The notes under the pieces: model-generated
What the model was told of the DNA's origin: nothing
What the model saw: the letters and a program-made list of their open reading frames with translations, nothing else
The model's database searches: none
Made by a program: the position numbers and the translations under genes
NCBI GenBank assembly: GCA_963662715.1
Contig: OY759724.1
Location: 2,700,001-2,732,000 of the forward strand
Origin: Candidatus Omnitrophota bacterium
Lineage (GTDB): Bacteria > Omnitrophota > Gorgyraeia > Zapsychrales > JANLHA01
Reading direction: 5' to 3'
Length of the DNA stretch: 32,000 nt
Part shown: positions 1 to 32,000 of the stretch, piece after piece
Layout of the letters: each line of letters opens with the position of its first letter
How positions within the stretch are numbered: position 1 is the first letter of the stretch

Positions 1-72
1 GGTCGCATTCAATTTGGAAGACGGGAAAGTCCGTTGTCAAAGATTCGGAGATACGATAGAGGAGTTTTAGTT

Positions 73-675
73 ATGTTAAACGAGCCAAGAATCAACAAAG
101 CGATTAAAATGGTTGCGAAGTTAAGCATTGATAAGGGGTCTCAGGTTTTTTCGAAACTGATCAAGACCGGCGCCCGCATCGATATGGAAAACGCCTTTTT
201 GGGGGATTTAACAACCGTTACGGAAGATATTAACCGCCAGAACACCAGCGTTGTCGGGGCGATCATCAACCTGGTCGGGGACGCTAATTTTAAGTTCTTA
301 TTTTATGTGCAGATCGAAGACAGTATGATCTTGGCCGACCTAATGCTGAAGCGGGAAGTGGGGACAACTAAGGAATTTGATATTTACGCTTCCAGCGCTG
401 TGCAGGAAGTGGGAAATATTTTGGCAAGCGCTATTTCCGGGGTTTTTGCGTCGGATTTCAGCATCAATTTAAAGCCAACACCCCCTGTCGTGATCAACGA
501 TTTTGTCGGTTCTCTCTTTCAGGAATTCTTGCTCAGTTCTGTGGGAGAAAAGAATGAAATCCTTATTATTGAAAGCTGTTTTCACATCGTGCGGAACAAT
601 ATTCATGCCCACATGTTTTTGCTCCCGTTGGGAGATAGCGAAAAAGTATTAAGTTATATTGCCAATACTATGTAG
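73..675 (+). CDS. CheC/CheX-family CheY-P phosphatase
   Basis: The track ORF 34..675 starts at TTG. The in-frame ATG at 73 has GGAG at 61-64 (8-nt spacing). The C-terminal half carries an exact S-x3-E-x2-N-x22-P phosphatase signature (SAVQEVGN...INLKPTPP). A CheY-like gene follows after 14 nt. Confidence 0.7.
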   Translation: MLNEPRINKAIKMVAKLSIDKGSQVFSKLIKTGARIDMENAFLGDLTTVTEDINRQNTSVVGAIINLVGDANFKFLFYVQIEDSMILADLMLKREVGTTKEFDIYASSAVQEVGNILASAISGVFASDFSINLKPTPPVVINDFVGSLFQEFLLSSVGEKNEILIIESCFHIVRNNIHAHMFLLPLGDSEKVLSYIANTM

Positions 676-689
676 AAACGAGGTGTTTT

Positions 690-1058
690 ATGTCCAAAAG
701 AATTGTTATCGTTGATGACGCGCCGATCATCCGCTCGATGCTGAGGGATATCCTGGAACAGGGGGGCTACGAGGTTATTGCGGAATGTAATAATGGTTTT
801 GAAGCCGTGGAAACCTATCGCGAACTGAATCCCGATCTCCTGACTATGGATATTGTCATGCCGGAGAAAGACGGCCTGGAGGCTTTGCACGATATCTTGG
901 CCATTGACGGGAACGCCAAGATTGTTATGGTCACAGCTGTTGATCAACGGGTATCCTTAATGAAAGCGATTCGGGCCGGTGCGGTGGATTATATCATTAA
1001 ACCGTTTGAGAGTGAACGGGTCCTGTCTGCCGTCCGGACAGCCTTGGGCGTAGAATAG
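690..1058 (+). CDS. cheY: CheY-like single-domain response regulator
   Basis: 122-aa stand-alone receiver. It has the acidic pair (IVDDAP), phospho-acceptor Asp (LTMDIVMP), Thr (MVTAV) and Lys (IIKPF). It is adjacent to the CheC-like gene. Confidence 0.8.
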   Translation: MSKRIVIVDDAPIIRSMLRDILEQGGYEVIAECNNGFEAVETYRELNPDLLTMDIVMPEKDGLEALHDILAIDGNAKIVMVTAVDQRVSLMKAIRAGAVDYIIKPFESERVLSAVRTALGVE

Positions 1059-1067
1059 GAGGGGCAT

Positions 1068-1466
1068 GTGTTAAAAGCAGCTAAAATTATGACAAAAGAG
1101 GTGATCTTTGTTAAGCCGACAACGACATTGCTGGAGGCGATGAGCCTTCTCGTGAAACATAAAATCAGCGGGTTGCCTGTCGTTGATGATCAGGAAAAAA
1201 TTGTCGGAATGATAACCGAGAAGGACTTTCTGCAACTGTTGGTGAGTGATTTTATTACAAGCAACGAACTCGTCGGGGACTATATGTCCAAGGACGTGCA
1301 GTTTTTTGGCCCTGAGGACAGTGTTATTTTGATTTGCGATTTTTTCATGAAAATGAATGTCCGCCGTGTTCCTATTGTTGAAAACGGGAAAATGGTCGGG
1401 GTTATCAGCCGCAGAGATATTATTGATTTGATCCTGAAATCTTCCAGATCCAAGACGTCATTCTAG
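1068..1466 (+). CDS. CBS-pair domain protein
   Basis: Two tandem CBS motifs (IMTKEVIFVKP...ISGLPVVDD..IVGMITEKDFL and YMSKDVQFFGP...VRRVPIVENGKMVGVISRRDII). The start is GTG at 1068, with an alternative ATG at 1089. Confidence 0.8.
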   Translation: MLKAAKIMTKEVIFVKPTTTLLEAMSLLVKHKISGLPVVDDQEKIVGMITEKDFLQLLVSDFITSNELVGDYMSKDVQFFGPEDSVILICDFFMKMNVRRVPIVENGKMVGVISRRDIIDLILKSSRSKTSF

Positions 1467-1495
1467 GCACCGGTCGATTCGGAGGAAGTTTTCTT

Positions 1496-2182
1496 ATGGC
1501 CTATGAATATACGGTGGGTAAAATTTTGAATTTGCGGGAGGAACAGGAAAAAACCCTCAAGACACCGTGTTTGAAACCCAATGTTATTTTGCAGGGGATG
1601 TATATCACCTTTGATCTTTTTTATGGGCCAAAGCGCACCCTCCCGAAGTTTCTTGTCCTGGAAATTCTGGCCCGCTACCCTTATTGGGCCTGGGAACAGG
1701 GAAGCTATAAAAAACTTTCCCGGATTTATGCTCGCCCCGCACCGGCAGACCAAGAAACGGTTAAGCAACTGCTGCAGACGATTCAGTTAGGCCGGGACAG
1801 CCAGGATAATGAACAGTGGCATATGTTGCTGTTGGCTGATATTATTCAGCAGAAGGGGATCCGGCTGGGGTGGCTGAAACATGGCCTTCTGCCAAGAATT
1901 ATGGCCGGTGTCTATTATTGTCTTACTCGTCTTATTTATTGGATTAAGCCTGCCTGGTCGTTCTCCATGAATGCCGCTTTTGAATCTCATGCCGAACACG
2001 AATATATGGCCATGGCTCAGGAAAATACCGGCTGGGACGAGGAAGAAGTACATTCATTCTGTTTTGCATATTATCCCCGGCAGAACTCCCTGAACGATCT
2101 TCTGCGTCGTATCGCTCTTGATGAACGGGATCATATGTTTCATTCTTTGGAAGAACATGAGCGGTTAACGGGAGGAAGCTGA
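1496..2182 (+). CDS. Alternative oxidase / plastid terminal oxidase-like di-iron carboxylate protein
   Basis: Four iron-ligand motifs occur in the AOX order: LVLEILARYPYW (E), DNEQWH (E-x2-H), ESHAEHEY (E), LDERDHMFH (E-x2-H). GGAGGA lies upstream of the ATG. Confidence 0.7.
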   Translation: MAYEYTVGKILNLREEQEKTLKTPCLKPNVILQGMYITFDLFYGPKRTLPKFLVLEILARYPYWAWEQGSYKKLSRIYARPAPADQETVKQLLQTIQLGRDSQDNEQWHMLLLADIIQQKGIRLGWLKHGLLPRIMAGVYYCLTRLIYWIKPAWSFSMNAAFESHAEHEYMAMAQENTGWDEEEVHSFCFAYYPRQNSLNDLLRRIALDERDHMFHSLEEHERLTGGS

Positions 2183-2258
2183 TATCGGGGAGGCATGATT
2201 TCAGTTGAGGTTGAGCATTTTTGAATTATTAATCTTGCAAGATGACAGGGAGAGTTGA

Positions 2259-2630
2259 ATGAAAAAAATTTTAGCTGTAGATGATGAACCCGTTGATCTG
2301 AAACTGATTCAAGATACGCTCAGGAAAAATAATTACGAGGTCTTGACGGCATCAAACGGGCCCGAAGGCATAGCCAAAGCCAGGGAGTATCAGCCGGATC
2401 TGATTATCATGGATATTCTTATGCCGGGGATGGACGGCACGGAAGCCTACAGCCGTATTAAAGCCGATCCCCAAACCGAAACTATTCCGGTGCTGTTTTT
2501 GACAGCTGTTCTATCAAAAGAGGAGGAGCAGTTAGGCGCCAATATTGAAGAATCTTTTTTCCATGTTATTGCCAAGCCATTCAATCATCAGGACTTGCTG
2601 GCAAGGATTAAAGATATTATTGGCGAATGA
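2259..2630 (+). CDS. Stand-alone response regulator receiver protein
   Basis: AVDDEP, IIMDILMPGMDG, FLTAV and IAKPF give the complete receiver signature. There is no output domain. Confidence 0.85.
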   Translation: MKKILAVDDEPVDLKLIQDTLRKNNYEVLTASNGPEGIAKAREYQPDLIIMDILMPGMDGTEAYSRIKADPQTETIPVLFLTAVLSKEEEQLGANIEESFFHVIAKPFNHQDLLARIKDIIGE

Positions 2631-2646
2631 GGGCCAGATAATTATT

Positions 2647-3195
2647 ATGCCTGCACGATTATTCCTTTCACGTACGTTGGTTTTGTGTCTTTTCCTGACA
2701 ACCCTTGTGTCTTCCTTCAACCCGGTCCCGCTCGAGGCATCCGAGGAGAGTTATTACTACAAACAGGCTCTTAAGCTTGTTAGAGAAGGCCGTTGGGATG
2801 CTGCGTATGCTTATTATAATTCTATTTTACGTAATCCCAAGTCCCGGTATTACAAGGTGGCCTTGTTTGCCAAAGCGGAATATTACATGCTCTCGAAAGA
2901 TTACCGGGCCGCAAAATTGGCTTGGGAAAACTTCATTGAACAATATCCTGACGCCCCGGAAACACTTTTTGTTTATGTCCACTGCTACCGTATTGCCCAA
3001 AAGGAACGGGCGTCGGATGTCGCGGAGAATTATAAGCAGAAAATTGTTCAGTCACAACAATTGAGTCTTGTTTTCCGGAAATCCAAGAAATTTGATTTTA
3101 CATCCCCGTTTCTGCACAAATATCAGGCCGTTTACAGTATTGATAAGATAGAATTTTTAAAAGATGGAATTCCCTTTGAGAAGATACTTTACTAA
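2647..3195 (+). CDS. Secreted TPR-like protein (BamD/YbgF-like)
   Basis: The track ORF 2545..3195 overlaps the upstream receiver gene by 86 nt. The internal ATG at 2647 yields a signal peptide (MPARLFLSRTLVLCLFLTTLVSS). TPR-like helices follow, with an FIEQYPDAPE motif typical of BamD/YbgF-type proteins. Confidence 0.6.
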   Translation: MPARLFLSRTLVLCLFLTTLVSSFNPVPLEASEESYYYKQALKLVREGRWDAAYAYYNSILRNPKSRYYKVALFAKAEYYMLSKDYRAAKLAWENFIEQYPDAPETLFVYVHCYRIAQKERASDVAENYKQKIVQSQQLSLVFRKSKKFDFTSPFLHKYQAVYSIDKIEFLKDGIPFEKILY

Positions 3196-5143
3196 GTGGT
3201 TAGCCGGCATTGCGATCTCGCTGTGTATCTTTCTTCTTATGGCCTCTCTGGGCGTTTCCCTGGCGATCCGTTTCTGCCGCAAATCTTTTCTGCAGAATAT
3301 CAACCGACACGTTCCCGGGGTTGAGTGGGATATGGGTGAGGTTTATTATCTGGCTCCGAATTATCTTGTGGTCCACGACATCCAAATGCGCCAAGTGTCT
3401 TCCGGTAGCCCGGTTCCACTGCTGAGGATCCCCCGGTTGATTCTCAGCTTTTCTCTCTGGGATTTCCTGAAATCCCGGGACCTTCATCTTTCTTTTGTCT
3501 CGATGAATAAAATGCAGGGTGATTATCTTAAGGCTTGGACGATCCTAAAACATTATGAAAAGTTTTTGCCTGCCTCCGCGGACACAGACTTTTCCCGCAT
3601 GAAGATCCGCTTTAAAGACTGCGAGATCAGAAAAAGCAGTGCGGTTGCGGTTTACCCGGAGGATGGCTATCTCCTTAATGCCGTCCTGTATAAGAGAAAA
3701 CATAACCTCGAAAGCCGGGGAACGGTCGGTCCGCTTCGGGCAGGGGGTTGGTACAGAGACTCCGGGTCGGTTTTAAATTTTGAGATGAATCTTGAAATCG
3801 GGCAGGGGGCGGGTTTGATTAAGACCTTGAATTTTAAGCACCCTTCCGGAGAAGGCCGCTGGCAGGGGCATTGGAAAGGCGGGGCCGTGGCCCTCAACGG
3901 ATACGCTCTGTTCGATACGAGGTCCCCAAGGGACGGCCCGTTTTTGTTTTTGGGCTTGAAACGGAGCCGGCCCGCATTTAACCCTGACATTTTTATCCTG
4001 GATTTGAACGGAAAATTTCAACTCAAAGAGGCCCGAGTCGATATTGATGCATTTGATTTTACTTTAAATTCCATCCCCGTTAACATCCGGGGGGCGGTTT
4101 TTCTCTCCCGCAACCCGGCGTCTCAGCTTAACATTCACGTCCAGTCGCCCTTGCTCAAAGGGTATGTCCGGAGCTGGAATAAAGTGCAGGGGGAAATCAA
4201 AACGAAATGGCGGCAAGGGCGTTTCCTGAGCGACGGCGGGATTCAATTCTTATTTGACTCGGCTGATTTGCCCCCCGGAGAAACCGCGGCTCCGGTCTTA
4301 TGTGATTTTGCGGGACTGGATTTTGACGGGCAGAATGGTGTCCTGAAATTATCACTGCGGAAGGCCTTTATACGGAAGAATTTTTCCGGCCGGGACAGGC
4401 AGGTTACTTTGAACGATATCCGGATTTTTTGGAATAAACGGCTAAAGGATGTGGCGGTCCTTGATTTTTCCTCCGGGCTTTATTCGGGAGATGTCAGGGC
4501 CCGCGTATGGTTTCTTTCTAAAGAGGACTTTGACGACAGATTATATATCTTGCTGAACATGAAGGAAGTCCGTTTGGATGAATTTCACAGGGAGGGGACG
4601 GAGGGCAGCCGTGTTTCCGGCTCCTTGGCCAGCCGGTGGTTTATCCAGAGTGATCCTGCTTTTTTAGCGAAAGGGTCCGTGGACTTGGCAGAGGGACAAC
4701 TGATAAATATAAAGTTCCTGGTTTGGTTTGCGGATGCTTTCGGCTTCAAGGCGATGAAACGCCTTGCGTATAACCGCCTGTCATGTGCCGCCGTTATCGA
4801 TCCGGAGGGGCTGCATATTGACAGGCTGAGCCTTATGGCTGATCAGGTGAGTATTCGCGGGAATTTTTCTGTTTCCAAGGAAAAAATGATTTCGAGCAGG
4901 ATTTCGGTCATTATTGACCGGCCTTATTTGCAGGAATCTCCTGAATTGTATCAGCTTTTGAAGGAAACGGCAGAGGAAAATGAAAAGTATAATTTTGAGT
5001 TTCAGCTATCCGGATCTTTGGGATCAATGAATTTTCAGTGGCTGCCATCCCGGGTTAAAGAGGCTATCCAAATAAAGGTCCCTGATTTTGTGGAACGGCG
5101 TATTGAAAGAAACATTGACCAGATGATTCAAACCAGACCGTGA
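3164..5143 (+). CDS. Large membrane-anchored envelope protein, AsmA/TamB-like (tentative)
   Basis: 659 aa with a single N-terminal TM helix (WLAGIAISLCIFLLMASLGVSLAI) and a long beta-rich body. The C-terminal FQLSGSLGSMNFQW segment resembles AsmA-family ends. It overlaps the preceding TPR gene by 32 nt. Confidence 0.45.
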   Translation: MEFPLRRYFTKWLAGIAISLCIFLLMASLGVSLAIRFCRKSFLQNINRHVPGVEWDMGEVYYLAPNYLVVHDIQMRQVSSGSPVPLLRIPRLILSFSLWDFLKSRDLHLSFVSMNKMQGDYLKAWTILKHYEKFLPASADTDFSRMKIRFKDCEIRKSSAVAVYPEDGYLLNAVLYKRKHNLESRGTVGPLRAGGWYRDSGSVLNFEMNLEIGQGAGLIKTLNFKHPSGEGRWQGHWKGGAVALNGYALFDTRSPRDGPFLFLGLKRSRPAFNPDIFILDLNGKFQLKEARVDIDAFDFTLNSIPVNIRGAVFLSRNPASQLNIHVQSPLLKGYVRSWNKVQGEIKTKWRQGRFLSDGGIQFLFDSADLPPGETAAPVLCDFAGLDFDGQNGVLKLSLRKAFIRKNFSGRDRQVTLNDIRIFWNKRLKDVAVLDFSSGLYSGDVRARVWFLSKEDFDDRLYILLNMKEVRLDEFHREGTEGSRVSGSLASRWFIQSDPAFLAKGSVDLAEGQLINIKFLVWFADAFGFKAMKRLAYNRLSCAAVIDPEGLHIDRLSLMADQVSIRGNFSVSKEKMISSRISVIIDRPYLQESPELYQLLKETAEENEKYNFEFQLSGSLGSMNFQWLPSRVKEAIQIKVPDFVERRIERNIDQMIQTRP

Positions 5144-5197
5144 CCTTTTACGGAAAAAATAGTTTTTATATTGATTTAGTTTTATACTTATATTGTC

Positions 5198-5500
5198 ATG
5201 GCAGAAAATATGCTGGACCAATCTTCAGAATACTTGAAGTTTCAGCTGGAACAGGCGCAAAAATGGGAGAGTCTTTGCAGCCGTTGCGGTGCCTGTTGCG
5301 GTGTGCTGGACGGCGATCCTTGTCGAAACCTGCAGAAAGGCCCGGACGGACGATATCATTGCCGTATTTACGAGACAAGGTTCGGCTTGCAGCAGACAAA
5401 AGGGGGGCGGCTCTTTCGGTGCGTGCCTATACGGGATATCCTGAACGACTCCTGGCCGGGGCGGAATCAGTGCCGGTATATCCGGTCCGGGAATTCGTAA
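5198..5500 (+). CDS. YkgJ-family Cys-cluster protein (CxxCxxCC, UPF0153)
   Basis: CSRCGACC motif plus further conserved Cys residues (C..C at DGRYHCRIY and RLFRCVP). The size of 100 aa is typical for the family. Confidence 0.7.
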   Translation: MAENMLDQSSEYLKFQLEQAQKWESLCSRCGACCGVLDGDPCRNLQKGPDGRYHCRIYETRFGLQQTKGGRLFRCVPIRDILNDSWPGRNQCRYIRSGNS

Positions 5501-5530
5501 GAGAAAATCATGAAAAATTTTCTTTACACA

Positions 5531-5559
5531 TTGACATTGTACGACTTTCAAGATATAAA
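5531..5559 (+). promoter_or_regulatory. Sigma-70-type promoter (TTGACA-17 nt-TATAAA)
   Basis: TTGACA at 5531-5536, a 17-nt spacer, and TATAAA at 5554-5559. It lies about 60 nt upstream of the 5621 CDS. Confidence 0.55.
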
Positions 5560-5620
5560 TTATAAGAGGAACAGCCTTATATGGGCAATTGTTCAATAAC
5601 CAATAAAATGGAGGCATAAC

Positions 5621-5914
5621 ATGGTTGAATACGATGTAGAGCTCATTAAAGAATTTTCGCGGAGACTATATGCCCAGTCAAAAGCCACGACGATGCGACA
5701 TTTTTTCATCGGGATATTTTTTGGGGTTATTGTTTTTGGAGCCATTAGTGATGCCTTGTTGGCTAGTTTTGATGCCTTGATTATTGCGATTGGCGCCATG
5801 ATAGGTGGGGTTATGGGATATGGCTCTGGCCAGAATCGTTCATTTGAGCTTAAAATGCAGGCGCAACAAGCACTTTGTCAGGTTCGTATCGAAGAAAATA
5901 CCCGTAAAAAATAA
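5621..5914 (+). CDS. Small two-helix membrane protein, unknown function
   Basis: GGAGG lies 7 nt upstream of the ATG. There are two hydrophobic helices (HFFIGIFFGVIVFGAI, ALIIAIGAMIGGVMGYG). A strong terminator follows. Confidence 0.6.
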   Translation: MVEYDVELIKEFSRRLYAQSKATTMRHFFIGIFFGVIVFGAISDALLASFDALIIAIGAMIGGVMGYGSGQNRSFELKMQAQQALCQVRIEENTRKK

Positions 5915-5963
5915 TTGTGCGATCTGCCTGTTTGATACCTAGATTATTATTTTGAGAGTCTGA

Positions 5964-5994
5964 AGTCCTGGCTGAAAAGCCAGGACTTTTTTTG
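5964..5994 (+). terminator. Rho-independent terminator
   Basis: Perfect 9-bp stem agtcctggc/gccaggact with a 6-nt loop, followed by a T7 run. Confidence 0.85.
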
Positions 5995-6042
5995 TCGTCT
6001 GCTCTCTGACGTTATTTTTAGCGGAAATAACAGAGTGTCGGT

Positions 6043-6912
6043 ATGTCCTCATCTTTTAAGATGCCTCATATTTTTATCGCAAGCCATGACCAGAAATTAA
6101 TTCAGCGGTTGGGCTTGCTATGCAAACAATCGGGATATCATTTGCATTGGCCCGGTCACGGGAGGGCGGCTATCCCGTCTGCCCTGGAAAGGTCTATCGA
6201 TTTATTTGTTGTTGATGAGGAATGGAACAGCGGGTCTTCCTATGAGTTTTGTAAAAGCATAAAAACGACCAAGCAGTTTGCGGTGGTTCCCATAATTCTT
6301 CTTTTAAAACGGAAGCAGCGAGAAGAGGCTTTCAAAGTGTTGGGTGTGGAACGCATATGTTATCAGCCGGTTGACGAATACTTTCTCTTGTCCCAAATAT
6401 CCGGCCTTTTGATCCAAAAACCCCCGTCCTTTGAGAGTTTCGATGCCATCGTGTCCCAGCGCCAGTCCCGTTTATACCGCAAGAGAGTGCTTGTCGGGGG
6501 GCAGGACCAAAGAAGCGGGGGGCTTATGGTTCGGCTTTTGCAGGAGGAAGATTGTGATGTGATTTCCGTGAACACCGGCCAAGAGCTTATCCGGCGGGCC
6601 AGGTCCTCTCGTCCGCAAATCATTATCATGGATGTGCTGCTGGGGGAGGGGAATTCATCCTTTGAAATTATTGAAGCTATCCGGGCGGACCCCGCCTGCC
6701 AGGGGATGCCGATATTCATTTACAGCTTTTACCGGGTTTCCGAACTGGGAAGTGAAGATATTAATCAAAGGGTGAATATCGTTGATGACGCTGTCGAAGC
6801 CTGTCTCCAGGCCGGAGCGACGGCGTCTCTCGGTGGTTTTTCTGAAAGGACGTTTATTCAGAGGTTGAACCAGTGCCTGGCGGGGACGAAGATGAATGAT
6901 CATGAATCCTAG
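6043..6912 (+). CDS. Tandem receiver-like (pseudo-receiver) protein
   Basis: Two receiver-shaped halves are present (DLFVVDEEW and IIIMDVLL mark the phospho-acceptor positions). Both lack the N-terminal acidic pair (IASHDQ, VGGQDQ), and there is no output domain. Confidence 0.6.
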   Translation: MSSSFKMPHIFIASHDQKLIQRLGLLCKQSGYHLHWPGHGRAAIPSALERSIDLFVVDEEWNSGSSYEFCKSIKTTKQFAVVPIILLLKRKQREEAFKVLGVERICYQPVDEYFLLSQISGLLIQKPPSFESFDAIVSQRQSRLYRKRVLVGGQDQRSGGLMVRLLQEEDCDVISVNTGQELIRRARSSRPQIIIMDVLLGEGNSSFEIIEAIRADPACQGMPIFIYSFYRVSELGSEDINQRVNIVDDAVEACLQAGATASLGGFSERTFIQRLNQCLAGTKMNDHES

Positions 6913-6921
6913 GAGGGAATA

Positions 6922-7281
6922 ATGAACGTTGCTGTCATTGGCGCCTCAGATAAAGAGGACCGGTATGCCTACAAGGCCATAAAACTCCTTAAAGAGCAGG
7001 GGCATAAAATTTTTCCTGTTCATCAAAGGGTCAAGACGGTGCAGGGGTTGTCTGTTTATCCGACGTTGGCGGATGTCGGAGAACCGCTGCACACCGTAAC
7101 GCTTTATGTCGGGGCTGATGTTTCGACCCGGATCAAGGATGTCATTATCCAGAAACAGCCGCAACGGGTCATTTTTAATCCCGGGGCAGAGAATCCGGAG
7201 CTTGAAAAGCTGGCCCGGGAGAACGGGATTCAAGTCCTCAGGGCCTGTACTATTATTCTGTTGAAAACAAATCAGTTTTAG
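6922..7281 (+). CDS. CoA-binding domain protein (YccU-like)
   Basis: N-terminal VAVIGASDKEDRYAYKAIKLL and FNPGAEN motifs. The size of 119 aa is typical. Confidence 0.7.
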   Translation: MNVAVIGASDKEDRYAYKAIKLLKEQGHKIFPVHQRVKTVQGLSVYPTLADVGEPLHTVTLYVGADVSTRIKDVIIQKQPQRVIFNPGAENPELEKLARENGIQVLRACTIILLKTNQF

Positions 7282-7306
7282 CCCAAAACCATGAAAGGTT
7301 GGAAAT

Positions 7307-7630
7307 ATGCCTGAGCAGGTTATGGCCCCTGAATCCCTGAAGAGGATCAGCGGGATACATTGTTTGTCCAAAGAGTATAACAATAAGGTCCGTAAAGACC
7401 ACAGCCAGCGATTGCTGGAGTTGATGGAAAAACACGTGGCCGAAATCAGGGATTTAAAAGAAGCTCAGAATAAGCATTTTCTGGTGGAAACGGGGGATTT
7501 GATTATCCTCTGTTTTGAGCTGCTTCTTGAGCATCAATATCCCATCGATGATATGATATCGCGTTGCTTCGGCCGCTATGAGACGAAGCTCAAGACATTA
7601 TTGCTCGAAGCTGATGCTGAAATATTTTAA
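7307..7630 (+). CDS. MazG-like nucleotide pyrophosphohydrolase domain protein
   Basis: E-x2-E (ELME), then 19 residues, then E-x2-D (ETGD). This matches the MazG metal-binding signature in a roughly 100-aa all-helical protein. Confidence 0.6.
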   Translation: MPEQVMAPESLKRISGIHCLSKEYNNKVRKDHSQRLLELMEKHVAEIRDLKEAQNKHFLVETGDLIILCFELLLEHQYPIDDMISRCFGRYETKLKTLLLEADAEIF

Positions 7631-7667
7631 TATCTTTGCCGGAGAAGACATTTAGCCGATATCCTCA

Positions 7668-7696
7668 TTGACAAGTTTTGGGAAATCAGGCATACT
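7668..7696 (+). promoter_or_regulatory. Sigma-70-type promoter for the cold-shock gene (TTGACA-17 nt-CATACT)
   Basis: TTGACA at 7668-7673, a 17-nt spacer, and CATACT at 7691-7696. It predicts a leader of about 160 nt, as is usual for csp genes. Confidence 0.55.
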
Positions 7697-7860
7697 AAAA
7701 TTGAAGTAAATAATAGCGTAGAAGTAGGTTACTTTTTTGGTGCCCTTTGGGACTTCATCCTGTGAAGTCGGTCCGTTGTGATTTTTCTGACATGAGGAGT
7801 ACGAAAGGTACCCGTTTCTGCCATTATTTGCTTGTATGAATGTAGAAAGGAGGGTAAGTA

Positions 7861-8061
7861 ATGGCAAAGGGTAAAGTGAAATGGTTTAATAACCAAAAGG
7901 GCTATGGTTTTATATCCCGCGATGAGGGTGAAGATGTTTTTGTCCATCATTCCGCGATACTGGGTGAAGGATATAAAACCCTGCAAGAAGGCCAAGATGT
8001 CGAATTTGAGATTGAAAACGGTCCTAAAGGTGATCATGCAAAAAATGTCGTAAAACAATAA
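7861..8061 (+). CDS. Cold-shock protein (CspA family)
   Basis: 66 aa with RNP1 KGYGFI and RNP2 VFVHH motifs. AGGAGGG lies upstream of the ATG. Confidence 0.95.
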
Positions 8062-8089
8062 TTTATATTTTTTATCTGTAACTGTTTAA

Positions 8090-8124
8090 GGAGGCCTCAT
8101 AAAACTGTGAGGCCTCCTGTTTTT
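8090..8124 (+). terminator. Rho-independent terminator
   Basis: 10-bp stem ggaggcctca/tgaggcctcc with an 8-nt loop, followed by tgttttt. Confidence 0.85.
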
Positions 8125-8264
8125 ATCCTCATTTTTCTTTGAGGAAGGAGGGGCTGAAATCCGTCAATGTCCGGTTGTCCACGCCGGAAGCGGGCTAAAA
8201 TGCCATCGTTAAAAGATGGCCGCTATTTCATTTGTTCTTTGCAGGAACTTTTTTACCATTTCAT

Positions 8265-8293
8265 TGACAATGGGGGTTTTCTTTTGTAATATT
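8265..8293 (+). promoter_or_regulatory. Sigma-70-type promoter (TTGACA-17 nt-TAATAT)
   Basis: TTGACA at 8265-8270, a 17-nt spacer, and TAATAT at 8288-8293, upstream of the oxidoreductase gene. Confidence 0.6.
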
Positions 8294-8412
8294 CGTTTAT
8301 GGAAAGGATTTATTGAGAGATCCTCTGAACCATTGGTCTCAGAGGTTTTGTCATGAGAGGCCGGGCATATTATCATGAAGCCCGGCTGACCGTCTTCATT
8401 TTAATATTTGAT

Positions 8413-9381
8413 ATGCAAGCGATACGTATCCATAGTTTTGGTGACAGCCAGGTCCTGCGGTTTGAGTCCGTCGAATCACAAACCCCGCAGCCAGGCCAAA
8501 TCCTTGTTGAAATCAAGGCTGCCGGAGTCAACCCCGTTGACACATATATCCGTCAGGGGATGTATCCTCTTGATATTCAGCTTCCCTTTACCCCGGGCAT
8601 GGATGCCGCAGGCGTCATCCGTGAAGTCGGGGAGGGGGTGACCAGATTCGCAAAAGGTGACAGGGTTTATATCAGCGGGATTTATATCGGGACCTATGCG
8701 GAAGAAGCTGTCTGCCATGTTAATGAAGCGGTCTTCTTGCCGGACAATCTCAGCTTTTCCCAAGGGGCGGCCATTGGGGTGCCTTTTGCTACAGCTTATC
8801 GCGCTTTGTTCTCCAAGGCCCAGGCGGTCGATAAAGAGACCGTTATGGTTCACGGGGGTAGCGGAGGGGTGGGGACGGTGTCTGTTCAGCTTGCAAAATG
8901 CCTTGGCCTGAAGGTCATTGCAACAGCAGGAAGTGAAAAAGGGATGGCTTTACTTGAATCCCTTGGCGCGGATCTTGTTTTAAATCACAATAGCGGTCAT
9001 TATGCCAAAAAAGTTTTAGATTTTACCAATGGGCGCGGCGTTCAAATTATCCTGGAAATGCTGGCGAACAAAAATTTAGCGGAAGATTTAAAACTCCTCG
9101 ATCAGAATGGCCGGGTTGTCATTATCGGCTGCCGCGGGGAAATAGCCATCAACCCCCGTGATGCCATGGCCCGTGATGCGACGGTTTACGGGATGTCCCT
9201 GCTTAATTTAACGGCAGAGGAAAGACAGAAGATTTACCAGGCATTGACCTCGTATTTTCAGGACGGGAGACTTTCTCCCGTCATCGGCAGGGAATTGAAA
9301 CTGCAGGACGCCCCGTTGGCCCATGAAACCGTTATGCAGCAGGGAGCTTATGGAAAGATCGTTCTCCTTTGCGGCTCCTGA
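8413..9381 (+). CDS. NADPH:quinone oxidoreductase / zeta-crystallin-type medium-chain dehydrogenase
   Basis: MQAIRIHSFGD... is a typical Qor N-terminus, and a VHGGSGGVGT dinucleotide-binding loop is present. The track ORF starts 60 nt earlier (8353), which adds an atypical 20-aa extension. Confidence 0.8.
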   Translation: MQAIRIHSFGDSQVLRFESVESQTPQPGQILVEIKAAGVNPVDTYIRQGMYPLDIQLPFTPGMDAAGVIREVGEGVTRFAKGDRVYISGIYIGTYAEEAVCHVNEAVFLPDNLSFSQGAAIGVPFATAYRALFSKAQAVDKETVMVHGGSGGVGTVSVQLAKCLGLKVIATAGSEKGMALLESLGADLVLNHNSGHYAKKVLDFTNGRGVQIILEMLANKNLAEDLKLLDQNGRVVIIGCRGEIAINPRDAMARDATVYGMSLLNLTAEERQKIYQALTSYFQDGRLSPVIGRELKLQDAPLAHETVMQQGAYGKIVLLCGS

Positions 9382-9439
9382 TGCGGGTTTCCCGAGTTTG
9401 TAGCGTCTGTCATGCTCCATTTTAAAACCATATTTTGTC

Positions 9440-9922
9440 ATGCAAAAACGACCTTTTGGAGTTGCTGTCATTAGCAGTTTGATGATTGTCATTGGAGGCT
9501 TTTCGACTCTGATTATTTTTATCATCATCCTGGACTCCGTTCGTATTTACGGCTTCAGTTCCATCCTCATATCCAGCCCTGCGGCCCTGATCGGTTTTAT
9601 GTTGTACGGTTTAGTCCCGGTCCTGTTCTACGCTGCCGGAGTCAGTCTTTATATGGCGAGAAAATGGGCCAGGACCGTAACGGTCACGCTCATTCCTCTG
9701 GCGAGTTTTCTGCTTTTTATCAATTGGAAATACCGGCTTGCCCATGAACAGACAGTGCTTTTTAATCCCGGGATCGGGGATGTGGTTTATGAAAGGCTTG
9801 ATTTCTTTTTGTTGTCTCTTTTACAGTTTTTCTTGGTCTTCATTCCTATCGAATATTATTTTCACCGCCCCCATGTCATGAGTTATTTTCATGATGTCGA
9901 AACGAAACCAGTTTCCTCATGA
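9440..9922 (+). CDS. Polytopic membrane protein, unknown function
   Basis: 160 aa with four to five hydrophobic helices. No recognisable motif. Confidence 0.55.
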   Translation: MQKRPFGVAVISSLMIVIGGFSTLIIFIIILDSVRIYGFSSILISSPAALIGFMLYGLVPVLFYAAGVSLYMARKWARTVTVTLIPLASFLLFINWKYRLAHEQTVLFNPGIGDVVYERLDFFLLSLLQFFLVFIPIEYYFHRPHVMSYFHDVETKPVSS

Positions 9923-10081
9923 TCCTCTATAGTATTATTTATTAAATTAACCCCGCCTCTCTTGTTTTGCCTAAAGAATATGTTACACTTTCCTTATAAT
10001 TCTTCTGAGAGGAAGAAAACGCTTTTTTCTATGTAAGATGTTTATTTTTAATATGTTATGTATTATTAGAGCGGTCTGCCA

Positions 10082-11254
10082 ATGAATAATATCTGCTTGA
10101 AACACACATATATAAGAAGGACAAGACTTATTCTTTGTTTGATAATCTGTTTTTTCATAACAGAAAAGAATGCCTGTTCCTTCACGACGCCGCATCCGGT
10201 GGATTGTTTTGAAAAAGGTCTCAAAGCCCTGGAGACCTATAACGGGGACGTCCAGGACTTGGCCGAAGCCAAACAGATCTTCGGGAATATTATCCTCCGT
10301 TATCCGGACTCTCCGCTGGGTTATCTGGGGATGAGCCGTGTCCAGATCATCGAAGCCACTCTGTTCGACAAGCATTACAATATGAAGCTGATTCATGAAG
10401 AAGCCCTGCCTAATGCCGTTAAGGCTCTTGAATTAGGGCCGACTTTGCGCGGTGTGCATGAACACTACTCTGACATAGAAAAAATTTTTGAGAACTATTA
10501 CCTTTATAAAAAAGAAGCACAGATTTATCTGACGCTATATCCGGATGATCCTAAAACATTTTTTGTCGCCGGATCGTTTGTCCTGGAGCAGGATGAACTG
10601 CAGAAAGCCGTTGAATATTTGTTAATCGCTCTTGATATGAATCCTCATCCGGAATTGCGGCAGCAGATATTAAAAAGGCTGGCGTGGATTAATCTTAACA
10701 AGTTTCAGAACTACAACGAAACGGTCAAATACTGCAAAGAGGCCTTGGAACTTCAAACGGAATCCCCGGAAATTATCGAGTACTTGGGGCTCGCCTATTT
10801 GAAGCTGGGGGAATACCGTGAGTCGGTGAGGTCCCTGTCCCGTGCCCTACACATGAAGACGTCCAGTCCCGCAGCCCAGTATTACTTTCTCCTGGCGCAA
10901 GGGCACTTGGCAGAAAAGAACGGTGATATCCGCGATGCCGTACATTTCTTTGAAAAAGCTTTGCACACCCGGAACAGGAGTATTGACATCCATTACAAAC
11001 TGGGGAATCTATATTTTGATATGGCTGATTATAAAAAAGCCTATGATCATTTCCGACGGGTTATAGATTTGCAGCCGGATAAGGCCAATGCCTATTTCTT
11101 TGCCGGGCGTTCGATTCAGTCTTTGGGGAATAATCACCTGGCCGTAAATTATTTTTCCAAGTACCTCACGTTCAAGACCGATGAGCAGAAGGTGAAGTGG
11201 ATACGACAGAATATGCCTGATTTATTCTTTCATGACCAGCTTGGTCAGAGATAG
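10082..11254 (+). CDS. Secreted TPR-repeat protein
   Basis: N-terminal hydrophobic signal followed by multiple TPR units (e.g. EYLGLAYLKLGEYRESVRSLSRAL, YKLGNLYFDMADYKKAYDHFRRVIDLQPD). Confidence 0.75.
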   Translation: MNNICLKHTYIRRTRLILCLIICFFITEKNACSFTTPHPVDCFEKGLKALETYNGDVQDLAEAKQIFGNIILRYPDSPLGYLGMSRVQIIEATLFDKHYNMKLIHEEALPNAVKALELGPTLRGVHEHYSDIEKIFENYYLYKKEAQIYLTLYPDDPKTFFVAGSFVLEQDELQKAVEYLLIALDMNPHPELRQQILKRLAWINLNKFQNYNETVKYCKEALELQTESPEIIEYLGLAYLKLGEYRESVRSLSRALHMKTSSPAAQYYFLLAQGHLAEKNGDIRDAVHFFEKALHTRNRSIDIHYKLGNLYFDMADYKKAYDHFRRVIDLQPDKANAYFFAGRSIQSLGNNHLAVNYFSKYLTFKTDEQKVKWIRQNMPDLFFHDQLGQR

Positions 11255-11300
11255 TGCGTCATTGGACTCATGGAGAAACCTGTGAGCAGGAAGAGGGATC

Positions 11301-12497
11301 ATGCAGATAAACCCCGGAATGAAAAGAAAATTATCCGTTCTGGTCGTTGAAAACAATCAGGTCGACAGCAGGATGCTGAGAGGGATGCTGGAGAAGACGA
11401 CGTACGGATCCTTTTCCCTCGAATGCTGTGAATGTCTGGCCAAGGCCTGTGAGGCTTTGGCGCAGCATGATTATGACGTGATCCTCCTGGACCTGAACCT
11501 GGCGGACAGCCGCGGGCTGGACACTTTAGACAAAATCCACAGCAAATTCCCCCACTTACCCATTGTTATCAACACCGGAGCCTACCAGGATAATCTGGGA
11601 TTAAAAGCCATCACAAGCGGGGCTCAGGATTATCTGATCAAAGGAAAATATCTGCCGTACGGGTTAAGTAAGTCGCTTTATTATGCCGTAGAAAGAAAAA
11701 AGGCCGAGCAGGAATTAAAGGCGGCCTATAATTATTTGAGAGAAACACAGGCTCAGCTCATACAGGCAGAAAAGATTAATGTGATCGGCGGATTAGCCAG
11801 CGGAGTGGCCCATGAAGTCAAGAATCCGTTAGCCACGATCATTTACGGGATCGAGTTCTTGTATACCAAATTCGAAGATGTTGAAGATGATCAGATTCAG
11901 GTAACGTTAAAAGCGATTCACGAGGCGGCCACCAAGGCCAACCGGATCATCAAAGACCTTTTAGACTTTGCGAGTCTCTCAGCCCTGCAGAGAAAGAGCG
12001 AAGACATCAATCAGGTGATAGACCACGCTTTAACGCTTATTCACCACCAGTGCGACAAGCTATCCATTGCTATTCAGAAACGTTATGATGAAACTCTGCC
12101 CCTGATACATATCGACAGAAACCGGATTGAACAGGTCATACTTGATTTGACTCTGAACGCCATTCAGTCGATGAAAAAAGGCGGGCAGCTGGAGATCGCG
12201 ACTTACCAGAAGGAATATGAGAAGGAGGACGACGGATGGCCCGGCCCTCCGTCAAACGATTTTAGGCCCGGCGACCCGGTCGTCATCGTTGATATTGCCG
12301 ACAGCGGTTCCGGTATCGGCGAGAAATTATTAACAAAAATATTTGATCCGTTTTTCACGACAAAGCGGGCTGAGGGAGGCGTGGGGCTCGGGTTGTCGAT
12401 TGCCCGGACGATCATGCACAACCATAAAGGCTTGATCAGCATAAAAAACAGGGAAAACGGAGCCGGGGCGCAGGCCCGGCTCATTTTTAAAGTGTGA
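11301..12497 (+). CDS. Hybrid receiver-histidine kinase (REC-HisKA-HATPase)
   Basis: N-terminal receiver (VILLDLNLAD), H-box SGVAHEVKNPL, N-box LTLNAIQSM, G1 DSGSGI and G2 GGVGLGLS. There is no TM segment or other sensor domain. Confidence 0.9.
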   Translation: MQINPGMKRKLSVLVVENNQVDSRMLRGMLEKTTYGSFSLECCECLAKACEALAQHDYDVILLDLNLADSRGLDTLDKIHSKFPHLPIVINTGAYQDNLGLKAITSGAQDYLIKGKYLPYGLSKSLYYAVERKKAEQELKAAYNYLRETQAQLIQAEKINVIGGLASGVAHEVKNPLATIIYGIEFLYTKFEDVEDDQIQVTLKAIHEAATKANRIIKDLLDFASLSALQRKSEDINQVIDHALTLIHHQCDKLSIAIQKRYDETLPLIHIDRNRIEQVILDLTLNAIQSMKKGGQLEIATYQKEYEKEDDGWPGPPSNDFRPGDPVVIVDIADSGSGIGEKLLTKIFDPFFTTKRAEGGVGLGLSIARTIMHNHKGLISIKNRENGAGAQARLIFKV

Positions 12498-12507
12498 GCG
12501 GGACAGG

Positions 12508-12885
12508 ATGCGAAAGGCAAAGATCCTTATTATAGATGATGAACGCGGTTTTACTGAAATGGTGAAGCTTAACCTTGAGTCGACGAACCGCTACCGGGTT
12601 ATTGTTGAGAATGATTCGCAAATCGCCCTGGAGACCATCATCCGGACGCAGCCGGATATTATTCTGCTGGATGTCATCATGCCGTATAAAGAAGGGCCGG
12701 ACATCGTTTATCAGGTCAGAAATCACCCGCTTGTCCAGGATATCCCCATCATTTTTTTTACCGCCACCATTACAAAAAATGAAGCGTCATCGGATTGCGG
12801 TATCGTCGGAGGACACTATTTTCTTGCCAAACCATCCTCGGTCGAAGAACTGATCGCCTGTATTGAGAGCCATTTGGATGATTGA
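12508..12885 (+). CDS. Stand-alone response regulator receiver protein
   Basis: LIIDDERG, ILLDVIMP, FFTAT and LAKPS motifs. It starts 10 nt after the kinase gene. Confidence 0.85.
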   Translation: MRKAKILIIDDERGFTEMVKLNLESTNRYRVIVENDSQIALETIIRTQPDIILLDVIMPYKEGPDIVYQVRNHPLVQDIPIIFFTATITKNEASSDCGIVGGHYFLAKPSSVEELIACIESHLDD

Positions 12886-12961
12886 AGACATCCCCCGGCT
12901 CTTCCAATCTCGCGGGACTCCTAAAATAAAAGACATTATATGTTTTCCATTTTAGAATTTT

Positions 12962-12970
12962 TGCTATAAT
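12962..12970 (+). promoter_or_regulatory. Extended -10 promoter element (TGcTATAAT)
   Basis: An exact TGnTATAAT overlaps the first ATG of the track ORF 12969..13901. Confidence 0.4.
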
Positions 12971-13901
12971 GCAGCCGATGAACCGTAAAGGCGCTTTTAT
13001 TTCCAGAATTTACGTATTTATCCTCAGCAGCTTTTTAGGCATGGCGAGTATGCCTTCATCGGGGGCGGCGTCCCTGTTTGATAAGCATACGGAAGGGGAT
13101 TGGACATTTTTTATCCGGAGTGCAAAGCTTGTCCCTCTGCCGATCCAAGCCGAACTTGTCCAGGCCCCGTTTTCTTCGCCGCATCTTGTTTGGTCAGAGG
13201 ACGAATCCCTGCAAATCCTGTCCATTGAACTGGCCATCCTGTATAAGGGGCAACCGTATGCTGTGAAGGATCCGAGTCAAATCCATTTTGACCTGAAAGA
13301 CCGCAAAGGAACGCCCATGCACCTTTTAAGTGCTGAGCAGGGAGCAGGGGCTTTTGAGCTTCCTGCCGTAAAGGAGTCGTCTGACGCACCTCCTGACCTG
13401 CTGTCCAATAACGTTTATTTTCAGCTGTCTCATCAGGCCCTGGATGATTTTTCTCTGCAGGTAGATATCGCAGAGCCCGGCATTCATTCGGCATTTGAAC
13501 TTCCCGTCCCCAAGGACATGATTCAGGTTGTTTCACGCGCCGCCCAAGAACGCACACCGGTTGAGGAGGATATCATCATCCTTTCTCCCGCCCCCGGAAT
13601 GCCTGTTTGCCCGGGGGACGAGGTCTCTTTGAATATTGAGTTTTCCGATCATGTCGCGAGGCCGGATAAGATATTGATCCTCTCACCTTTTTATTCTTTC
13701 GAAGATGCGTATGCCAACGGTCATTATGCCCTGCGTATTGAAAAGCACGCCCCGCTCGGCGCCTATGACGTTCTTATTATTGCCGTCTGGGACAGCCGTC
13801 ATCTGCAGACTACAGCATCTAAGTTATTGCCGTTAAAAGTGATAAATAACAGGAAGAAGAATCCTGCCCCGCGCATGTGCCCTTTGCTTCGGGAAATCTG
13901 A
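12969..13901 (+). CDS. Secreted protein, unknown function
   Basis: 310-aa ORF with a signal peptide (ISRIYVFILSSFLGMASMPSSGAAS). No recognisable catalytic motif. The start may be the ATG at 12978. Confidence 0.6.
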   Translation: MQPMNRKGAFISRIYVFILSSFLGMASMPSSGAASLFDKHTEGDWTFFIRSAKLVPLPIQAELVQAPFSSPHLVWSEDESLQILSIELAILYKGQPYAVKDPSQIHFDLKDRKGTPMHLLSAEQGAGAFELPAVKESSDAPPDLLSNNVYFQLSHQALDDFSLQVDIAEPGIHSAFELPVPKDMIQVVSRAAQERTPVEEDIIILSPAPGMPVCPGDEVSLNIEFSDHVARPDKILILSPFYSFEDAYANGHYALRIEKHAPLGAYDVLIIAVWDSRHLQTTASKLLPLKVINNRKKNPAPRMCPLLREI

Positions 13902-13933
13902 GGTGTTTTTCTCGGGCGATGATGATCTAGTCC

Positions 13934-13962
13934 TTGAATCTGAATATTTTTAGTGATATAAT
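13934..13962 (+). promoter_or_regulatory. Near-consensus sigma-70 promoter (TTGAAT-17 nt-TATAAT)
   Basis: TTGAAT at 13934-13939, a 17-nt spacer, and TATAAT at 13957-13962. It lies inside the TTG-initiated 5-prime extension of the track ORF, which argues for the ATG at 14009. Confidence 0.6.
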
Positions 13963-14008
13963 TCTCCGATTATTCATTTCATTTATTAATCCCGGAAACA
14001 AAACTATT

Positions 14009-15643
14009 ATGCGCAGAGCGTTAACAATTATTCTTTGCTTATGTTTACTGTCGTCCTTTTGGGCCTGTCCCTGTCCGGTTCATGCGGAGGATGATTATTC
14101 CCTGGTCTCTTATTATTTGTCCCGGGGCGAGAAGAAACTTGAGAAAGAGGACTTTCTTGCGGCGATGAATCAGTTCCTGATTGTCATGCTGCTGGAACCC
14201 TCCCAGAAAGCCGCCCGGGAATATCTCCAGCGTTCGGAAATCAGTGCCGTATTGCCCGCACAGTTTGATCAATATAAGCTGAAGAAATTCCTTGATCTTG
14301 CGGACCAGACCGATTTCCTGAACTCCCGTATTGCCTATGTCGATGAGTCTAACGAAAGACTGTTTGATTTTATTCACAAGAATAACCTTGTGACAGCGGA
14401 GAACCGGGATAATATCAACGCTTTAATGGCTCTTGTCAAACCCAAGAGAGATATTTCTTCGCTGACGGCTAAATTAGAACAGTTGCGGGATGCCGAAGAC
14501 GTCGAAACTCTGGGCCTGGCCATTAAACTGATGCTTGAACAGAAAGAACGGTCGATCCAAGTGTTGCAGGCAAGACAAAAAATCAATAAACAGCTGCGGA
14601 CATTGAAACAGGCGTTGCTGGAAAAGGAAATCTCCCGTCAGAAATCTGCTGAGGTTGAAACGGACGGTCAGCGCTTTAGCCGCATCCGGGAGCGTTTGGC
14701 GGAGAAGGAAATGCAGATAAAAACACAGGATGATCAGATGAAAGTTCTTCGGGAGGAGCTGACGGCTGTCCGTCTGCAATTTGCCGATATGCAGGCGAAA
14801 ATGAACACGACCGACCAGAAATTAGCCGTGTTAACGAAGGAACTTGCCGGGATGTCCCTGGATGTTTTGAGCAAAGAAAAACTCATTGAAAAAAGGAACG
14901 AGACGATAGAGGATCTGAACGCGCAATTAGAGGAAGCACAGGCACAAATGCAGCTTATTCAGGGCATTATTCAGGAGAAGGATGGCCAGATCACCGAATT
15001 TAAGAAACAATTGAATCAGATGAAAGAGCTCGTTGAGACCCGGGAGACATCCGTATTTAACCAGCCGGAAAGGATCCCGGAAGATATGTATCCTGAGGAC
15101 GACACGGTTGTTTTCACCGATGAAGCGCAGAATAAACTGGATAGCTTTGAACAGAAACTGGAAGCCCTGACTTTAAAATATCAGACATTAGAAGGCGTTG
15201 TCCAGGAAAAGGAGGCGCAGATCGATCAGCTGAACCAACTCGTGGGTGTTTTAGACGGGAAAATTATTTCCTACCGGCAGACAAACACAAAAAAGATCCG
15301 GGAACTGAACCAGGTCTACGGAATATTGGAAATTTATAAAGGCCGGTTGGAACAAACATGTGATCTTCTCAAGAAGAAAGAACAGTATATCATAGAAGTT
15401 GAACAGCAGCTGCGTGGCCTAGAAAGCCTTTTTGACAAACATTCATTCGATTTAACGGGTGAATCTCTCCCTGCCGAAGAAGAGACGGATGAAGAGGAAT
15501 ACGTTCCCCCCGCAGAGTCTCTGATTCAAGAACCTCCGGAGAAATCTCAAGAGTCTCCTGTCTTTGAAAGTACAAAGCAGCATATTCAGAGTTTGCTTAT
15601 GAATGCCAGGCCCCTGAATTACAGTATTATTCATTTTGAATAA
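14009..15643 (+). CDS. Secreted long coiled-coil protein with N-terminal TPR-like helix pair
   Basis: Signal peptide (MRRALTIILCLCLLSSFWACPCPVHA|EDD). About 400 aa follow of heptad-like, E/K/Q/L-rich sequence, then an acidic C-terminal tail. Confidence 0.7.
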   Translation: MRRALTIILCLCLLSSFWACPCPVHAEDDYSLVSYYLSRGEKKLEKEDFLAAMNQFLIVMLLEPSQKAAREYLQRSEISAVLPAQFDQYKLKKFLDLADQTDFLNSRIAYVDESNERLFDFIHKNNLVTAENRDNINALMALVKPKRDISSLTAKLEQLRDAEDVETLGLAIKLMLEQKERSIQVLQARQKINKQLRTLKQALLEKEISRQKSAEVETDGQRFSRIRERLAEKEMQIKTQDDQMKVLREELTAVRLQFADMQAKMNTTDQKLAVLTKELAGMSLDVLSKEKLIEKRNETIEDLNAQLEEAQAQMQLIQGIIQEKDGQITEFKKQLNQMKELVETRETSVFNQPERIPEDMYPEDDTVVFTDEAQNKLDSFEQKLEALTLKYQTLEGVVQEKEAQIDQLNQLVGVLDGKIISYRQTNTKKIRELNQVYGILEIYKGRLEQTCDLLKKKEQYIIEVEQQLRGLESLFDKHSFDLTGESLPAEEETDEEEYVPPAESLIQEPPEKSQESPVFESTKQHIQSLLMNARPLNYSIIHFE

Positions 15644-15676
15644 ATCATAACAATATATCTACGGATGGAGTTATTT

Positions 15677-17155
15677 ATGAAGAAAGCAGTAACCTGTTGT
15701 ATTCTTTCTGTATGCCTCTGTTGTGTCATCCCTTCTCAGGGGCATTGCAAGGACCATCGTGATTCCGTGGTTAAGATTTTTGTGACTTCAAACAGCATGG
15801 ATTATTACCGCCCCTGGCAGTCCCGGGGAAGCTATTCATCGACTGGGTCGGGATGCGTCCTCGAGGGGCAGCGCATTATTACCAATGCGCATGTTGTGGC
15901 GGATAATACGTTCATTCAAGTGCGGAAGGAATCAGACCCGACCAAATATACGGCAAAAGTGGAGGCTGTCGGTCATGACTGTGACTTGGCTATTCTTAAA
16001 GTCGACAATCCGGAATTTTTTGCCGGAATTACCCCTCTGCAATTCGGGGAGCTTCCCCAGTTGCAGGATACCGTCGTTGTCCTCGGTTTCCCGCAGGGAG
16101 GAGACAAGTTGTCCATTACGGAGGGTGTGATTTCGAGGATTGAAATAGTCCCTTATGTGCAGAGCTCCAAAAGACTCCTGGCCGTGCAGATCGATGCGGC
16201 CATAAATCCGGGGAATAGCGGCGGGCCGGTTATCAAGGATGGCAAGATTGTCGGCGTGGCCATGCAGGCGATGAGCCACAGCCAGAATATCGGGTATATG
16301 ATCCCGGTGCCGATTATTGAACACTTTCTTGAGGATTTGGAGGATAACGGTGAATACAACGGGTTCCCCAGCTTGGGCGTGGAATACAATAATACGGAAA
16401 GTCCCGCTTTAAGGGATTATTATCGCTTGGAAAAGCAGCATGGGGGCGTTTACATTACAAGGGTCTTGCCGTTCTCTTCCGCTGACGGGATTTTAGAGGA
16501 GGGAGACGTGGTCCTGGAAGTCAACGGCGTTCCTATCGGGATGGACGGGACTTTCGAGTTTCGCGAGAATGAACGCTTGAGTTTTTCTTACCTCGTGCAT
16601 AACCAGTATATTGGAAATTCTGTCCCTGTTAAAATTGCCAGAGACGGTAAAATCTTGGAAGAAACCGTTCGTTTCAAACAATTCGTCGGGATGATCCCTC
16701 ATCCGCATTATTATGAAAAACCCTCTTATTATATTTACGGAGGATTTGTCTTCACGGTTTTAAGTACGGATTTGTTGCGTTCCTGGGGAAAGCAATGGTG
16801 GGAAAAAGCTCCTTTGGTTTTTCTTAATCATTTTATGGGCAATGGCCGGTTGAATTTGGAGCGGAAAAAGGAGGTCGTTGTCCTTTTGCAGGTTCTGCCG
16901 GACGATATCAATATCGGTTATCATGATATGAGCAACGAGGTGATCGAGAAGGTCAACGGGAAAGAGTTTTCTTCTTTCAGGGAATTTATTGAGATAATCG
17001 CCAATACAAAACCACCTGTTACTTTTATCGAGACAGGCCTGCATCACCACATTATTATTAACAATAACGAAATAAATCAGATTACCCGGAACATTATAGA
17101 ACGTAACAATATCCCGGCGCAGTTTTCTGAAGATGTCGCTGGCTGGTTGCCGTGA
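15677..17155 (+). CDS. Deg/HtrA-type (S1C) serine protease with PDZ-like region
   Basis: Catalytic triad contexts are present: ITNAHVV (His), DCDLAILKV (Asp) and NPGNSGGPV (Ser). It has a signal peptide. GGAG lies 6 nt upstream of the ATG at 15677; the track start is 15665. Confidence 0.85.
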   Translation: MKKAVTCCILSVCLCCVIPSQGHCKDHRDSVVKIFVTSNSMDYYRPWQSRGSYSSTGSGCVLEGQRIITNAHVVADNTFIQVRKESDPTKYTAKVEAVGHDCDLAILKVDNPEFFAGITPLQFGELPQLQDTVVVLGFPQGGDKLSITEGVISRIEIVPYVQSSKRLLAVQIDAAINPGNSGGPVIKDGKIVGVAMQAMSHSQNIGYMIPVPIIEHFLEDLEDNGEYNGFPSLGVEYNNTESPALRDYYRLEKQHGGVYITRVLPFSSADGILEEGDVVLEVNGVPIGMDGTFEFRENERLSFSYLVHNQYIGNSVPVKIARDGKILEETVRFKQFVGMIPHPHYYEKPSYYIYGGFVFTVLSTDLLRSWGKQWWEKAPLVFLNHFMGNGRLNLERKKEVVVLLQVLPDDINIGYHDMSNEVIEKVNGKEFSSFREFIEIIANTKPPVTFIETGLHHHIIINNNEINQITRNIIERNNIPAQFSEDVAGWLP

Positions 17156-17376
17156 TTTCCGGAGCTATACGTAAAATTTTTTCATATCCTTAGCCTGTTG
17201 ACCGGTTTTTCCGGCAGATCTAATTCGCCGGGGGCAGGTCTCTTTTTCTTCTTTTTTCGCTTCTTACATCCCCTGTATTCTGCTGAAATTTTTTAAGGAC
17301 GTATCTCCCTGTAATATAAATATTTATAGAATAGAAATTTCTGTACTTTAGCTTATATTTTTAGTAAAATATTGCT

Positions 17377-18762
17377 ATGAGGAAAATAAAATATGGCATT
17401 TTTTTGCAGATTTTGGCGGTTTTTTTAGTTCTTGTCTTTTGCTGGGATCAGAAATTATACGCTGCGGTGACGTTAAGCGTTTCTCCTGATGAGGGAGGGA
17501 ATAGCCTGCGGTTCGGTAGGGTCGATACGTTCTCCTCCGTAGACAAGGAAGTCCGGATCCGGGTGACCGGCAGTGAAGGCAATCAGTATCAGGTTTTTCA
17601 GAGAATGATGGCTCCTTTGGTCAATGAGAAAGGCGAATCTCTTGACCGTTCAGTGATATTGACCGGCGGGTTGTTAGGGTCGAATGCCCGGGGGAGTCTG
17701 TATATCCAGGACGTAGAACAGTTGGGTTTTTCGGATCAGCAGGTTTATTCCTCTGATCAGGCGGGCACGGCGGATTCATTTGTGCTTCTTTACCGGGTCG
17801 ATCCATCGGCGATTTCTGCAACAGGCTCTTTTCAGGGGCAGCTCCTTTATACTGTCCGGCCTATCGGAGGGAGCAGTTTTGACGAAGTTGTTCTTACTTT
17901 GACCCTGGATGCCGGAGGTGATTTGAAAATTGAGGCCCAGGGGCCGGACGGCTCCGACCGGGTAAGGTTGACGACGGCCGAACGACATATTCAGGACAGT
18001 GCTTTTTCTGTTTCCTTTTCCAGTAATATCGGGGGAAGCAAGATCCGTATCTATCAGGAGGTGGAATCGTTGCCCCGAGATGAACTTCTGCAGCCCGTAG
18101 AGGAAGGTTTGGTCCAGTATCTGGCGCTGGGAGGGGAAAACGGGGATATTCAGCAGGCCAGTTCTGCTGCCCTGCGTCCGGGAAGGGAGCTTTTGTATGA
18201 AAGTACGGCGACTCATGATACCGTTGATGTCTTTTTCAGCGTGAATGCAGATGTGGTGCAGGAATATAAGGCCGGGGATTATGAAGGCAGCATTCGTTAT
18301 ATTATCGAAAGCCGTAACGGGGAGCAGACCGTGGATTGCGTGCTGGCTTTAAATGTAGCGTCTGTCTTTGAACTGAATGTTGAATATCCTCAGGAAGGAA
18401 TGAGTTTCCGGGGGGCTTTGGAGTCCGATCCCCCGCAGGTACGGGAAGTGCAGGTAACAGTGAAATCCAACCTGGGCAAACCTTATGTTATTAACCAGCT
18501 GATTCAAGCCCCGTTAACCAATGAAAAAGGCGTTGAATTTTCCCATGAATTTTTTACTATGAAAGAGGAGGTTCTGGACGGGGACGGGCATATCCCGCAT
18601 GATGATTTTTCACCAGTTGGCATCGGTGAGGTTCCTTTGTACGTTTCTGATGACCAGGGGTCATCCGCAGAGTTGAAAATAAGCTATCGTATGAAGCCTT
18701 ACCATTTTATGCAAGCTGGAAGTTATAAACTGCAAGTTGTTTATTCTTTAGGCGCTATTTAA
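17377..18762 (+). CDS. Secreted protein of three tandem Ig-like/fimbrial-subunit-like modules
   Basis: It has a signal peptide. Three roughly 140-aa modules align with each other (e.g. NQYQVFQRMMAPLVNEKGESL vs KPYVINQLIQAPLTNEKGVEF). Each module ends in a G-x-Y/F-x-x-x-hydrophobic-alternating strand (TGSFQGQLLYTV, AGDYEGSIRYII, AGSYKLQVVYSL). Confidence 0.6.
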   Translation: MRKIKYGIFLQILAVFLVLVFCWDQKLYAAVTLSVSPDEGGNSLRFGRVDTFSSVDKEVRIRVTGSEGNQYQVFQRMMAPLVNEKGESLDRSVILTGGLLGSNARGSLYIQDVEQLGFSDQQVYSSDQAGTADSFVLLYRVDPSAISATGSFQGQLLYTVRPIGGSSFDEVVLTLTLDAGGDLKIEAQGPDGSDRVRLTTAERHIQDSAFSVSFSSNIGGSKIRIYQEVESLPRDELLQPVEEGLVQYLALGGENGDIQQASSAALRPGRELLYESTATHDTVDVFFSVNADVVQEYKAGDYEGSIRYIIESRNGEQTVDCVLALNVASVFELNVEYPQEGMSFRGALESDPPQVREVQVTVKSNLGKPYVINQLIQAPLTNEKGVEFSHEFFTMKEEVLDGDGHIPHDDFSPVGIGEVPLYVSDDQGSSAELKISYRMKPYHFMQAGSYKLQVVYSLGAI

Positions 18763-18789
18763 CTGTTTTCCTGAAAGGAGGGAAATGAA

Positions 18790-19434
18790 ATGCGAAAATT
18801 GATTTGGTTAGCGATTTTTCTTGCCGGAGCCATGATGTGTTTGAGCCCGGCCGTCTACGCGCAAACAAGTTCTGCGGCGTATGATATCTCTGTCACCATT
18901 GATAATGCCAGTACAGCCACGTTTGTGGTCTATCAGATAGATGCCGGTGTTTTCACGGCCTGGACAGACACGACGCTGTCATTCAATCCGGTCCTGACCG
19001 ATGTCAGAGAAGACCCGGCCGACCCGCCTGCCTATGCCTATTTAGGGGATGTGTATTATGCCATCGATGTTTTCCCGTACGGGGCAGGGGCCTTGAACGT
19101 AACACTGTCCTACAGCAATGCTGATCCGGCTTATGATCTGGGTGTGCATGCCATCGGAACTCCGGTTTCGAATGATGATAATGGAACACCAACGATTTAT
19201 ACTGACGATACTGAGACTCCGGTAGGGGTTAAAGCAATCCTGAACAGTATTGCTCAGACAATATATGCCTCCGATATCCTCGCTAACGGGGATTACTTGC
19301 GTTTTTACGTCGGTTTGGCCACGGGTGATCCCACTGAGAATGAACCGTCCGGCGCTGTCCCGTTTAATCCCGGTGATACCCCTGGTCATTATGAAGGCAC
19401 GTTAACAATGACAGTGGCAGCACCTGGGCCATAG
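18790..19434 (+). CDS. Secreted small subunit-like protein (candidate major fibre subunit)
   Basis: GGAGGG lies 7 nt upstream of the ATG. It has a signal peptide (AVYA|QTSS). The C-terminal strand PGHYEGTLTMTV is the same motif seen in the modules of the upstream gene. A strong hairpin follows. Confidence 0.6.
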   Translation: MRKLIWLAIFLAGAMMCLSPAVYAQTSSAAYDISVTIDNASTATFVVYQIDAGVFTAWTDTTLSFNPVLTDVREDPADPPAYAYLGDVYYAIDVFPYGAGALNVTLSYSNADPAYDLGVHAIGTPVSNDDNGTPTIYTDDTETPVGVKAILNSIAQTIYASDILANGDYLRFYVGLATGDPTENEPSGAVPFNPGDTPGHYEGTLTMTVAAPGP

Positions 19435-19456
19435 TCAGATCTTGAAAATTATTTTA

Positions 19457-19488
19457 TTATGCGGGCAAGGGATTCCTTGCCCGCATAA
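19457..19488 (+). promoter_or_regulatory. Perfect 14-bp intercistronic stem-loop without U-tract
   Basis: ttatgcgggcaagg-gatt-ccttgcccgcataa. It sits between the subunit-like gene and the chaperone-like gene. Confidence 0.6.
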
Positions 19489-19503
19489 TATGTCCTGTGA
19501 TAT

Positions 19504-20316
19504 ATGAAAAATTTTTATCTGGTATTACTATTTATTTGTATTTTTTATGGGGGGATCCCGTCTCCGGCGGAAGCCCAACTGGTCCTGCAGAAGAGTGTCG
19601 TCCAACACGATATCCCGAAGGGCGGGACTGTCGTTGATTCTTTTGATGTCACTAACAGCACCAACAAGCCTTTAGGGATAAAATTGTACTGGCAGGATTT
19701 TATTTATAAAGCTCCTTACGACAAGGGGGCAAAAGATTTTATGCCGGCGGGGACATCCGATTATTCCTGTGCGGATATGGTGACCTTCAGCCCCACAAAT
19801 CTGACGTTGCCGCCGTTCGGCAAGGAGAATATCAAATATTCTTTCAAAACCCCTGAAGATTTCCAGGGGGGCTGTGATGGCGTGCTCTTTTTTGAAATGG
19901 ACCGGGATGTCAGTAAGGCCAAAATGGGCATGAGTTTTGTGACGCGTATCGGGGCGCTGTTTTTCCTGGAATCAACGGATAAAGATAAAACGGCTGATGT
20001 GAAAGATTTTTCTTTCGATCAGGCCCGTCTGCAGGGGTCCTTTCATAATCAGGGGAATATTGTTCTTTTCCCCAAAGGCATTTATTATATTCTCAATGAG
20101 GACGGTCTGGTGGAGGACCGGGGCGAGGTGAACAAGCTTTATATCCCTCCCGGCGCCAGAGCCGACTTTCATTTTTCTGTGCCGGAAGCGTTGGATGCCG
20201 GGACCTATACGGTTGTCCTGACGTTCGATCTTGACGGCGGGGACAGTATTGTTAAAGAAGCTGATTTCACGAAAAGTCCTGCCGGGGCTTTTCGTCTTAT
20301 CGCCACAAGGGATTGA
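19504..20316 (+). CDS. Periplasmic PapD-like chaperone candidate (two Ig-like halves)
   Basis: It has a signal peptide. The segment order matches fimbrial chaperones: FDVTNSTNKPLGIKLYW, then LTLPPFGKENIKYSF, then MSFVTRIGALFFLE, then a second beta domain (FHNQGNIVLFPKG...LYIPPGARADFHFSV). This is a call from pattern only. Confidence 0.45.
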   Translation: MKNFYLVLLFICIFYGGIPSPAEAQLVLQKSVVQHDIPKGGTVVDSFDVTNSTNKPLGIKLYWQDFIYKAPYDKGAKDFMPAGTSDYSCADMVTFSPTNLTLPPFGKENIKYSFKTPEDFQGGCDGVLFFEMDRDVSKAKMGMSFVTRIGALFFLESTDKDKTADVKDFSFDQARLQGSFHNQGNIVLFPKGIYYILNEDGLVEDRGEVNKLYIPPGARADFHFSVPEALDAGTYTVVLTFDLDGGDSIVKEADFTKSPAGAFRLIATRD

Positions 20317-20479
20317 TGGTTTTTGCGTAAAATATATAAGATAAGGTGGTGAATGTATTTCTGTGTTTCGATTTCACGTCCAAGTTCCATGTTCATTGCC
20401 GTAATGCGCTGAGCGTGAAATTGATGCTTGCTCACAAAGTAGAATATTATGCACAGGAGCCGCAGAATAGCCGTCGGGT

Positions 20480-23215
20480 ATGACAAAACTTTCGTTGGGG
20501 ATTCTTATAGCCGCATTATTAGCTGTCTTTTTTTGCGGAACAAGCTATGCAGACTCGGAGACAGATTACCATTATTACATGGTCCTGGGGATCAGAGCTT
20601 TTGATAAAGGTTTCTATGATAAAGCGATTTGGTATTTTGAAGAAGCCCAGGCTGTAGACCCTACCAAAAGCACTCCTTTAAAATATATCAAGCTTATTAA
20701 ACGGTTCAAGGAAGGCCGTTTGTCTGTTGTTCAGCCGCCCGTTCGGCAGAAAAAAGGGGCGCCCACACCCGTTGCGCAGGAAAAGTCCGTCATTGAACAG
20801 CACCTTGCGACATCCCGAAAAATGATCGAAGCTAAAGACATGGTCCTGCAGCCTAAGGAGGCTGAAGTTCTTGTCCTGAATGATCAGTTCTGGTCTCTGC
20901 AGCCTAACCTGGAACTGGAAATTGAAACGAACAAGGTTTATGTTTTTCAGGGACAAAATGTCAAACGTTTTTTAAGTGTCAAAGAAGGCGTGCTGGATGT
21001 CGACCGTCTTGATAAGGACCGTATCAGCATATCAGCCAAGAACCGCGCATCGACATTTTTCCATGTCTGGGACGACCGCGGACGCTGGACTTTTCATGTC
21101 CAGGGGAAGCTCCCGGTTCTTTATCAGAATACCCGGGCTCAACAGTTTAAGGATACAGGGATGGAAGACAATCCTCCTTTAAAGATAGCTTATTCTAATA
21201 ACTGGGGGGCTATTTATCGGGGCAACAGTATTCCGGACATGGAACGTTCGAGTTTGACATTTACCCAGTGGGTCGGGACACACGGAAGAATCCCATACGG
21301 AAACTTTGATGCCTCCATGAATTTTTACAAATATGCAGAATCCACGGAAAGAATCGGTGAACGGATGGGCTTGGGGGACGGACGCATCGGCCCGTTTAAG
21401 GATTTTAATATACGCGGCTTTGATACCGAAGTCTATTTGTCGGATTTCTCCGTGCCGGGGCGAAGCTTCCGAGGGGTGCGGTTTGACAGTTACGCATTTA
21501 ACCGGAGATTGAATTATACATTATTTCAGGGGCAGGACAGGGCCCAGTTCCTTTTTATCAGCCCTTCCATTCTGGATGTCCGTAAGACCTATATTGAAGG
21601 CGCCAGTGCCACCTTGTTCCCGGACAGTGACCATAACTACACGATTAATTACGCCCGGGGCTACGGAGACTACCGGGATAACTTTTTGAAAAATAAAGCA
21701 TTTTCTGCTGAAACCGAACATAAGTTTTATAATTTAAAGGTCTCCGGGGAAGTGGGGTACGATGAAGACGTCTATAGCGAAGTTATACGGACAGAATTTA
21801 AAAGATATAATCACACTCTGAATGTGAATGTCCGCGATATTCATAAGGATTATGTTACCGTTGTCGGACGCCCTTCCGGCCGGGGGGAAGCCGGCGGGAA
21901 TATCCGTTATAATTTGAAACTGGAAAAGACGCGTTTTAATTCCAACCTCGACGTTTACCGGAACCGCTATCTGAACAACCCTGAACAGGACGGGGTGAAT
22001 TTTGACTGGAACGGCTCCATGAATCATACCTTGTCTTCCAGCTCTTCCTGGTCCGCGGCAGCATTTGTCTCCTATACGCCGCAGCTTGTTTCCCCGCATC
22101 AAAGCATGAGCCTGACAAACTATTATCATAAAAGGTTCCCTTTCCTCTACGGTCAGGCCATGTCGATGTCTTTGGGGCATTCTTTCCAGAGAAATCGTTA
22201 TGAAGAATCTCCCTTCGCGGAATTTGACCGCAACACGTTATCGGCGGGCTTTAGAATCCCGCTGTTCCCGGACGTGGGTTTTTTTGCCAATTATGATTAC
22301 TCTTTTGTCCATAATATCCAGGAAGACCTGCAGACTTATCCCCAGGTCTTCACAGCCGGCGTGGACTATAATAAAACCCTGTATAATCATGTCATCGGCC
22401 GGTGGAGCCTCCGTTATCGTAATGAGGAAAATGCCACCGGTCAGTTCAGTTTTTTATCGGGAGAAGATTCGATCCGGGGAACAGTGGGCCTCAGTTACCG
22501 CCCGAATCCCGGTTTTGAAATTTACCTGGACAGTAATGTCCGCAGTGTCTGGACAGAGGACCCGGATAACCCCGCTTTTAATGATGCCGATGTCCGAATC
22601 GGTTTTCGCTCCAGTTGGGACACGTTCTTCCATTGGAATCCCACCGGGATTTTCCAGGGACGGGTCTTTAATGATAGCAACGGCAATGCCCGGTACGACC
22701 CGGGGGAAGAGGGGCTGGCTGACATTGGGGTGAAAGTCGGAGATAAGACCGTTAGGACCAACAGCCGGGGAGAGTATTTTGCCACGGTCAGGGCGAAAAA
22801 AGTGCGTGTCGCTTTGGATCTGGGATCTTTACCCATGGGATACATCAATTCAGACGGTTTTATGCGGGATATTGTCGTGGAACATAGACAGGTTAATGCG
22901 GTTGACTTTGGCCTGACCAGCCAGGCCGGGATTTACGGTGTCGTTTATATCGACCGGAACCTGACCGGAACGCTGGATCAGGGAGATGAGTTTATCGCAA
23001 GGGCGAAGATTATCCTTGATGGACAGCATGTCGCGTACAGTGATTTTGAAGGGACATACAGCTTTGATAACATTAAACCCGGTCAACATGTCATCTCGAT
23101 CGATATCAATTCTCTTCCGCTCCAATATATCCCGCTTATCAAGCTCAACAATGAGATTGAAGTCGGGGAAGGGATCACGTATGTTTTTAATATCCCGTTA
23201 AAGGAAGGAAAATAA
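20480..23215 (+). CDS. Large outer-membrane protein: signal peptide, TPR-like helices, CpaC-type pilus N-domain, beta-barrel, two SdrD-B/carboxypeptidase-regulatory-like domains
   Basis: Signal peptide ending SYA|DSE. The segment VKRFLSVKEGVLDVDRLDKDRISISAKNRASTFFHVWDDRGRWTFHVQ matches the pilus-formation N-terminal domain pattern. About 480 aa follow of aromatic-rich alternating strands (GFFANYDYSF, GRWSLRYRNEE, ADVRIGFRSSWDTFF). The C-terminus has GRVFNDSNGNARYDPGEEGLADIGVKV and GVVYIDRNLTGTLDQGDEF...SDFEGTYSFDNIKPGQHVISI. Confidence 0.6.
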   Translation: MTKLSLGILIAALLAVFFCGTSYADSETDYHYYMVLGIRAFDKGFYDKAIWYFEEAQAVDPTKSTPLKYIKLIKRFKEGRLSVVQPPVRQKKGAPTPVAQEKSVIEQHLATSRKMIEAKDMVLQPKEAEVLVLNDQFWSLQPNLELEIETNKVYVFQGQNVKRFLSVKEGVLDVDRLDKDRISISAKNRASTFFHVWDDRGRWTFHVQGKLPVLYQNTRAQQFKDTGMEDNPPLKIAYSNNWGAIYRGNSIPDMERSSLTFTQWVGTHGRIPYGNFDASMNFYKYAESTERIGERMGLGDGRIGPFKDFNIRGFDTEVYLSDFSVPGRSFRGVRFDSYAFNRRLNYTLFQGQDRAQFLFISPSILDVRKTYIEGASATLFPDSDHNYTINYARGYGDYRDNFLKNKAFSAETEHKFYNLKVSGEVGYDEDVYSEVIRTEFKRYNHTLNVNVRDIHKDYVTVVGRPSGRGEAGGNIRYNLKLEKTRFNSNLDVYRNRYLNNPEQDGVNFDWNGSMNHTLSSSSSWSAAAFVSYTPQLVSPHQSMSLTNYYHKRFPFLYGQAMSMSLGHSFQRNRYEESPFAEFDRNTLSAGFRIPLFPDVGFFANYDYSFVHNIQEDLQTYPQVFTAGVDYNKTLYNHVIGRWSLRYRNEENATGQFSFLSGEDSIRGTVGLSYRPNPGFEIYLDSNVRSVWTEDPDNPAFNDADVRIGFRSSWDTFFHWNPTGIFQGRVFNDSNGNARYDPGEEGLADIGVKVGDKTVRTNSRGEYFATVRAKKVRVALDLGSLPMGYINSDGFMRDIVVEHRQVNAVDFGLTSQAGIYGVVYIDRNLTGTLDQGDEFIARAKIILDGQHVAYSDFEGTYSFDNIKPGQHVISIDINSLPLQYIPLIKLNNEIEVGEGITYVFNIPLKEGK

Positions 23216-23377
23216 TTGCACAGGGCGCGCTTTCTTTGTTCGTGTGTGGAAGTCTTCATCCGGGGGTGCGTTCGTAAAATTATGAATCAACAATTTTGTA
23301 AATGGTCTTATTCCGGGTTCGGTGATCCGTGAGCCGGTGAAGAAACCGGAGGGGAATTTTTGGTCCTGCTCTGCGGT

Positions 23378-23638
23378 TTATTTGGCGACGATGGTTTTTC
23401 GAATAACCGTGTGCCCGTCTTCCTGTATTTCTTCCGTAAAGACATTGAATTGAGCTTTTATCGGCGCGTTATCAACAGTTTCTTCAGACATGTTTTCCAT
23501 CGGGGCATTAATACCGGGTACGGCCGGTATATAAACGACGATCCTGAAATCCTGGGAGGCCGTCGCCCCGTAAATATCCTGGCACAGGGATGCGAGGATT
23601 ATCGCTGTGACCATGCCTAAAAAGTATATATGTTTCAT
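23378..23638 (-). CDS. Small secreted protein, unknown function (riboswitch-controlled)
   Basis: 86 aa with a signal peptide (MKHIYFLGMVTAIILASLCQDIYG). GGGAG lies 5 nt upstream of the ATG. It sits directly downstream of the GEMM-I aptamer and its terminator. Confidence 0.7.
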   Translation of the reverse strand: MKHIYFLGMVTAIILASLCQDIYGATASQDFRIVVYIPAVPGINAPMENMSEETVDNAPIKAQFNVFTEEIQEDGHTVIRKTIVAK

Positions 23639-23655
23639 GATGTCTCCCTACAGTT

Positions 23656-23688
23656 AAAGAAAAAGCCCTTCGAAAGATTCGAAGGGCT
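23656..23688 (-). terminator. Intrinsic terminator hairpin (riboswitch expression platform)
   Basis: On the minus strand: agcccttcgaa-tct-ttcgaagggct, a perfect 11-bp stem, followed by ttttcttt. It ends about 17 nt before the start codon at 23638. Confidence 0.75.
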
Positions 23689-23704
23689 CATTATTTACGA
23701 AACC

Positions 23705-23812
23705 GGACGGTTACGGTAGCCAGACAACCATGTCATGCTCCTTATATTTAAGGAAGAGTTAGGTTCACGGCTTTGCGCCCTATTCTTTCGAATAGTTTAC
23801 CTTTCTATTTGT
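23705..23812 (-). promoter_or_regulatory. c-di-GMP-I (GEMM-I) riboswitch aptamer
   Basis: The minus strand reads AAAUAGAAAGGUAAACUAUUCGAAAGAAUAGGGCGCAAAGCCGUGAACCUAACUCUUCCUUAAAUAUAAGGAGCAUGACAUGGUUGUCUGGCUACCG. My recollection of the Vibrio Vc2 aptamer is GGGCAAACCAUUCGAAAGAGUGGGACGCAAAGCCUCCGGCCUAAACC...GCGGGGUUACC. Shared features are a GCAAAC-like 5-prime strand, a 6-bp hairpin capped by a GAAA tetraloop, CGCAAAGCC, a second hairpin (CCGUG...CAUGG) carrying a CCUAA tetraloop-receptor motif, and a 3-prime GGCUACC. An extended -10 (TGtTATACT, 23820-23828 on the minus strand) sits just upstream. Confidence 0.8.
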
Positions 23813-24040
23813 CAATAAAAGTATAACATATAAGGAGTTGCCCCTGCCAGTAAGCCTCTTTTTTGGGAAAGCGTTTTTTCGCCGCATAGAAAAGGATAAA
23901 AGTGGCAAACGGCGGGGAATTCCGACTTTCCTGAATGCTTGCGAGGCCGTGGGCGAGATTTTTTGAAACTTTTCTTTCCAAAATAAAAGGCGCGATGTAT
24001 GATGGTAAATCACGATAAGCAGGAAAGAGAGGCTGTCTCC

Positions 24041-24991
24041 ATGAATAACATTGATCAAAAATATACTGCCGCCCCAAGAGGGATTCCTAAACTTGTGGGG
24101 ATCGGCATTTGTATGGGCGCGGCCAATATTATCCCCGGAGTATCGGGGGGAACCATCGCCTTTATCTTTGGAATATATGCGGACCTGATCAGGGCTATTA
24201 AGCTTTTTGATTTTGAAGTGTTGAAAATGGCTTGCCGGCGACAATGGAAAAAGTTGTTGGATTATTTTCCCTGGAGATTCCTGGCGGCGATTCTCTCCGG
24301 AGTGGTCCTGGCGATATTTTCTTTTGCCAAATTGATGAGCTGGCTGCTGCAGTATCAGCCGGTCCCGACTTTCGCCTTTTTCTTCGGCCTGATTCTGGCC
24401 ACCGCTCCGGTTATCGGCCGGACGATTAAACAATGGAATCCGTCTGTTGTGGCCCTGGGCATCATTTCAACCATCGGTATGTATTTTTTTGTCGGCATGG
24501 TTCCGGTGAACACTCCGGATTCCTTGTGGTTCCTTTTCCTCTGCGGGGCCATTGCGGTCAGCACCATGATTTTACCCGGGATATCGGGATCTTTTGTCTT
24601 GGTGATCCTGGGGAAATATCAATATATCATAGACTGCATTTCACACAGAGATATTGTCCCGTTGGGGGTTGTGGCTTTGGGCTGTGCCGTGGGAATACTC
24701 ATTTTTATCCGTATCCTGAACTGGCTGCTGAACCGTTACCATGATCAGACATTGGTCGTCCTGGCGGGCATGGTTTTGGGGTCTCTGCGTAAGGTGTGGC
24801 CCTGGAAGGAAACGCTTAAAGTCACGGTATCCAGTAAGGGTAAAATCATCCCCATTGAGCAAATCAACCAGCTCCCCGCTGAATTTTCTCCGGAGGTCGT
24901 ACTCGCTGTTATTCTTTTCGTGCTGGGCCTGCTCCTCGCCTGGAACCTGGGCGGGCGTTCGGAATCTCAGAATCTGCAGACAGAGGAGTAA
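24041..24991 (+). CDS. DUF368-family polytopic membrane protein (family recently linked to undecaprenyl-phosphate recycling)
   Basis: Duplicated signature IIPGVSGGTIAFIFGIY and ILPGISGSFVLVILGKY, with many TM helices. The track start is 23999; the ATG at 24041 has AGAGAGG upstream. Confidence 0.75.
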   Translation: MNNIDQKYTAAPRGIPKLVGIGICMGAANIIPGVSGGTIAFIFGIYADLIRAIKLFDFEVLKMACRRQWKKLLDYFPWRFLAAILSGVVLAIFSFAKLMSWLLQYQPVPTFAFFFGLILATAPVIGRTIKQWNPSVVALGIISTIGMYFFVGMVPVNTPDSLWFLFLCGAIAVSTMILPGISGSFVLVILGKYQYIIDCISHRDIVPLGVVALGCAVGILIFIRILNWLLNRYHDQTLVVLAGMVLGSLRKVWPWKETLKVTVSSKGKIIPIEQINQLPAEFSPEVVLAVILFVLGLLLAWNLGGRSESQNLQTEE

Positions 24992-25125
24992 TCCCTGTCT
25001 TTCCTGTTTGTTAAAGTTTTTTTTTGTGCTTCAATGAGGCGTTTTGGGGAGAATTTGCCGTTTTTCCGCGTTCTGCCAGCGTCCCCCGGGAAAAAGATTG
25101 AGTCTGTCCGGGGCCGTCCGTCATT

Positions 25126-25845
25126 TTAGGGGGCGAGATGCTGTGCGATCCCTTTTAGCAGAGTTCCCGCTTTTTGCGAAGCTTTCTGGATTTTTATTTT
25201 GTCAAGCACAGACCAGGCGCGATGAGCGTGCTTGACGTTAAGGATGTCCGTTACATAAAGAAGGGCGGCGGCTTTTTTTTGGGTTACGGTTGCTGCCTGA
25301 AAAAGGGCTGCGGTTTCCATATCAAGAATGTTGATTTTGTGGCGTTCGAAATATCCGGAATATTCCGGCTCCAGGGCGAAAGAGGCGAAACTGCAACAGG
25401 CTTCGACGGAGCGGACCTGTCCTTGGGAAAGCCGAAACGTGAGGTCTAACAATTCATTATCCGCCGGAAAGAAAGCCGGCGGGATTGTCTGCCGGGATAA
25501 CGTCTGGGAGAAGGAATCTACGGCATAGCTGCCCCGCGGCGTTGTTAGTTGGCCGATATCCAAATGATCCTGCCCGGCCCCGGTCGCTCCGCAGGCGCCT
25601 AATAAAACCAGATACTGACAGGGGCTGTCTTCCAAATAAAGGACCGCATCCCCCAGGAACGTTGCGCCCATGCGTGTATGAATGAGCGATAAATGCTCGC
25701 TGTTCCCGGAGGCGTATATTGTCCCTTTTCGCAATTTTGGCACCCCCAGGACCTTTAAAAGTTGCTGGTCATAAAACGGCGCCAGGACACAAAATTTTTT
25801 TATGTCTGTATTTTTTTGCCCGAAAAGTTGCTTGAACGATATCAT
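25126..25845 (-). CDS. Nucleoside phosphorylase-family (PNP_UDP_1) protein
   Basis: LDMETAALFQAA and LLGACGA motifs are typical of the MTA/purine nucleoside phosphorylase or futalosine hydrolase superfamily. The track ORF starts at TTG 25896; the first ATG is at 25845. Confidence 0.6.
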   Translation of the reverse strand: MISFKQLFGQKNTDIKKFCVLAPFYDQQLLKVLGVPKLRKGTIYASGNSEHLSLIHTRMGATFLGDAVLYLEDSPCQYLVLLGACGATGAGQDHLDIGQLTTPRGSYAVDSFSQTLSRQTIPPAFFPADNELLDLTFRLSQGQVRSVEACCSFASFALEPEYSGYFERHKINILDMETAALFQAATVTQKKAAALLYVTDILNVKHAHRAWSVLDKIKIQKASQKAGTLLKGIAQHLAP

Positions 25846-25954
25846 ATGCTCCTGGTTCTTCCTGAAGTCCTGCTGACTACCTTTTGCTTTTATCAAAGCA
25901 GTTGTGATAGAATAGCGTCATTATATCATAGTCTTTAAATTATTACCGGGTCTT

Positions 25955-26875
25955 ATGGAATATAAAAGAATACCGCAAATGGATTTTGAAATGTCAGCGC
26001 TGTCCCTGGGAACATGGGTGTACGGGGGGGACGGCTGGGGGGAAACTTCGGACAAGGAGAGCCAGGATGCGATAAGAACAGCCTTGGATATGGGGGTGAA
26101 CACGATTGATACGGCTCCGGTATATGGCCAGGGACGAGCCGAAACCTTAGTCGGAGAAGCGGTCAAGAAACAAAGGCACCGGTGTTTTTTGGCCACAAAA
26201 TGCGGGCTGGTGATGCAGGGGAAAAAAATCGCGCTGAATCTTAAAGGCCCTTCGGTCCGTGCGGAATTGGAGCATTCTTTGCGTCGCCTGCAGACGGATT
26301 ATATTGATCTTTATCAGTGCCATTGGCCTGACCCCCGAACCCCGGTTGAAGAGACGATGCACACCTTAAACGCTTTGAAGCAGGAAGGCAAGATCCGTTA
26401 TATCGGTATTTCTAATTTTCCCCTGCCGCTTTTGCAGGAATCCCTGTCATACGCCGCTGTTATGTCCGTCCAGAATCAATATTCCCTTTTAGACCGAAGG
26501 ATAGAGGAAGGCCTGTTGCCTTTTTGCCGTCAGCAACAACTGGCGGTTTTGACATACGGATCATTAGCCGGAGGGATATTAACCGGAAAATATCAGGTTC
26601 CGCCAGACTTCCAGAAGTCGGATGTCAGAAGGTTTTTCTACCGGTATTATGAGGGGAGGACTTTTGAGAGGATATGCTCCCTTATGAACAGTTATCAGGA
26701 TTTGAAAAGACCCTGGAATGAAATTGCCCTTAACTGGGCGCGGCAACAAAAAGGCGTAACGAGCGTCATTGTGGGCTGCCGTTCTCCACGACAGGTCCGG
26801 GAGAATATAAAAAGTTTGTCCTGGGATTTGTCCGAGGATGAACTGGCGCGCCTGAATTCAACGGAATTTTTATGA
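25955..26875 (+). CDS. Aldo/keto reductase
   Basis: The catalytic tetrad contexts are IDTAPVYG (Asp, Tyr), LATKCG (Lys) and YQCHWPD (His). The N-terminus SLGTWVYGG is typical. Confidence 0.9.
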   Translation: MEYKRIPQMDFEMSALSLGTWVYGGDGWGETSDKESQDAIRTALDMGVNTIDTAPVYGQGRAETLVGEAVKKQRHRCFLATKCGLVMQGKKIALNLKGPSVRAELEHSLRRLQTDYIDLYQCHWPDPRTPVEETMHTLNALKQEGKIRYIGISNFPLPLLQESLSYAAVMSVQNQYSLLDRRIEEGLLPFCRQQQLAVLTYGSLAGGILTGKYQVPPDFQKSDVRRFFYRYYEGRTFERICSLMNSYQDLKRPWNEIALNWARQQKGVTSVIVGCRSPRQVRENIKSLSWDLSEDELARLNSTEFL

Positions 26876-28233
26876 GTGTGAATATCCGACAAGTGGAGGT
26901 TTTTGCTGAACAAACCTTTCCTGATTTCGGAGTTAATAAGAGACGGGAGATTATAAGGCTTTTATATGAGATTGCCAAAAGGGAAGGATGTGCCGTGGAG
27001 ACGATCCTACACGAGGACCTCCGGAGGACAAGGTCTTTCCGTGCGGTAAAGTCCTATCTTCTGAAACGCCGCTACCCCGGAACCACGCCGGGTGAGAGGG
27101 GGGGGCATCATCGCTTTTTAAAGGTCACGGCGCCTTGTGCCGCAGCTCTCCCGGAGAGTGACGTCAGGGATTTGTCTCCCGAAATAATATCTGTTGAGGA
27201 AGAGTTGCTTGATCATCCGTTTGTCATGCGGATGCGGCAGACTTTTCGGGATGCTGAATTCCGGGGCATGGCTTCATACAGGGATGAGATAAGGAGGCGT
27301 GCTGTTTTCGGGGAACAGGATTACAATGAGCGGAACAGCCATTTTTTTATTGTAAAAGAACGATTTCAATTCTGGCTCGATTGCCCTTGTTCCGCAAAAT
27401 CCGTTCCTTGCGGATACACGATCCTCAACCTCGGACAGGGCTGTCCCTTTAACTGTTCCTACTGTTTTCTGCAGGGCTATGTGAATTCTCCGGGACTGGT
27501 TTTCCCCGTCAATACGGATGATTTCTTTAAGGCCTTGGAAGAGCACGGGGGGCCCTGGCGTATCGGGACAGGACAGTTTACGGACTCACTGGCGCTGGAT
27601 CATCTGACGCGGTATTCGTTGGGCATCATAGATTTTATGCGTAAGCGCCCGGATTGGGTCTTTGAATTTAAAACGAAAAGTGATAATATAGATCGGCTGT
27701 TGACTGTCGAAGCCCCGGCCAATGTGTTTGTCGGCTGGTCGTTAAATCCGGAAGAGTTTGTCCGGGAAAATGAAAAGGGGACGGTGTCCCTGGCCAGGAG
27801 GATAAAAGCCGCGCGTGCCTGCGCCCGGCAGGGATATAAGCTGACCTTTCATTTTGATCCCATTGTTTTTTTTCGGGGATGGGAGGAGGAGTATAAGAGG
27901 GTGATCGATTTGCTTTTTGACAAGATTGCTCCTGACCGGATAGCCTGGATCAGTTTGGGGTGTCTGCGTATGACCCCGAGGTTAAAACAGGCTGTCGAGA
28001 CCCGTTTCCCTGATTCTTCGATATTGGACGGTATTCTTGTCCCGGGCTTTGACGGGAAATTAAGGTATCCCCGTTCCCGGAGGATGGAGATTTATAGGTT
28101 GATGTTGCATTGGATTCGCGAAAAGGCGGAAAGGGTCCCGGTTTATTTATGTATGGAAGAGCCGGATTTGTGGATGATCCCCGGCCTGGAGAAGAATTTA
28201 AACAAATATATTTTGAGTCAGGATTATGAATAA
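26872..28233 (+). CDS. Spore-photoproduct-lyase-like radical SAM protein
   Basis: CX3CX2C cluster motif CPFNCSYC within LNLGQGCPFNCSYCFLQGY. The overall length and the N-terminal extension are as in SplB-family proteins of non-sporeformers. Its ATG overlaps the AKR stop codon (ATGA). Confidence 0.7.
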   Translation: MSVNIRQVEVFAEQTFPDFGVNKRREIIRLLYEIAKREGCAVETILHEDLRRTRSFRAVKSYLLKRRYPGTTPGERGGHHRFLKVTAPCAAALPESDVRDLSPEIISVEEELLDHPFVMRMRQTFRDAEFRGMASYRDEIRRRAVFGEQDYNERNSHFFIVKERFQFWLDCPCSAKSVPCGYTILNLGQGCPFNCSYCFLQGYVNSPGLVFPVNTDDFFKALEEHGGPWRIGTGQFTDSLALDHLTRYSLGIIDFMRKRPDWVFEFKTKSDNIDRLLTVEAPANVFVGWSLNPEEFVRENEKGTVSLARRIKAARACARQGYKLTFHFDPIVFFRGWEEEYKRVIDLLFDKIAPDRIAWISLGCLRMTPRLKQAVETRFPDSSILDGILVPGFDGKLRYPRSRRMEIYRLMLHWIREKAERVPVYLCMEEPDLWMIPGLEKNLNKYILSQDYE

Positions 28234-29116
28234 TAAGCCGAAAATGTGTGTTGAATGTCTTGAATTGGTTGAAGTCGGGCGGGCTGTTGGTGATCTTGCC
28301 AGGGCGCTTCTGCAGGAAATTAATAATAAAAATATCAAGTTATTTGATCTCCCGGCGCATAAGAGAATTTTTTTGTTTATTTTGACCCGGGCTATTAAGA
28401 CTTTTACTGCCATTGAAGTTTTATGTCTTCAGGGATTCGGGCAGGATGTCGCCGCCCTTATCCGGAGTCTGCTGGAAAATTTGATCACGGCCCAGTATAT
28501 TATTTTTGACGAAAAGACAGCGGATCATATGGCGAAGCGATTTGTCGAATATAAATGGGTGATATTCAAGCGTTCCCTGGCGGAGGAGGAACGGGGGTTG
28601 CGTCGTTCTGCTGACGAGGAGAAGGTAGAGTTTAACGAGAAGAAGGAATTGATTCTTAAGCATGTGGAAGAGTTTAAAAAGAGATATGACATCAAATCCG
28701 ACCGGGCTTTGATAACTTGGTCAGGTAAAACCGTCAAGGACATGGCTCGGCAGGTCAGTAAAGAATTGTACGACGAGTATGAGTCAACCTTCAGGAGATG
28801 CTCTAGATTTTCTCACCCCACAATATTAGGCGATAAAGAATACATCGTGCAGGATCAAAGATCCTTGACGTTTTCTCCCAGGCCGTCTGCTGTCGGCGTG
28901 GACATGAACTATCAGGCAGGCATCCGTTATTTTATGGCTTATCTTGATTTGGTGAATAATTTATTTAAATTGCAGTTCGCTGAAGACCTCAGCGCCCTCC
29001 GGAAGAAATTCCAGGATGTTCAGGATCTGCTGAACAAAAAAAACTCCGCGGTATCTCCCCGAGAAGAATCCCGCGCGACGAATATTCGAGAAGTAAATAT
29101 ATATTTTGATTATTAA
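28226..29116 (+). CDS. Helical protein of unknown function (possibly DUF5677-like)
   Basis: 296-aa ORF that overlaps the radical SAM gene by 8 nt. It is predicted to be all-helical. An N-terminal CVEC is present and no catalytic motif was recognised. Confidence 0.5.
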   Translation: MNNKPKMCVECLELVEVGRAVGDLARALLQEINNKNIKLFDLPAHKRIFLFILTRAIKTFTAIEVLCLQGFGQDVAALIRSLLENLITAQYIIFDEKTADHMAKRFVEYKWVIFKRSLAEEERGLRRSADEEKVEFNEKKELILKHVEEFKKRYDIKSDRALITWSGKTVKDMARQVSKELYDEYESTFRRCSRFSHPTILGDKEYIVQDQRSLTFSPRPSAVGVDMNYQAGIRYFMAYLDLVNNLFKLQFAEDLSALRKKFQDVQDLLNKKNSAVSPREESRATNIREVNIYFDY

Positions 29117-29263
29117 AGATGACTCTTTAATGATTGTCATAGTGTTTCCGGGTTTGTCCTTGTCCAAGGTTGTCCGGCTCTGTCATGTTGACAATTTTAT
29201 CAAAATGCATTAAAAAGTGTGAGGCTAAAACTTCAAAACCGTAACAATGCAGAAGGGATAAGC

Positions 29264-30118
29264 ATGAATTTCAATACGTTACTGGGGTACTTTGAAGAAG
29301 CGCAAGGATTCAAACATATTCAAGAGGTTATTTGTATCCTGTGCGGAGCCTCTTTGGAAATCCGATCTTTGGACGGCCGGATTTTTAAATGCAACTTTTC
29401 CCCCTCTCTGAGTAAAAAATCCTATGAAAGCAAAGCAGATTTTCATGTCGATTGCCAGCACCGCTCGGAAGCGTGCAAGTGTCTTGTTTCAAATATAATA
29501 GAGAAGGCAACGATTTCCGGCCAGACCCAGATCAATAAATGTCAGGCCGGCCTCACGCAGATATTATTGCCCATTCATATCAGAAAGGAAATCGTCGGTT
29601 ATCTCATCGTCCTTGAAAATCAGTTCTTCCGACTCAGCTATGTGCAGATCAAAGCGATTATTAATCTGCTGGAGAATTTTATCAAGGATATTCAGGCTGA
29701 GCTCGACCTGTTCCCGAATTTAAAGAAAGACAACCTGAGTTATCAGCAAATGATCGTTCACAAGGTTGTGCAGTATATTAGCGAACATTATCATCAGCCG
29801 GAACTTACTCTTAAACAGGTTTCGGAGGCCAACGGCATCAGTTATCATTATTTAAGCCGTTTAATCAAAAAGGTCCTGAAAACGACCTTTTCTCAGTATT
29901 TGAATCAAACGAGGCTGGAAGTCGCTTCGCGTCTTCTGCAGAACCGCAGTTTGTCGGTCAGTGAGATCGCCTATACCTGCGGTTACGAAGATCCGGGATA
30001 TTTTTGCAAGCTATTCAAAAGAATGTACGGGAAATCCCCCGGGATATTCCGGCTGAATCCTCCCAATAGAATCTCTTCTCCCAAGGTAAAACAGAGACTG
30101 TTTCCGGCCAGATCCTGA
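29264..30118 (+). CDS. AraC-family transcriptional regulator with Cys-rich PocR-like sensor domain
   Basis: C-terminal double HTH (LTLKQVSEANGISYHYLSRLIKK...SVSEIAYTCGYEDPGYFCKLFKRMYGKSPGIFR). The N-terminal segment KCQAGLTQILLPIHIRKEIVGYLIV resembles PocR. The track start is GTG 29219; the ATG is at 29264. Confidence 0.8.
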   Translation: MNFNTLLGYFEEAQGFKHIQEVICILCGASLEIRSLDGRIFKCNFSPSLSKKSYESKADFHVDCQHRSEACKCLVSNIIEKATISGQTQINKCQAGLTQILLPIHIRKEIVGYLIVLENQFFRLSYVQIKAIINLLENFIKDIQAELDLFPNLKKDNLSYQQMIVHKVVQYISEHYHQPELTLKQVSEANGISYHYLSRLIKKVLKTTFSQYLNQTRLEVASRLLQNRSLSVSEIAYTCGYEDPGYFCKLFKRMYGKSPGIFRLNPPNRISSPKVKQRLFPARS

Positions 30119-30349
30119 TCAATTGCTTTTCCTGCAGGGTTTTTTCCTTACTTTAGACCTGTTTTCCTTCACTAAGATTATGAATAATGGCGTTTATTCG
30201 AGAGAAATGAGTCAATAGCAAATATTTCCCATAAATGAGCAAATGCGTCCATTGAATAAATTTTAAAAGATGATATCCTTTTTTGGGTTATTAAATAGGA
30301 CTTCAGACAATATGAAAAATTCCAAAAGCACATATAAACCAAACGCTGG

Positions 30350-30398
30350 CCCGGACGTCACATGCTCCGTCGTGATGCCGGGTTTTTATTTTGTTTTT
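30350..30398 (+). terminator. Intrinsic terminator-like hairpin in the AraC / acidic-protein intergenic region
   Basis: 11-bp stem (cccgg[a]cgtcac / gtgatgccggg, with one bulge and one G-U pair) and a 10-nt loop, followed by tttttattttgttttt. Confidence 0.6.
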
Positions 30399-30542
30399 AA
30401 AGCTGAAAGGAGGTGAGTTAAAACCGCTGTATTTTTTTAGGAGAAATTTTTAACGATTAATTAAGAAGTAAATTGAAGGAAAAAGGGTTAATGAAGGACA
30501 GCATCGAGTTCTTCGCCCTCTATTGTCAAAGTGAGGAATGAA

Positions 30543-32000
30543 ATGAAAAAATTATTAATTTGGATTTTAGCAATAGCTTTTGCAGCATATCCGGTGGCCG
30601 GTTATGCCGAAAGCATCGCTCTTTCTGATTCAGAAATGGATGAGATTGCAGCGGGTGAATGGGTGGTTCTTGCTGAAGGCGAAACTGTTGAAGATGTTTT
30701 TTTCAGCCAGAACGAACTCCAGTCCACTGACGGTTCCCTGAATGAAGTGTCAGGTTTGAGCGTTGTAAACAGTGTTGACAGTGCGGTTGCCGTGCAGGCT
30801 AACGTCGGCAATTCCGAAGATTTGGCGGAAGTTGAAGCCAATCAGGCCAACGAAGCCAACGTGCTCAACATGAATCCTTCGGTTGACAACTCAACTTCGA
30901 ACACGGTCACCAACATCACTGAGCAGGATCAAGTGAATGCCTGGTCCAAAGAGACATCGACAACGGTCACTTTCTCTCATGAAGATGAAAACAATACCCA
31001 GATTTACGACAATGAGCAGTCATCTTCAGCCAACAGCTCTTCCGAATCCACATCAGCGACTTTAGATGCATCCGCTTCCGGATCTGCCTCATCTCAGGAA
31101 GAGCAGTCTGGTTCAACAACAGACTCAACTCTAAACGAAAATCATACAGCCAACACAGATAACACGGCTTTCCAGTATGACTATTCGGATGACACAACTT
31201 TTGATCTGGATGCTCAAGAGCAAGATTCATCTGCTTCTACGGCTGACACTCAAGAAGAAGAGTCCACATCGGCCAGTTTAGATGTGCAGGCCGATTATTC
31301 TGACAGTGCTGCTGAACAGTCAGAAGAGTCCACATCAGCGAGTTTAGATACACAAGCTGATTATGCTAACAGTTCTGCTGAACAATCAGAAGAGTCCACA
31401 TCAGCCGGTTTAGACGTGCAGGCCGATTATTCTGACAGTGCTGCTGAACAATCAGAAGAATCCACATCAGCTAGCTTGGATACTCAATCCGAATATTCTG
31501 ACAGTTCTGCTTTTGACGCCAACGCCAGTCAATCAGCGCAGGCTGAAAGCAGCTCCCAATCAGAAGACAGCACATCAGCAACTTTGGATGCCAACCTGTC
31601 CGCTTCCGAAAGTGCATCAGAGCAGGCTGCAGCCGAAGACGCGACATCAGCTTCCTTGAACGCTGATGCGCAGTATTCTGACAGCGCAACAACGGATTCC
31701 ACAACTGATTTTTCAGCGACTGAAGGAGAAACAACAGCAAGTTCACAAAGTGTTGACGGAACTTATAATCAGACCACAGACACTTGCGCAGATTGTGACA
31801 CCTCCACAACGACTTTTGAGGGAACAGCTGCCACAAGTGACTATTCTGACAGCAAAGATTACACCGCGGGCACAACAGCCGGTACAACGGAAAACACAGA
31901 TGCTTCTGGTTCGCTTGCCGGGACATATGATGCTTCTTCGGCAGAGTCCAGTTCAGCAGAGTCCAGCAGTGAAGCCTCAGGTGGGTTAAATGCCACTTAT
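30543..32000 (+). CDS. Secreted, hyper-acidic Ser/Thr/Asp/Glu-rich tandem-repeat protein (5-prime partial; runs off the window)
   Basis: It is not in the supplied track because no stop codon falls inside the window. By hand translation, ATG at 30543 (GAGGA 5 nt upstream) opens a frame with no stop for 486 codons, ending exactly at base 32000. The signal peptide is MKKLLIWILAIAFAAYPVAGYA|ES. The motif E-x-[SA]-T-S-A-x-L-[DN] recurs seven times. Confidence 0.8.
   Translation, partial: MKKLLIWILAIAFAAYPVAGYAESIALSDSEMDEIAAGEWVVLAEGETVEDVFFSQNELQSTDGSLNEVSGLSVVNSVDSAVAVQANVGNSEDLAEVEANQANEANVLNMNPSVDNSTSNTVTNITEQDQVNAWSKETSTTVTFSHEDENNTQIYDNEQSSSANSSSESTSATLDASASGSASSQEEQSGSTTDSTLNENHTANTDNTAFQYDYSDDTTFDLDAQEQDSSASTADTQEEESTSASLDVQADYSDSAAEQSEESTSASLDTQADYANSSAEQSEESTSAGLDVQADYSDSAAEQSEESTSASLDTQSEYSDSSAFDANASQSAQAESSSQSEDSTSATLDANLSASESASEQAAAEDATSASLNADAQYSDSATTDSTTDFSATEGETTASSQSVDGTYNQTTDTCADCDTSTTTFEGTAATSDYSDSKDYTAGTTAGTTENTDASGSLAGTYDASSAESSSAESSSEASGGLNATY
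31257..31520 (+). repeat. Four tandem 66-nt (22-codon) coding repeats with A-B-A-B higher-order structure
   Basis: Units lie at 31257, 31323, 31389 and 31455. Units 1 and 3 differ at 4 of 66 nt. Units 2 and 4 share the LDTQ variant. Degenerate copies extend on both sides (about 31040-31700). Confidence 0.9.

Follow-up and report, generated by a model that had tools for sequence, protein, structure and literature searches.

The locus contains four co-directional genes, A to D, followed by a fifth gene, E, that is convergent to D (Table 1). It lies in a 32,000-nucleotide stretch of DNA from a Candidatus Omnitrophota bacterium (GCA_963662715.1 OY759724.1:2700001-2732000), which is referred to as the window. 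The open reading frames agree with an earlier sequence-only reading of this DNA in their lengths and in the intergenic gaps of 27, 69, and 163 nt (A-B, B-C, and C-D, respectively). The signal peptides it assigned to A, B, C, and D can likewise be recognized by eye, each with a basic n-region, a hydrophobic core, and an A-x-A-type site. Beyond the four genes of that reading, the locus contains a hairpin 3′ of B and the fifth gene, E. Profile searches of Pfam and NCBIfam place A, B, and C in no family. What the computation shows directly is which genes make up the locus and how widely they are conserved, how C is predicted to fold, how D is laid out, how the modules are related to one another, and that the motifs and the hairpin are present.

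Table 1. Genes and features of the A-E locus (window coordinates)
Feature	Position	Strand	Residues or length	Description and basis
Gene A	17377-18762	+	461 aa	ORF
Extra strand after module 1 of A	17881-17913	+	169-179	DEVVLTLTLDA; alternating hydrophobics conserved in the family
Extra strand after module 2 of A	18331-18363	+	319-329	VDCVLALNVAS
Module 3 of A	18364-18759	+	330-461	Ends 14 residues past the Gly of G-S-Y
Gene B	18790-19434	+	214 aa	ORF
Candidate N-terminal donor strand of B	18880-18903	+	31-38	YDISVTID
C-terminal strand motif of B	19384-19416	+		GHYEGTLTMTV
Hairpin	19455-19490	+	16 bp	G+C-rich, in the B-C spacer
Gene C	19504-20316	+	270 aa	ORF
Candidate G1 donor strand of C	19927-19971	+	142-156	G-M-S-F-V-T-R-I-G-A-L-F-F-L-E; conservation and hydrophobic pattern
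Gene D	20480-23215	+	911 aa	ORF
TPR-like helical pair of D	20552-20710	+	25-77	Profile matches consensus TPR proteins; helices in model
Periplasmic β-domain of D	20864-21109	+	129-210	PF13629 type
β-barrel of D	21182-22621	+	235-714	About 26 strands; DSSP of model
Two C-terminal β-sandwich domains of D	22643-23206	+	722-909	SdrD_B / CarboxypepD_reg type
Gene E	23378-23638	-	86 aa	ORF, convergent to D

Loci of the C family were collected from a set holding one genome per species. The family occurs in 79 loci, nearly all of them in Omnitrophota. Conservation of the gene neighborhood, which the sequence-only reading had named as a check, is evident: of the 61 related loci long enough to contain the cluster, 60 have all of A, B, C, and D, 60 have a B-type gene between A and C, and 58 retain the order A-B(n)-C-D. 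Two copies of B are present in six loci. A was found in 74 of 82 loci by tblastn, and D in 79 of 82. The genes flanking the conserved cluster are unrelated between loci. At distant loci, whose C-like proteins are 28-31% identical, the neighbors are again a D-like barrel and an array of small subunits, which number from 4 to more than 10. Since it is conserved across Omnitrophota, an uncultured phylum, the locus is a candidate attachment organelle of this group.

A, a predicted secreted protein, is built from three homologous modules of the pilin type and is a candidate tip fibrillum or adhesin. Its division into three modules had been read from the sequence, and the modules are indeed mutually homologous (hhalign probabilities of 99.1, 98.9, and 95.6%). 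A has no match by sequence in Pfam, NCBIfam, or the PDB, and the sole echoes of an Ig-like character seen for its modules are non-significant matches to antibody V domains. The extra strand after module 1 is contained in the alignment of module 1 with module 2 and has no counterpart after module 3. The one after module 2 has the family pattern F-x-I-x-L-x-C/I-x-I-x-P. Modules 1 and 2 are thus probably each closed in cis by the extra strand that follows, and module 3, which has no closing strand, is proposed as a candidate open acceptor groove. Module 3 would then have an incomplete fold. The final G-x-Y motif begins exactly 14 residues from the C terminus in 61 of 67 A proteins, and module 3 aligns weakly with E. 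coli pilins (34%) with the C termini in register. Module 3 is matched over its full length by stand-alone small subunits from the distant loci (98.1%, E 1.3e-13), which also match module 1 (97.0%). Like B, these subunits have an N-terminal strand; it falls exactly at the position of A's inter-module strand, and their N-terminal extension aligns with the extra strand after module 2. One stand-alone subunit of a distant locus comes near the Pfam Fimbrial threshold (E 2e-4).

B is proposed, from its sequence, to be a secreted subunit and the candidate major polymerizing pilin. Its N-terminal strand lies 6-8 residues past the signal-peptide site and has the family pattern F-x-V/I-S-A-x-V/I-P, with alternating positions that are 99-100% hydrophobic among 68 B proteins. 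The Gly of the C-terminal motif is located exactly 14 residues from the C terminus in 53 of the 68 proteins and 16 residues from it in the window protein; Gly occurs at -14 in 14 of 15 pilins of E. coli K-12. The B family (65 members) has no Pfam or PDB match, and B has no detectable homology to the modules of A and no significant similarity to known pilins.

All five terminal-strand motifs quoted in the sequence-only reading are present. G150/G154, G300/Y302/G304, and G448 of A (64 proteins) and G199/Y201/G203 of B (65 proteins) are at least 90% conserved, so the motifs do not arise by chance. The motif had been taken as the last strand of every module and of both smaller proteins. This assignment stands for module 3 of A and for B, but not for modules 1 and 2 of A, where one more strand follows, or for C, where two more follow.

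C is proposed to be a soluble periplasmic protein with a predicted two-domain fold of the PapD/WxLIP type and is a candidate chaperone. The PapD-type two-Ig fold anticipated for it was obtained as a confident AF2 model (pLDDT 89.7) of two β-sandwich domains. In a Foldseek search of the PDB, the model matches CfaA, Caf1M, EcpB, DraB, FimC, and PapD at E-values of 1e-11 to 1e-8, and WxLIP as well. The majority of the matches are chaperone-usher chaperones. CfaA is the best geometric match (target TM 0.66), and WxLIP gives the best E-values. RbmA and CEP192 are also among the matches; tandem Ig-like domains are common. C has no match to the Pfam models PapD_N/C (PF00345, PF02753) and matches fn3_5 and WxLIP_PGBD weakly, the latter in 12 of 20 members. 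By sequence, C is closer to the WxLIP/DUF916 lineage than to the PapD families of Pfam. The only PDB sequence match of the C family profile is EcpB (E 0.015), across the F1-G1 region, and hhalign against eight E. coli chaperones gives 66% over 206 collinear columns.

A variable, low-confidence loop (residues 132-141) comes before the candidate G1 strand of C, and residues 131-150 have low pLDDT in the model. The strand aligns with the EcpB donor residues Ala111/113/115/Ile117 and shares R-I-G with EcpB (residues numbered as in PMC4654587). The invariant Pro97 of C aligns with EcpB Pro60, described as the one residue that never varies in the chaperone superfamily (PMC4654587), and the strand is kinked there in the model of C. 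At the position of Arg89, a carboxylate-anchoring residue and the hallmark of non-classical chaperone-usher pathways (PMC4654587), C has an invariant Gly.

Judged from its predicted structure, D is best described as a divergent usher-like outer-membrane translocon without a plug. The view that D reads like neither an usher nor a secretin is upheld at the level of sequence: D has no match to PF00577, and hhalign against six E. coli ushers gives 0.8%, that is, no sequence similarity. The predicted fold and architecture, however, do not support a non-usher component. The top 16 PDB matches of the AF2 model (pLDDT 84.4) in Foldseek are all FimD/PapC, with E-values of 9e-22 to 5e-9 over 540-850 columns. 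Non-usher barrels begin at 2.5e-8, and a wide gap separates full-length ushers from other barrels in the ranking. The barrel alone shows a modest preference for ushers (1e-10 versus 2.5e-8), and much of the usher signal of D therefore lies in its overall architecture. In the model, the domain order of D, with an N-domain, a barrel, and two β-sandwiches, is that of ushers. PF13629, annotated as ‘pilus formation protein N-terminal region’, matches the periplasmic domain of the window D weakly (E 0.11); the domain is present in many D homologs and scores above the cutoff in L089, L091, and L093. W197 and R202 of D are invariant. No plug domain is inserted in the modeled barrel. Ushers have 24 barrel strands. 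The C-terminal domains of D match Pfam SdrD_B in two stretches and SdrD in the PDB and are seen in the model; distant D homologs contain two or three such copies.

E starts with a signal peptide and an N-terminal strand of the B type (FRIVVYIP), after which a polar linker leads to a conserved segment at the C terminus. The strand matches that of B position by position, and E has no relative in Pfam or the PDB. Using tblastn, E was located 3′ of D in at least 30 loci, and 47 of 71 loci have a motif-bearing convergent ORF, in many cases at a distance of 1-25 nt from the D stop codon. We propose that E is a strand-only terminator or anchor. A hairpin with a dG of -18 kcal/mol or lower is found in the B-C spacer of 25 of 56 loci, compared with 1 of 62 A-B spacers and 1 of 69 C-D spacers. 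The B-C hairpins vary in sequence among loci, and several end in a T-run. We propose that the hairpin is an attenuator or an mRNA-stabilizing element that sets the output of A and B above that of C and D. A hairpin 3′ of the major-subunit gene is also known after papA.

Taken together, the A-E locus probably encodes a chaperone-usher-like surface fiber assembled by donor-strand complementation, as judged from computation. The system is a variant of chaperone-usher-type assembly that is undescribed in the literature searched. The sequence-only reading had suggested an undescribed donor-strand-type system, and the fold of C, the absence of a closing strand from module 3, the co-conservation, and the lack of a clean match to a characterized family in Pfam and NCBIfam all agree with it. 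We infer that C binds the subunits, that the fiber polymerizes and passes through D, that E acts as proposed above, and that the system serves adhesion. All five proteins would reach the periplasm via Sec. There C, acting as a soluble two-domain chaperone, would bind A and B as they are exported, its long G1 strand (residues 143-155) occupying the groove that arises because each of them is one final strand short. D would take up the chaperone-subunit complexes and pass the growing fiber through its lumen. A, with three pilin-type modules fused head to tail and the groove of module 3 open, would enter first and form the tip. B would then polymerize, the N-terminal strand F-x-V-S-A-x-V-P of each copy filling the groove of the preceding subunit, while the hairpin 3′ of B would keep the output of C and D under that of A and B. 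E would cap the last B and end growth, as it offers no groove of its own, and would perhaps anchor the fiber.

It is unlikely that the locus encodes a surface-display or holdfast system without a polymer, in which C would be a WxLIP-like permanent partner that completes A and B and docks them at the cell surface, and D would serve only as their translocon or anchor. The WxLIP (DUF916-DUF3324) proteins of the WxL clusters of Firmicutes give the best Foldseek E-values for C, WxLIP_PGBD and fn3_5 are its sole Pfam echoes, with WxLIP_PGBD the only recurrent one. WxLIP is predicted to insert a loop-derived strand into the incomplete β-sandwich of its partner and is proposed to stabilize it in this way without hand-over (PMC10599100). 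However, WxLIP belongs to single-membrane bacteria, where a membrane helix at its C terminus anchors it, and its ligands are peptidoglycan and WxL domains, whereas C has no such helix in its sequence or model, is soluble, and is encoded beside an outer-membrane barrel and pilin-like subunits; domain searches found no WxL domain in A or B. The conserved N-terminal strand of B would be needless in a protein that is merely docked. The 4 to more than 10 tandem subunits of the distant loci each combine an N-terminal strand with an incomplete module, which is the signature of polymerizing pilins. A resembles a covalently fused mini-polymer, and E, little beyond a strand, makes sense as a polymer cap.

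Chance linkage of envelope proteins, with an LptD- or MtrB-like barrel serving as a large porin or in envelope biogenesis beside generic Ig-like periplasmic proteins, is improbable. The barrels of LptD and MtrB have 26 strands, close to the number modeled for D, MtrB is among the Foldseek matches of D (target TM 0.41), and D has no sequence link to ushers. Yet MtrB scores 5e-7 against 9e-22 for the best usher, and no cytochromes or Lpt partners are encoded nearby in the window. Many species share the five genes in one fixed order amid differing neighbors, and the same three components, subunits, a C-like protein, and a D-like barrel, are found together again at 28-31% identity. The sequence-only reading had also raised a TPR-porin exporter of the kind that serves exopolysaccharides. 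In such a system, of the PgaA/BcsC/AlgK-AlgE type, A, B, and C would be accessory proteins of the periplasm, and the TPR-like helical pair at the start of D speaks for it. This reading is effectively refuted, and we consider it highly improbable. Such exporters end in a barrel of 16-18 strands, whereas in D two more domains lie beyond a barrel of about 26 strands, and the TPR pair is single, not part of a long array. The pair is missing from the D-like proteins of L089, L090, and L091, AlgE ranks far below ushers in Foldseek, and the window contains no glycosyltransferase, synthase, or polysaccharide-modifying genes.

As a chaperone-usher-like fiber, the A-E system can be compared with several known pathways. 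It resembles the alternative (alpha) pathway, represented by CFA/I (CfaA-CfaB-CfaC-CfaE) and the E. coli common pilus (EcpA-E), in the geometric match of C to CfaA and in two features that C shares with EcpB, R-I-G at the end of the G1 strand and the invariant proline of D1. The operon is also alike in encoding subunits and a multi-domain tip protein together with a chaperone and an assembly protein of the outer membrane. The A-E system differs in having no Pfam-level sequence membership and in the Gly of C in place of Arg89. Unlike the alternative-pathway usher, D is plug-less with about 26 strands, and the N- and C-terminal domains of ushers are replaced by domains of the PF13629 and SdrD_B types. 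Classical Fim/Pap pili share the best structural matches of D (FimD/PapC), the Gly 14 residues from the subunit C terminus, and an order in which polymerizing pilins come after a multi-domain tip protein that has no donor strand. However, the subunits of the A-E locus do not have the penultimate Tyr of classical pilins, C and D do not belong to PF00345/PF02753 and PF00577, respectively, D has no plug, and a strand-only E is proposed instead of a full pilin such as PapH or FimI.

The archaic (sigma) pathway is the most widespread chaperone-usher class and occurs beyond Proteobacteria (PMC4654587). Its members (Csu CsuA/B-A-B-C-D-E, CupE, and spore coat protein U) are similar in their small subunits with an N-terminal donor strand, and differ in the same chaperone and usher features as the alternative pathway. 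The G-x-Y-x-x-T-h-T-h ending of the subunits presumably resembles that of SCPU subunits. A small subunit of a related locus has weak DUF4402 and Fimbrial matches, and PF05229 matches none of A, B, or the distant small subunits. We know of no report of the archaic pathway from the PVC group or Omnitrophota.

Donor-strand exchange outside Proteobacteria has recently been described for the Pam pili of Candidate Phyla Radiation bacteria, which use PapD/FimC-like chaperones (bioRxiv 10.64898/2026.03.03.709456). Pam differs from the A-E system in its membrane-anchored chaperones and in having no outer membrane and no usher, and its pilins have two domains and are reported to be CPR-exclusive (bioRxiv 10.64898/2026.03.03.709456). 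The Pam tip pilin has no donor strand, and the N-terminal strand of the terminator PamR goes into the last pilin (bioRxiv 10.64898/2026.03.03.709456). As a strand-inserting terminator, PamR resembles the proposed E in concept, the two being likened by description only.

The locus comprises four co-directional genes, A, B, C and D, which encode the proposed tip, pilin, chaperone and usher-like translocon, respectively, and a convergent fifth gene, E, which encodes a proposed strand-only terminator. ORF mapping recovers A to D with the coordinates, strand and gaps that the sequence-only reading had assigned to them. The spacers A-B, B-C and C-D measure 27, 69 and 163 nt, and each of the four proteins starts with a Sec-type signal sequence, as judged by eye. 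All evidence is computational and derives from sequence comparison and predicted structures.

Features of the locus (window coordinates) and domains of protein D (residue numbers)
Feature	Position	Strand	Description	Basis
A	17377-18762	+	461-aa ORF	
B	18790-19434	+	214-aa ORF	
Hairpin	19455-19490		16 bp, G+C-rich, between B and C	
C	19504-20316	+	270-aa ORF	
D	20480-23215	+	911-aa ORF	
E	23378-23638	-	86 aa, secreted, convergent to D	
D, residues	25-77		TPR-like helical pair, followed by a disordered linker	AF2 model
D, residues	129-210		β-domain, PF13629 type	AF2 model; weak Pfam match
D, residues	214-226		helix	AF2 model
D, residues	235-714		barrel, ~26 strands, no inserted domain	DSSP assignment of AF2 model
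D, residues	722-814, 817-909		two β-sandwich domains, SdrD_B family	AF2 model

With each GTDB species represented by one genome, a scan recovered 79 loci; gene order and sizes were derived from tblastn and ORF mapping. The usual sizes are ~455-470 aa for A, ~205-225 aa for B, ~267 aa for C and ~900-1100 aa for D. In 61 loci the available sequence could accommodate the entire cluster; all four genes are present in 60 of these, which bears out the expected co-conservation, the order A-B(n)-C-D is retained in 58, and six carry two B paralogues. The flanking genes vary between loci, indicating that the cluster is a self-contained unit. Homologs of C and D come nearly all from metagenome-assembled genomes of Omnitrophota. 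Two full clusters lie on contigs labelled Candidatus Elulimicrobium (Patescibacteria group; L025) and Methanosarcinales archaeon (L049). These contigs are probably mis-binned or mislabelled, since neither organism is a plausible bearer of a system built on an outer-membrane barrel.

Pfam and NCBIfam place A, B and C in no family, whether the window proteins or their families, member by member, are searched. The sole match above threshold among the four proteins is a borderline, C-terminal SdrD_B in D. The pilin families Fimbrial (PF00419) and SCPU (PF05229) have no match in A or B, and profile searches of PDB sequences with the A, B, A-module and E families return nothing significant.

A is built from three homologous modules (hhalign 99.1, 98.9 and 95.6%). 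In modules 1 and 2, the G-x-Y-x-G strand is followed by an extra strand with an alternating hydrophobic pattern (positions 169-179 and 319-329). Module 3 stops right after the G-x-Y-x-G strand, with no extra strand, and would thus be an incomplete fold that lacks its last (G) strand. The terminal motifs quoted in the sequence-only reading are present and conserved within the families. Counted from the C terminus, the glycine of the final motif occupies exactly position 14 in 61 of 67 A and 53 of 68 B sequences, a spacing shared by 14 of 15 pilins of E. coli K-12. The penultimate tyrosine of classical pilins is absent from both A and B.

The N terminus of mature B, just after the signal peptide, is a conserved strand of the pattern F-x-V/I-S-A-x-V/I-P, hydrophobic at alternating positions in 99-100% of sequences and similar to the closing strand of A module 2. 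A word-indexed homolog search with B yields just six close matches, all without a name. Homology of B to the A modules, to the stand-alone small subunits of distant loci or to E. coli pilins was considered and rejected, as hhalign matched the C-terminal strand or the N terminus only. Permissive hhalign settings produced a collinear alignment at only 2-6%, which was dismissed as evidence. With no detectable homology of B to the A modules or known pilins, an incomplete fold of B is hypothetical.

The distant loci were retrieved from metagenomes with a 5-sequence alignment of C-like proteins as query. They include a remote A-B-C-D cluster (L093). The distant C-like proteins (28-31% identity) are again encoded immediately upstream of D-like barrels. 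These barrels carry two or three SdrD_B domains, match PF13629 above cutoff in three of four cases, and mostly lack the TPR. Small secreted proteins ending in G-x-Y-x-x-x-h-x-h-T-h-x-E adjoin the C-like and D-like genes; L090 has four tandem genes of this kind upstream and L091 more than 10, and L089 has a single one in the opposite orientation. In L090 (7825-13714) and L091 (2300-13854), the tandem small subunits are followed by a three-domain C-like protein and a TPR-less D-like barrel. A 265-aa OMP_b-brl protein comes after the barrel in L090.

The small subunits are homologous to A module 3 from end to end (hhalign 98.1%, E 1.3e-13) and also match module 1 (97.0%). The N-terminal strand of each aligns exactly at the inter-module strand of A. 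With E. coli pilins, hhalign gives 83.8%, over the N-terminal half only, and the L089 small subunit matches Fimbrial (PF00419) at E 2e-4 and 22.1 bits, with a cutoff of 25.6. The simplest reading of these alignments is that A represents three pilins fused head to tail. Modules 2 and 3 would each use their donor strand to complete the module before them in cis, with the polarity found in a pilus, and the last groove of A would be left for B. At the sequence level, A begins directly with the first strand of a module and has no N-terminal donor strand. The distribution of putative N-terminal donor strands, present on B and the small subunits and absent from the proposed tip, matches the pattern of chaperone-usher pilins.

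The AF2 model of C, built from a 20-sequence alignment, consists of two β-sandwich domains (pLDDT 89.7). C has a signal peptide and no hydrophobic C-terminal helix, as befits a soluble, periplasmic protein. Foldseek against the PDB retrieves mostly chaperone-usher chaperones, at E values of 1e-11 to 1e-8: CfaA (target TM 0.66), Caf1M, EcpB, DraB, CupB2, FimC and PapD. The predicted structure and these matches agree with the earlier proposal of a two-Ig, PapD-like fold. Enterococcal WxLIP proteins, RbmA and CEP192 are also found. Neither the window C nor 20 family members match Pfam PapD_N (PF00345) or PapD_C (PF02753) at E up to 1. EcpB is the sole PDB match of the C-family profile (E 0.015) and spans the F1-G1 region; in hhalign, the family aligns collinearly with eight E. 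coli chaperones over 206 columns, at a probability of 66% and a pairwise E of 5.5e-5.

The kink proline of strand D1 (Pro59 in CsuC and Pro60 in EcpB) is the sole residue invariant across the chaperone superfamily (PMC4654587). The invariant Pro97 of C pairs with Pro75 of the EcpB chain, which is Pro60 of the mature protein (numbering of PMC4654587). In the C model, Pro97 is located at a strand kink between half-strands 93-96 and 99-102. The candidate G1 donor strand of C is hydrophobic at positions 143, 145, 149 and 152-155 in 95-100% of sequences and is preceded by a variable loop of low pLDDT (132-141). Positions 143, 145, 147 and 149 pair with the EcpB donor residues Ala111, Ala113, Ala115 and Ile117, and R-I-G ends the strand in both proteins. 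The C-terminal carboxylate of a subunit is anchored by R8 and K112 in classical chaperones, or by Arg89 and an Arg/Tyr pair of domain 2 in non-classical chaperones. Arg89, the hallmark of the archaic and alternative (non-classical) chaperones (PMC4654587), is not conserved in C, as its counterpart in EcpB pairs with the invariant Gly126. At the sequence level, C does possess an invariant R148 within strand G1, together with invariant R206 and Y213 within domain 2.

An exhaustive search with the C-family profile finds 183 representatives at E<=1e-30, 1,743 at <=1e-10 and 6,998 at <=1e-3. This C-like superfamily includes forms with three to five repeated Ig-like domains, such as P0188 (568 aa). 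Its sole Pfam echoes are weak WxLIP_PGBD and WxLIP_HBD matches.

The AF2 model of D, built from 49 sequences (pLDDT 84.4), displays the domain order of an usher: a periplasmic N-domain, a large barrel and two C-terminal β-sandwiches, with the N- and C-domains drawn from other Pfam families. Besides SdrD_B, D has weak Pfam matches to PF13629 and TPR. The best 16 Foldseek matches are exclusively FimD and PapC structures, aligned over 540-850 columns with E values of 9e-22 to 5e-9, and unrelated barrels begin at E 2.5e-8. Much of this preference for ushers stems from the barrel-plus-two-sandwich architecture, because barrel-only usher structures score 1e-10, a small margin.

At the sequence level, D has no Pfam match to PF00577, its family profile finds nothing but TPR and SdrD proteins among PDB sequences, and hhalign with six E. 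coli ushers gives no signal (0.8%); homology between D and ushers is thus not claimable from sequence. The barrel of the model, which is not a solved structure, has a predicted ~26 strands as compared with 24 in canonical ushers. The plug, which ushers carry between barrel strands 6 and 7, is absent from the model. No barrel loop is long enough to hold one, and the longest, 353-370, is short and of low confidence. Given the absence of sequence similarity and of a plug and the different strand count, D is described here as usher-like in predicted architecture and is not assigned to PF00577. The sequence-only reading had described a non-usher membrane component, a view that the Foldseek ranking and domain order of the model argue against.

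Two elements of the locus had previously gone unnoticed, the hairpin after B and gene E. A strong hairpin (dG <= -18 kcal/mol) occurs in the B-C spacer in 25 of 56 loci, as compared with 1 of 62 A-B and 1 of 69 C-D spacers. Its sequence varies between loci, and several copies end in a T-run. The hairpin fits an attenuator that keeps the structural subunits in excess over the assembly machinery; such a device is also present after papA.

In 47 of 71 loci an ORF comparable to E is found after D, the distance to the stop codon of D often being 1-25 nt, and E is now counted as part of the system. Mature E, of ~55-60 aa, is composed of a strand, a polar linker and a conserved C-terminal segment. 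The strand, F/Y-x-I/V/L-S-V-T-I-P-A-x-x-G-x-N, matches the N-terminal strand of B position by position. No relatives of E are found in Pfam or a profile search of PDB sequences. As E brings a donor strand and offers no groove, we tentatively propose, at clearly less than even confidence, that growth stops once E has capped the last B. A similar action has been proposed for PamR of the CPR Pam pilus, through its N-terminal strand. About 25 nt upstream of the E start codon, a palindromic hairpin with an 11-12-bp stem (window 23663-23689) is terminator-like on both strands.

Other readings of the locus account for parts of these data. In exopolysaccharide exporters of the TPR-porin type (PgaA, BcsC, AlgK/AlgE), a long array of TPRs is combined with a 16-18-strand barrel at the C terminus, and a synthase or glycosyltransferase is encoded in linkage. 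The sequence-only reading had offered such an exporter as its alternative, and D does contain a TPR. The alternative fails on the architecture of D and on gene context: D has a single TPR pair and a ~26-strand barrel followed by two domains, the TPR is missing from distant D-like proteins, and the window encodes no synthase or glycosyltransferase. An MtrB- or LptD-like barrel was considered for its 26 strands and is dismissed in view of the context and the Foldseek ranking. The co-conservation of the genes contradicts the idea that envelope proteins came together here by chance.

A further alternative is a non-polymerizing display system in the style of WxLIP. Among the 20 C-family members, weak Pfam matches are found to WxLIP_PGBD (12/20, best E 6.9e-6) and fn3_5 (16/20), and more distant relatives of C yield WxLIP signals of 20-24 bits, with cutoffs of 27-29. 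PF06030 and PF11797 are not shown above threshold in C, which also lacks the C-terminal membrane helix, and no WxL domain is detected in A or B. WxLIP is predicted to complete the β-sandwich of its partner with a loop-derived strand (PMC10599100). Both structural neighbors of C, the PapD-type chaperones and WxLIP, are thus suggestive of strand donation. We consider the display system improbable, since it accounts poorly for the donor strands, the pilin arrays and E, and favor donor-strand assembly of a chaperone-usher-type fiber.

Known chaperone-usher pili belong to Proteobacteria, and archaic forms are also found in Cyanobacteria and Deinococcus-Thermus (PMC4654587). The literature searched contains nothing that connects ushers, fimbriae or PapD to Omnitrophota or Omnitrophica, and two large genome surveys of the phylum mention type IV/IVa, Tad and T2SS only (PMC10066038). 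The mechanism is of an established type. The novelty lies in the families of its components, the usher-like barrel that lacks a plug, the fused tip, the strand-only E and the phylum.

The locus may be the founding example of a fourth, phylogenetically broad chaperone-usher-type class beside the classical, alternative and archaic ones, a possibility that we place only a little below an even chance. Such a class would combine a plug-less ~26-strand usher-like barrel bearing a PF13629 N-domain and SdrD_B C-domains, a chaperone of WxLIP/DUF916 lineage, a tip protein in which self-complemented pilins are naturally joined by covalent fusion, and a terminator reduced to a donor strand and a tail. The ~1,700 C-like representatives at E<=1e-10 and the distant arrays of 4 to >10 pilins suggest that it reaches well beyond Omnitrophota. 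A chaperone of WxLIP/DUF916 lineage, if true, links the strand-donating chaperones of double-membrane bacteria, Firmicutes and CPR bacteria, and raises the question of whether PapD and WxLIP chaperones descend from one strand-donating ancestor. The system, if real, extends donor-strand assembly to the PVC group. It would provide a candidate attachment organelle for the uncultured, often ultra-small and possibly host-dependent Omnitrophota. It also raises the questions of how a wide usher-like barrel is gated without a plug and whether a peptide-like, strand-only protein terminates a pilus. Profile models of the five families would annotate thousands of proteins now called hypothetical.

Two neighboring regions contain further genes. 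Downstream, window 23999-24991 encodes a DUF368/VCA0040-like protein (undecaprenyl-phosphate translocase-like in Pfam), which is probably unrelated to the cluster since it accompanies the cluster in just one other locus (L008). Just upstream of A, window 13934-17155 encodes two proteins: one of 569 aa, secreted and coiled-coil, and one of 496 aa, an HtrA/DegP-type protease that carries PDZ domains. This pair precedes the cluster in 8-9 of 82 loci, distant ones included, with HtrA being 55-73% identical. E. coli DegP degrades off-pathway pilins, and the pair may be a periplasmic quality-control partner of the system.

Follow-up and report, generated by a model that had tools for sequence, protein, structure and literature searches.

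An usher-like outer-membrane protein and its PapD-like chaperone neighbour in a conserved gene module of Omnitrophota

Most known chaperone-usher pili come from Proteobacteria, and archaic forms occur in a few further phyla, reportedly so in the classification of Nuccio and Bäumler. The ushers of these systems, typified by FimD and PapC, carry a β-barrel between an N-terminal domain in the periplasm and two β-sandwich domains at the C-terminus; the N-terminal domain recruits chaperone-subunit complexes, and the barrel, a monomer of 24 strands, forms the translocation pore, which is gated by a plug located between strands 6 and 7. PapD-like chaperones have two Ig-like domains set as a boomerang, with a flexible loop ahead of the donor strand; in PapD, the cleft residues Arg8 and Lys112 anchor the C-terminus of the subunit. 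The Omnitrophota are uncultured, ultra-small bacteria, believed to live attached to other cells or as predators of them. Here we describe a 911-aa protein encoded in a 32,000-nt stretch of Omnitrophota DNA (the window), which is probably the outer-membrane assembly and secretion pore, that is, the functional usher, of an Omnitrophota-specific chaperone-usher-like surface-fibre system.

The gene for the 911-aa protein occupies positions 20480..23215 of the forward strand, on which all features lie unless otherwise stated, and starts with ATG. This open reading frame was re-found with the position and length given in a preliminary description of the window, and the three segments quoted there, YHYY...AVDP, VLDV...FHVQ and VRIGFRSSWDTFF, correspond to residues 30-61, 171-208 and 705-717 of the product. 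The gene is real: 55 homologues with 33-66% identity align over nearly its whole length, and the 150 best library matches include at least about 120 clusters, formed at 50% identity, of full-length proteins. Lengths within the family run from 908 to 1230 aa, with the added residues sitting N-terminally. Neither the protein nor the family profile matched any NCBIfam entry, and their matches to PDB sequences were confined to the TPR and SdrD-B parts described below.

The search for homologues and their gene neighbourhoods, which the preliminary description had advised, also uncovered a conserved module in 40 related loci, almost all from Omnitrophota MAGs, that were gathered with a 12-sequence alignment of the porin family. 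In every locus long enough to judge (40/40), genes for two secreted proteins, p461 and p214, are followed by that for a 270-aa chaperone-like protein and then by the porin gene, and the flanking genes differ. A fifth, convergent gene, p86, lies directly downstream of the porin gene on the opposite strand in the window and in 35 of the 36 loci that reach beyond the porin gene. This five-gene chaperone-usher-like module is conserved across Omnitrophota. All five of its proteins are currently named either "hypothetical" or, wrongly, "tetratricopeptide repeat protein".

The protein begins with a signal peptide (residues 1-24, ending in SYA ahead of D), and its AlphaFold2 model (pLDDT 85, pTM 0.60) has, in order, helices (residues 24-77), disorder (80-124), a β domain (129-210), a run of 26 long strands (235-714) and two β-sandwiches (722-815 and 817-911). 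The helical segment (20549..20710), modelled as helices 24-42, 46-59 and 65-77, is a TPR-like hairpin; the Pfam family TPR_2 was matched weakly by the 911-aa protein alone (E 0.18, residues 32-62) and by 30 of 47 full-length homologues (best E 2.6e-7), and among PDB sequences the family profile matched consensus TPR designs. A linker follows (20717..20851), which has a pLDDT below 50 and differs in length among homologues. The β domain behind it (20864..21109) is, from Pfam matches in homologues and the modelled strands, a domain of the CpaC/RcpA type (PF13629, T2SS-T3SS_pil_N; here pil_N). Weak in the 911-aa protein alone (E 0.11, residues 145-203), the match was found in 38 of the 47 full-length homologues (best E 8.6e-9) and is retained in distant members. 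In the model, this domain is placed where the N-terminal domain of an usher sits, and hhalign detected no similarity between it and the N-terminal or plug domains of FimD.

The β-barrel (residues 235-717; 21182..22630) comprises 26 predicted long strands over about 480 aa, as assigned by DSSP on the AlphaFold2 model, the last of which is FNDADVRIGFRSSWD, followed by TFF. Its longest loop, between residues 453 and 470, has 16 residues; the model contains no inserted plug domain, and no segment similar to the FimD plug was detected by hhalign. A helix at residues 214-226 was considered as a plug, a role that its pLDDT of about 56 and non-conserved sequence make unlikely. Because the number of strands is even, both ends of the modelled porin would lie in the periplasm. 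The first C-terminal domain (residues 722-815; 22643..22924) is an SdrD-B/prealbumin-like β-sandwich by Pfam, profile and model, and carries a DxNxNGxxD motif, while the second (residues 817-911; 22928..23212) is an SdrD-B/CarboxypepD_reg-like β-sandwich by Pfam, model and hhalign. The two are recent paralogues (hhalign 98.9%, E 3e-17). In the 911-aa protein alone, Pfam SdrD_B was matched over two stretches (E 6.8e-7) and CarboxypepD_reg at E 0.002; SdrD_B was found in all 47 full-length homologues (best E 5e-16), and the family profile matched the SdrD B region of PDB 10ps at profile positions 756-905 (E 7e-8).

The domain list of the preliminary description, namely a TPR-like pair, a pil_N domain, a barrel and two SdrD-B-like domains, is thus borne out by Pfam over the 47 homologues and by the model, as are the extent of the barrel, about 480 aa, and its end point, with which the modelled strands at 235-714 agree. 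The AlphaFold model that it had recommended further places both β-sandwich domains behind the 26 strands. Judged by sequence matches, this combination of domains appears to be absent from any described sequence family.

The occurrence of pil_N in 38 of 47 homologues, together with one TPR motif in the porin, raises the question of whether the protein instead serves as an accessory or alternative outer-membrane part of a Tad or type IV pilus or of type II secretion, or as an exopolysaccharide TPR-porin of the PgaA/BcsC type, the more so as PMC10066038 describes both Tad and type IV pili as common in the phylum. We regard this as highly improbable, since the Secretin domain (PF00263) was found in no family member (window protein; 57 members scanned), neither the window nor the conserved module contains tad, pil, gsp or polysaccharide synthase genes, no secretin, PgaA or BcsC is among the top 50 fold matches, and the protein has a single TPR hairpin and a 26-strand barrel that is not C-terminal.

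When the porin model was compared with the PDB using Foldseek, the 15 best matches were all FimD or PapC (E 3.6e-20 to 9.3e-9). Full-length usher chains, at E 3.6e-20 to 3e-14, far outscored the best barrel-only match, the FimD translocation domain 3ohn (E 6.7e-10, TMt 0.46), and unrelated barrels, including FadL, TonB-dependent transporters and porins, begin at about 1e-8. TM-scores to ushers are modest (0.28-0.46), and the rmsd is large. The preliminary description had judged soluble domains behind a barrel to be atypical and had not recognized the layout from described ushers; this argument was mistaken, as FimD and PapC share the layout and supply these 15 matches.

At the level of sequence, the Pfam families Usher (PF00577), PapC_N (PF13954) and PapC_C (PF13953) were absent from the window protein at E <= 1, were not among the Pfam families listed (25 of 36) for the 47 homologues, and were absent in 10 distant members. 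Profile comparison of the porin family by hhalign gave 0.4-1.4% against six classical E. coli ushers and 6.6% against five class-5 ushers, neither of which is significant, versus 60% between classical and class-5 ushers in the same test, and domain-by-domain comparison with ushers yielded no match. The best of the non-significant porin-usher alignments is colinear, pairing the last barrel strands and the first C-terminal domain (CTD1). We take the porin to be a divergent form of the chaperone-usher design, and by sequence it falls outside the usher family. A confident match to ushers, which the preliminary description had said would overturn its view of the architecture as new, is accordingly found in fold and gene context and not in sequence family. 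Because the C-terminal domains are recent SdrD-B-type paralogues, the usher-like layout could also be convergent.

Convergence is the premise of another explanation, in which the porin is a large general or substrate-specific uptake channel for nutrients or polymers, with periplasmic accessory domains that look like those of an usher by convergence alone and with functionally unrelated neighbours. Such a channel would be consistent with a barrel that has neither plug nor usher sequence homology and whose TM-scores to ushers are only slightly higher than those to TonB-dependent transporters. It is nevertheless very unlikely, as full-length ushers outscore every other barrel by more than six orders of magnitude in E-value, the four module partners occur together without exception in 40 loci whose flanking genes are unrelated, and pil_N is otherwise known from pilus secretins according to its Pfam description.

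The module opens with p461 (17377..18762), a secreted 461-aa protein that consists of three homologous domains in tandem, each about 140 aa long, which match one another by hhalign at 99.6, 99.5 and 98.2%. It is encoded ahead of p214 wherever a locus is long enough to tell, and is a candidate for a tip protein, an adhesin or a fibre component with several domains. The gene for the secreted 214-aa protein p214 (18790..19434) is always flanked by those for p461 and the chaperone, and three loci (L037, L046 and L049) have it in duplicate. An alignment of 34 orthologues revealed an N-terminal strand motif with the consensus FxVSAxVPxA immediately past the signal peptide, and a C-terminal strand, GxYxGTLTxTAT, that forms the extreme end of the protein. 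Locus comparison and alignments identified the convergent p86 (23378..23638, reverse strand) as a small secreted protein, about 60 residues long when mature, with an N-terminal motif, YxISVTIPAxPGxN, resembling the N-terminus of p214, and a C-terminal strand ending in K or R; with signal peptides removed, the N-terminal motifs of p86 and p214 aligned by hhalign over 20 columns at E 1.4e-3, which is suggestive only.

All three proteins carry signal peptides (that of p461 recognized from sequence), a short alternating strand motif at the start and a β-strand-like motif at most 1-3 residues from the C-terminus. None of p461, p214 and p86 matched Pfam, NCBIfam or PDB sequences, and all further matches from a homologue search with the p214 profile were unnamed Omnitrophota proteins. 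Comparison by hhalign with classical and class-5 pilins and CfaE-type adhesins likewise gave no match, a negative result that is weak because the known pilin classes also fail to match one another in the same test. Apparent matches of p214 to classical pilins (58%), p86 to p214 (95%) and p461 to p214 (77%) were driven by signal peptides and collapsed once these were removed.

Directly after the p214 gene lies an intercistronic stem-loop with a 16-bp stem (19455..19490). When 50-nt windows were compared, a hairpin that reached or exceeded -20 kcal/mol in strength was found at this junction in 28 of 40 loci, versus 0/40 after p461, 0/40 after the chaperone gene and 3/35 after the usher-like gene. 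Because of its position, its size, its terminal strand motifs and this downstream hairpin, p214 is the putative major fibre subunit, or pilin.

The gene between p214 and the porin encodes the 270-aa periplasmic protein (19504..20316), for which AlphaFold2 produced a model with a pLDDT of 89.7 and a pTM of 0.76. The sole stretch of low confidence in the mature protein is a loop at about residues 133-147, ahead of a strand at 148-157, which we take to be the position of the F1-G1 loop in chaperone-usher chaperones. About 38 of the top 50 Foldseek matches are chaperone-usher chaperones, with the best TM-score, 0.64-0.67, to CfaA. With signal peptides removed, hhalign linked the protein to EcpB/EcpE at 92% (E 7e-7), as close as the class-5 chaperones are to EcpB/EcpE (95%) with equally shallow profiles. 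A separate hhalign comparison with eight E. coli chaperones gave 71% (E 3.7e-5). EcpB is also its best match among PDB sequences (E 0.015), and three homologues are named "P pilus assembly chaperone PapD" by JGI. Arg148, in the motif TRIG, is invariant in the family and matches ARIG of EcpB, and a near-conserved basic residue opens the first strand; when aligned to classical chaperones, the 270-aa protein has no basic residue opposite Lys112 of PapD. With two predicted Ig-like domains, a flexible loop before a donor-like strand and relatedness in sequence, the neighbour appears to be a PapD-like chaperone of the CfaA/EcpB-like kind.

The best Foldseek E-values for the 270-aa model, at 3e-12, were nonetheless to the WxL-interacting protein (WxLIP) of E. 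faecium, the WxLIP-WxL complex included, and Pfam WxLIP_PGBD was found in 12 of 20 homologues, versus none for PapD_N. The Gram-positive WxL-interacting protein is not known to act as a pilus chaperone. Together with the lack of a pilin family match among the candidate subunits, these results would fit a porin that exports its neighbours as a non-polymeric surface complex, adhesin- or S-layer-like in the manner of WxL/WxLIP, with the 270-aa protein as a stable partner or anchor and not a recycling chaperone. We think this unlikely: the TM-score of the model to CfaA compares with 0.43-0.48 to WxLIP, the profile link is to EcpB/EcpE, the protein has no C-terminal membrane anchor, its porin partner ranks with ushers, and the hairpin behind the p214 gene points to a need for one component in large excess.

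If the module is indeed a chaperone-usher-like system, its operation can be sketched by analogy with FimD/PapC. Sec would export p461, p214 and p86, and the 270-aa chaperone would capture subunits in the periplasm by inserting strand 148-157 (TRIGALFFLE) into their incomplete fold. Chaperone-subunit complexes would then bind the porin through its periplasmic domains, with pil_N acting as the usher N-terminal domain and the SdrD-B-like domains as CTD1 and CTD2. Subunits would be joined as the N-terminal strand FxVSAxVPxA of one is exchanged against the chaperone strand, and the growing fibre would exit through the 26-strand barrel. The strong hairpin behind the p214 gene may raise the level of the p214 transcript relative to those of the assembly genes. 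What we infer in this scheme is the formation of a fibre, its polymerization by donor-strand exchange, the roles proposed for p461, p214 and p86, and the manner in which a barrel that has no plug would be gated. As for p86, it might be a fibre cap, terminator or anchor, filling the groove of the last subunit in the chaperone's stead.

Two genomic surveys of Omnitrophota, one of them PMC10066038, discuss giant adhesins and, among pili, only those of the type IV and Tad kinds, and mention neither ushers nor fimbriae, and our search of the literature on Omnitrophota ushers, PF13629 and WxLIP chaperones found no earlier description of the module. The module is therefore a candidate organelle for attachment, one to which current annotation is entirely blind. 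A conserved, sequence-orphan version of the chaperone-usher pathway in Omnitrophota would, if true, widen the reach of the pathway and amount to a natural experiment on the parts that an usher cannot do without, as the plug is absent and the N domain and the C-terminal domains are different ones. More tentatively, and with less conviction than we attach to the usher role itself, the module may represent a branch of its own, very deep or convergent, of the chaperone-usher systems and a phylum-wide fibre organelle of the ultra-small, probably host-dependent Omnitrophota. Such a branch would be marked by a pore of 26 strands with no plug, an N domain of the secretin type that is tethered through a TPR segment, a duplicated pair of C-terminal domains that bind Ca, p461 as a first subunit with three domains, and a p86 of about 60 residues in which only the N-terminus is donor-strand-like.

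Compared with described systems, the porin shares with the Tad secretins CpaC/RcpA a PF13629 β domain near the N-terminus of a pilus-related outer-membrane protein, but it has no secretin domain, is predicted to form a monomeric 26-strand barrel as opposed to a multimeric pore, and has no tad genes nearby. The multi-repeat TPR region, terminal 16-strand porin and synthase linkage of the PgaA/BcsC TPR-porins all have no counterpart in the 911-aa protein. Both of its C-terminal domains match SdrD B repeats and CarboxypepD_reg, with DxNxNGxxD motifs like those of the B repeats, which in SdrD bind Ca, although here they follow a membrane barrel and would lie in the periplasm, unlike a Gram-positive surface stalk.

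The comparison with the FimD/PapC ushers is the closest for the porin. As in these, a large barrel, predicted to be monomeric, follows a putatively periplasmic β domain and precedes two β-sandwich domains, and the gene lies directly downstream of that for a PapD-like chaperone, in an operon with small secreted β-rich proteins. Unlike the ushers, the porin has no detectable sequence similarity to them, 26 predicted strands instead of 24, no plug, PF13629 in place of PapC_N with a TPR hairpin on a disordered tether ahead of it, C-terminal domains that are SdrD-B-type paralogues with Ca-site-like motifs, and Omnitrophota as its host phylum. The alternate chaperone-usher systems, class 5 CFA/I (CfaABCE) and the E. 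coli common pilus (EcpA-E), differ from the module in that here two subunit genes come first, followed by the chaperone and then the porin, and an additional convergent 86-aa gene is conserved; the porin is also unrelated in sequence to CfaC-type ushers, and p214 gives no significant hhalign match to class-5 pilins. By eye only, with the CfaB sequence confirmed, the p214 motifs FxVSAxVPxA and GxYxGTLTxTAT nevertheless resemble ITVTASVDP and GNYSGVVSLVMTL of CfaB. It is also to these systems that the chaperone neighbour points most closely, with its best TM-score to CfaA, its best profile link to EcpB/EcpE and, in common with the latter, an RIG motif before the donor-like strand.

The 911-aa usher-like porin is encoded by a real open reading frame at positions 20480-23215 of the forward strand, and the segments quoted for it in the preliminary description were located at residues 30-61, 171-208, and 705-717. 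Searched alone, the protein gave thin Pfam matches to SdrD_B (E 6.8e-7), CarboxypepD_reg (E 0.002), T2SS-T3SS_pil_N (E 0.11), and TPR_2 (E 0.18), no match in NCBIfam, and only weak TPR matches among PDB sequences. It has 55 near-full-length homologues with 33-66% identity which, where named, are Omnitrophota MAG proteins. Pfam analysis of 47 homologues detected SdrD_B in every one (best E 5e-16), pil_N in 38 (best E 8.6e-9), and TPR_2 in 30 (best E 2.6e-7), making firm the TPR-like, pil_N, and SdrD-B domains previously assigned by eye. The family profile likewise matched an SdrD B region (E 7e-8) and consensus TPR designs in the PDB. The family is large, with at least ~120 full-length clusters at 50% identity among the best 150 library matches, and in its distant members the pil_N domain and the barrel are retained along with two or three copies of the SdrD-B domain; none of these members gained a Pfam Usher match. 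The C-terminal domain pair of the porin (22643-23212, forward strand) are mutual paralogues (hhalign 98.9%, E 3e-17), and both conserve a motif of the Ca-binding SdrD-B type, DxNxNGxxD; in some distant members of the family there are three such domains.

An AlphaFold2 model of the porin was generated from a 47-sequence alignment (mean pLDDT 85, pTM 0.60). From the N-terminus, it comprises helices (residues 24-77), a disordered stretch (80-124), a beta domain (129-210), a poorly conserved helix of low confidence (214-226), a barrel region of 26 long strands connected by loops of at most 16 residues (235-714), and two beta-sandwich domains (722-815 and 817-911). The even strand count places both ends of the barrel on the same side of the membrane, which we infer to be the periplasm. 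When the model was compared to the PDB using Foldseek, the first 15 matches were all FimD or PapC, the pores of chaperone-usher pili, with full-length usher chains at E 3.6e-20 to 3e-14 and a FimD chain of barrel plus plug at E 6.7e-10 (TM 0.46), whereas unrelated barrels, including FadL, TonB-dependent receptors, and porins, appeared from ~1e-8. As the usher TM-scores are modest (0.28-0.46), our claim is limited to an usher-like layout and a best fold match, rather than a close copy. Readings of the porin as a secretin or as a PgaA/BcsC-type protein were rejected, as the defining features of these proteins do not hold for it.

Upstream of the porin on the same strand lie open reading frames of 461, 214, and 270 aa (p461, p214, and the chaperone-like protein), and a convergent one of 86 aa (p86) lies downstream; all four products have signal peptides, and none gave a match when the window proteins were searched against Pfam. 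Four homologue contexts contained the same four genes plus the small convergent gene, surrounded by unrelated flanks. Scanning the GTDB species representatives yielded 40 related loci, nearly all labelled Omnitrophota or, in some MAG sets, 'uncultured Planctomycetia/Planctomycetales', and HMMs were run over every open reading frame in them. This revealed the order p461, p214 (in one or two copies), chaperone, porin in every locus long enough; of the 36 loci that extend past the porin gene, 35 have convergent p86 next. Two contigs that carry the module, L023 and L033, bear the labels of a Methanosarcinales archaeon MAG and a Lysobacterales MAG, respectively, probably through mis-binning; the former label deserves mention because some Omnitrophota attack methanogens. 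Two further genes in the window, encoding a secreted 569-aa coiled-coil protein (13934-15643, forward strand) and, after it, an HtrA-like protease with a PDZ_3 domain (15665-17155), are absent from the conserved module in other loci. The N-terminal single TPR hairpin of the 569-aa protein resembles that of the porin (hmmsearch E 4e-6 to the porin family profile).

Several lines of evidence indicate that the 270-aa protein (19504-20316, forward strand, with a signal peptide) is PapD-like. Three homologues carry the JGI name 'P pilus assembly chaperone PapD', and the best PDB sequence match of the family profile is the fimbrial chaperone EcpB (E 0.015), with TRIGALFFLE aligned opposite ARIGTILVVAP. 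Its AlphaFold2 model (pLDDT 89.7) has two Ig-like domains, the sole soft region being the loop preceding strand 148-157, and ~38 of its top 50 Foldseek matches are chaperone-usher chaperones (CfaA, Caf1M, EcpB, DraB, CupB2, FimC, YadV, SafB, and PapD), with the best TM-scores, 0.64-0.67, to CfaA. For profile comparisons we used the authentic E. coli fim, sfm, elf, yad, yeh, and ecp operons together with five class-5 operons located with a CfaB query, and signal peptides were stripped before chaperones were compared by hhalign. The family was linked to EcpB/EcpE (92%, E 7e-7), as were the class-5 chaperones (95%), while, with profiles this shallow, the classical chaperones showed no hhalign link to any of these. 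Taken together, these results credibly place the protein in the PapD-like superfamily, closest to its alternate (CfaA/Ecp) branch. The best Foldseek E-values of the model were to a Gram-positive WxL-interacting protein (E 3e-12, TM 0.43-0.48), and Pfam WxLIP_PGBD was found in 12 of 20 homologues; this likeness may point to a structural relationship of PapD-like chaperones with WxLIP, one that the WxL paper PMC10599100 does not mention.

The remaining module genes encode candidate subunits. The first, p461 (17377-18762, forward strand), consists of an orphan domain of ~140 aa in three tandem copies, which are mutually homologous (hhalign 99.6, 99.5, and 98.2%) and each close with the strand motif G-x-Y/F-x-G-x-h-x-Y. 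After its signal peptide p214 begins with FxVSAxVPxA, and it ends at its extreme C-terminus with GxYxGTLTxTAT, motifs that look similar by eye to CfaB, the sequence of which was verified, in its donor strand and its final strand. A relationship between p214 and CfaB-type pilins was not supported by hhalign, but as known pilin classes likewise fail to match each other, this negative is uninformative. Directly after the p214 gene is an intercistronic stem-loop with a perfect 16-bp stem (19455-19490, forward strand), and hairpins of -20 kcal/mol or stronger follow p214 in 28 of the 40 loci, almost never occurring at other module junctions. Such structures follow major-pilin genes in the pap and fim operons, and by this precedent p214 is our candidate for the abundant structural subunit, with the hairpin probably tuning expression of subunit relative to assembly genes. 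Some loci (L037, L046, and L049) have two p214 paralogues, and in L046 the p214 profile also matches an extra 521-aa open reading frame, located upstream of p461; this suggests diversification into major and minor subunits. Secreted p86 (23378-23638, reverse strand) is, at ~60 mature residues, too small for a whole Ig domain; its N-terminal motif YxISVTIPAxPGxN resembles that of p214 at a level that is suggestive only (E 1.4e-3 over 20 columns), and its C-terminal strand terminates in K or R. A palindromic, GC-rich stem-loop of 11-12 bp just upstream of the p86 start (23663-23689, both strands) might terminate transcription in both directions or form a 5' leader structure.

Given the observed porin anatomy, usher fold ranking, chaperone relatedness, and module conservation, we consider it fairly likely that a chaperone-usher-like pathway best explains the module. 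Subunits would be exported by Sec, held by the chaperone, presumably through donor-strand complementation, and delivered to the periplasmic domains of the porin, where strand exchange would polymerise them for extrusion through a gated barrel. The earlier suspicion of an unprecedented domain fusion thus gives way to an usher-like pore within a coherent module, phylum-wide and unannotated, for putative fibre assembly, as known here from genes and models. None of the five proteins carries a name in curated libraries, neither ushers nor fimbriae come up in two broad surveys of Omnitrophota genomes, and our targeted literature search found no earlier description of the module.

On this evidence, the porin would work like an usher, yet on the features tested it is not a member of the FimD/PapC family. 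The two families share no sequence match, the FimD/PapC plug domain is absent from the porin model, and 26 barrel strands are predicted versus 24 in FimD/PapC. Its N domain belongs to PF13629, a type associated with secretins, unlike that of FimD/PapC, and its C-terminal domains are SdrD-B-type paralogues of each other with Ca-site-like motifs, whereas CTD1 and CTD2 of FimD show no detectable likeness to one another. In light of these differences, the usher layout of the porin may possibly have been assembled convergently, and its departures from the canonical ushers are informative.

Follow-up and report, generated by a model that had tools for sequence, protein, structure and literature searches.

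In c-di-GMP-I (GEMM-I) riboswitches, Rfam family RF01051, nucleotide G20 contacts one guanine of c-di-GMP at its Hoogsteen edge, the other guanine pairs with C92, and the cGAMP-sensing GEMM-Ib type is defined by an A in place of G20 (PMC6140456). The wild-type Vc2 riboswitch of Vibrio cholerae has a KD of about 10 µM for cGAMP against a picomolar one for c-di-GMP (PMC6140456). Two described expression platforms are close enough to the element reported here to be compared with it. In Cd1, which lies upstream of flgB in Clostridioides difficile, the aptamer coexists with a separate downstream terminator, and a competing anti-terminator uses nucleotides of the aptamer (PMC9262584; PMC11477304), while the pilM riboswitch of Geobacter, an ON switch, has a terminator that overlaps its aptamer (PMC9262584). 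The class I c-di-GMP riboswitches of C. difficile are transcriptional OFF switches, and several of them precede genes for small hypothetical proteins (PMC11477304). For our locus these switches serve, by analogy, as a precedent and not as evidence.

We compared the whole 32-kb window (the entire stretch of 32,000 nucleotides that was analysed) with 4227 Rfam families using cmscan, and RF01051 gave the single match over the gathering score. The match lies on the minus strand between 23811 and 23712, covers the full model (positions 1-87 of 87) and scores 63.2 bits where the gathering score is 35, with an E-value of 2.6e-10. The sequence-only reading, made earlier from the letters of the window, had placed a GEMM-I riboswitch and a terminator on this strand, and it is borne out by a full-length match that lies far outside chance expectation and well over the gathering threshold, below which, by its own test, the reading would have been refuted. 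Judged by its sequence, the element belongs to RF01051 and has every testable defining feature of the family. It is a new member of a long-known riboswitch class, and routine Rfam annotation would call the RNA. On the minus strand the order of features (a promoter-like −10, the aptamer, the terminator, a Shine-Dalgarno sequence and an open reading frame) is that of a 5′ leader with an expression platform:

23820-23828, minus strand: extended −10-like element TGtTATACT, seen in the sequence and conserved in position in relatives
23712-23811, minus strand: c-di-GMP-I (GEMM-I) aptamer, from the RF01051 match and from covariation in 21 relatives
23799-23805, minus strand: proposed anti-terminator strand GAAAGGU, including G20, G21 and U22, from predicted pairing
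23780-23795, minus strand: P1b hairpin CUAUUC-GAAA-GAAUAG with a GNRA tetraloop, from the sequence, the family model and folds
23763-23758 and 23732-23728, minus strand: predicted docking site of P1b in P2, CCUAAC / CAUGG, a receptor-like motif
23698-23715, minus strand: P3 hairpin CG-U-AACC-GUCC-GGUU-U-CG, from predicted folds and common to nearly all related leaders
23690-23697, minus strand: A/U-rich 8-nt spacer UAAAUAAU between P3 and the terminator, from the sequence
23656-23689, minus strand: intrinsic terminator, a hairpin (23689-23663) with a U-tract to 23656, from a terminator scan
23644-23648, minus strand: Shine-Dalgarno sequence GGGAG, 5 nt from the start codon, from the sequence
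23378-23638, minus strand: the controlled gene, an open reading frame for an 86-aa protein (p86) with a signal-peptide-like N-terminal helix, ATG at 23638

Within the aptamer, the 5′ strand reads GGUAAAC, P1a is formed by 23800-23799 with 23776-23775, the core GCGCAAAGCC lies at 23778-23769, the base of P2 joins 23772-23769 to 23721-23718, and the 3′ end GGCUACC is found at 23721-23715. The 5′ strand, the core and the 3′ end, like the −10, P1b, the Shine-Dalgarno sequence and the ATG, are all present where the sequence-only reading had put them, but the second helix had been drawn incorrectly, as CCGUG with CAUGG; the family model pairs AGCC-G-UGAACC with GGU-UG-UCU-GGCU. The element shares with Vc2 and with RF01051 the P1a/P1b arrangement with its GAAA tetraloop, the CCUAA/AUGG receptor-like motif of P2, the GCAAAGCC core and the nucleotides G20, A47 and C92. 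It differs from them in lacking an evident P1 that closes the 5′ and 3′ ends, and in having a conserved P3 hairpin, outside the Rfam model, that begins directly 3′ of C92. In addition, G21 pairs through U22-G45 (U-A in relatives) and not C-G, and the host is likely a member of the Omnitrophota. We infer that P3 may stack under the ligand pocket as a substitute for P1.

Seven related leaders (L001, L005, L014, L017, L021, L026 and L028) have the hexamer TATACT equally far from the aptamer. A consensus promoter scan did not call the extended −10 in the window, where there is no −35 match. If, as its sequence suggests, the −10 functions as a promoter, transcription probably starts at about 23813-23811. 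The terminator consists of a 5′ arm GAGCCCUUCGAA (23689-23678), a UCU loop (23677-23675), a 3′ arm UUCGAAGGGCUU (23674-23663) and the U-tract UUUUUCUUU, which runs through 23656, with a hairpin energy of −18.3 kcal/mol. The earlier description of a perfect 11-bp terminator thus holds for its presence and its U-tract, and is to be corrected to 12 pairs, 11 of them Watson-Crick and one G-U. Nor does the hairpin follow the aptamer immediately, as had been claimed: 22 nt lie in between, taken up by P3 (23715-23698), which had been missed, and by the 8-nt spacer.

To obtain related leaders, we scanned one genome per GTDB species with the pattern GGTAAA-N6-GAAA-N6-GGC-N-CAAAGCCGTGA. The pattern itself prescribes G20 and a large part of the aptamer core, and conservation at those positions is there by construction. 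The scan gave 22 loci, of which 21 belong to metagenome-assembled genomes (MAGs) labelled Candidatus Omnitrophota or ‘uncultured Planctomycetales’ and one to Bacillus. The genome of the window is not one of them, and its likely place in the Omnitrophota is judged from these nearest relatives and from the source names of p270 homologs (p270 being a protein of the neighbouring cluster). About 20 leaders, nearly all of them from MAGs of Candidatus Omnitrophota, have in common the layout aptamer, P3, spacer, terminator and Shine-Dalgarno sequence. In most Omnitrophota leaders the base of P3 follows the form CG / U / AAC...GUU / Y / CG right after C92, and beyond it the stem sequences and lengths of P3 differ between relatives; a (U)UAA motif 3′ of P3 recurs. 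In most of them, too, a simple scan recovered the terminator, after which come some 20-25 nt with the Shine-Dalgarno sequence (AAGGAG or GGAG in the relatives) and then an open reading frame.

In an alignment of 21 sequences, 95.3% of the cells of the five-helix structure are paired. Changes on both sides of a pair were found at 18 pairs against 7.1 in shuffled alignments, and none of 500 shuffles reached the observed value, although the related leaders share ancestry and are not independent samples. When the 3′ partners were slid by 1-3 columns, pairing fell to 36-50%. The both-side changes are spread over P1b (six of six pairs), P2 (one of ten, seven of which never vary), the basal pairs of P3 (four of six, with 92.9% of cells paired) and the terminator (seven of 11). 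Compensatory changes therefore support every helix as read from these sequences, and the pairings proposed for the window are upheld in 21 related leaders. RNAalifold also proposed a long-range helix, AAAGGU/GCUUUU, which consists only of A-U or G-U pairs and shows no covariation; we took it for an artefact that arises from the U-tract and the A-rich tail, and left it out of the count of pairs.

We then asked which way the switch works. With its 3′ end at 23712, the aptamer stops short of the terminator, which begins at 23689; the two are disjoint and co-fold, and in RNAfold the terminator is part of the minimum free energy (MFE) structure of the full leader with and without the aptamer constraint. 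In the MFE structures of transcripts cut at 134-140 nt, the strand GAAAGGU pairs with GCCCUUC (23687-23681) of the terminator 5′ arm through G23805-C23681, A23804-U23682, A23803-U23683, an A.C mismatch, G23801-C23685, G23800-C23686 and U23799-G23687. The helix is absent from the full-length MFE. It is also short, with six pairs and the A.C mismatch, and the 12-bp local terminator is far stronger; because of this any anti-terminator effect must be kinetic.

Several comparisons point to the same pairing in the related leaders. The motif CCCUU is present in the 5′ arm of 16 of 17 riboswitch-linked terminators and in six of 40 controls, the controls being further terminator-like hairpins from these loci; in all six control cases the hairpin is a riboswitch-linked one, taken from the opposite strand. 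The other credible terminators of the window have unrelated stems, and a CCCUU arm is not a genome-wide habit. The best duplex with the 5′ half of the aptamer averaged −10.25 kcal/mol for native arms against −6.62 kcal/mol for controls (p 1.5e-6, from leaders of shared ancestry). We also computed the pairing ensemble of transcripts cut just before the terminator 3′ arm. In these, the arm pairs with the 5′ tail and G20-U22 with a mean probability per nucleotide of about 0.45 over 21 leaders and 0.47 in the window, and the value is at least 0.18 in 20 of the 21; P1b and the junction receive 0.11. When 34 control arms were grafted in place of the native ones, the value dropped to 0.123 per nucleotide against about 0.455 (paired Wilcoxon p ~1e-6, again with leaders that are not independent of one another), and in the window leader none of the 34 came up to the native arm. 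In one relative, L014, the tail GAAGGGU and the arm ACCCUUC form a perfect 7-bp match.

Other partners of the terminator were considered as well. A bipartite partner of the 5′ arm, UUCGA...AGGGC in P1b and the junction, leaves the exact pairing ambiguous; we kept it as a secondary partner only, as most of the pairing probability in the ensemble falls to the G20 strand. A 9-nt complement between UUCGAAAGA in the P1b loop and UCUUUCGAA, in the loop and 3′ arm of the terminator, was rejected, with duplex z-scores of only −0.1 to −1.6 against shuffled arms. This complement shows one apparent covariation, in L007, and many relatives do not have the motif.

Because the proposed anti-terminator helix contains G20 and P1a nucleotides, it excludes the bound aptamer, and the ligand should consequently free the arm and favour termination. 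In the ligand-free RNA, GAAAGGU (23805-23799) would pair with GCCCUUC as it emerges and delay the terminator, so that RNA polymerase could read through and the gene of the small secreted protein would be expressed. Binding of c-di-GMP would lock G20 and the P1a pairs in the aptamer and leave the terminator arm free; the terminator could then form, and transcription would stop before the gene. We lean towards this direction, in which c-di-GMP promotes termination, as the predicted pairing suggests. As an explanation of the whole, it is probable that the window carries a class-I c-di-GMP riboswitch of the OFF type in the leader of a monocistronic gene for a secreted protein. The logic of such a platform would most resemble that of Cd1, where the aptamer and a separate terminator likewise coexist. 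The resemblance has its limits: the anti-terminator of the window is a predicted one, and in Cd1 this role falls to the 3′ aptamer-stabilising strand, whereas the predicted partner in the window is the 5′ G20 strand, with P3 in between. Moreover, Cd1 controls a flagellar operon, whereas the window element precedes the gene of a small secreted protein.

In other bacteria, c-di-GMP riboswitches that precede genes for adhesins or pili are often ON switches, which speaks against an OFF switch. The same c-di-GMP-I riboswitch might work in this way if the ligand blocked termination and the gene were induced at high c-di-GMP. Canonical GEMM-I RNAs have a ligand-stabilised P1 that joins the 5′ and 3′ tails, and in the window the terminator arm is complementary to the 5′ tail, so that, for example, GAA of the tail (23805-23803) and UUC of the arm could make a P1-like closing stem that the ligand stabilises. 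This complementarity, however, takes in G20, G21 and U22, which are needed free for the ligand and for P1a, so that the full helix cannot form together with the bound aptamer and only the three GAA/UUC pairs stay compatible with the bound state. The site 3′ of C92, where P1 usually starts, is occupied by the conserved P3. Adhesin-type genes are typically induced by c-di-GMP, and one related riboswitch of the subtype, in L018, precedes a gene for a TpsA-type adhesin (TPS domain, E-value 2.2e-29). ON-type relatives in GEMM-I also exist, pilM among them, but the terminator of the window does not overlap the aptamer as it does in the pilM design. We consider an ON switch unlikely, and we retain the OFF switch as the preferred reading.

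A translational mechanism is a good deal harder to sustain. It would make the terminator constitutive or attenuating, and the free RNA would hide the Shine-Dalgarno sequence and the start codon until the ligand released them, through pairing of the 3′ strand of P2, CAUGGUUGUCU (23732-23722), with AGACAUCAUG (23645-23636). This pairing does appear in both the MFE and the centroid structure of the window leader, yet in L001, L005, L008 and L009 the stretch from the Shine-Dalgarno sequence to the start codon differs (for example, AAGGAGCGUGGCAUG) and has no complement to GGUUGUCU, while in the same four leaders the strong terminator and its U-tract are conserved. We therefore treated the sequestration, unconserved in those relatives, as a chance feature of the window MFE and hold translational control to be very unlikely.

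As for the ligand, the contact positions in the cmscan alignment are canonical, with G20 at 23801, A47 at 23774 and C92 at 23716. G20 is the G that stands unpaired just ahead of P1a, at model position 11, A47 the first A 3′ of P1a and C92 the first C 3′ of GGCU; the transfer of Vc2 numbering to the model columns is our own alignment of the Vc2 sequence. The RNA should belong to the c-di-GMP type and not to GEMM-Ib because position 20 is a G, and the canonical contact positions as a whole point to c-di-GMP. A 3′,3′-cGAMP sensor would have the same fold and fall in the same Rfam family, whose model does not tell the two types apart, but with G and not A at position 20 (23801), and with its nearest relatives in the Omnitrophota whereas the GEMM-Ib examples in the cited papers (Gs1761, pilM) are from Geobacter, we regard this alternative as extremely improbable. 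None of the open reading frames of at least 150 aa in the window was found to encode a GGDEF, EAL or HD-GYP domain, in agreement with the earlier remark that GGDEF and EAL genes are missing from it.

The gene behind the switch, p86, appears from its sequence to be monocistronic and to encode a secreted protein. The protein matched nothing in Pfam or NCBIfam, and a word-indexed search returned only p86 itself. A full HMMER scan found homologs of 83-129 aa, and a profile search gathered only 23 clusters with lengths of 79-129 aa, 22 of which fall within 79-93 aa; none of the 23 has an informative name. The family is linked to the riboswitch in relatives: RF01051 was found upstream of the small-gene homologs in L001-L005 and L007, with 61.7-70.3 bits, and was absent upstream of the small gene in L006. 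The AlphaFold2 (AF2) model of p86 shows a helix at residues 3-24, an extended middle and a C-terminal beta-hairpin, and is weak (pLDDT 70, pTM 0.25).

Facing p86 on the plus strand is a convergent, syntenically linked cluster of larger genes, as follows:

18790-19434, plus strand: p214, a secreted protein of the convergent cluster, from synteny
19504-20316, plus strand: p270, PapD-like fold, from an AF2 model and Foldseek
20480-23215, plus strand: p911, weak C-terminal SdrD_B-like match, from Pfam

The cluster (18790-23215) is context and not part of the RNA element. Most located p86 homologs (P0005, P0007, P0009, P0010 and P0011) adjoin a convergent gene, which tblastn identified as a p911 homolog in L001-L005 and L007; in L001-L005 it is followed, where there is sequence enough, by homologs of 270 aa and of 214-219 aa. 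In a wider set of 18 loci, tblastn placed a convergent p911 homolog directly after the riboswitch, with a small open reading frame between the two wherever one could be called. If the contig extends far enough, homologs of p270, p214, p461 and an HtrA-like protease are found on the upstream side of the p911 homolog.

Searches with the cluster proteins gave matches of very different strength. No Pfam or NCBIfam entry matched p214, p270 or p461, and PDB sequence searches with p911, p270 and p214 brought nothing useful, with no sequence relative of p911 in the PDB. p911 just passes the cut-off for SdrD_B (29.9 bits against 29.7) and has a weak CarboxypepD_reg match; no Usher match in Pfam and no usher signature were found in it. 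The AF2 model of p270, on the other hand, is confident (pLDDT 89.7, pTM 0.76), and its best Foldseek matches in the PDB are CfaA (TM-score up to 0.66), Caf1M, FimC and PapD, with probability 1.00, and SafB and DraB; WxLIP proteins of Enterococcus score equally well. The E-values are about 1e-12 to 1e-8 over all these matches and 1e-11 to 1e-8 for the chaperone-usher chaperones. Like the chaperones of the chaperone-usher systems (PapD, FimC, Caf1M, CfaA), the p270 model has a two-domain Ig-like fold, but the window cluster differs from those systems in having no Pfam match to PapD or Usher. Some p270 homologs are labelled ‘P pilus assembly chaperone PapD’ by JGI.

Most likely, p86 is tied to this pilus-like cluster and is switched off at high c-di-GMP. 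The TpsA-type adhesin behind the related riboswitch of L018, and the secreted proteins of about 525 aa, without a Pfam match, that the subtype precedes in L010, L015, L020 and L024, fit a surface and adhesion regulon. The RNA itself belongs to a textbook class, whose biology the window element leaves unchanged. Its interest lies in the predicted sensing of c-di-GMP at the RNA level in the Omnitrophota, an uncultured phylum; our literature search found no report of c-di-GMP riboswitches in this phylum, and its single mention concerns ComFB proteins. The conserved architecture of aptamer, P3 and CCCUU-arm terminator is, moreover, a testable model of an OFF switch. It flags p86 and the accompanying PapD-like cluster as candidate c-di-GMP-controlled surface functions, and so provides a lead to the role of an orphan cluster.

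Finally, we compared the mature proteins of the p86 and p214 families, whose N-termini share a strand of the form S-x-x-[FY]-x-[IV]-x-V-x-I-[PD]. With the signal peptides kept, hhalign aligned the two families in register with a probability of 94%, a value inflated by those peptides; with the signal peptides removed, the mature families aligned with a probability of 29% (P 6e-4). This likeness is suggestive only. It invites the speculation, which we think rather improbable, that p86 is a mini-subunit or cap that bears a donor strand in a chaperone-assisted surface fibre. Equally doubtful is the joint proposal that a riboswitch variant with P3 in place of P1 controls a secreted mini-subunit of about 60 residues, with the N-terminal strand motif of its neighbour p214, a putative fibre subunit, and that this mini-subunit caps, terminates or seeds an undescribed fibre of this kind. 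If it were true, c-di-GMP would set the assembly or the length of the fibre through an RNA and not through a protein effector.

The riboswitch-controlled gene for p86, a small secreted protein, lies at the end of a gene neighbourhood that runs toward it on the opposite strand and recurs in 18 related loci, where identity to p911 falls as low as 31%. Genes are named by the length of their products in amino acids, and the order is HtrA-like protease, p461, p214, p270 (with a PapD-like fold) and p911:

15665-23215 (+), conserved neighbourhood from the HtrA-like protease gene to p911, converging on 23378-23638 (-)
15665-17155 (+), HtrA-like protease gene
18790-19434 (+), p214 gene
19455-19490, perfect 16-bp hairpin, TATTATGCGGGCAAGG-AATC-CCTTGCCCGCATAATA, in the 69 nt that separate p214 from p270

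This arrangement looks like an undescribed Omnitrophota cluster for a chaperone-assisted surface structure. Immediately after the signal peptide, the mature N-termini of the p214 and p86 families have in common a strand motif, S-x-x-[FY]-x-[IV]-x-V-x-I-[PD], possibly a donor-strand or recognition motif common to both; hhalign aligned the two families with 94% probability when the signal peptides were included and 29% when they were removed. In pilus operons, intra-operon attenuators or mRNA-stabilising hairpins set subunit-to-chaperone ratios, and the hairpin between p214 and p270 could be an element of this kind.

This Omnitrophota subtype of the riboswitch, with its aptamer and P3 hairpin, is also found ahead of other genes. 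At L018:2263-2408 (-), in a related locus, it lies before a gene for a two-partner-secretion adhesin of the TpsA type (PF05860, E 2.2e-29), while in L010, L015, L020 and L024 it precedes a family of secreted proteins of roughly 525 aa that have no Pfam match. When these five loci were scanned for terminators, one was called in each of the latter four and none in L018. The sole match of the aptamer pattern scan outside Omnitrophota, L027:2236-2272 (+) from a Bacillus species, contrasts with these leaders in platform design: it has no P3, and its terminator stem (CCAUAG...CUAUGG) begins right at the position of the ligand contact C92 (Vc2 numbering), so that the terminator overlaps the aptamer. 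Such a design probably belongs to the opposite type.

At its 5′ end, the leader carries a sequence conserved in relatives sharing the TATACT promoter element:

23808-23814 (-), (U)UGACAAU, 5′ end of the riboswitch leader

GACAA within it and UUGUC at 23723-23727 (-), in the 3′ strand of P2 (the second aptamer helix), are complementary. The conservation could reflect the promoter or transcription start, or an additional anti-aptamer pairing.

Three signalling genes are present in the window:

34-675 (+), CheC/CheX-like protein
6043-6912 (+), response-regulator-domain protein
11301-12497 (+), hybrid receiver and histidine kinase

No GGDEF, EAL or HD-GYP domain was found in any window ORF of at least 150 aa, and the source of c-di-GMP must therefore lie elsewhere in the genome. 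Finally, another hairpin is located about 45 nt upstream of a divergent gene:

23936-23955 (+), terminator-like hairpin with a T-tract, TGCTTGCGAGGCCGTGGGCG AGATTTTTTG
23999-24991 (divergent), VCA0040-like (undecaprenyl-phosphate translocase-like) gene

Follow-up and report, generated by a model that had tools for sequence, protein, structure and literature searches.

Among the closest known relatives of the locus examined here is the Fap (functional amyloid) system of Pseudomonas, with the subunits FapC and FapB, FapE, a C39 peptidase (FapD) and a trimeric outer-membrane channel (FapF). The peptidase, FapD, is periplasmic, and the catalytic cysteine of FapD is required for secretion of FapC; the substrate of the enzyme has been unidentified since 2017, FapE and the linker of FapF have been proposed as its targets in Pseudomonas, and the Pseudomonas Fap proteins have been reported to carry no canonical C39 site (PMC5557850, PMC6173800). 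Pairs of fapD and fapF genes have been seen in five phyla beyond the Proteobacteria. The related Fil locus of Acinetobacter encodes the subunit FilA, which carries a DUF6160 domain, the C39 peptidase FilB and the FapF-like barrel FilC. The published register of double-glycine leaders places Leu at -12, Glu at -8, Leu at -7 and a hydrophobic residue at -4 (PMC6363468). Here we describe an open frame in a 32,000-nucleotide stretch of Candidatus Omnitrophota DNA (the window). We consider it rather probable that the product of this frame is the first ~60%, from the N-terminus, of the main subunit exported by a Fap-like system for extracellular fibres, that is, one with a FapD-type peptidase and a FapF-type channel.

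The frame lies on the forward strand, as do all features of the window given below. It begins at the ATG at 30543 and contains no stop codon over 486 codons to the window edge at 32000; the remaining five frames hold 9-43 stops each across the same interval, and local base composition gives a probability of ~9e-12 for so long an open frame by chance. The closest in-frame stop 5′ of the ATG is at 30492, and a Shine-Dalgarno sequence (GAGGA) precedes the start codon at 30533-30537. Translated, the frame is colinear with residues 1-508 of an 822-residue orthologue, against which it shows 148 synonymous-type codon differences and 172 amino-acid changes. This pattern of synonymous and replacement changes indicates a coding frame and, by this comparison, one that is under protein-level constraint. 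Since the main frame is conserved, the five open reading frames that overlap the region in other frames are best read as by-products, most likely the artefacts that the initial annotation had called them. That annotation had also reported the frame as open for 486 codons to the window edge and blamed its absence from the ORF track on the missing stop, and rightly so on both counts, since the listing leaves out frames that run off the end of the sequence. The exported, hyper-acidic repeat protein that it saw cut by the window edge is genuine, with conserved orthologues.

Several distinct parts can be recognised in the encoded fragment. A Sec-type signal peptide, MKKLLIWILAIAFAAYPVAGYA (aa 1-22, 30543-30608), was assigned by eye and is 95% identical to that of the orthologue. 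It is followed by a putative propeptide, ESIALSDSEMDEIAAG (aa 23-38, 30609-30656), in the register of a double-glycine-type leader, and by an N-terminal repeat module with the core LSVVNSVDSAVAVQANVGN ... NMNPS (aa 39-115, 30657-30887), which shares homology with the module at the C-terminus of full-length members. The rest (30888-32000) is a middle region rich in S, T, A, D, E, Q and N, hyper-acidic and still running at the window edge, whose position is kept in orthologues at 60% identity. At the core of its repeats is a tandem array of 66-bp (22-aa) units (31256-31511, 3.9 copies, unit SEESTSASLDxQADYSDSAAEQ), and, compared with the window, the orthologue in locus L003 has 22 residues inserted next to this array. 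Further on, a CADC motif (CxxC; 31785-31796) holds the only two cysteines of the fragment. It appears as CADC or CEDC in orthologues, and several family members of ~300 aa have CxxC or CxxxC at the matching position of the linker.

The 486 residues include 97 Ser, 72 Ala, 57 Thr, 48 Glu and 47 Asp, with no Arg and four Lys. Two of the four Lys lie in the signal peptide, so that the mature part has two Lys and no Arg, as the initial annotation had counted by hand; the fragment is indeed hyper-acidic, with a pI of ~4.05 and a net charge of ~-92 at pH 7. Its repeat counts need some adjustment. Six of the seven proposed copies of E-x-[SA]-T-S-A-x-L-[DN] fit strictly, the seventh (STSATLD, aa 169) fitting only the relaxed form [SA]TSAxL[DN], and the 'many' D-Y-S-D-S elements amount to seven when counted as [DEQ]Y[SA][DN][SD].

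Relatives were sought with the N-terminal 165 aa as query, and metagenomes were scanned with a six-sequence alignment. The N-terminal part is shared at 72-76% identity by three genome loci, two labelled Omnitrophota and one Planctomycetales, and by one contig from activated sludge. An exhaustive HMMER search yielded 49 cluster representatives (50% identity), mostly of 300-340 aa and with two matched stretches. The family shares a plan of Sec signal peptide, the motif L-S-D-x-E-M-D-x-I-A-A-G, a repeat of ~60 aa, an acidic S/T-rich middle and a C-terminal repeat. The LSDxEMDxIxAG opening that the initial annotation had singled out for a motif-family search is the family-defining motif. The N- and C-terminal repeat modules are homologous (hhalign 99.2%, E 1e-19), and the full-length, 822-residue orthologue, which occurs in Candidatus Omnitrophota MAGs, ends in the second repeat. 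All members are acidic; the middle ranges from ~150 to ~1000 residues and varies in composition, that of locus L010 being Lys-rich as well, and ETLD, DYD and CxxC motifs are kept within it. By these alignments, the acidic part is the expanded middle of a normally ~300-aa two-repeat protein and does not define the family. The C-terminus of the orthologues has no anchor signal in the form of a lipobox, sortase motif or transmembrane segment.

The subunit matched no Pfam or NCBIfam family, the latter even at E <= 10. The silence of Pfam is uninformative on FapC membership, as a genuine FapC, from Aeromonas, is likewise missed by the local Pfam. Profile searching against the PDB returned signal-peptide noise and no relatives among solved sequences. 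A low-confidence AlphaFold2 model of a ~300-aa member (pLDDT 57, pTM 0.32) is all-beta, with strand-turn-strand terminal repeats, rich in N, Q, V, A, G and S, and a 'linker' traversed by long beta-hairpins, so that the middle may be more than a passive spacer. With this low-confidence model as query, Foldseek found no structural relatives in the PDB; long-hairpin look-alikes among MACPF and gasdermin pores (E > 0.09, TM < 0.2) were treated as meaningless. On the evidence of these profile searches, the subunit family is uncurated.

The family-defining motif corresponds closely to the published leader register. Counted from the predicted cut, L27 falls at -12, E31 at -8, M32 at -7, I35 at -4, A37 at -2 and G38 at -1, and the Leu-12, Glu-8, Leu-7 and hydrophobic -4 positions occupied in the window by L27, E31, M32 and I35 are conserved across the family. 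A37 and G38 are invariant and W40 nearly so. When the window and 21 loci were translated in six frames (578,924 residues), a regular expression for the motif gave 23 matches, all of them in proteins of the gene module described below, for the motif recurs in a small paralogue and, as GLTDKELDRFIAGQGIE, in the periplasmic linker of a barrel protein. Cleavage is predicted after G38, within the stretch ESIALSDSEMDEIAAGEWVVLAEG, leaving EWVV as the next residues. The subunit family has an invariant Ala at -2 in place of the Gly of GG, GA or GS sites, while some of the minor proteins have AGG and some have Q, R or H at -1; the Ala at -2 and these residues at -1 make the cut site uncertain. The motif is not a cytoplasmic ABC-transporter leader: a Sec signal peptide precedes it, the peptidase is stand-alone and secreted, and no ABC transporter was found in the module among the related loci. 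A bacteriocin precursor was considered for the subunit and rejected.

Wherever the contig of a related locus is long enough, the subunit gene sits in a conserved module. Its order is a DUF5677 gene, an AraC/PocR regulator, the subunit, a smaller paralogue, a C39 peptidase resembling FapD and FilB, and a FapF-like barrel, and it was seen at 36-76% identity in loci L002, L007, L009, L006/L018 (partial), L010 and L020/L021. Because the window stops short of both the C-terminal repeat and the genes 3′ of the subunit, the module at this locus is inferred from orthologues, whose loci at 72-76% identity share the window's upstream genes. The first of these encodes the DUF5677 protein (28226-29116). 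Directly 5′ of the subunit gene lies that of an AraC-family regulator with a PocR sensory domain (29219-30118), which probably controls subunit expression. Both genes are kept in related loci, close as well as distant, and the regulator may truly start near 29264.

Downstream genes are exemplified by locus L003. There, positions 13074-13757 encode a C39 peptidase (Pfam Peptidase_C39 3.6e-22) with a signal peptide, the catalytic Cys and His, and the motifs YSCGAA, HFVVV and ADPA; its best NCBIfam match is FilB (5e-41), followed by FapD (1.3e-33), and it also matches the double-Gly protease 6mpz in the PDB (3e-10). Positions 13761-15188 encode a barrel that matches FapF in the PDB (5o65, 2e-32 over residues 199-475) and in NCBIfam (5e-44, at 150.7 bits against an equivalog cut-off of 700 bits), as well as FilC (1.6e-16); both proteins score far below the NCBIfam equivalog cut-offs. 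A charged N-terminal region, helical by eye, and then a linker precede the barrel. FapF-type barrels also occur in L002, L007, L009, L010 and L020. As judged by these matches, Fap-type machinery, namely a FapF-type barrel and a stand-alone C39 peptidase, is present in orthologous loci. In the minor protein, LSDEELDxIxAGG or AQG is combined with a linker of variable length (60-350 aa) and an N-rich C-terminus, which shares homology with the repeat of the subunit (hhalign 92.6%, E 4.6e-7). The minor protein matches no Pfam or NCBIfam family, and hhalign gave no link to small proteins of Croceicoccus and Cupriavidus; its architecture agrees with a FapE-like plan of GG/GA site, disordered linker and N/Q-rich C-terminus.

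The interval between the regulator and subunit genes contains several conserved elements. A nearly invariant block of ~37 nt (30219-30255) is a candidate operator or promoter element. It is followed by a terminator- or attenuator-like hairpin with a T-run (30350-30398); orthologues keep a hairpin, but with a different stem sequence. An invariant GAAAGGAGGTGA (30400-30411), ~132 nt 5′ of the start codon, forms a perfect Shine-Dalgarno-like element with no conserved ORF after it. Just before the real Shine-Dalgarno sequence, the 5′ leader carries a conserved stem-loop, AGGG...CCCU (30486-30520), whose inner stem has changes on both sides. A conserved upstream ORF of 15-16 codons at 30491-30541 was rejected: orthologues conserve neither the peptide nor the frame, which shifts from one to another, so that an RNA stem-loop fits better. 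Rfam had no match in the 5′ leader, and a promoter scan of it gave nothing above shuffled controls.

The resemblance to Fap extends beyond the homologous peptidase and barrel. Both systems have Sec-dependent subunits, a major subunit with imperfect N/Q-rich repeats split by a variable linker, a CxxC adjoining that linker, a small paralogous minor subunit, and a channel whose linker comes after an N-terminal region that is charged and looks helical. However, the Omnitrophota subunit has two repeats where Fap has three, FapA was not found, the gene order differs, a DUF5677 gene and an AraC/PocR regulator are attached to the module, and the host belongs to another phylum, Omnitrophota. A canonical double-glycine-type motif is present on the Omnitrophota subunits and channel linker, but is reportedly absent in Pseudomonas (PMC5557850). 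The Fil system is related as well: its peptidase is the best NCBIfam match to ours, its barrel is also matched, and FilA carries an analogous motif, MDDAALSAATGQDG, straight after the signal peptide. FilA nevertheless lacks the two-repeat architecture and the acidic middle, and the Fil locus has the additional FilD/E/F, which are absent from the Omnitrophota module. DUF6160, which detects A. baumannii FilA at 2.8e-8, had no match in the window protein and reached only 2/27 family members at E 0.03-0.05, below cut-off, a link too weak to use.

Two further systems share parts of this logic. The PCAT/AMS transporters (ComA, LahT, PCAT1) have peptidases of the same C39 family, with Cys and His conserved, and leaders with Leu-12, Glu-8, Leu/Met-7, Ile-4 and a small residue at -1. 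In the Omnitrophota module, by contrast, the leader follows a Sec signal peptide and has Ala at -2, the peptidase is a free periplasmic protein rather than a cytoplasmic ABC-transporter domain, and the cargo is a protein of 300-1200 aa instead of a small peptide. Curli (CsgA/CsgB, CsgG) likewise combine a Sec-exported repeat subunit with a paralogous minor subunit and unfolded passage through an outer-membrane channel, but their channel and protease types are unlike those of the module, and Pfam found no Curlin repeats or CsgG/E/F homologues in the subunit or its neighbours.

We infer both leader cleavage and the formation of an amyloid-like fibre as follows. Sec would export the subunit precursor to the periplasm, where the signal peptide would be removed and the 16-residue N-terminus ESIALSDSEMDEIAAG would act as a double-glycine-type leader. 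The periplasmic C39 peptidase would bind this leader and cut after A37-G38, and the unfolded subunit would then pass the FapF-like pore. Once outside, the subunit might form a cross-beta (amyloid-like) fibre core by stacking of its two terminal repeats, rich in N, Q, V and A, and the one-repeat paralogue would seed or cap this core. The acidic middle, grown to several hundred residues by 22-aa units, would extend from the fibre as a hydrated, polyanionic brush with a possible capacity for cation binding.

The most serious competitor keeps the same export route without a fibre, and we judge it unlikely, though not negligibly so. The protein might instead be a monomeric or surface-tethered polyanionic coat or adhesin, with terminal repeats that target it to the FapF-like channel, plug that channel or act as an anchor there, or it might form a flexible head-to-tail chain through pairing of N- and C-repeats. 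Such a role is consistent with there being only two repeats per subunit, with no detectable homology to curli repeats or to those of FapC: profile comparison with 265 FapC repeat units, which are of the type GN-x-G-N-x2-AG-x2-NQQ-x-N, gave hhalign 0.2% (E 0.38), and a by-eye alignment to repeat 1 of Aeromonas FapB (N-x8-Q-x-N-[IL]-A spacing) was rejected on the same profile-profile evidence. The motifs conserved in the middle and its long predicted beta-strands, in a low-confidence model, point the same way, as does the description of the Fil system as a pilus and not an amyloid. The composition and modelled strand-turn-strand fold of the repeats argue instead for the fibre, as does the one-repeat paralogue beside the major subunit, which parallels the logic of CsgB/CsgA and FapB/FapC; the orthologues' lack of a C-terminal anchor signal speaks against tethering.

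The initial annotation had suggested that the protein binds cations or minerals, or is a heavily glycosylated part of an S-layer or matrix. That this is its main role, with the acidic repeats as the functional part and the neighbouring genes incidental, appears improbable. A net charge of ~-20 per 100 residues, a Ser+Thr content of 34%, the absence of Arg and the acidity of all family members would suit such a role, and a Croceicoccus protein with D/S/N repeats in a Fap-like operon is likewise acidic. Yet it is the termini and the motif that are conserved, not the acidic repeats; the middle differs widely in length and composition, that of L010 being Lys-rich as well; and a peptidase and barrel kept across 36-76% identity are not incidental neighbours. 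Cation or mineral binding is compatible with an exported fibre as a secondary property, and in an otherwise generic list of functions, which also named an adhesin stalk, 'matrix component' had come closest.

There is a very small chance that the motif is a retention site of the LapA/LapG type, at which a periplasmic protease would cut Ala-Ala-Gly and free a surface adhesin. LapG substrates are cut at (T/A/P)AA(G/V), which the AAG of IAAGEW resembles, but the module has no LapG (BTLCP/C93), LapD or type I secretion genes, its peptidase is C39 and its channel FapF-like, and the L-12/E-8/M-7/I-4 spacing is that of a C39 leader; we therefore rejected this alternative. Finally, although the region is of low complexity and carries five overlapping ORFs, a chance ORF or pseudogene is scarcely credible given the open-frame probability, the synonymous-biased conservation of orthologues, and the presence of a signal peptide, Shine-Dalgarno sequence and family-wide motifs.

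The Fap-like fibre could also be placed within a broader and more tentative reading, in which a 'two-stage leader', a Sec signal followed by a double-glycine-type propeptide, is a general rule of Fap and Fil systems, here combined with an undescribed Omnitrophota fibre. A FapD-type C39 peptidase would read the motif on the major subunit, minor subunit and channel linker, and proteolysis would both license substrates and serve for gating of, or docking at, the pore. A two-repeat cross-beta core would be surrounded in this fibre by a polyanionic brush, which may bind cations or be glycosylated, and tandem-repeat expansion would tune the length of the brush.

The presence of a near-textbook C39 site in three places, on two exported subunits and a channel linker, covers the two kinds of target that have been proposed speculatively for Pseudomonas. 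The question of the FapD substrate consequently becomes directly testable with a peptide and purified enzyme. Further, the family offers substrates for the fapD-fapF pairs noted outside the Proteobacteria without known cargo. For the Omnitrophota, a poorly known and mostly uncultured phylum, it suggests a dedicated extracellular polyanionic fibre, in which tandem-repeat expansion can turn a subunit of ~300 aa into one of 800-1200 aa.

Translation bears out the initial annotation's reading that the frame opening at ATG 30543 on the forward strand runs for 486 codons to the window edge (30543-32000) without a stop. A GAGGA Shine-Dalgarno sequence lies at 30533-30537, the closest in-frame stop upstream is at 30492, and the remaining five frames each carry 9-43 stops over the same interval. 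Computed from local base composition, the chance of such an open frame is ~9e-12. As had been supposed, the gene is missing from the ORF track because no stop falls inside the window and the ORF listing omits ORFs that leave the source sequence. The 486-aa fragment contains 97 Ser, 72 Ala, 57 Thr, 48 Glu and 47 Asp, with a computed pI of ~4.05 and net charge of ~-92. The claim that the mature part has no Arg and only two Lys also holds: Arg is absent, and two of the four Lys belong to the signal peptide. Seven copies of E-x-[SA]-T-S-A-x-L-[DN] had been counted; the strict count is six, rising to seven if the leading E-x is dropped. There are also seven copies of [DEQ]Y[SA][DN][SD], and the regular part of the repeats forms a 66-bp (22-aa) tandem array of 3.9 copies (31256-31511, +).

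Used as a query, the first 170 residues recovered three genome loci at ~72% identity, labelled as two Candidatus Omnitrophota MAGs and one Planctomycetales, and a metagenome scan added one activated-sludge contig and more distant loci. The fragment is colinear with residues 1-508 of a full-length 822-aa orthologue. Identity falls from 95% over the signal peptide to 69% over the N-terminal module and 60% over the acidic part, and a 22-residue indel adjoins the tandem array. The pair differ by 172 replacements and 148 synonymous-type codon differences, a pattern that, together with the colinear identity, argues for protein-level selection on this frame. The five ORFs that overlap it in other frames, previously called artefacts, are accordingly best treated as by-products. 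Upstream of the subunit gene, the orthologue loci share the window's gene order, which runs from a 911/918-aa protein through an aldo-keto reductase, an SPL-like radical SAM protein and DUF5677 to an AraC/PocR regulator. The 911-aa secreted protein (20480-23215, +), syntenic with a 918-aa protein in L002 and L003, gave no family match beyond a weak C-terminal SdrD_B / CarboxypepD_reg-like domain.

No model in Pfam or NCBIfam matches the subunit. When 1.84 billion cluster representatives were searched exhaustively by HMMER with its N-terminal 165 aa, only 49 proteins came back, of which most are 300-340 aa long and show two matched stretches. Their alignment, which contains the N-terminal motif that the initial annotation had singled out for searching, has five parts: a signal peptide; the motif L-[ST]-D-x-E-[ML]-D-x-[IV]-x-A-G-[DE]-W, in which A-G never varies and W hardly does; a ~60-aa module, NNNDIxLxDESQxxIQAVSNANAVDSAVAVQTNIA ... 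NYNPS; a middle of ~150 aa that is acidic and S/T-rich, in which ETLD and DYD recur, joined in several members by CxxC or CxxxC; and a C-terminal module, ENNHIxLEDxSQxNxxAVSNLNAVGSGAAVQTNIASNVG...NGL-COOH. Homology between the N and C modules, detected by hhalign (99.2%, E 1e-19, 59 columns), marks them as repeats. The C-terminal repeat and the downstream genes were read in orthologous loci, as the window ends before both.

The hyper-acidity noted earlier is real. It is specific to this lineage and carries to an extreme a middle region that is generally acidic and of variable length. All members are acidic (net charge -7 to -12 per 100 residues), with the window lineage at the extreme (-14 to -20), and its TSASLD / DYSDS units look like multiplied ETLD / DYD motifs of the short members. 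A more distant, 1176-aa member (L010, 7298-10828) has the same terminal repeats flanking a ~1000-aa S/K/D/E/A-rich middle, with 198 Asp+Glu alongside 114 Lys+Arg. The middle region has thus expanded more than once and to different compositions, a recurrent process whose products are not always polyanionic. The sole two Cys of the window fragment form a CxxC (CADC, 31785-31796, +) that is CEDC in orthologues (L003, L002, L009). In several short members (P-proteins) the equivalent site is occupied by CxxC or CxxxC (ETEC-K-x-C-E). A conserved CxxC adjoining its linker has been reported in FapC (PMC6173800); the likeness may be convergence or coincidence.

In L003, the locus of the 822-aa orthologue, genes for 152-, 227- and 475-aa proteins follow the subunit gene. 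The first is secreted, with LLSDEELDQIYAQG right after its signal peptide and an N-rich stretch at its end. The second combines a signal peptide with a Peptidase_C39 domain (3.6e-22) and keeps the Cys, His and Asp motifs. FilB (5e-41) and FapD (1.3e-33) are its best NCBIfam matches, and among solved structures it is related to the double-glycine protease 6mpz (3e-10). In the third, the C-terminal 277 residues match both the FapF crystal structures 5o65/5o67/5o68 (2e-32) and the NCBIfam FapF model (5e-44), and the N-terminal part passes from a hydrophobic segment through a charged region, helical by eye, to a linker. The export machinery, judged by these matches, is of the Fap/Fil kind.

The module order, DUF5677, AraC/PocR, subunit(s), second protein, C39 peptidase and FapF-like barrel, recurs in L002, L007, L009 (two subunit genes in tandem), L006/L018 (contig stops within the peptidase), L010 (read from the subunit gene onward) and L020/L021 (on a 232-kb contig), with subunit identities to the window from 76% down to ~36%. 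The DUF5677 gene (28226-29116, +) and the gene for an AraC regulator bearing a PocR sensory domain (29219-30118, +) appear to belong to the module; in loci that include L008, L009 and L020, they precede the subunit gene both in close relatives and where subunit identity is only 36-48%. Homology of its C-terminal part to the subunit repeat (hhalign 92.6%, E 4.6e-7; also tblastn) makes the second protein a one-repeat paralogue of the major subunit. In L020, a FeeM / autoinducer-synthase-like N-acyltransferase gene (12405-13079) lies directly downstream of the barrel; it was not seen in the other loci, and may point to a lipid or signal connection in this distant one.

Double-glycine leaders follow the recognition pattern Leu(-12)-x3-Glu(-8)-Leu(-7) (PMC6363468). 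The window sequence L27-S-D-S-E31-M32-D-E-I35-A-A37-G38 fits this register exactly if cut after G38, its sole departure being Ala for Gly at -2, and we therefore regard the opening motif as a predicted, near-canonical C39 site. Once the signal peptide is off, ESIALSDSEMDEIAAG, 16 residues long, would serve as a minimal leader. The second protein shows this register too (LSDEELDEIHAG|G in L006, LSDEELDGVSAG|G in L010, LSDEELDQIYAQ|G in L003), as does the periplasmic linker of the barrel (LTDKELDRFIAG|QG in L003, LKETELDAMIAS|GS in L009, LSDAVLGAIYAG|GP in L010, DHELQTYIAS|GG in L020). Across 578,924 six-frame residues from the window and 21 loci, a regular expression for the motif gave 23 matches, all of them in a subunit, second protein or barrel protein.

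The subunit itself lies outside the FapC/FapB family: against 265 repeat units from 120 FapC homologues, profile-profile comparison of the Omnitrophota repeat gave a probability of 0.2% (E 0.38), contradicting a by-eye alignment to the Fap repeat. Pfam silence carries no weight on this point, as the copy used misses a genuine Aeromonas FapC. No FapA-like gene was seen. In FilA of the Fil locus, the signal peptide is followed by an analogous motif, whereas the N-terminal domain of FilA, DUF6160, matches only 2 of 27 subunit family members, and these weakly. Among Proteobacteria, FapE-like proteins (Croceicoccus, Cupriavidus) carry L-x-E-x-x-L-A-x-x-R-G-G, and a Cupriavidus FapF linker carries SESLARKRGG. 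A Fap-like operon of Croceicoccus marinus (L017, pCME4A9I 3954-8218) encodes a 335-aa D/S/N-repeat cargo of tandem DNSIDVADSGNDNS units (net charge -17 per 100 residues), followed by a 131-aa protein, a C39 peptidase, a FapE-like protein with LSEEVLARQRGG, and FapF. This cargo is an independent case of a hyper-acidic repeat cargo. Acidic low-complexity cargo and GG-type sites therefore recur across such systems and are not specific to this window. In Aeromonas caviae (L011, 2014-4110), an IS-type transposase gene lies immediately upstream of a fapB ORF without a signal peptide, so that the canonical fap operon of this strain seems to have a disrupted 5' end.

Between the AraC and subunit genes lies a 424-nt leader that matches no known Rfam family. 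Three elements in it are conserved: a ~37-nt block that hardly varies (30219-30255, +), a hairpin with T-run whose stem is kept while its sequence differs among orthologues (30350-30398, +), and a stem-loop just before the Shine-Dalgarno sequence with changes on both stem sides (30486-30520, +). An invariant GAAAGGAGGTGA (30400-30411, +), ~132 nt upstream of the start codon, is perfectly complementary to the 16S 3' end and kept in 5/5 orthologous leaders, none of which has a conserved ORF after it. It may resemble STAB-SD, the element that stabilises cry3A mRNA in Bacillus thuringiensis. Some 7 kb away from the putative fibre module, a c-di-GMP-I riboswitch (23712-23811, -; Rfam RF01051, 63 bits, E 2.6e-10) directly precedes an 86-aa ORF (23638-23378, -) with a signal-peptide-like N-terminus (MKHIYFLGMVTAIILASLCQDIYG...), which may encode a small secreted protein under c-di-GMP control.

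From the observed gene, family architecture, neighbourhood and motif distribution, with a peptidase homologous by sequence to FapD/FilB and a barrel to FapF/FilC, we propose that the precursor would be exported by Sec and lose its signal peptide, whereupon the periplasmic C39 peptidase would recognise and cut the double-glycine-type propeptide. The unfolded subunit would pass the FapF-like pore and assemble outside the cell via its two terminal repeats, nucleated or capped by the one-repeat paralogue, and its acidic middle would be displayed as a polyanionic brush. By analogy, the first part is supported by precedent in Pseudomonas, where FapD resides in the periplasm and FapC secretion depends on its catalytic Cys (PMC5557850, PMC6173800). 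The weakest link in this scheme is fibre or amyloid formation. The repeats, rich in N/Q/V/A/S/G, come out as strand-turn-strand in a low-confidence AlphaFold2 model of a 332-aa family member (mean pLDDT 57, pTM 0.32) that also places long hairpins across the middle region; Foldseek and PDB profile searches with the family gave nothing usable. Cleavage and fibre formation are predicted, and cation binding or glycosylation of the subunit, as suggested in the initial annotation, would be possible.

Co-localised fapD-fapF homologues have been described in five phyla beyond Proteobacteria, their cargo not described (Rouse, Matthews and Dueholm 2018). Proposed FapD targets are FapE and the FapF linker, on indirect mass-spectrometry evidence, and according to the authors of that proposal canonical C39 sequences are absent from Fap proteins (PMC5557850, PMC6173800). 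A literature search, in which not all journals were covered, found no paper identifying a FapD substrate since 2019, none on Fap-like systems in Omnitrophota and none on DUF6160 function. What is new here is an uncurated cargo family on a Fap/Fil-type export module in a poorly studied phylum. As near-canonical C39 leaders downstream of a Sec signal are common to cargo, minor subunit and channel linker, the question of what FapD-type peptidases target becomes open to simple experiment.
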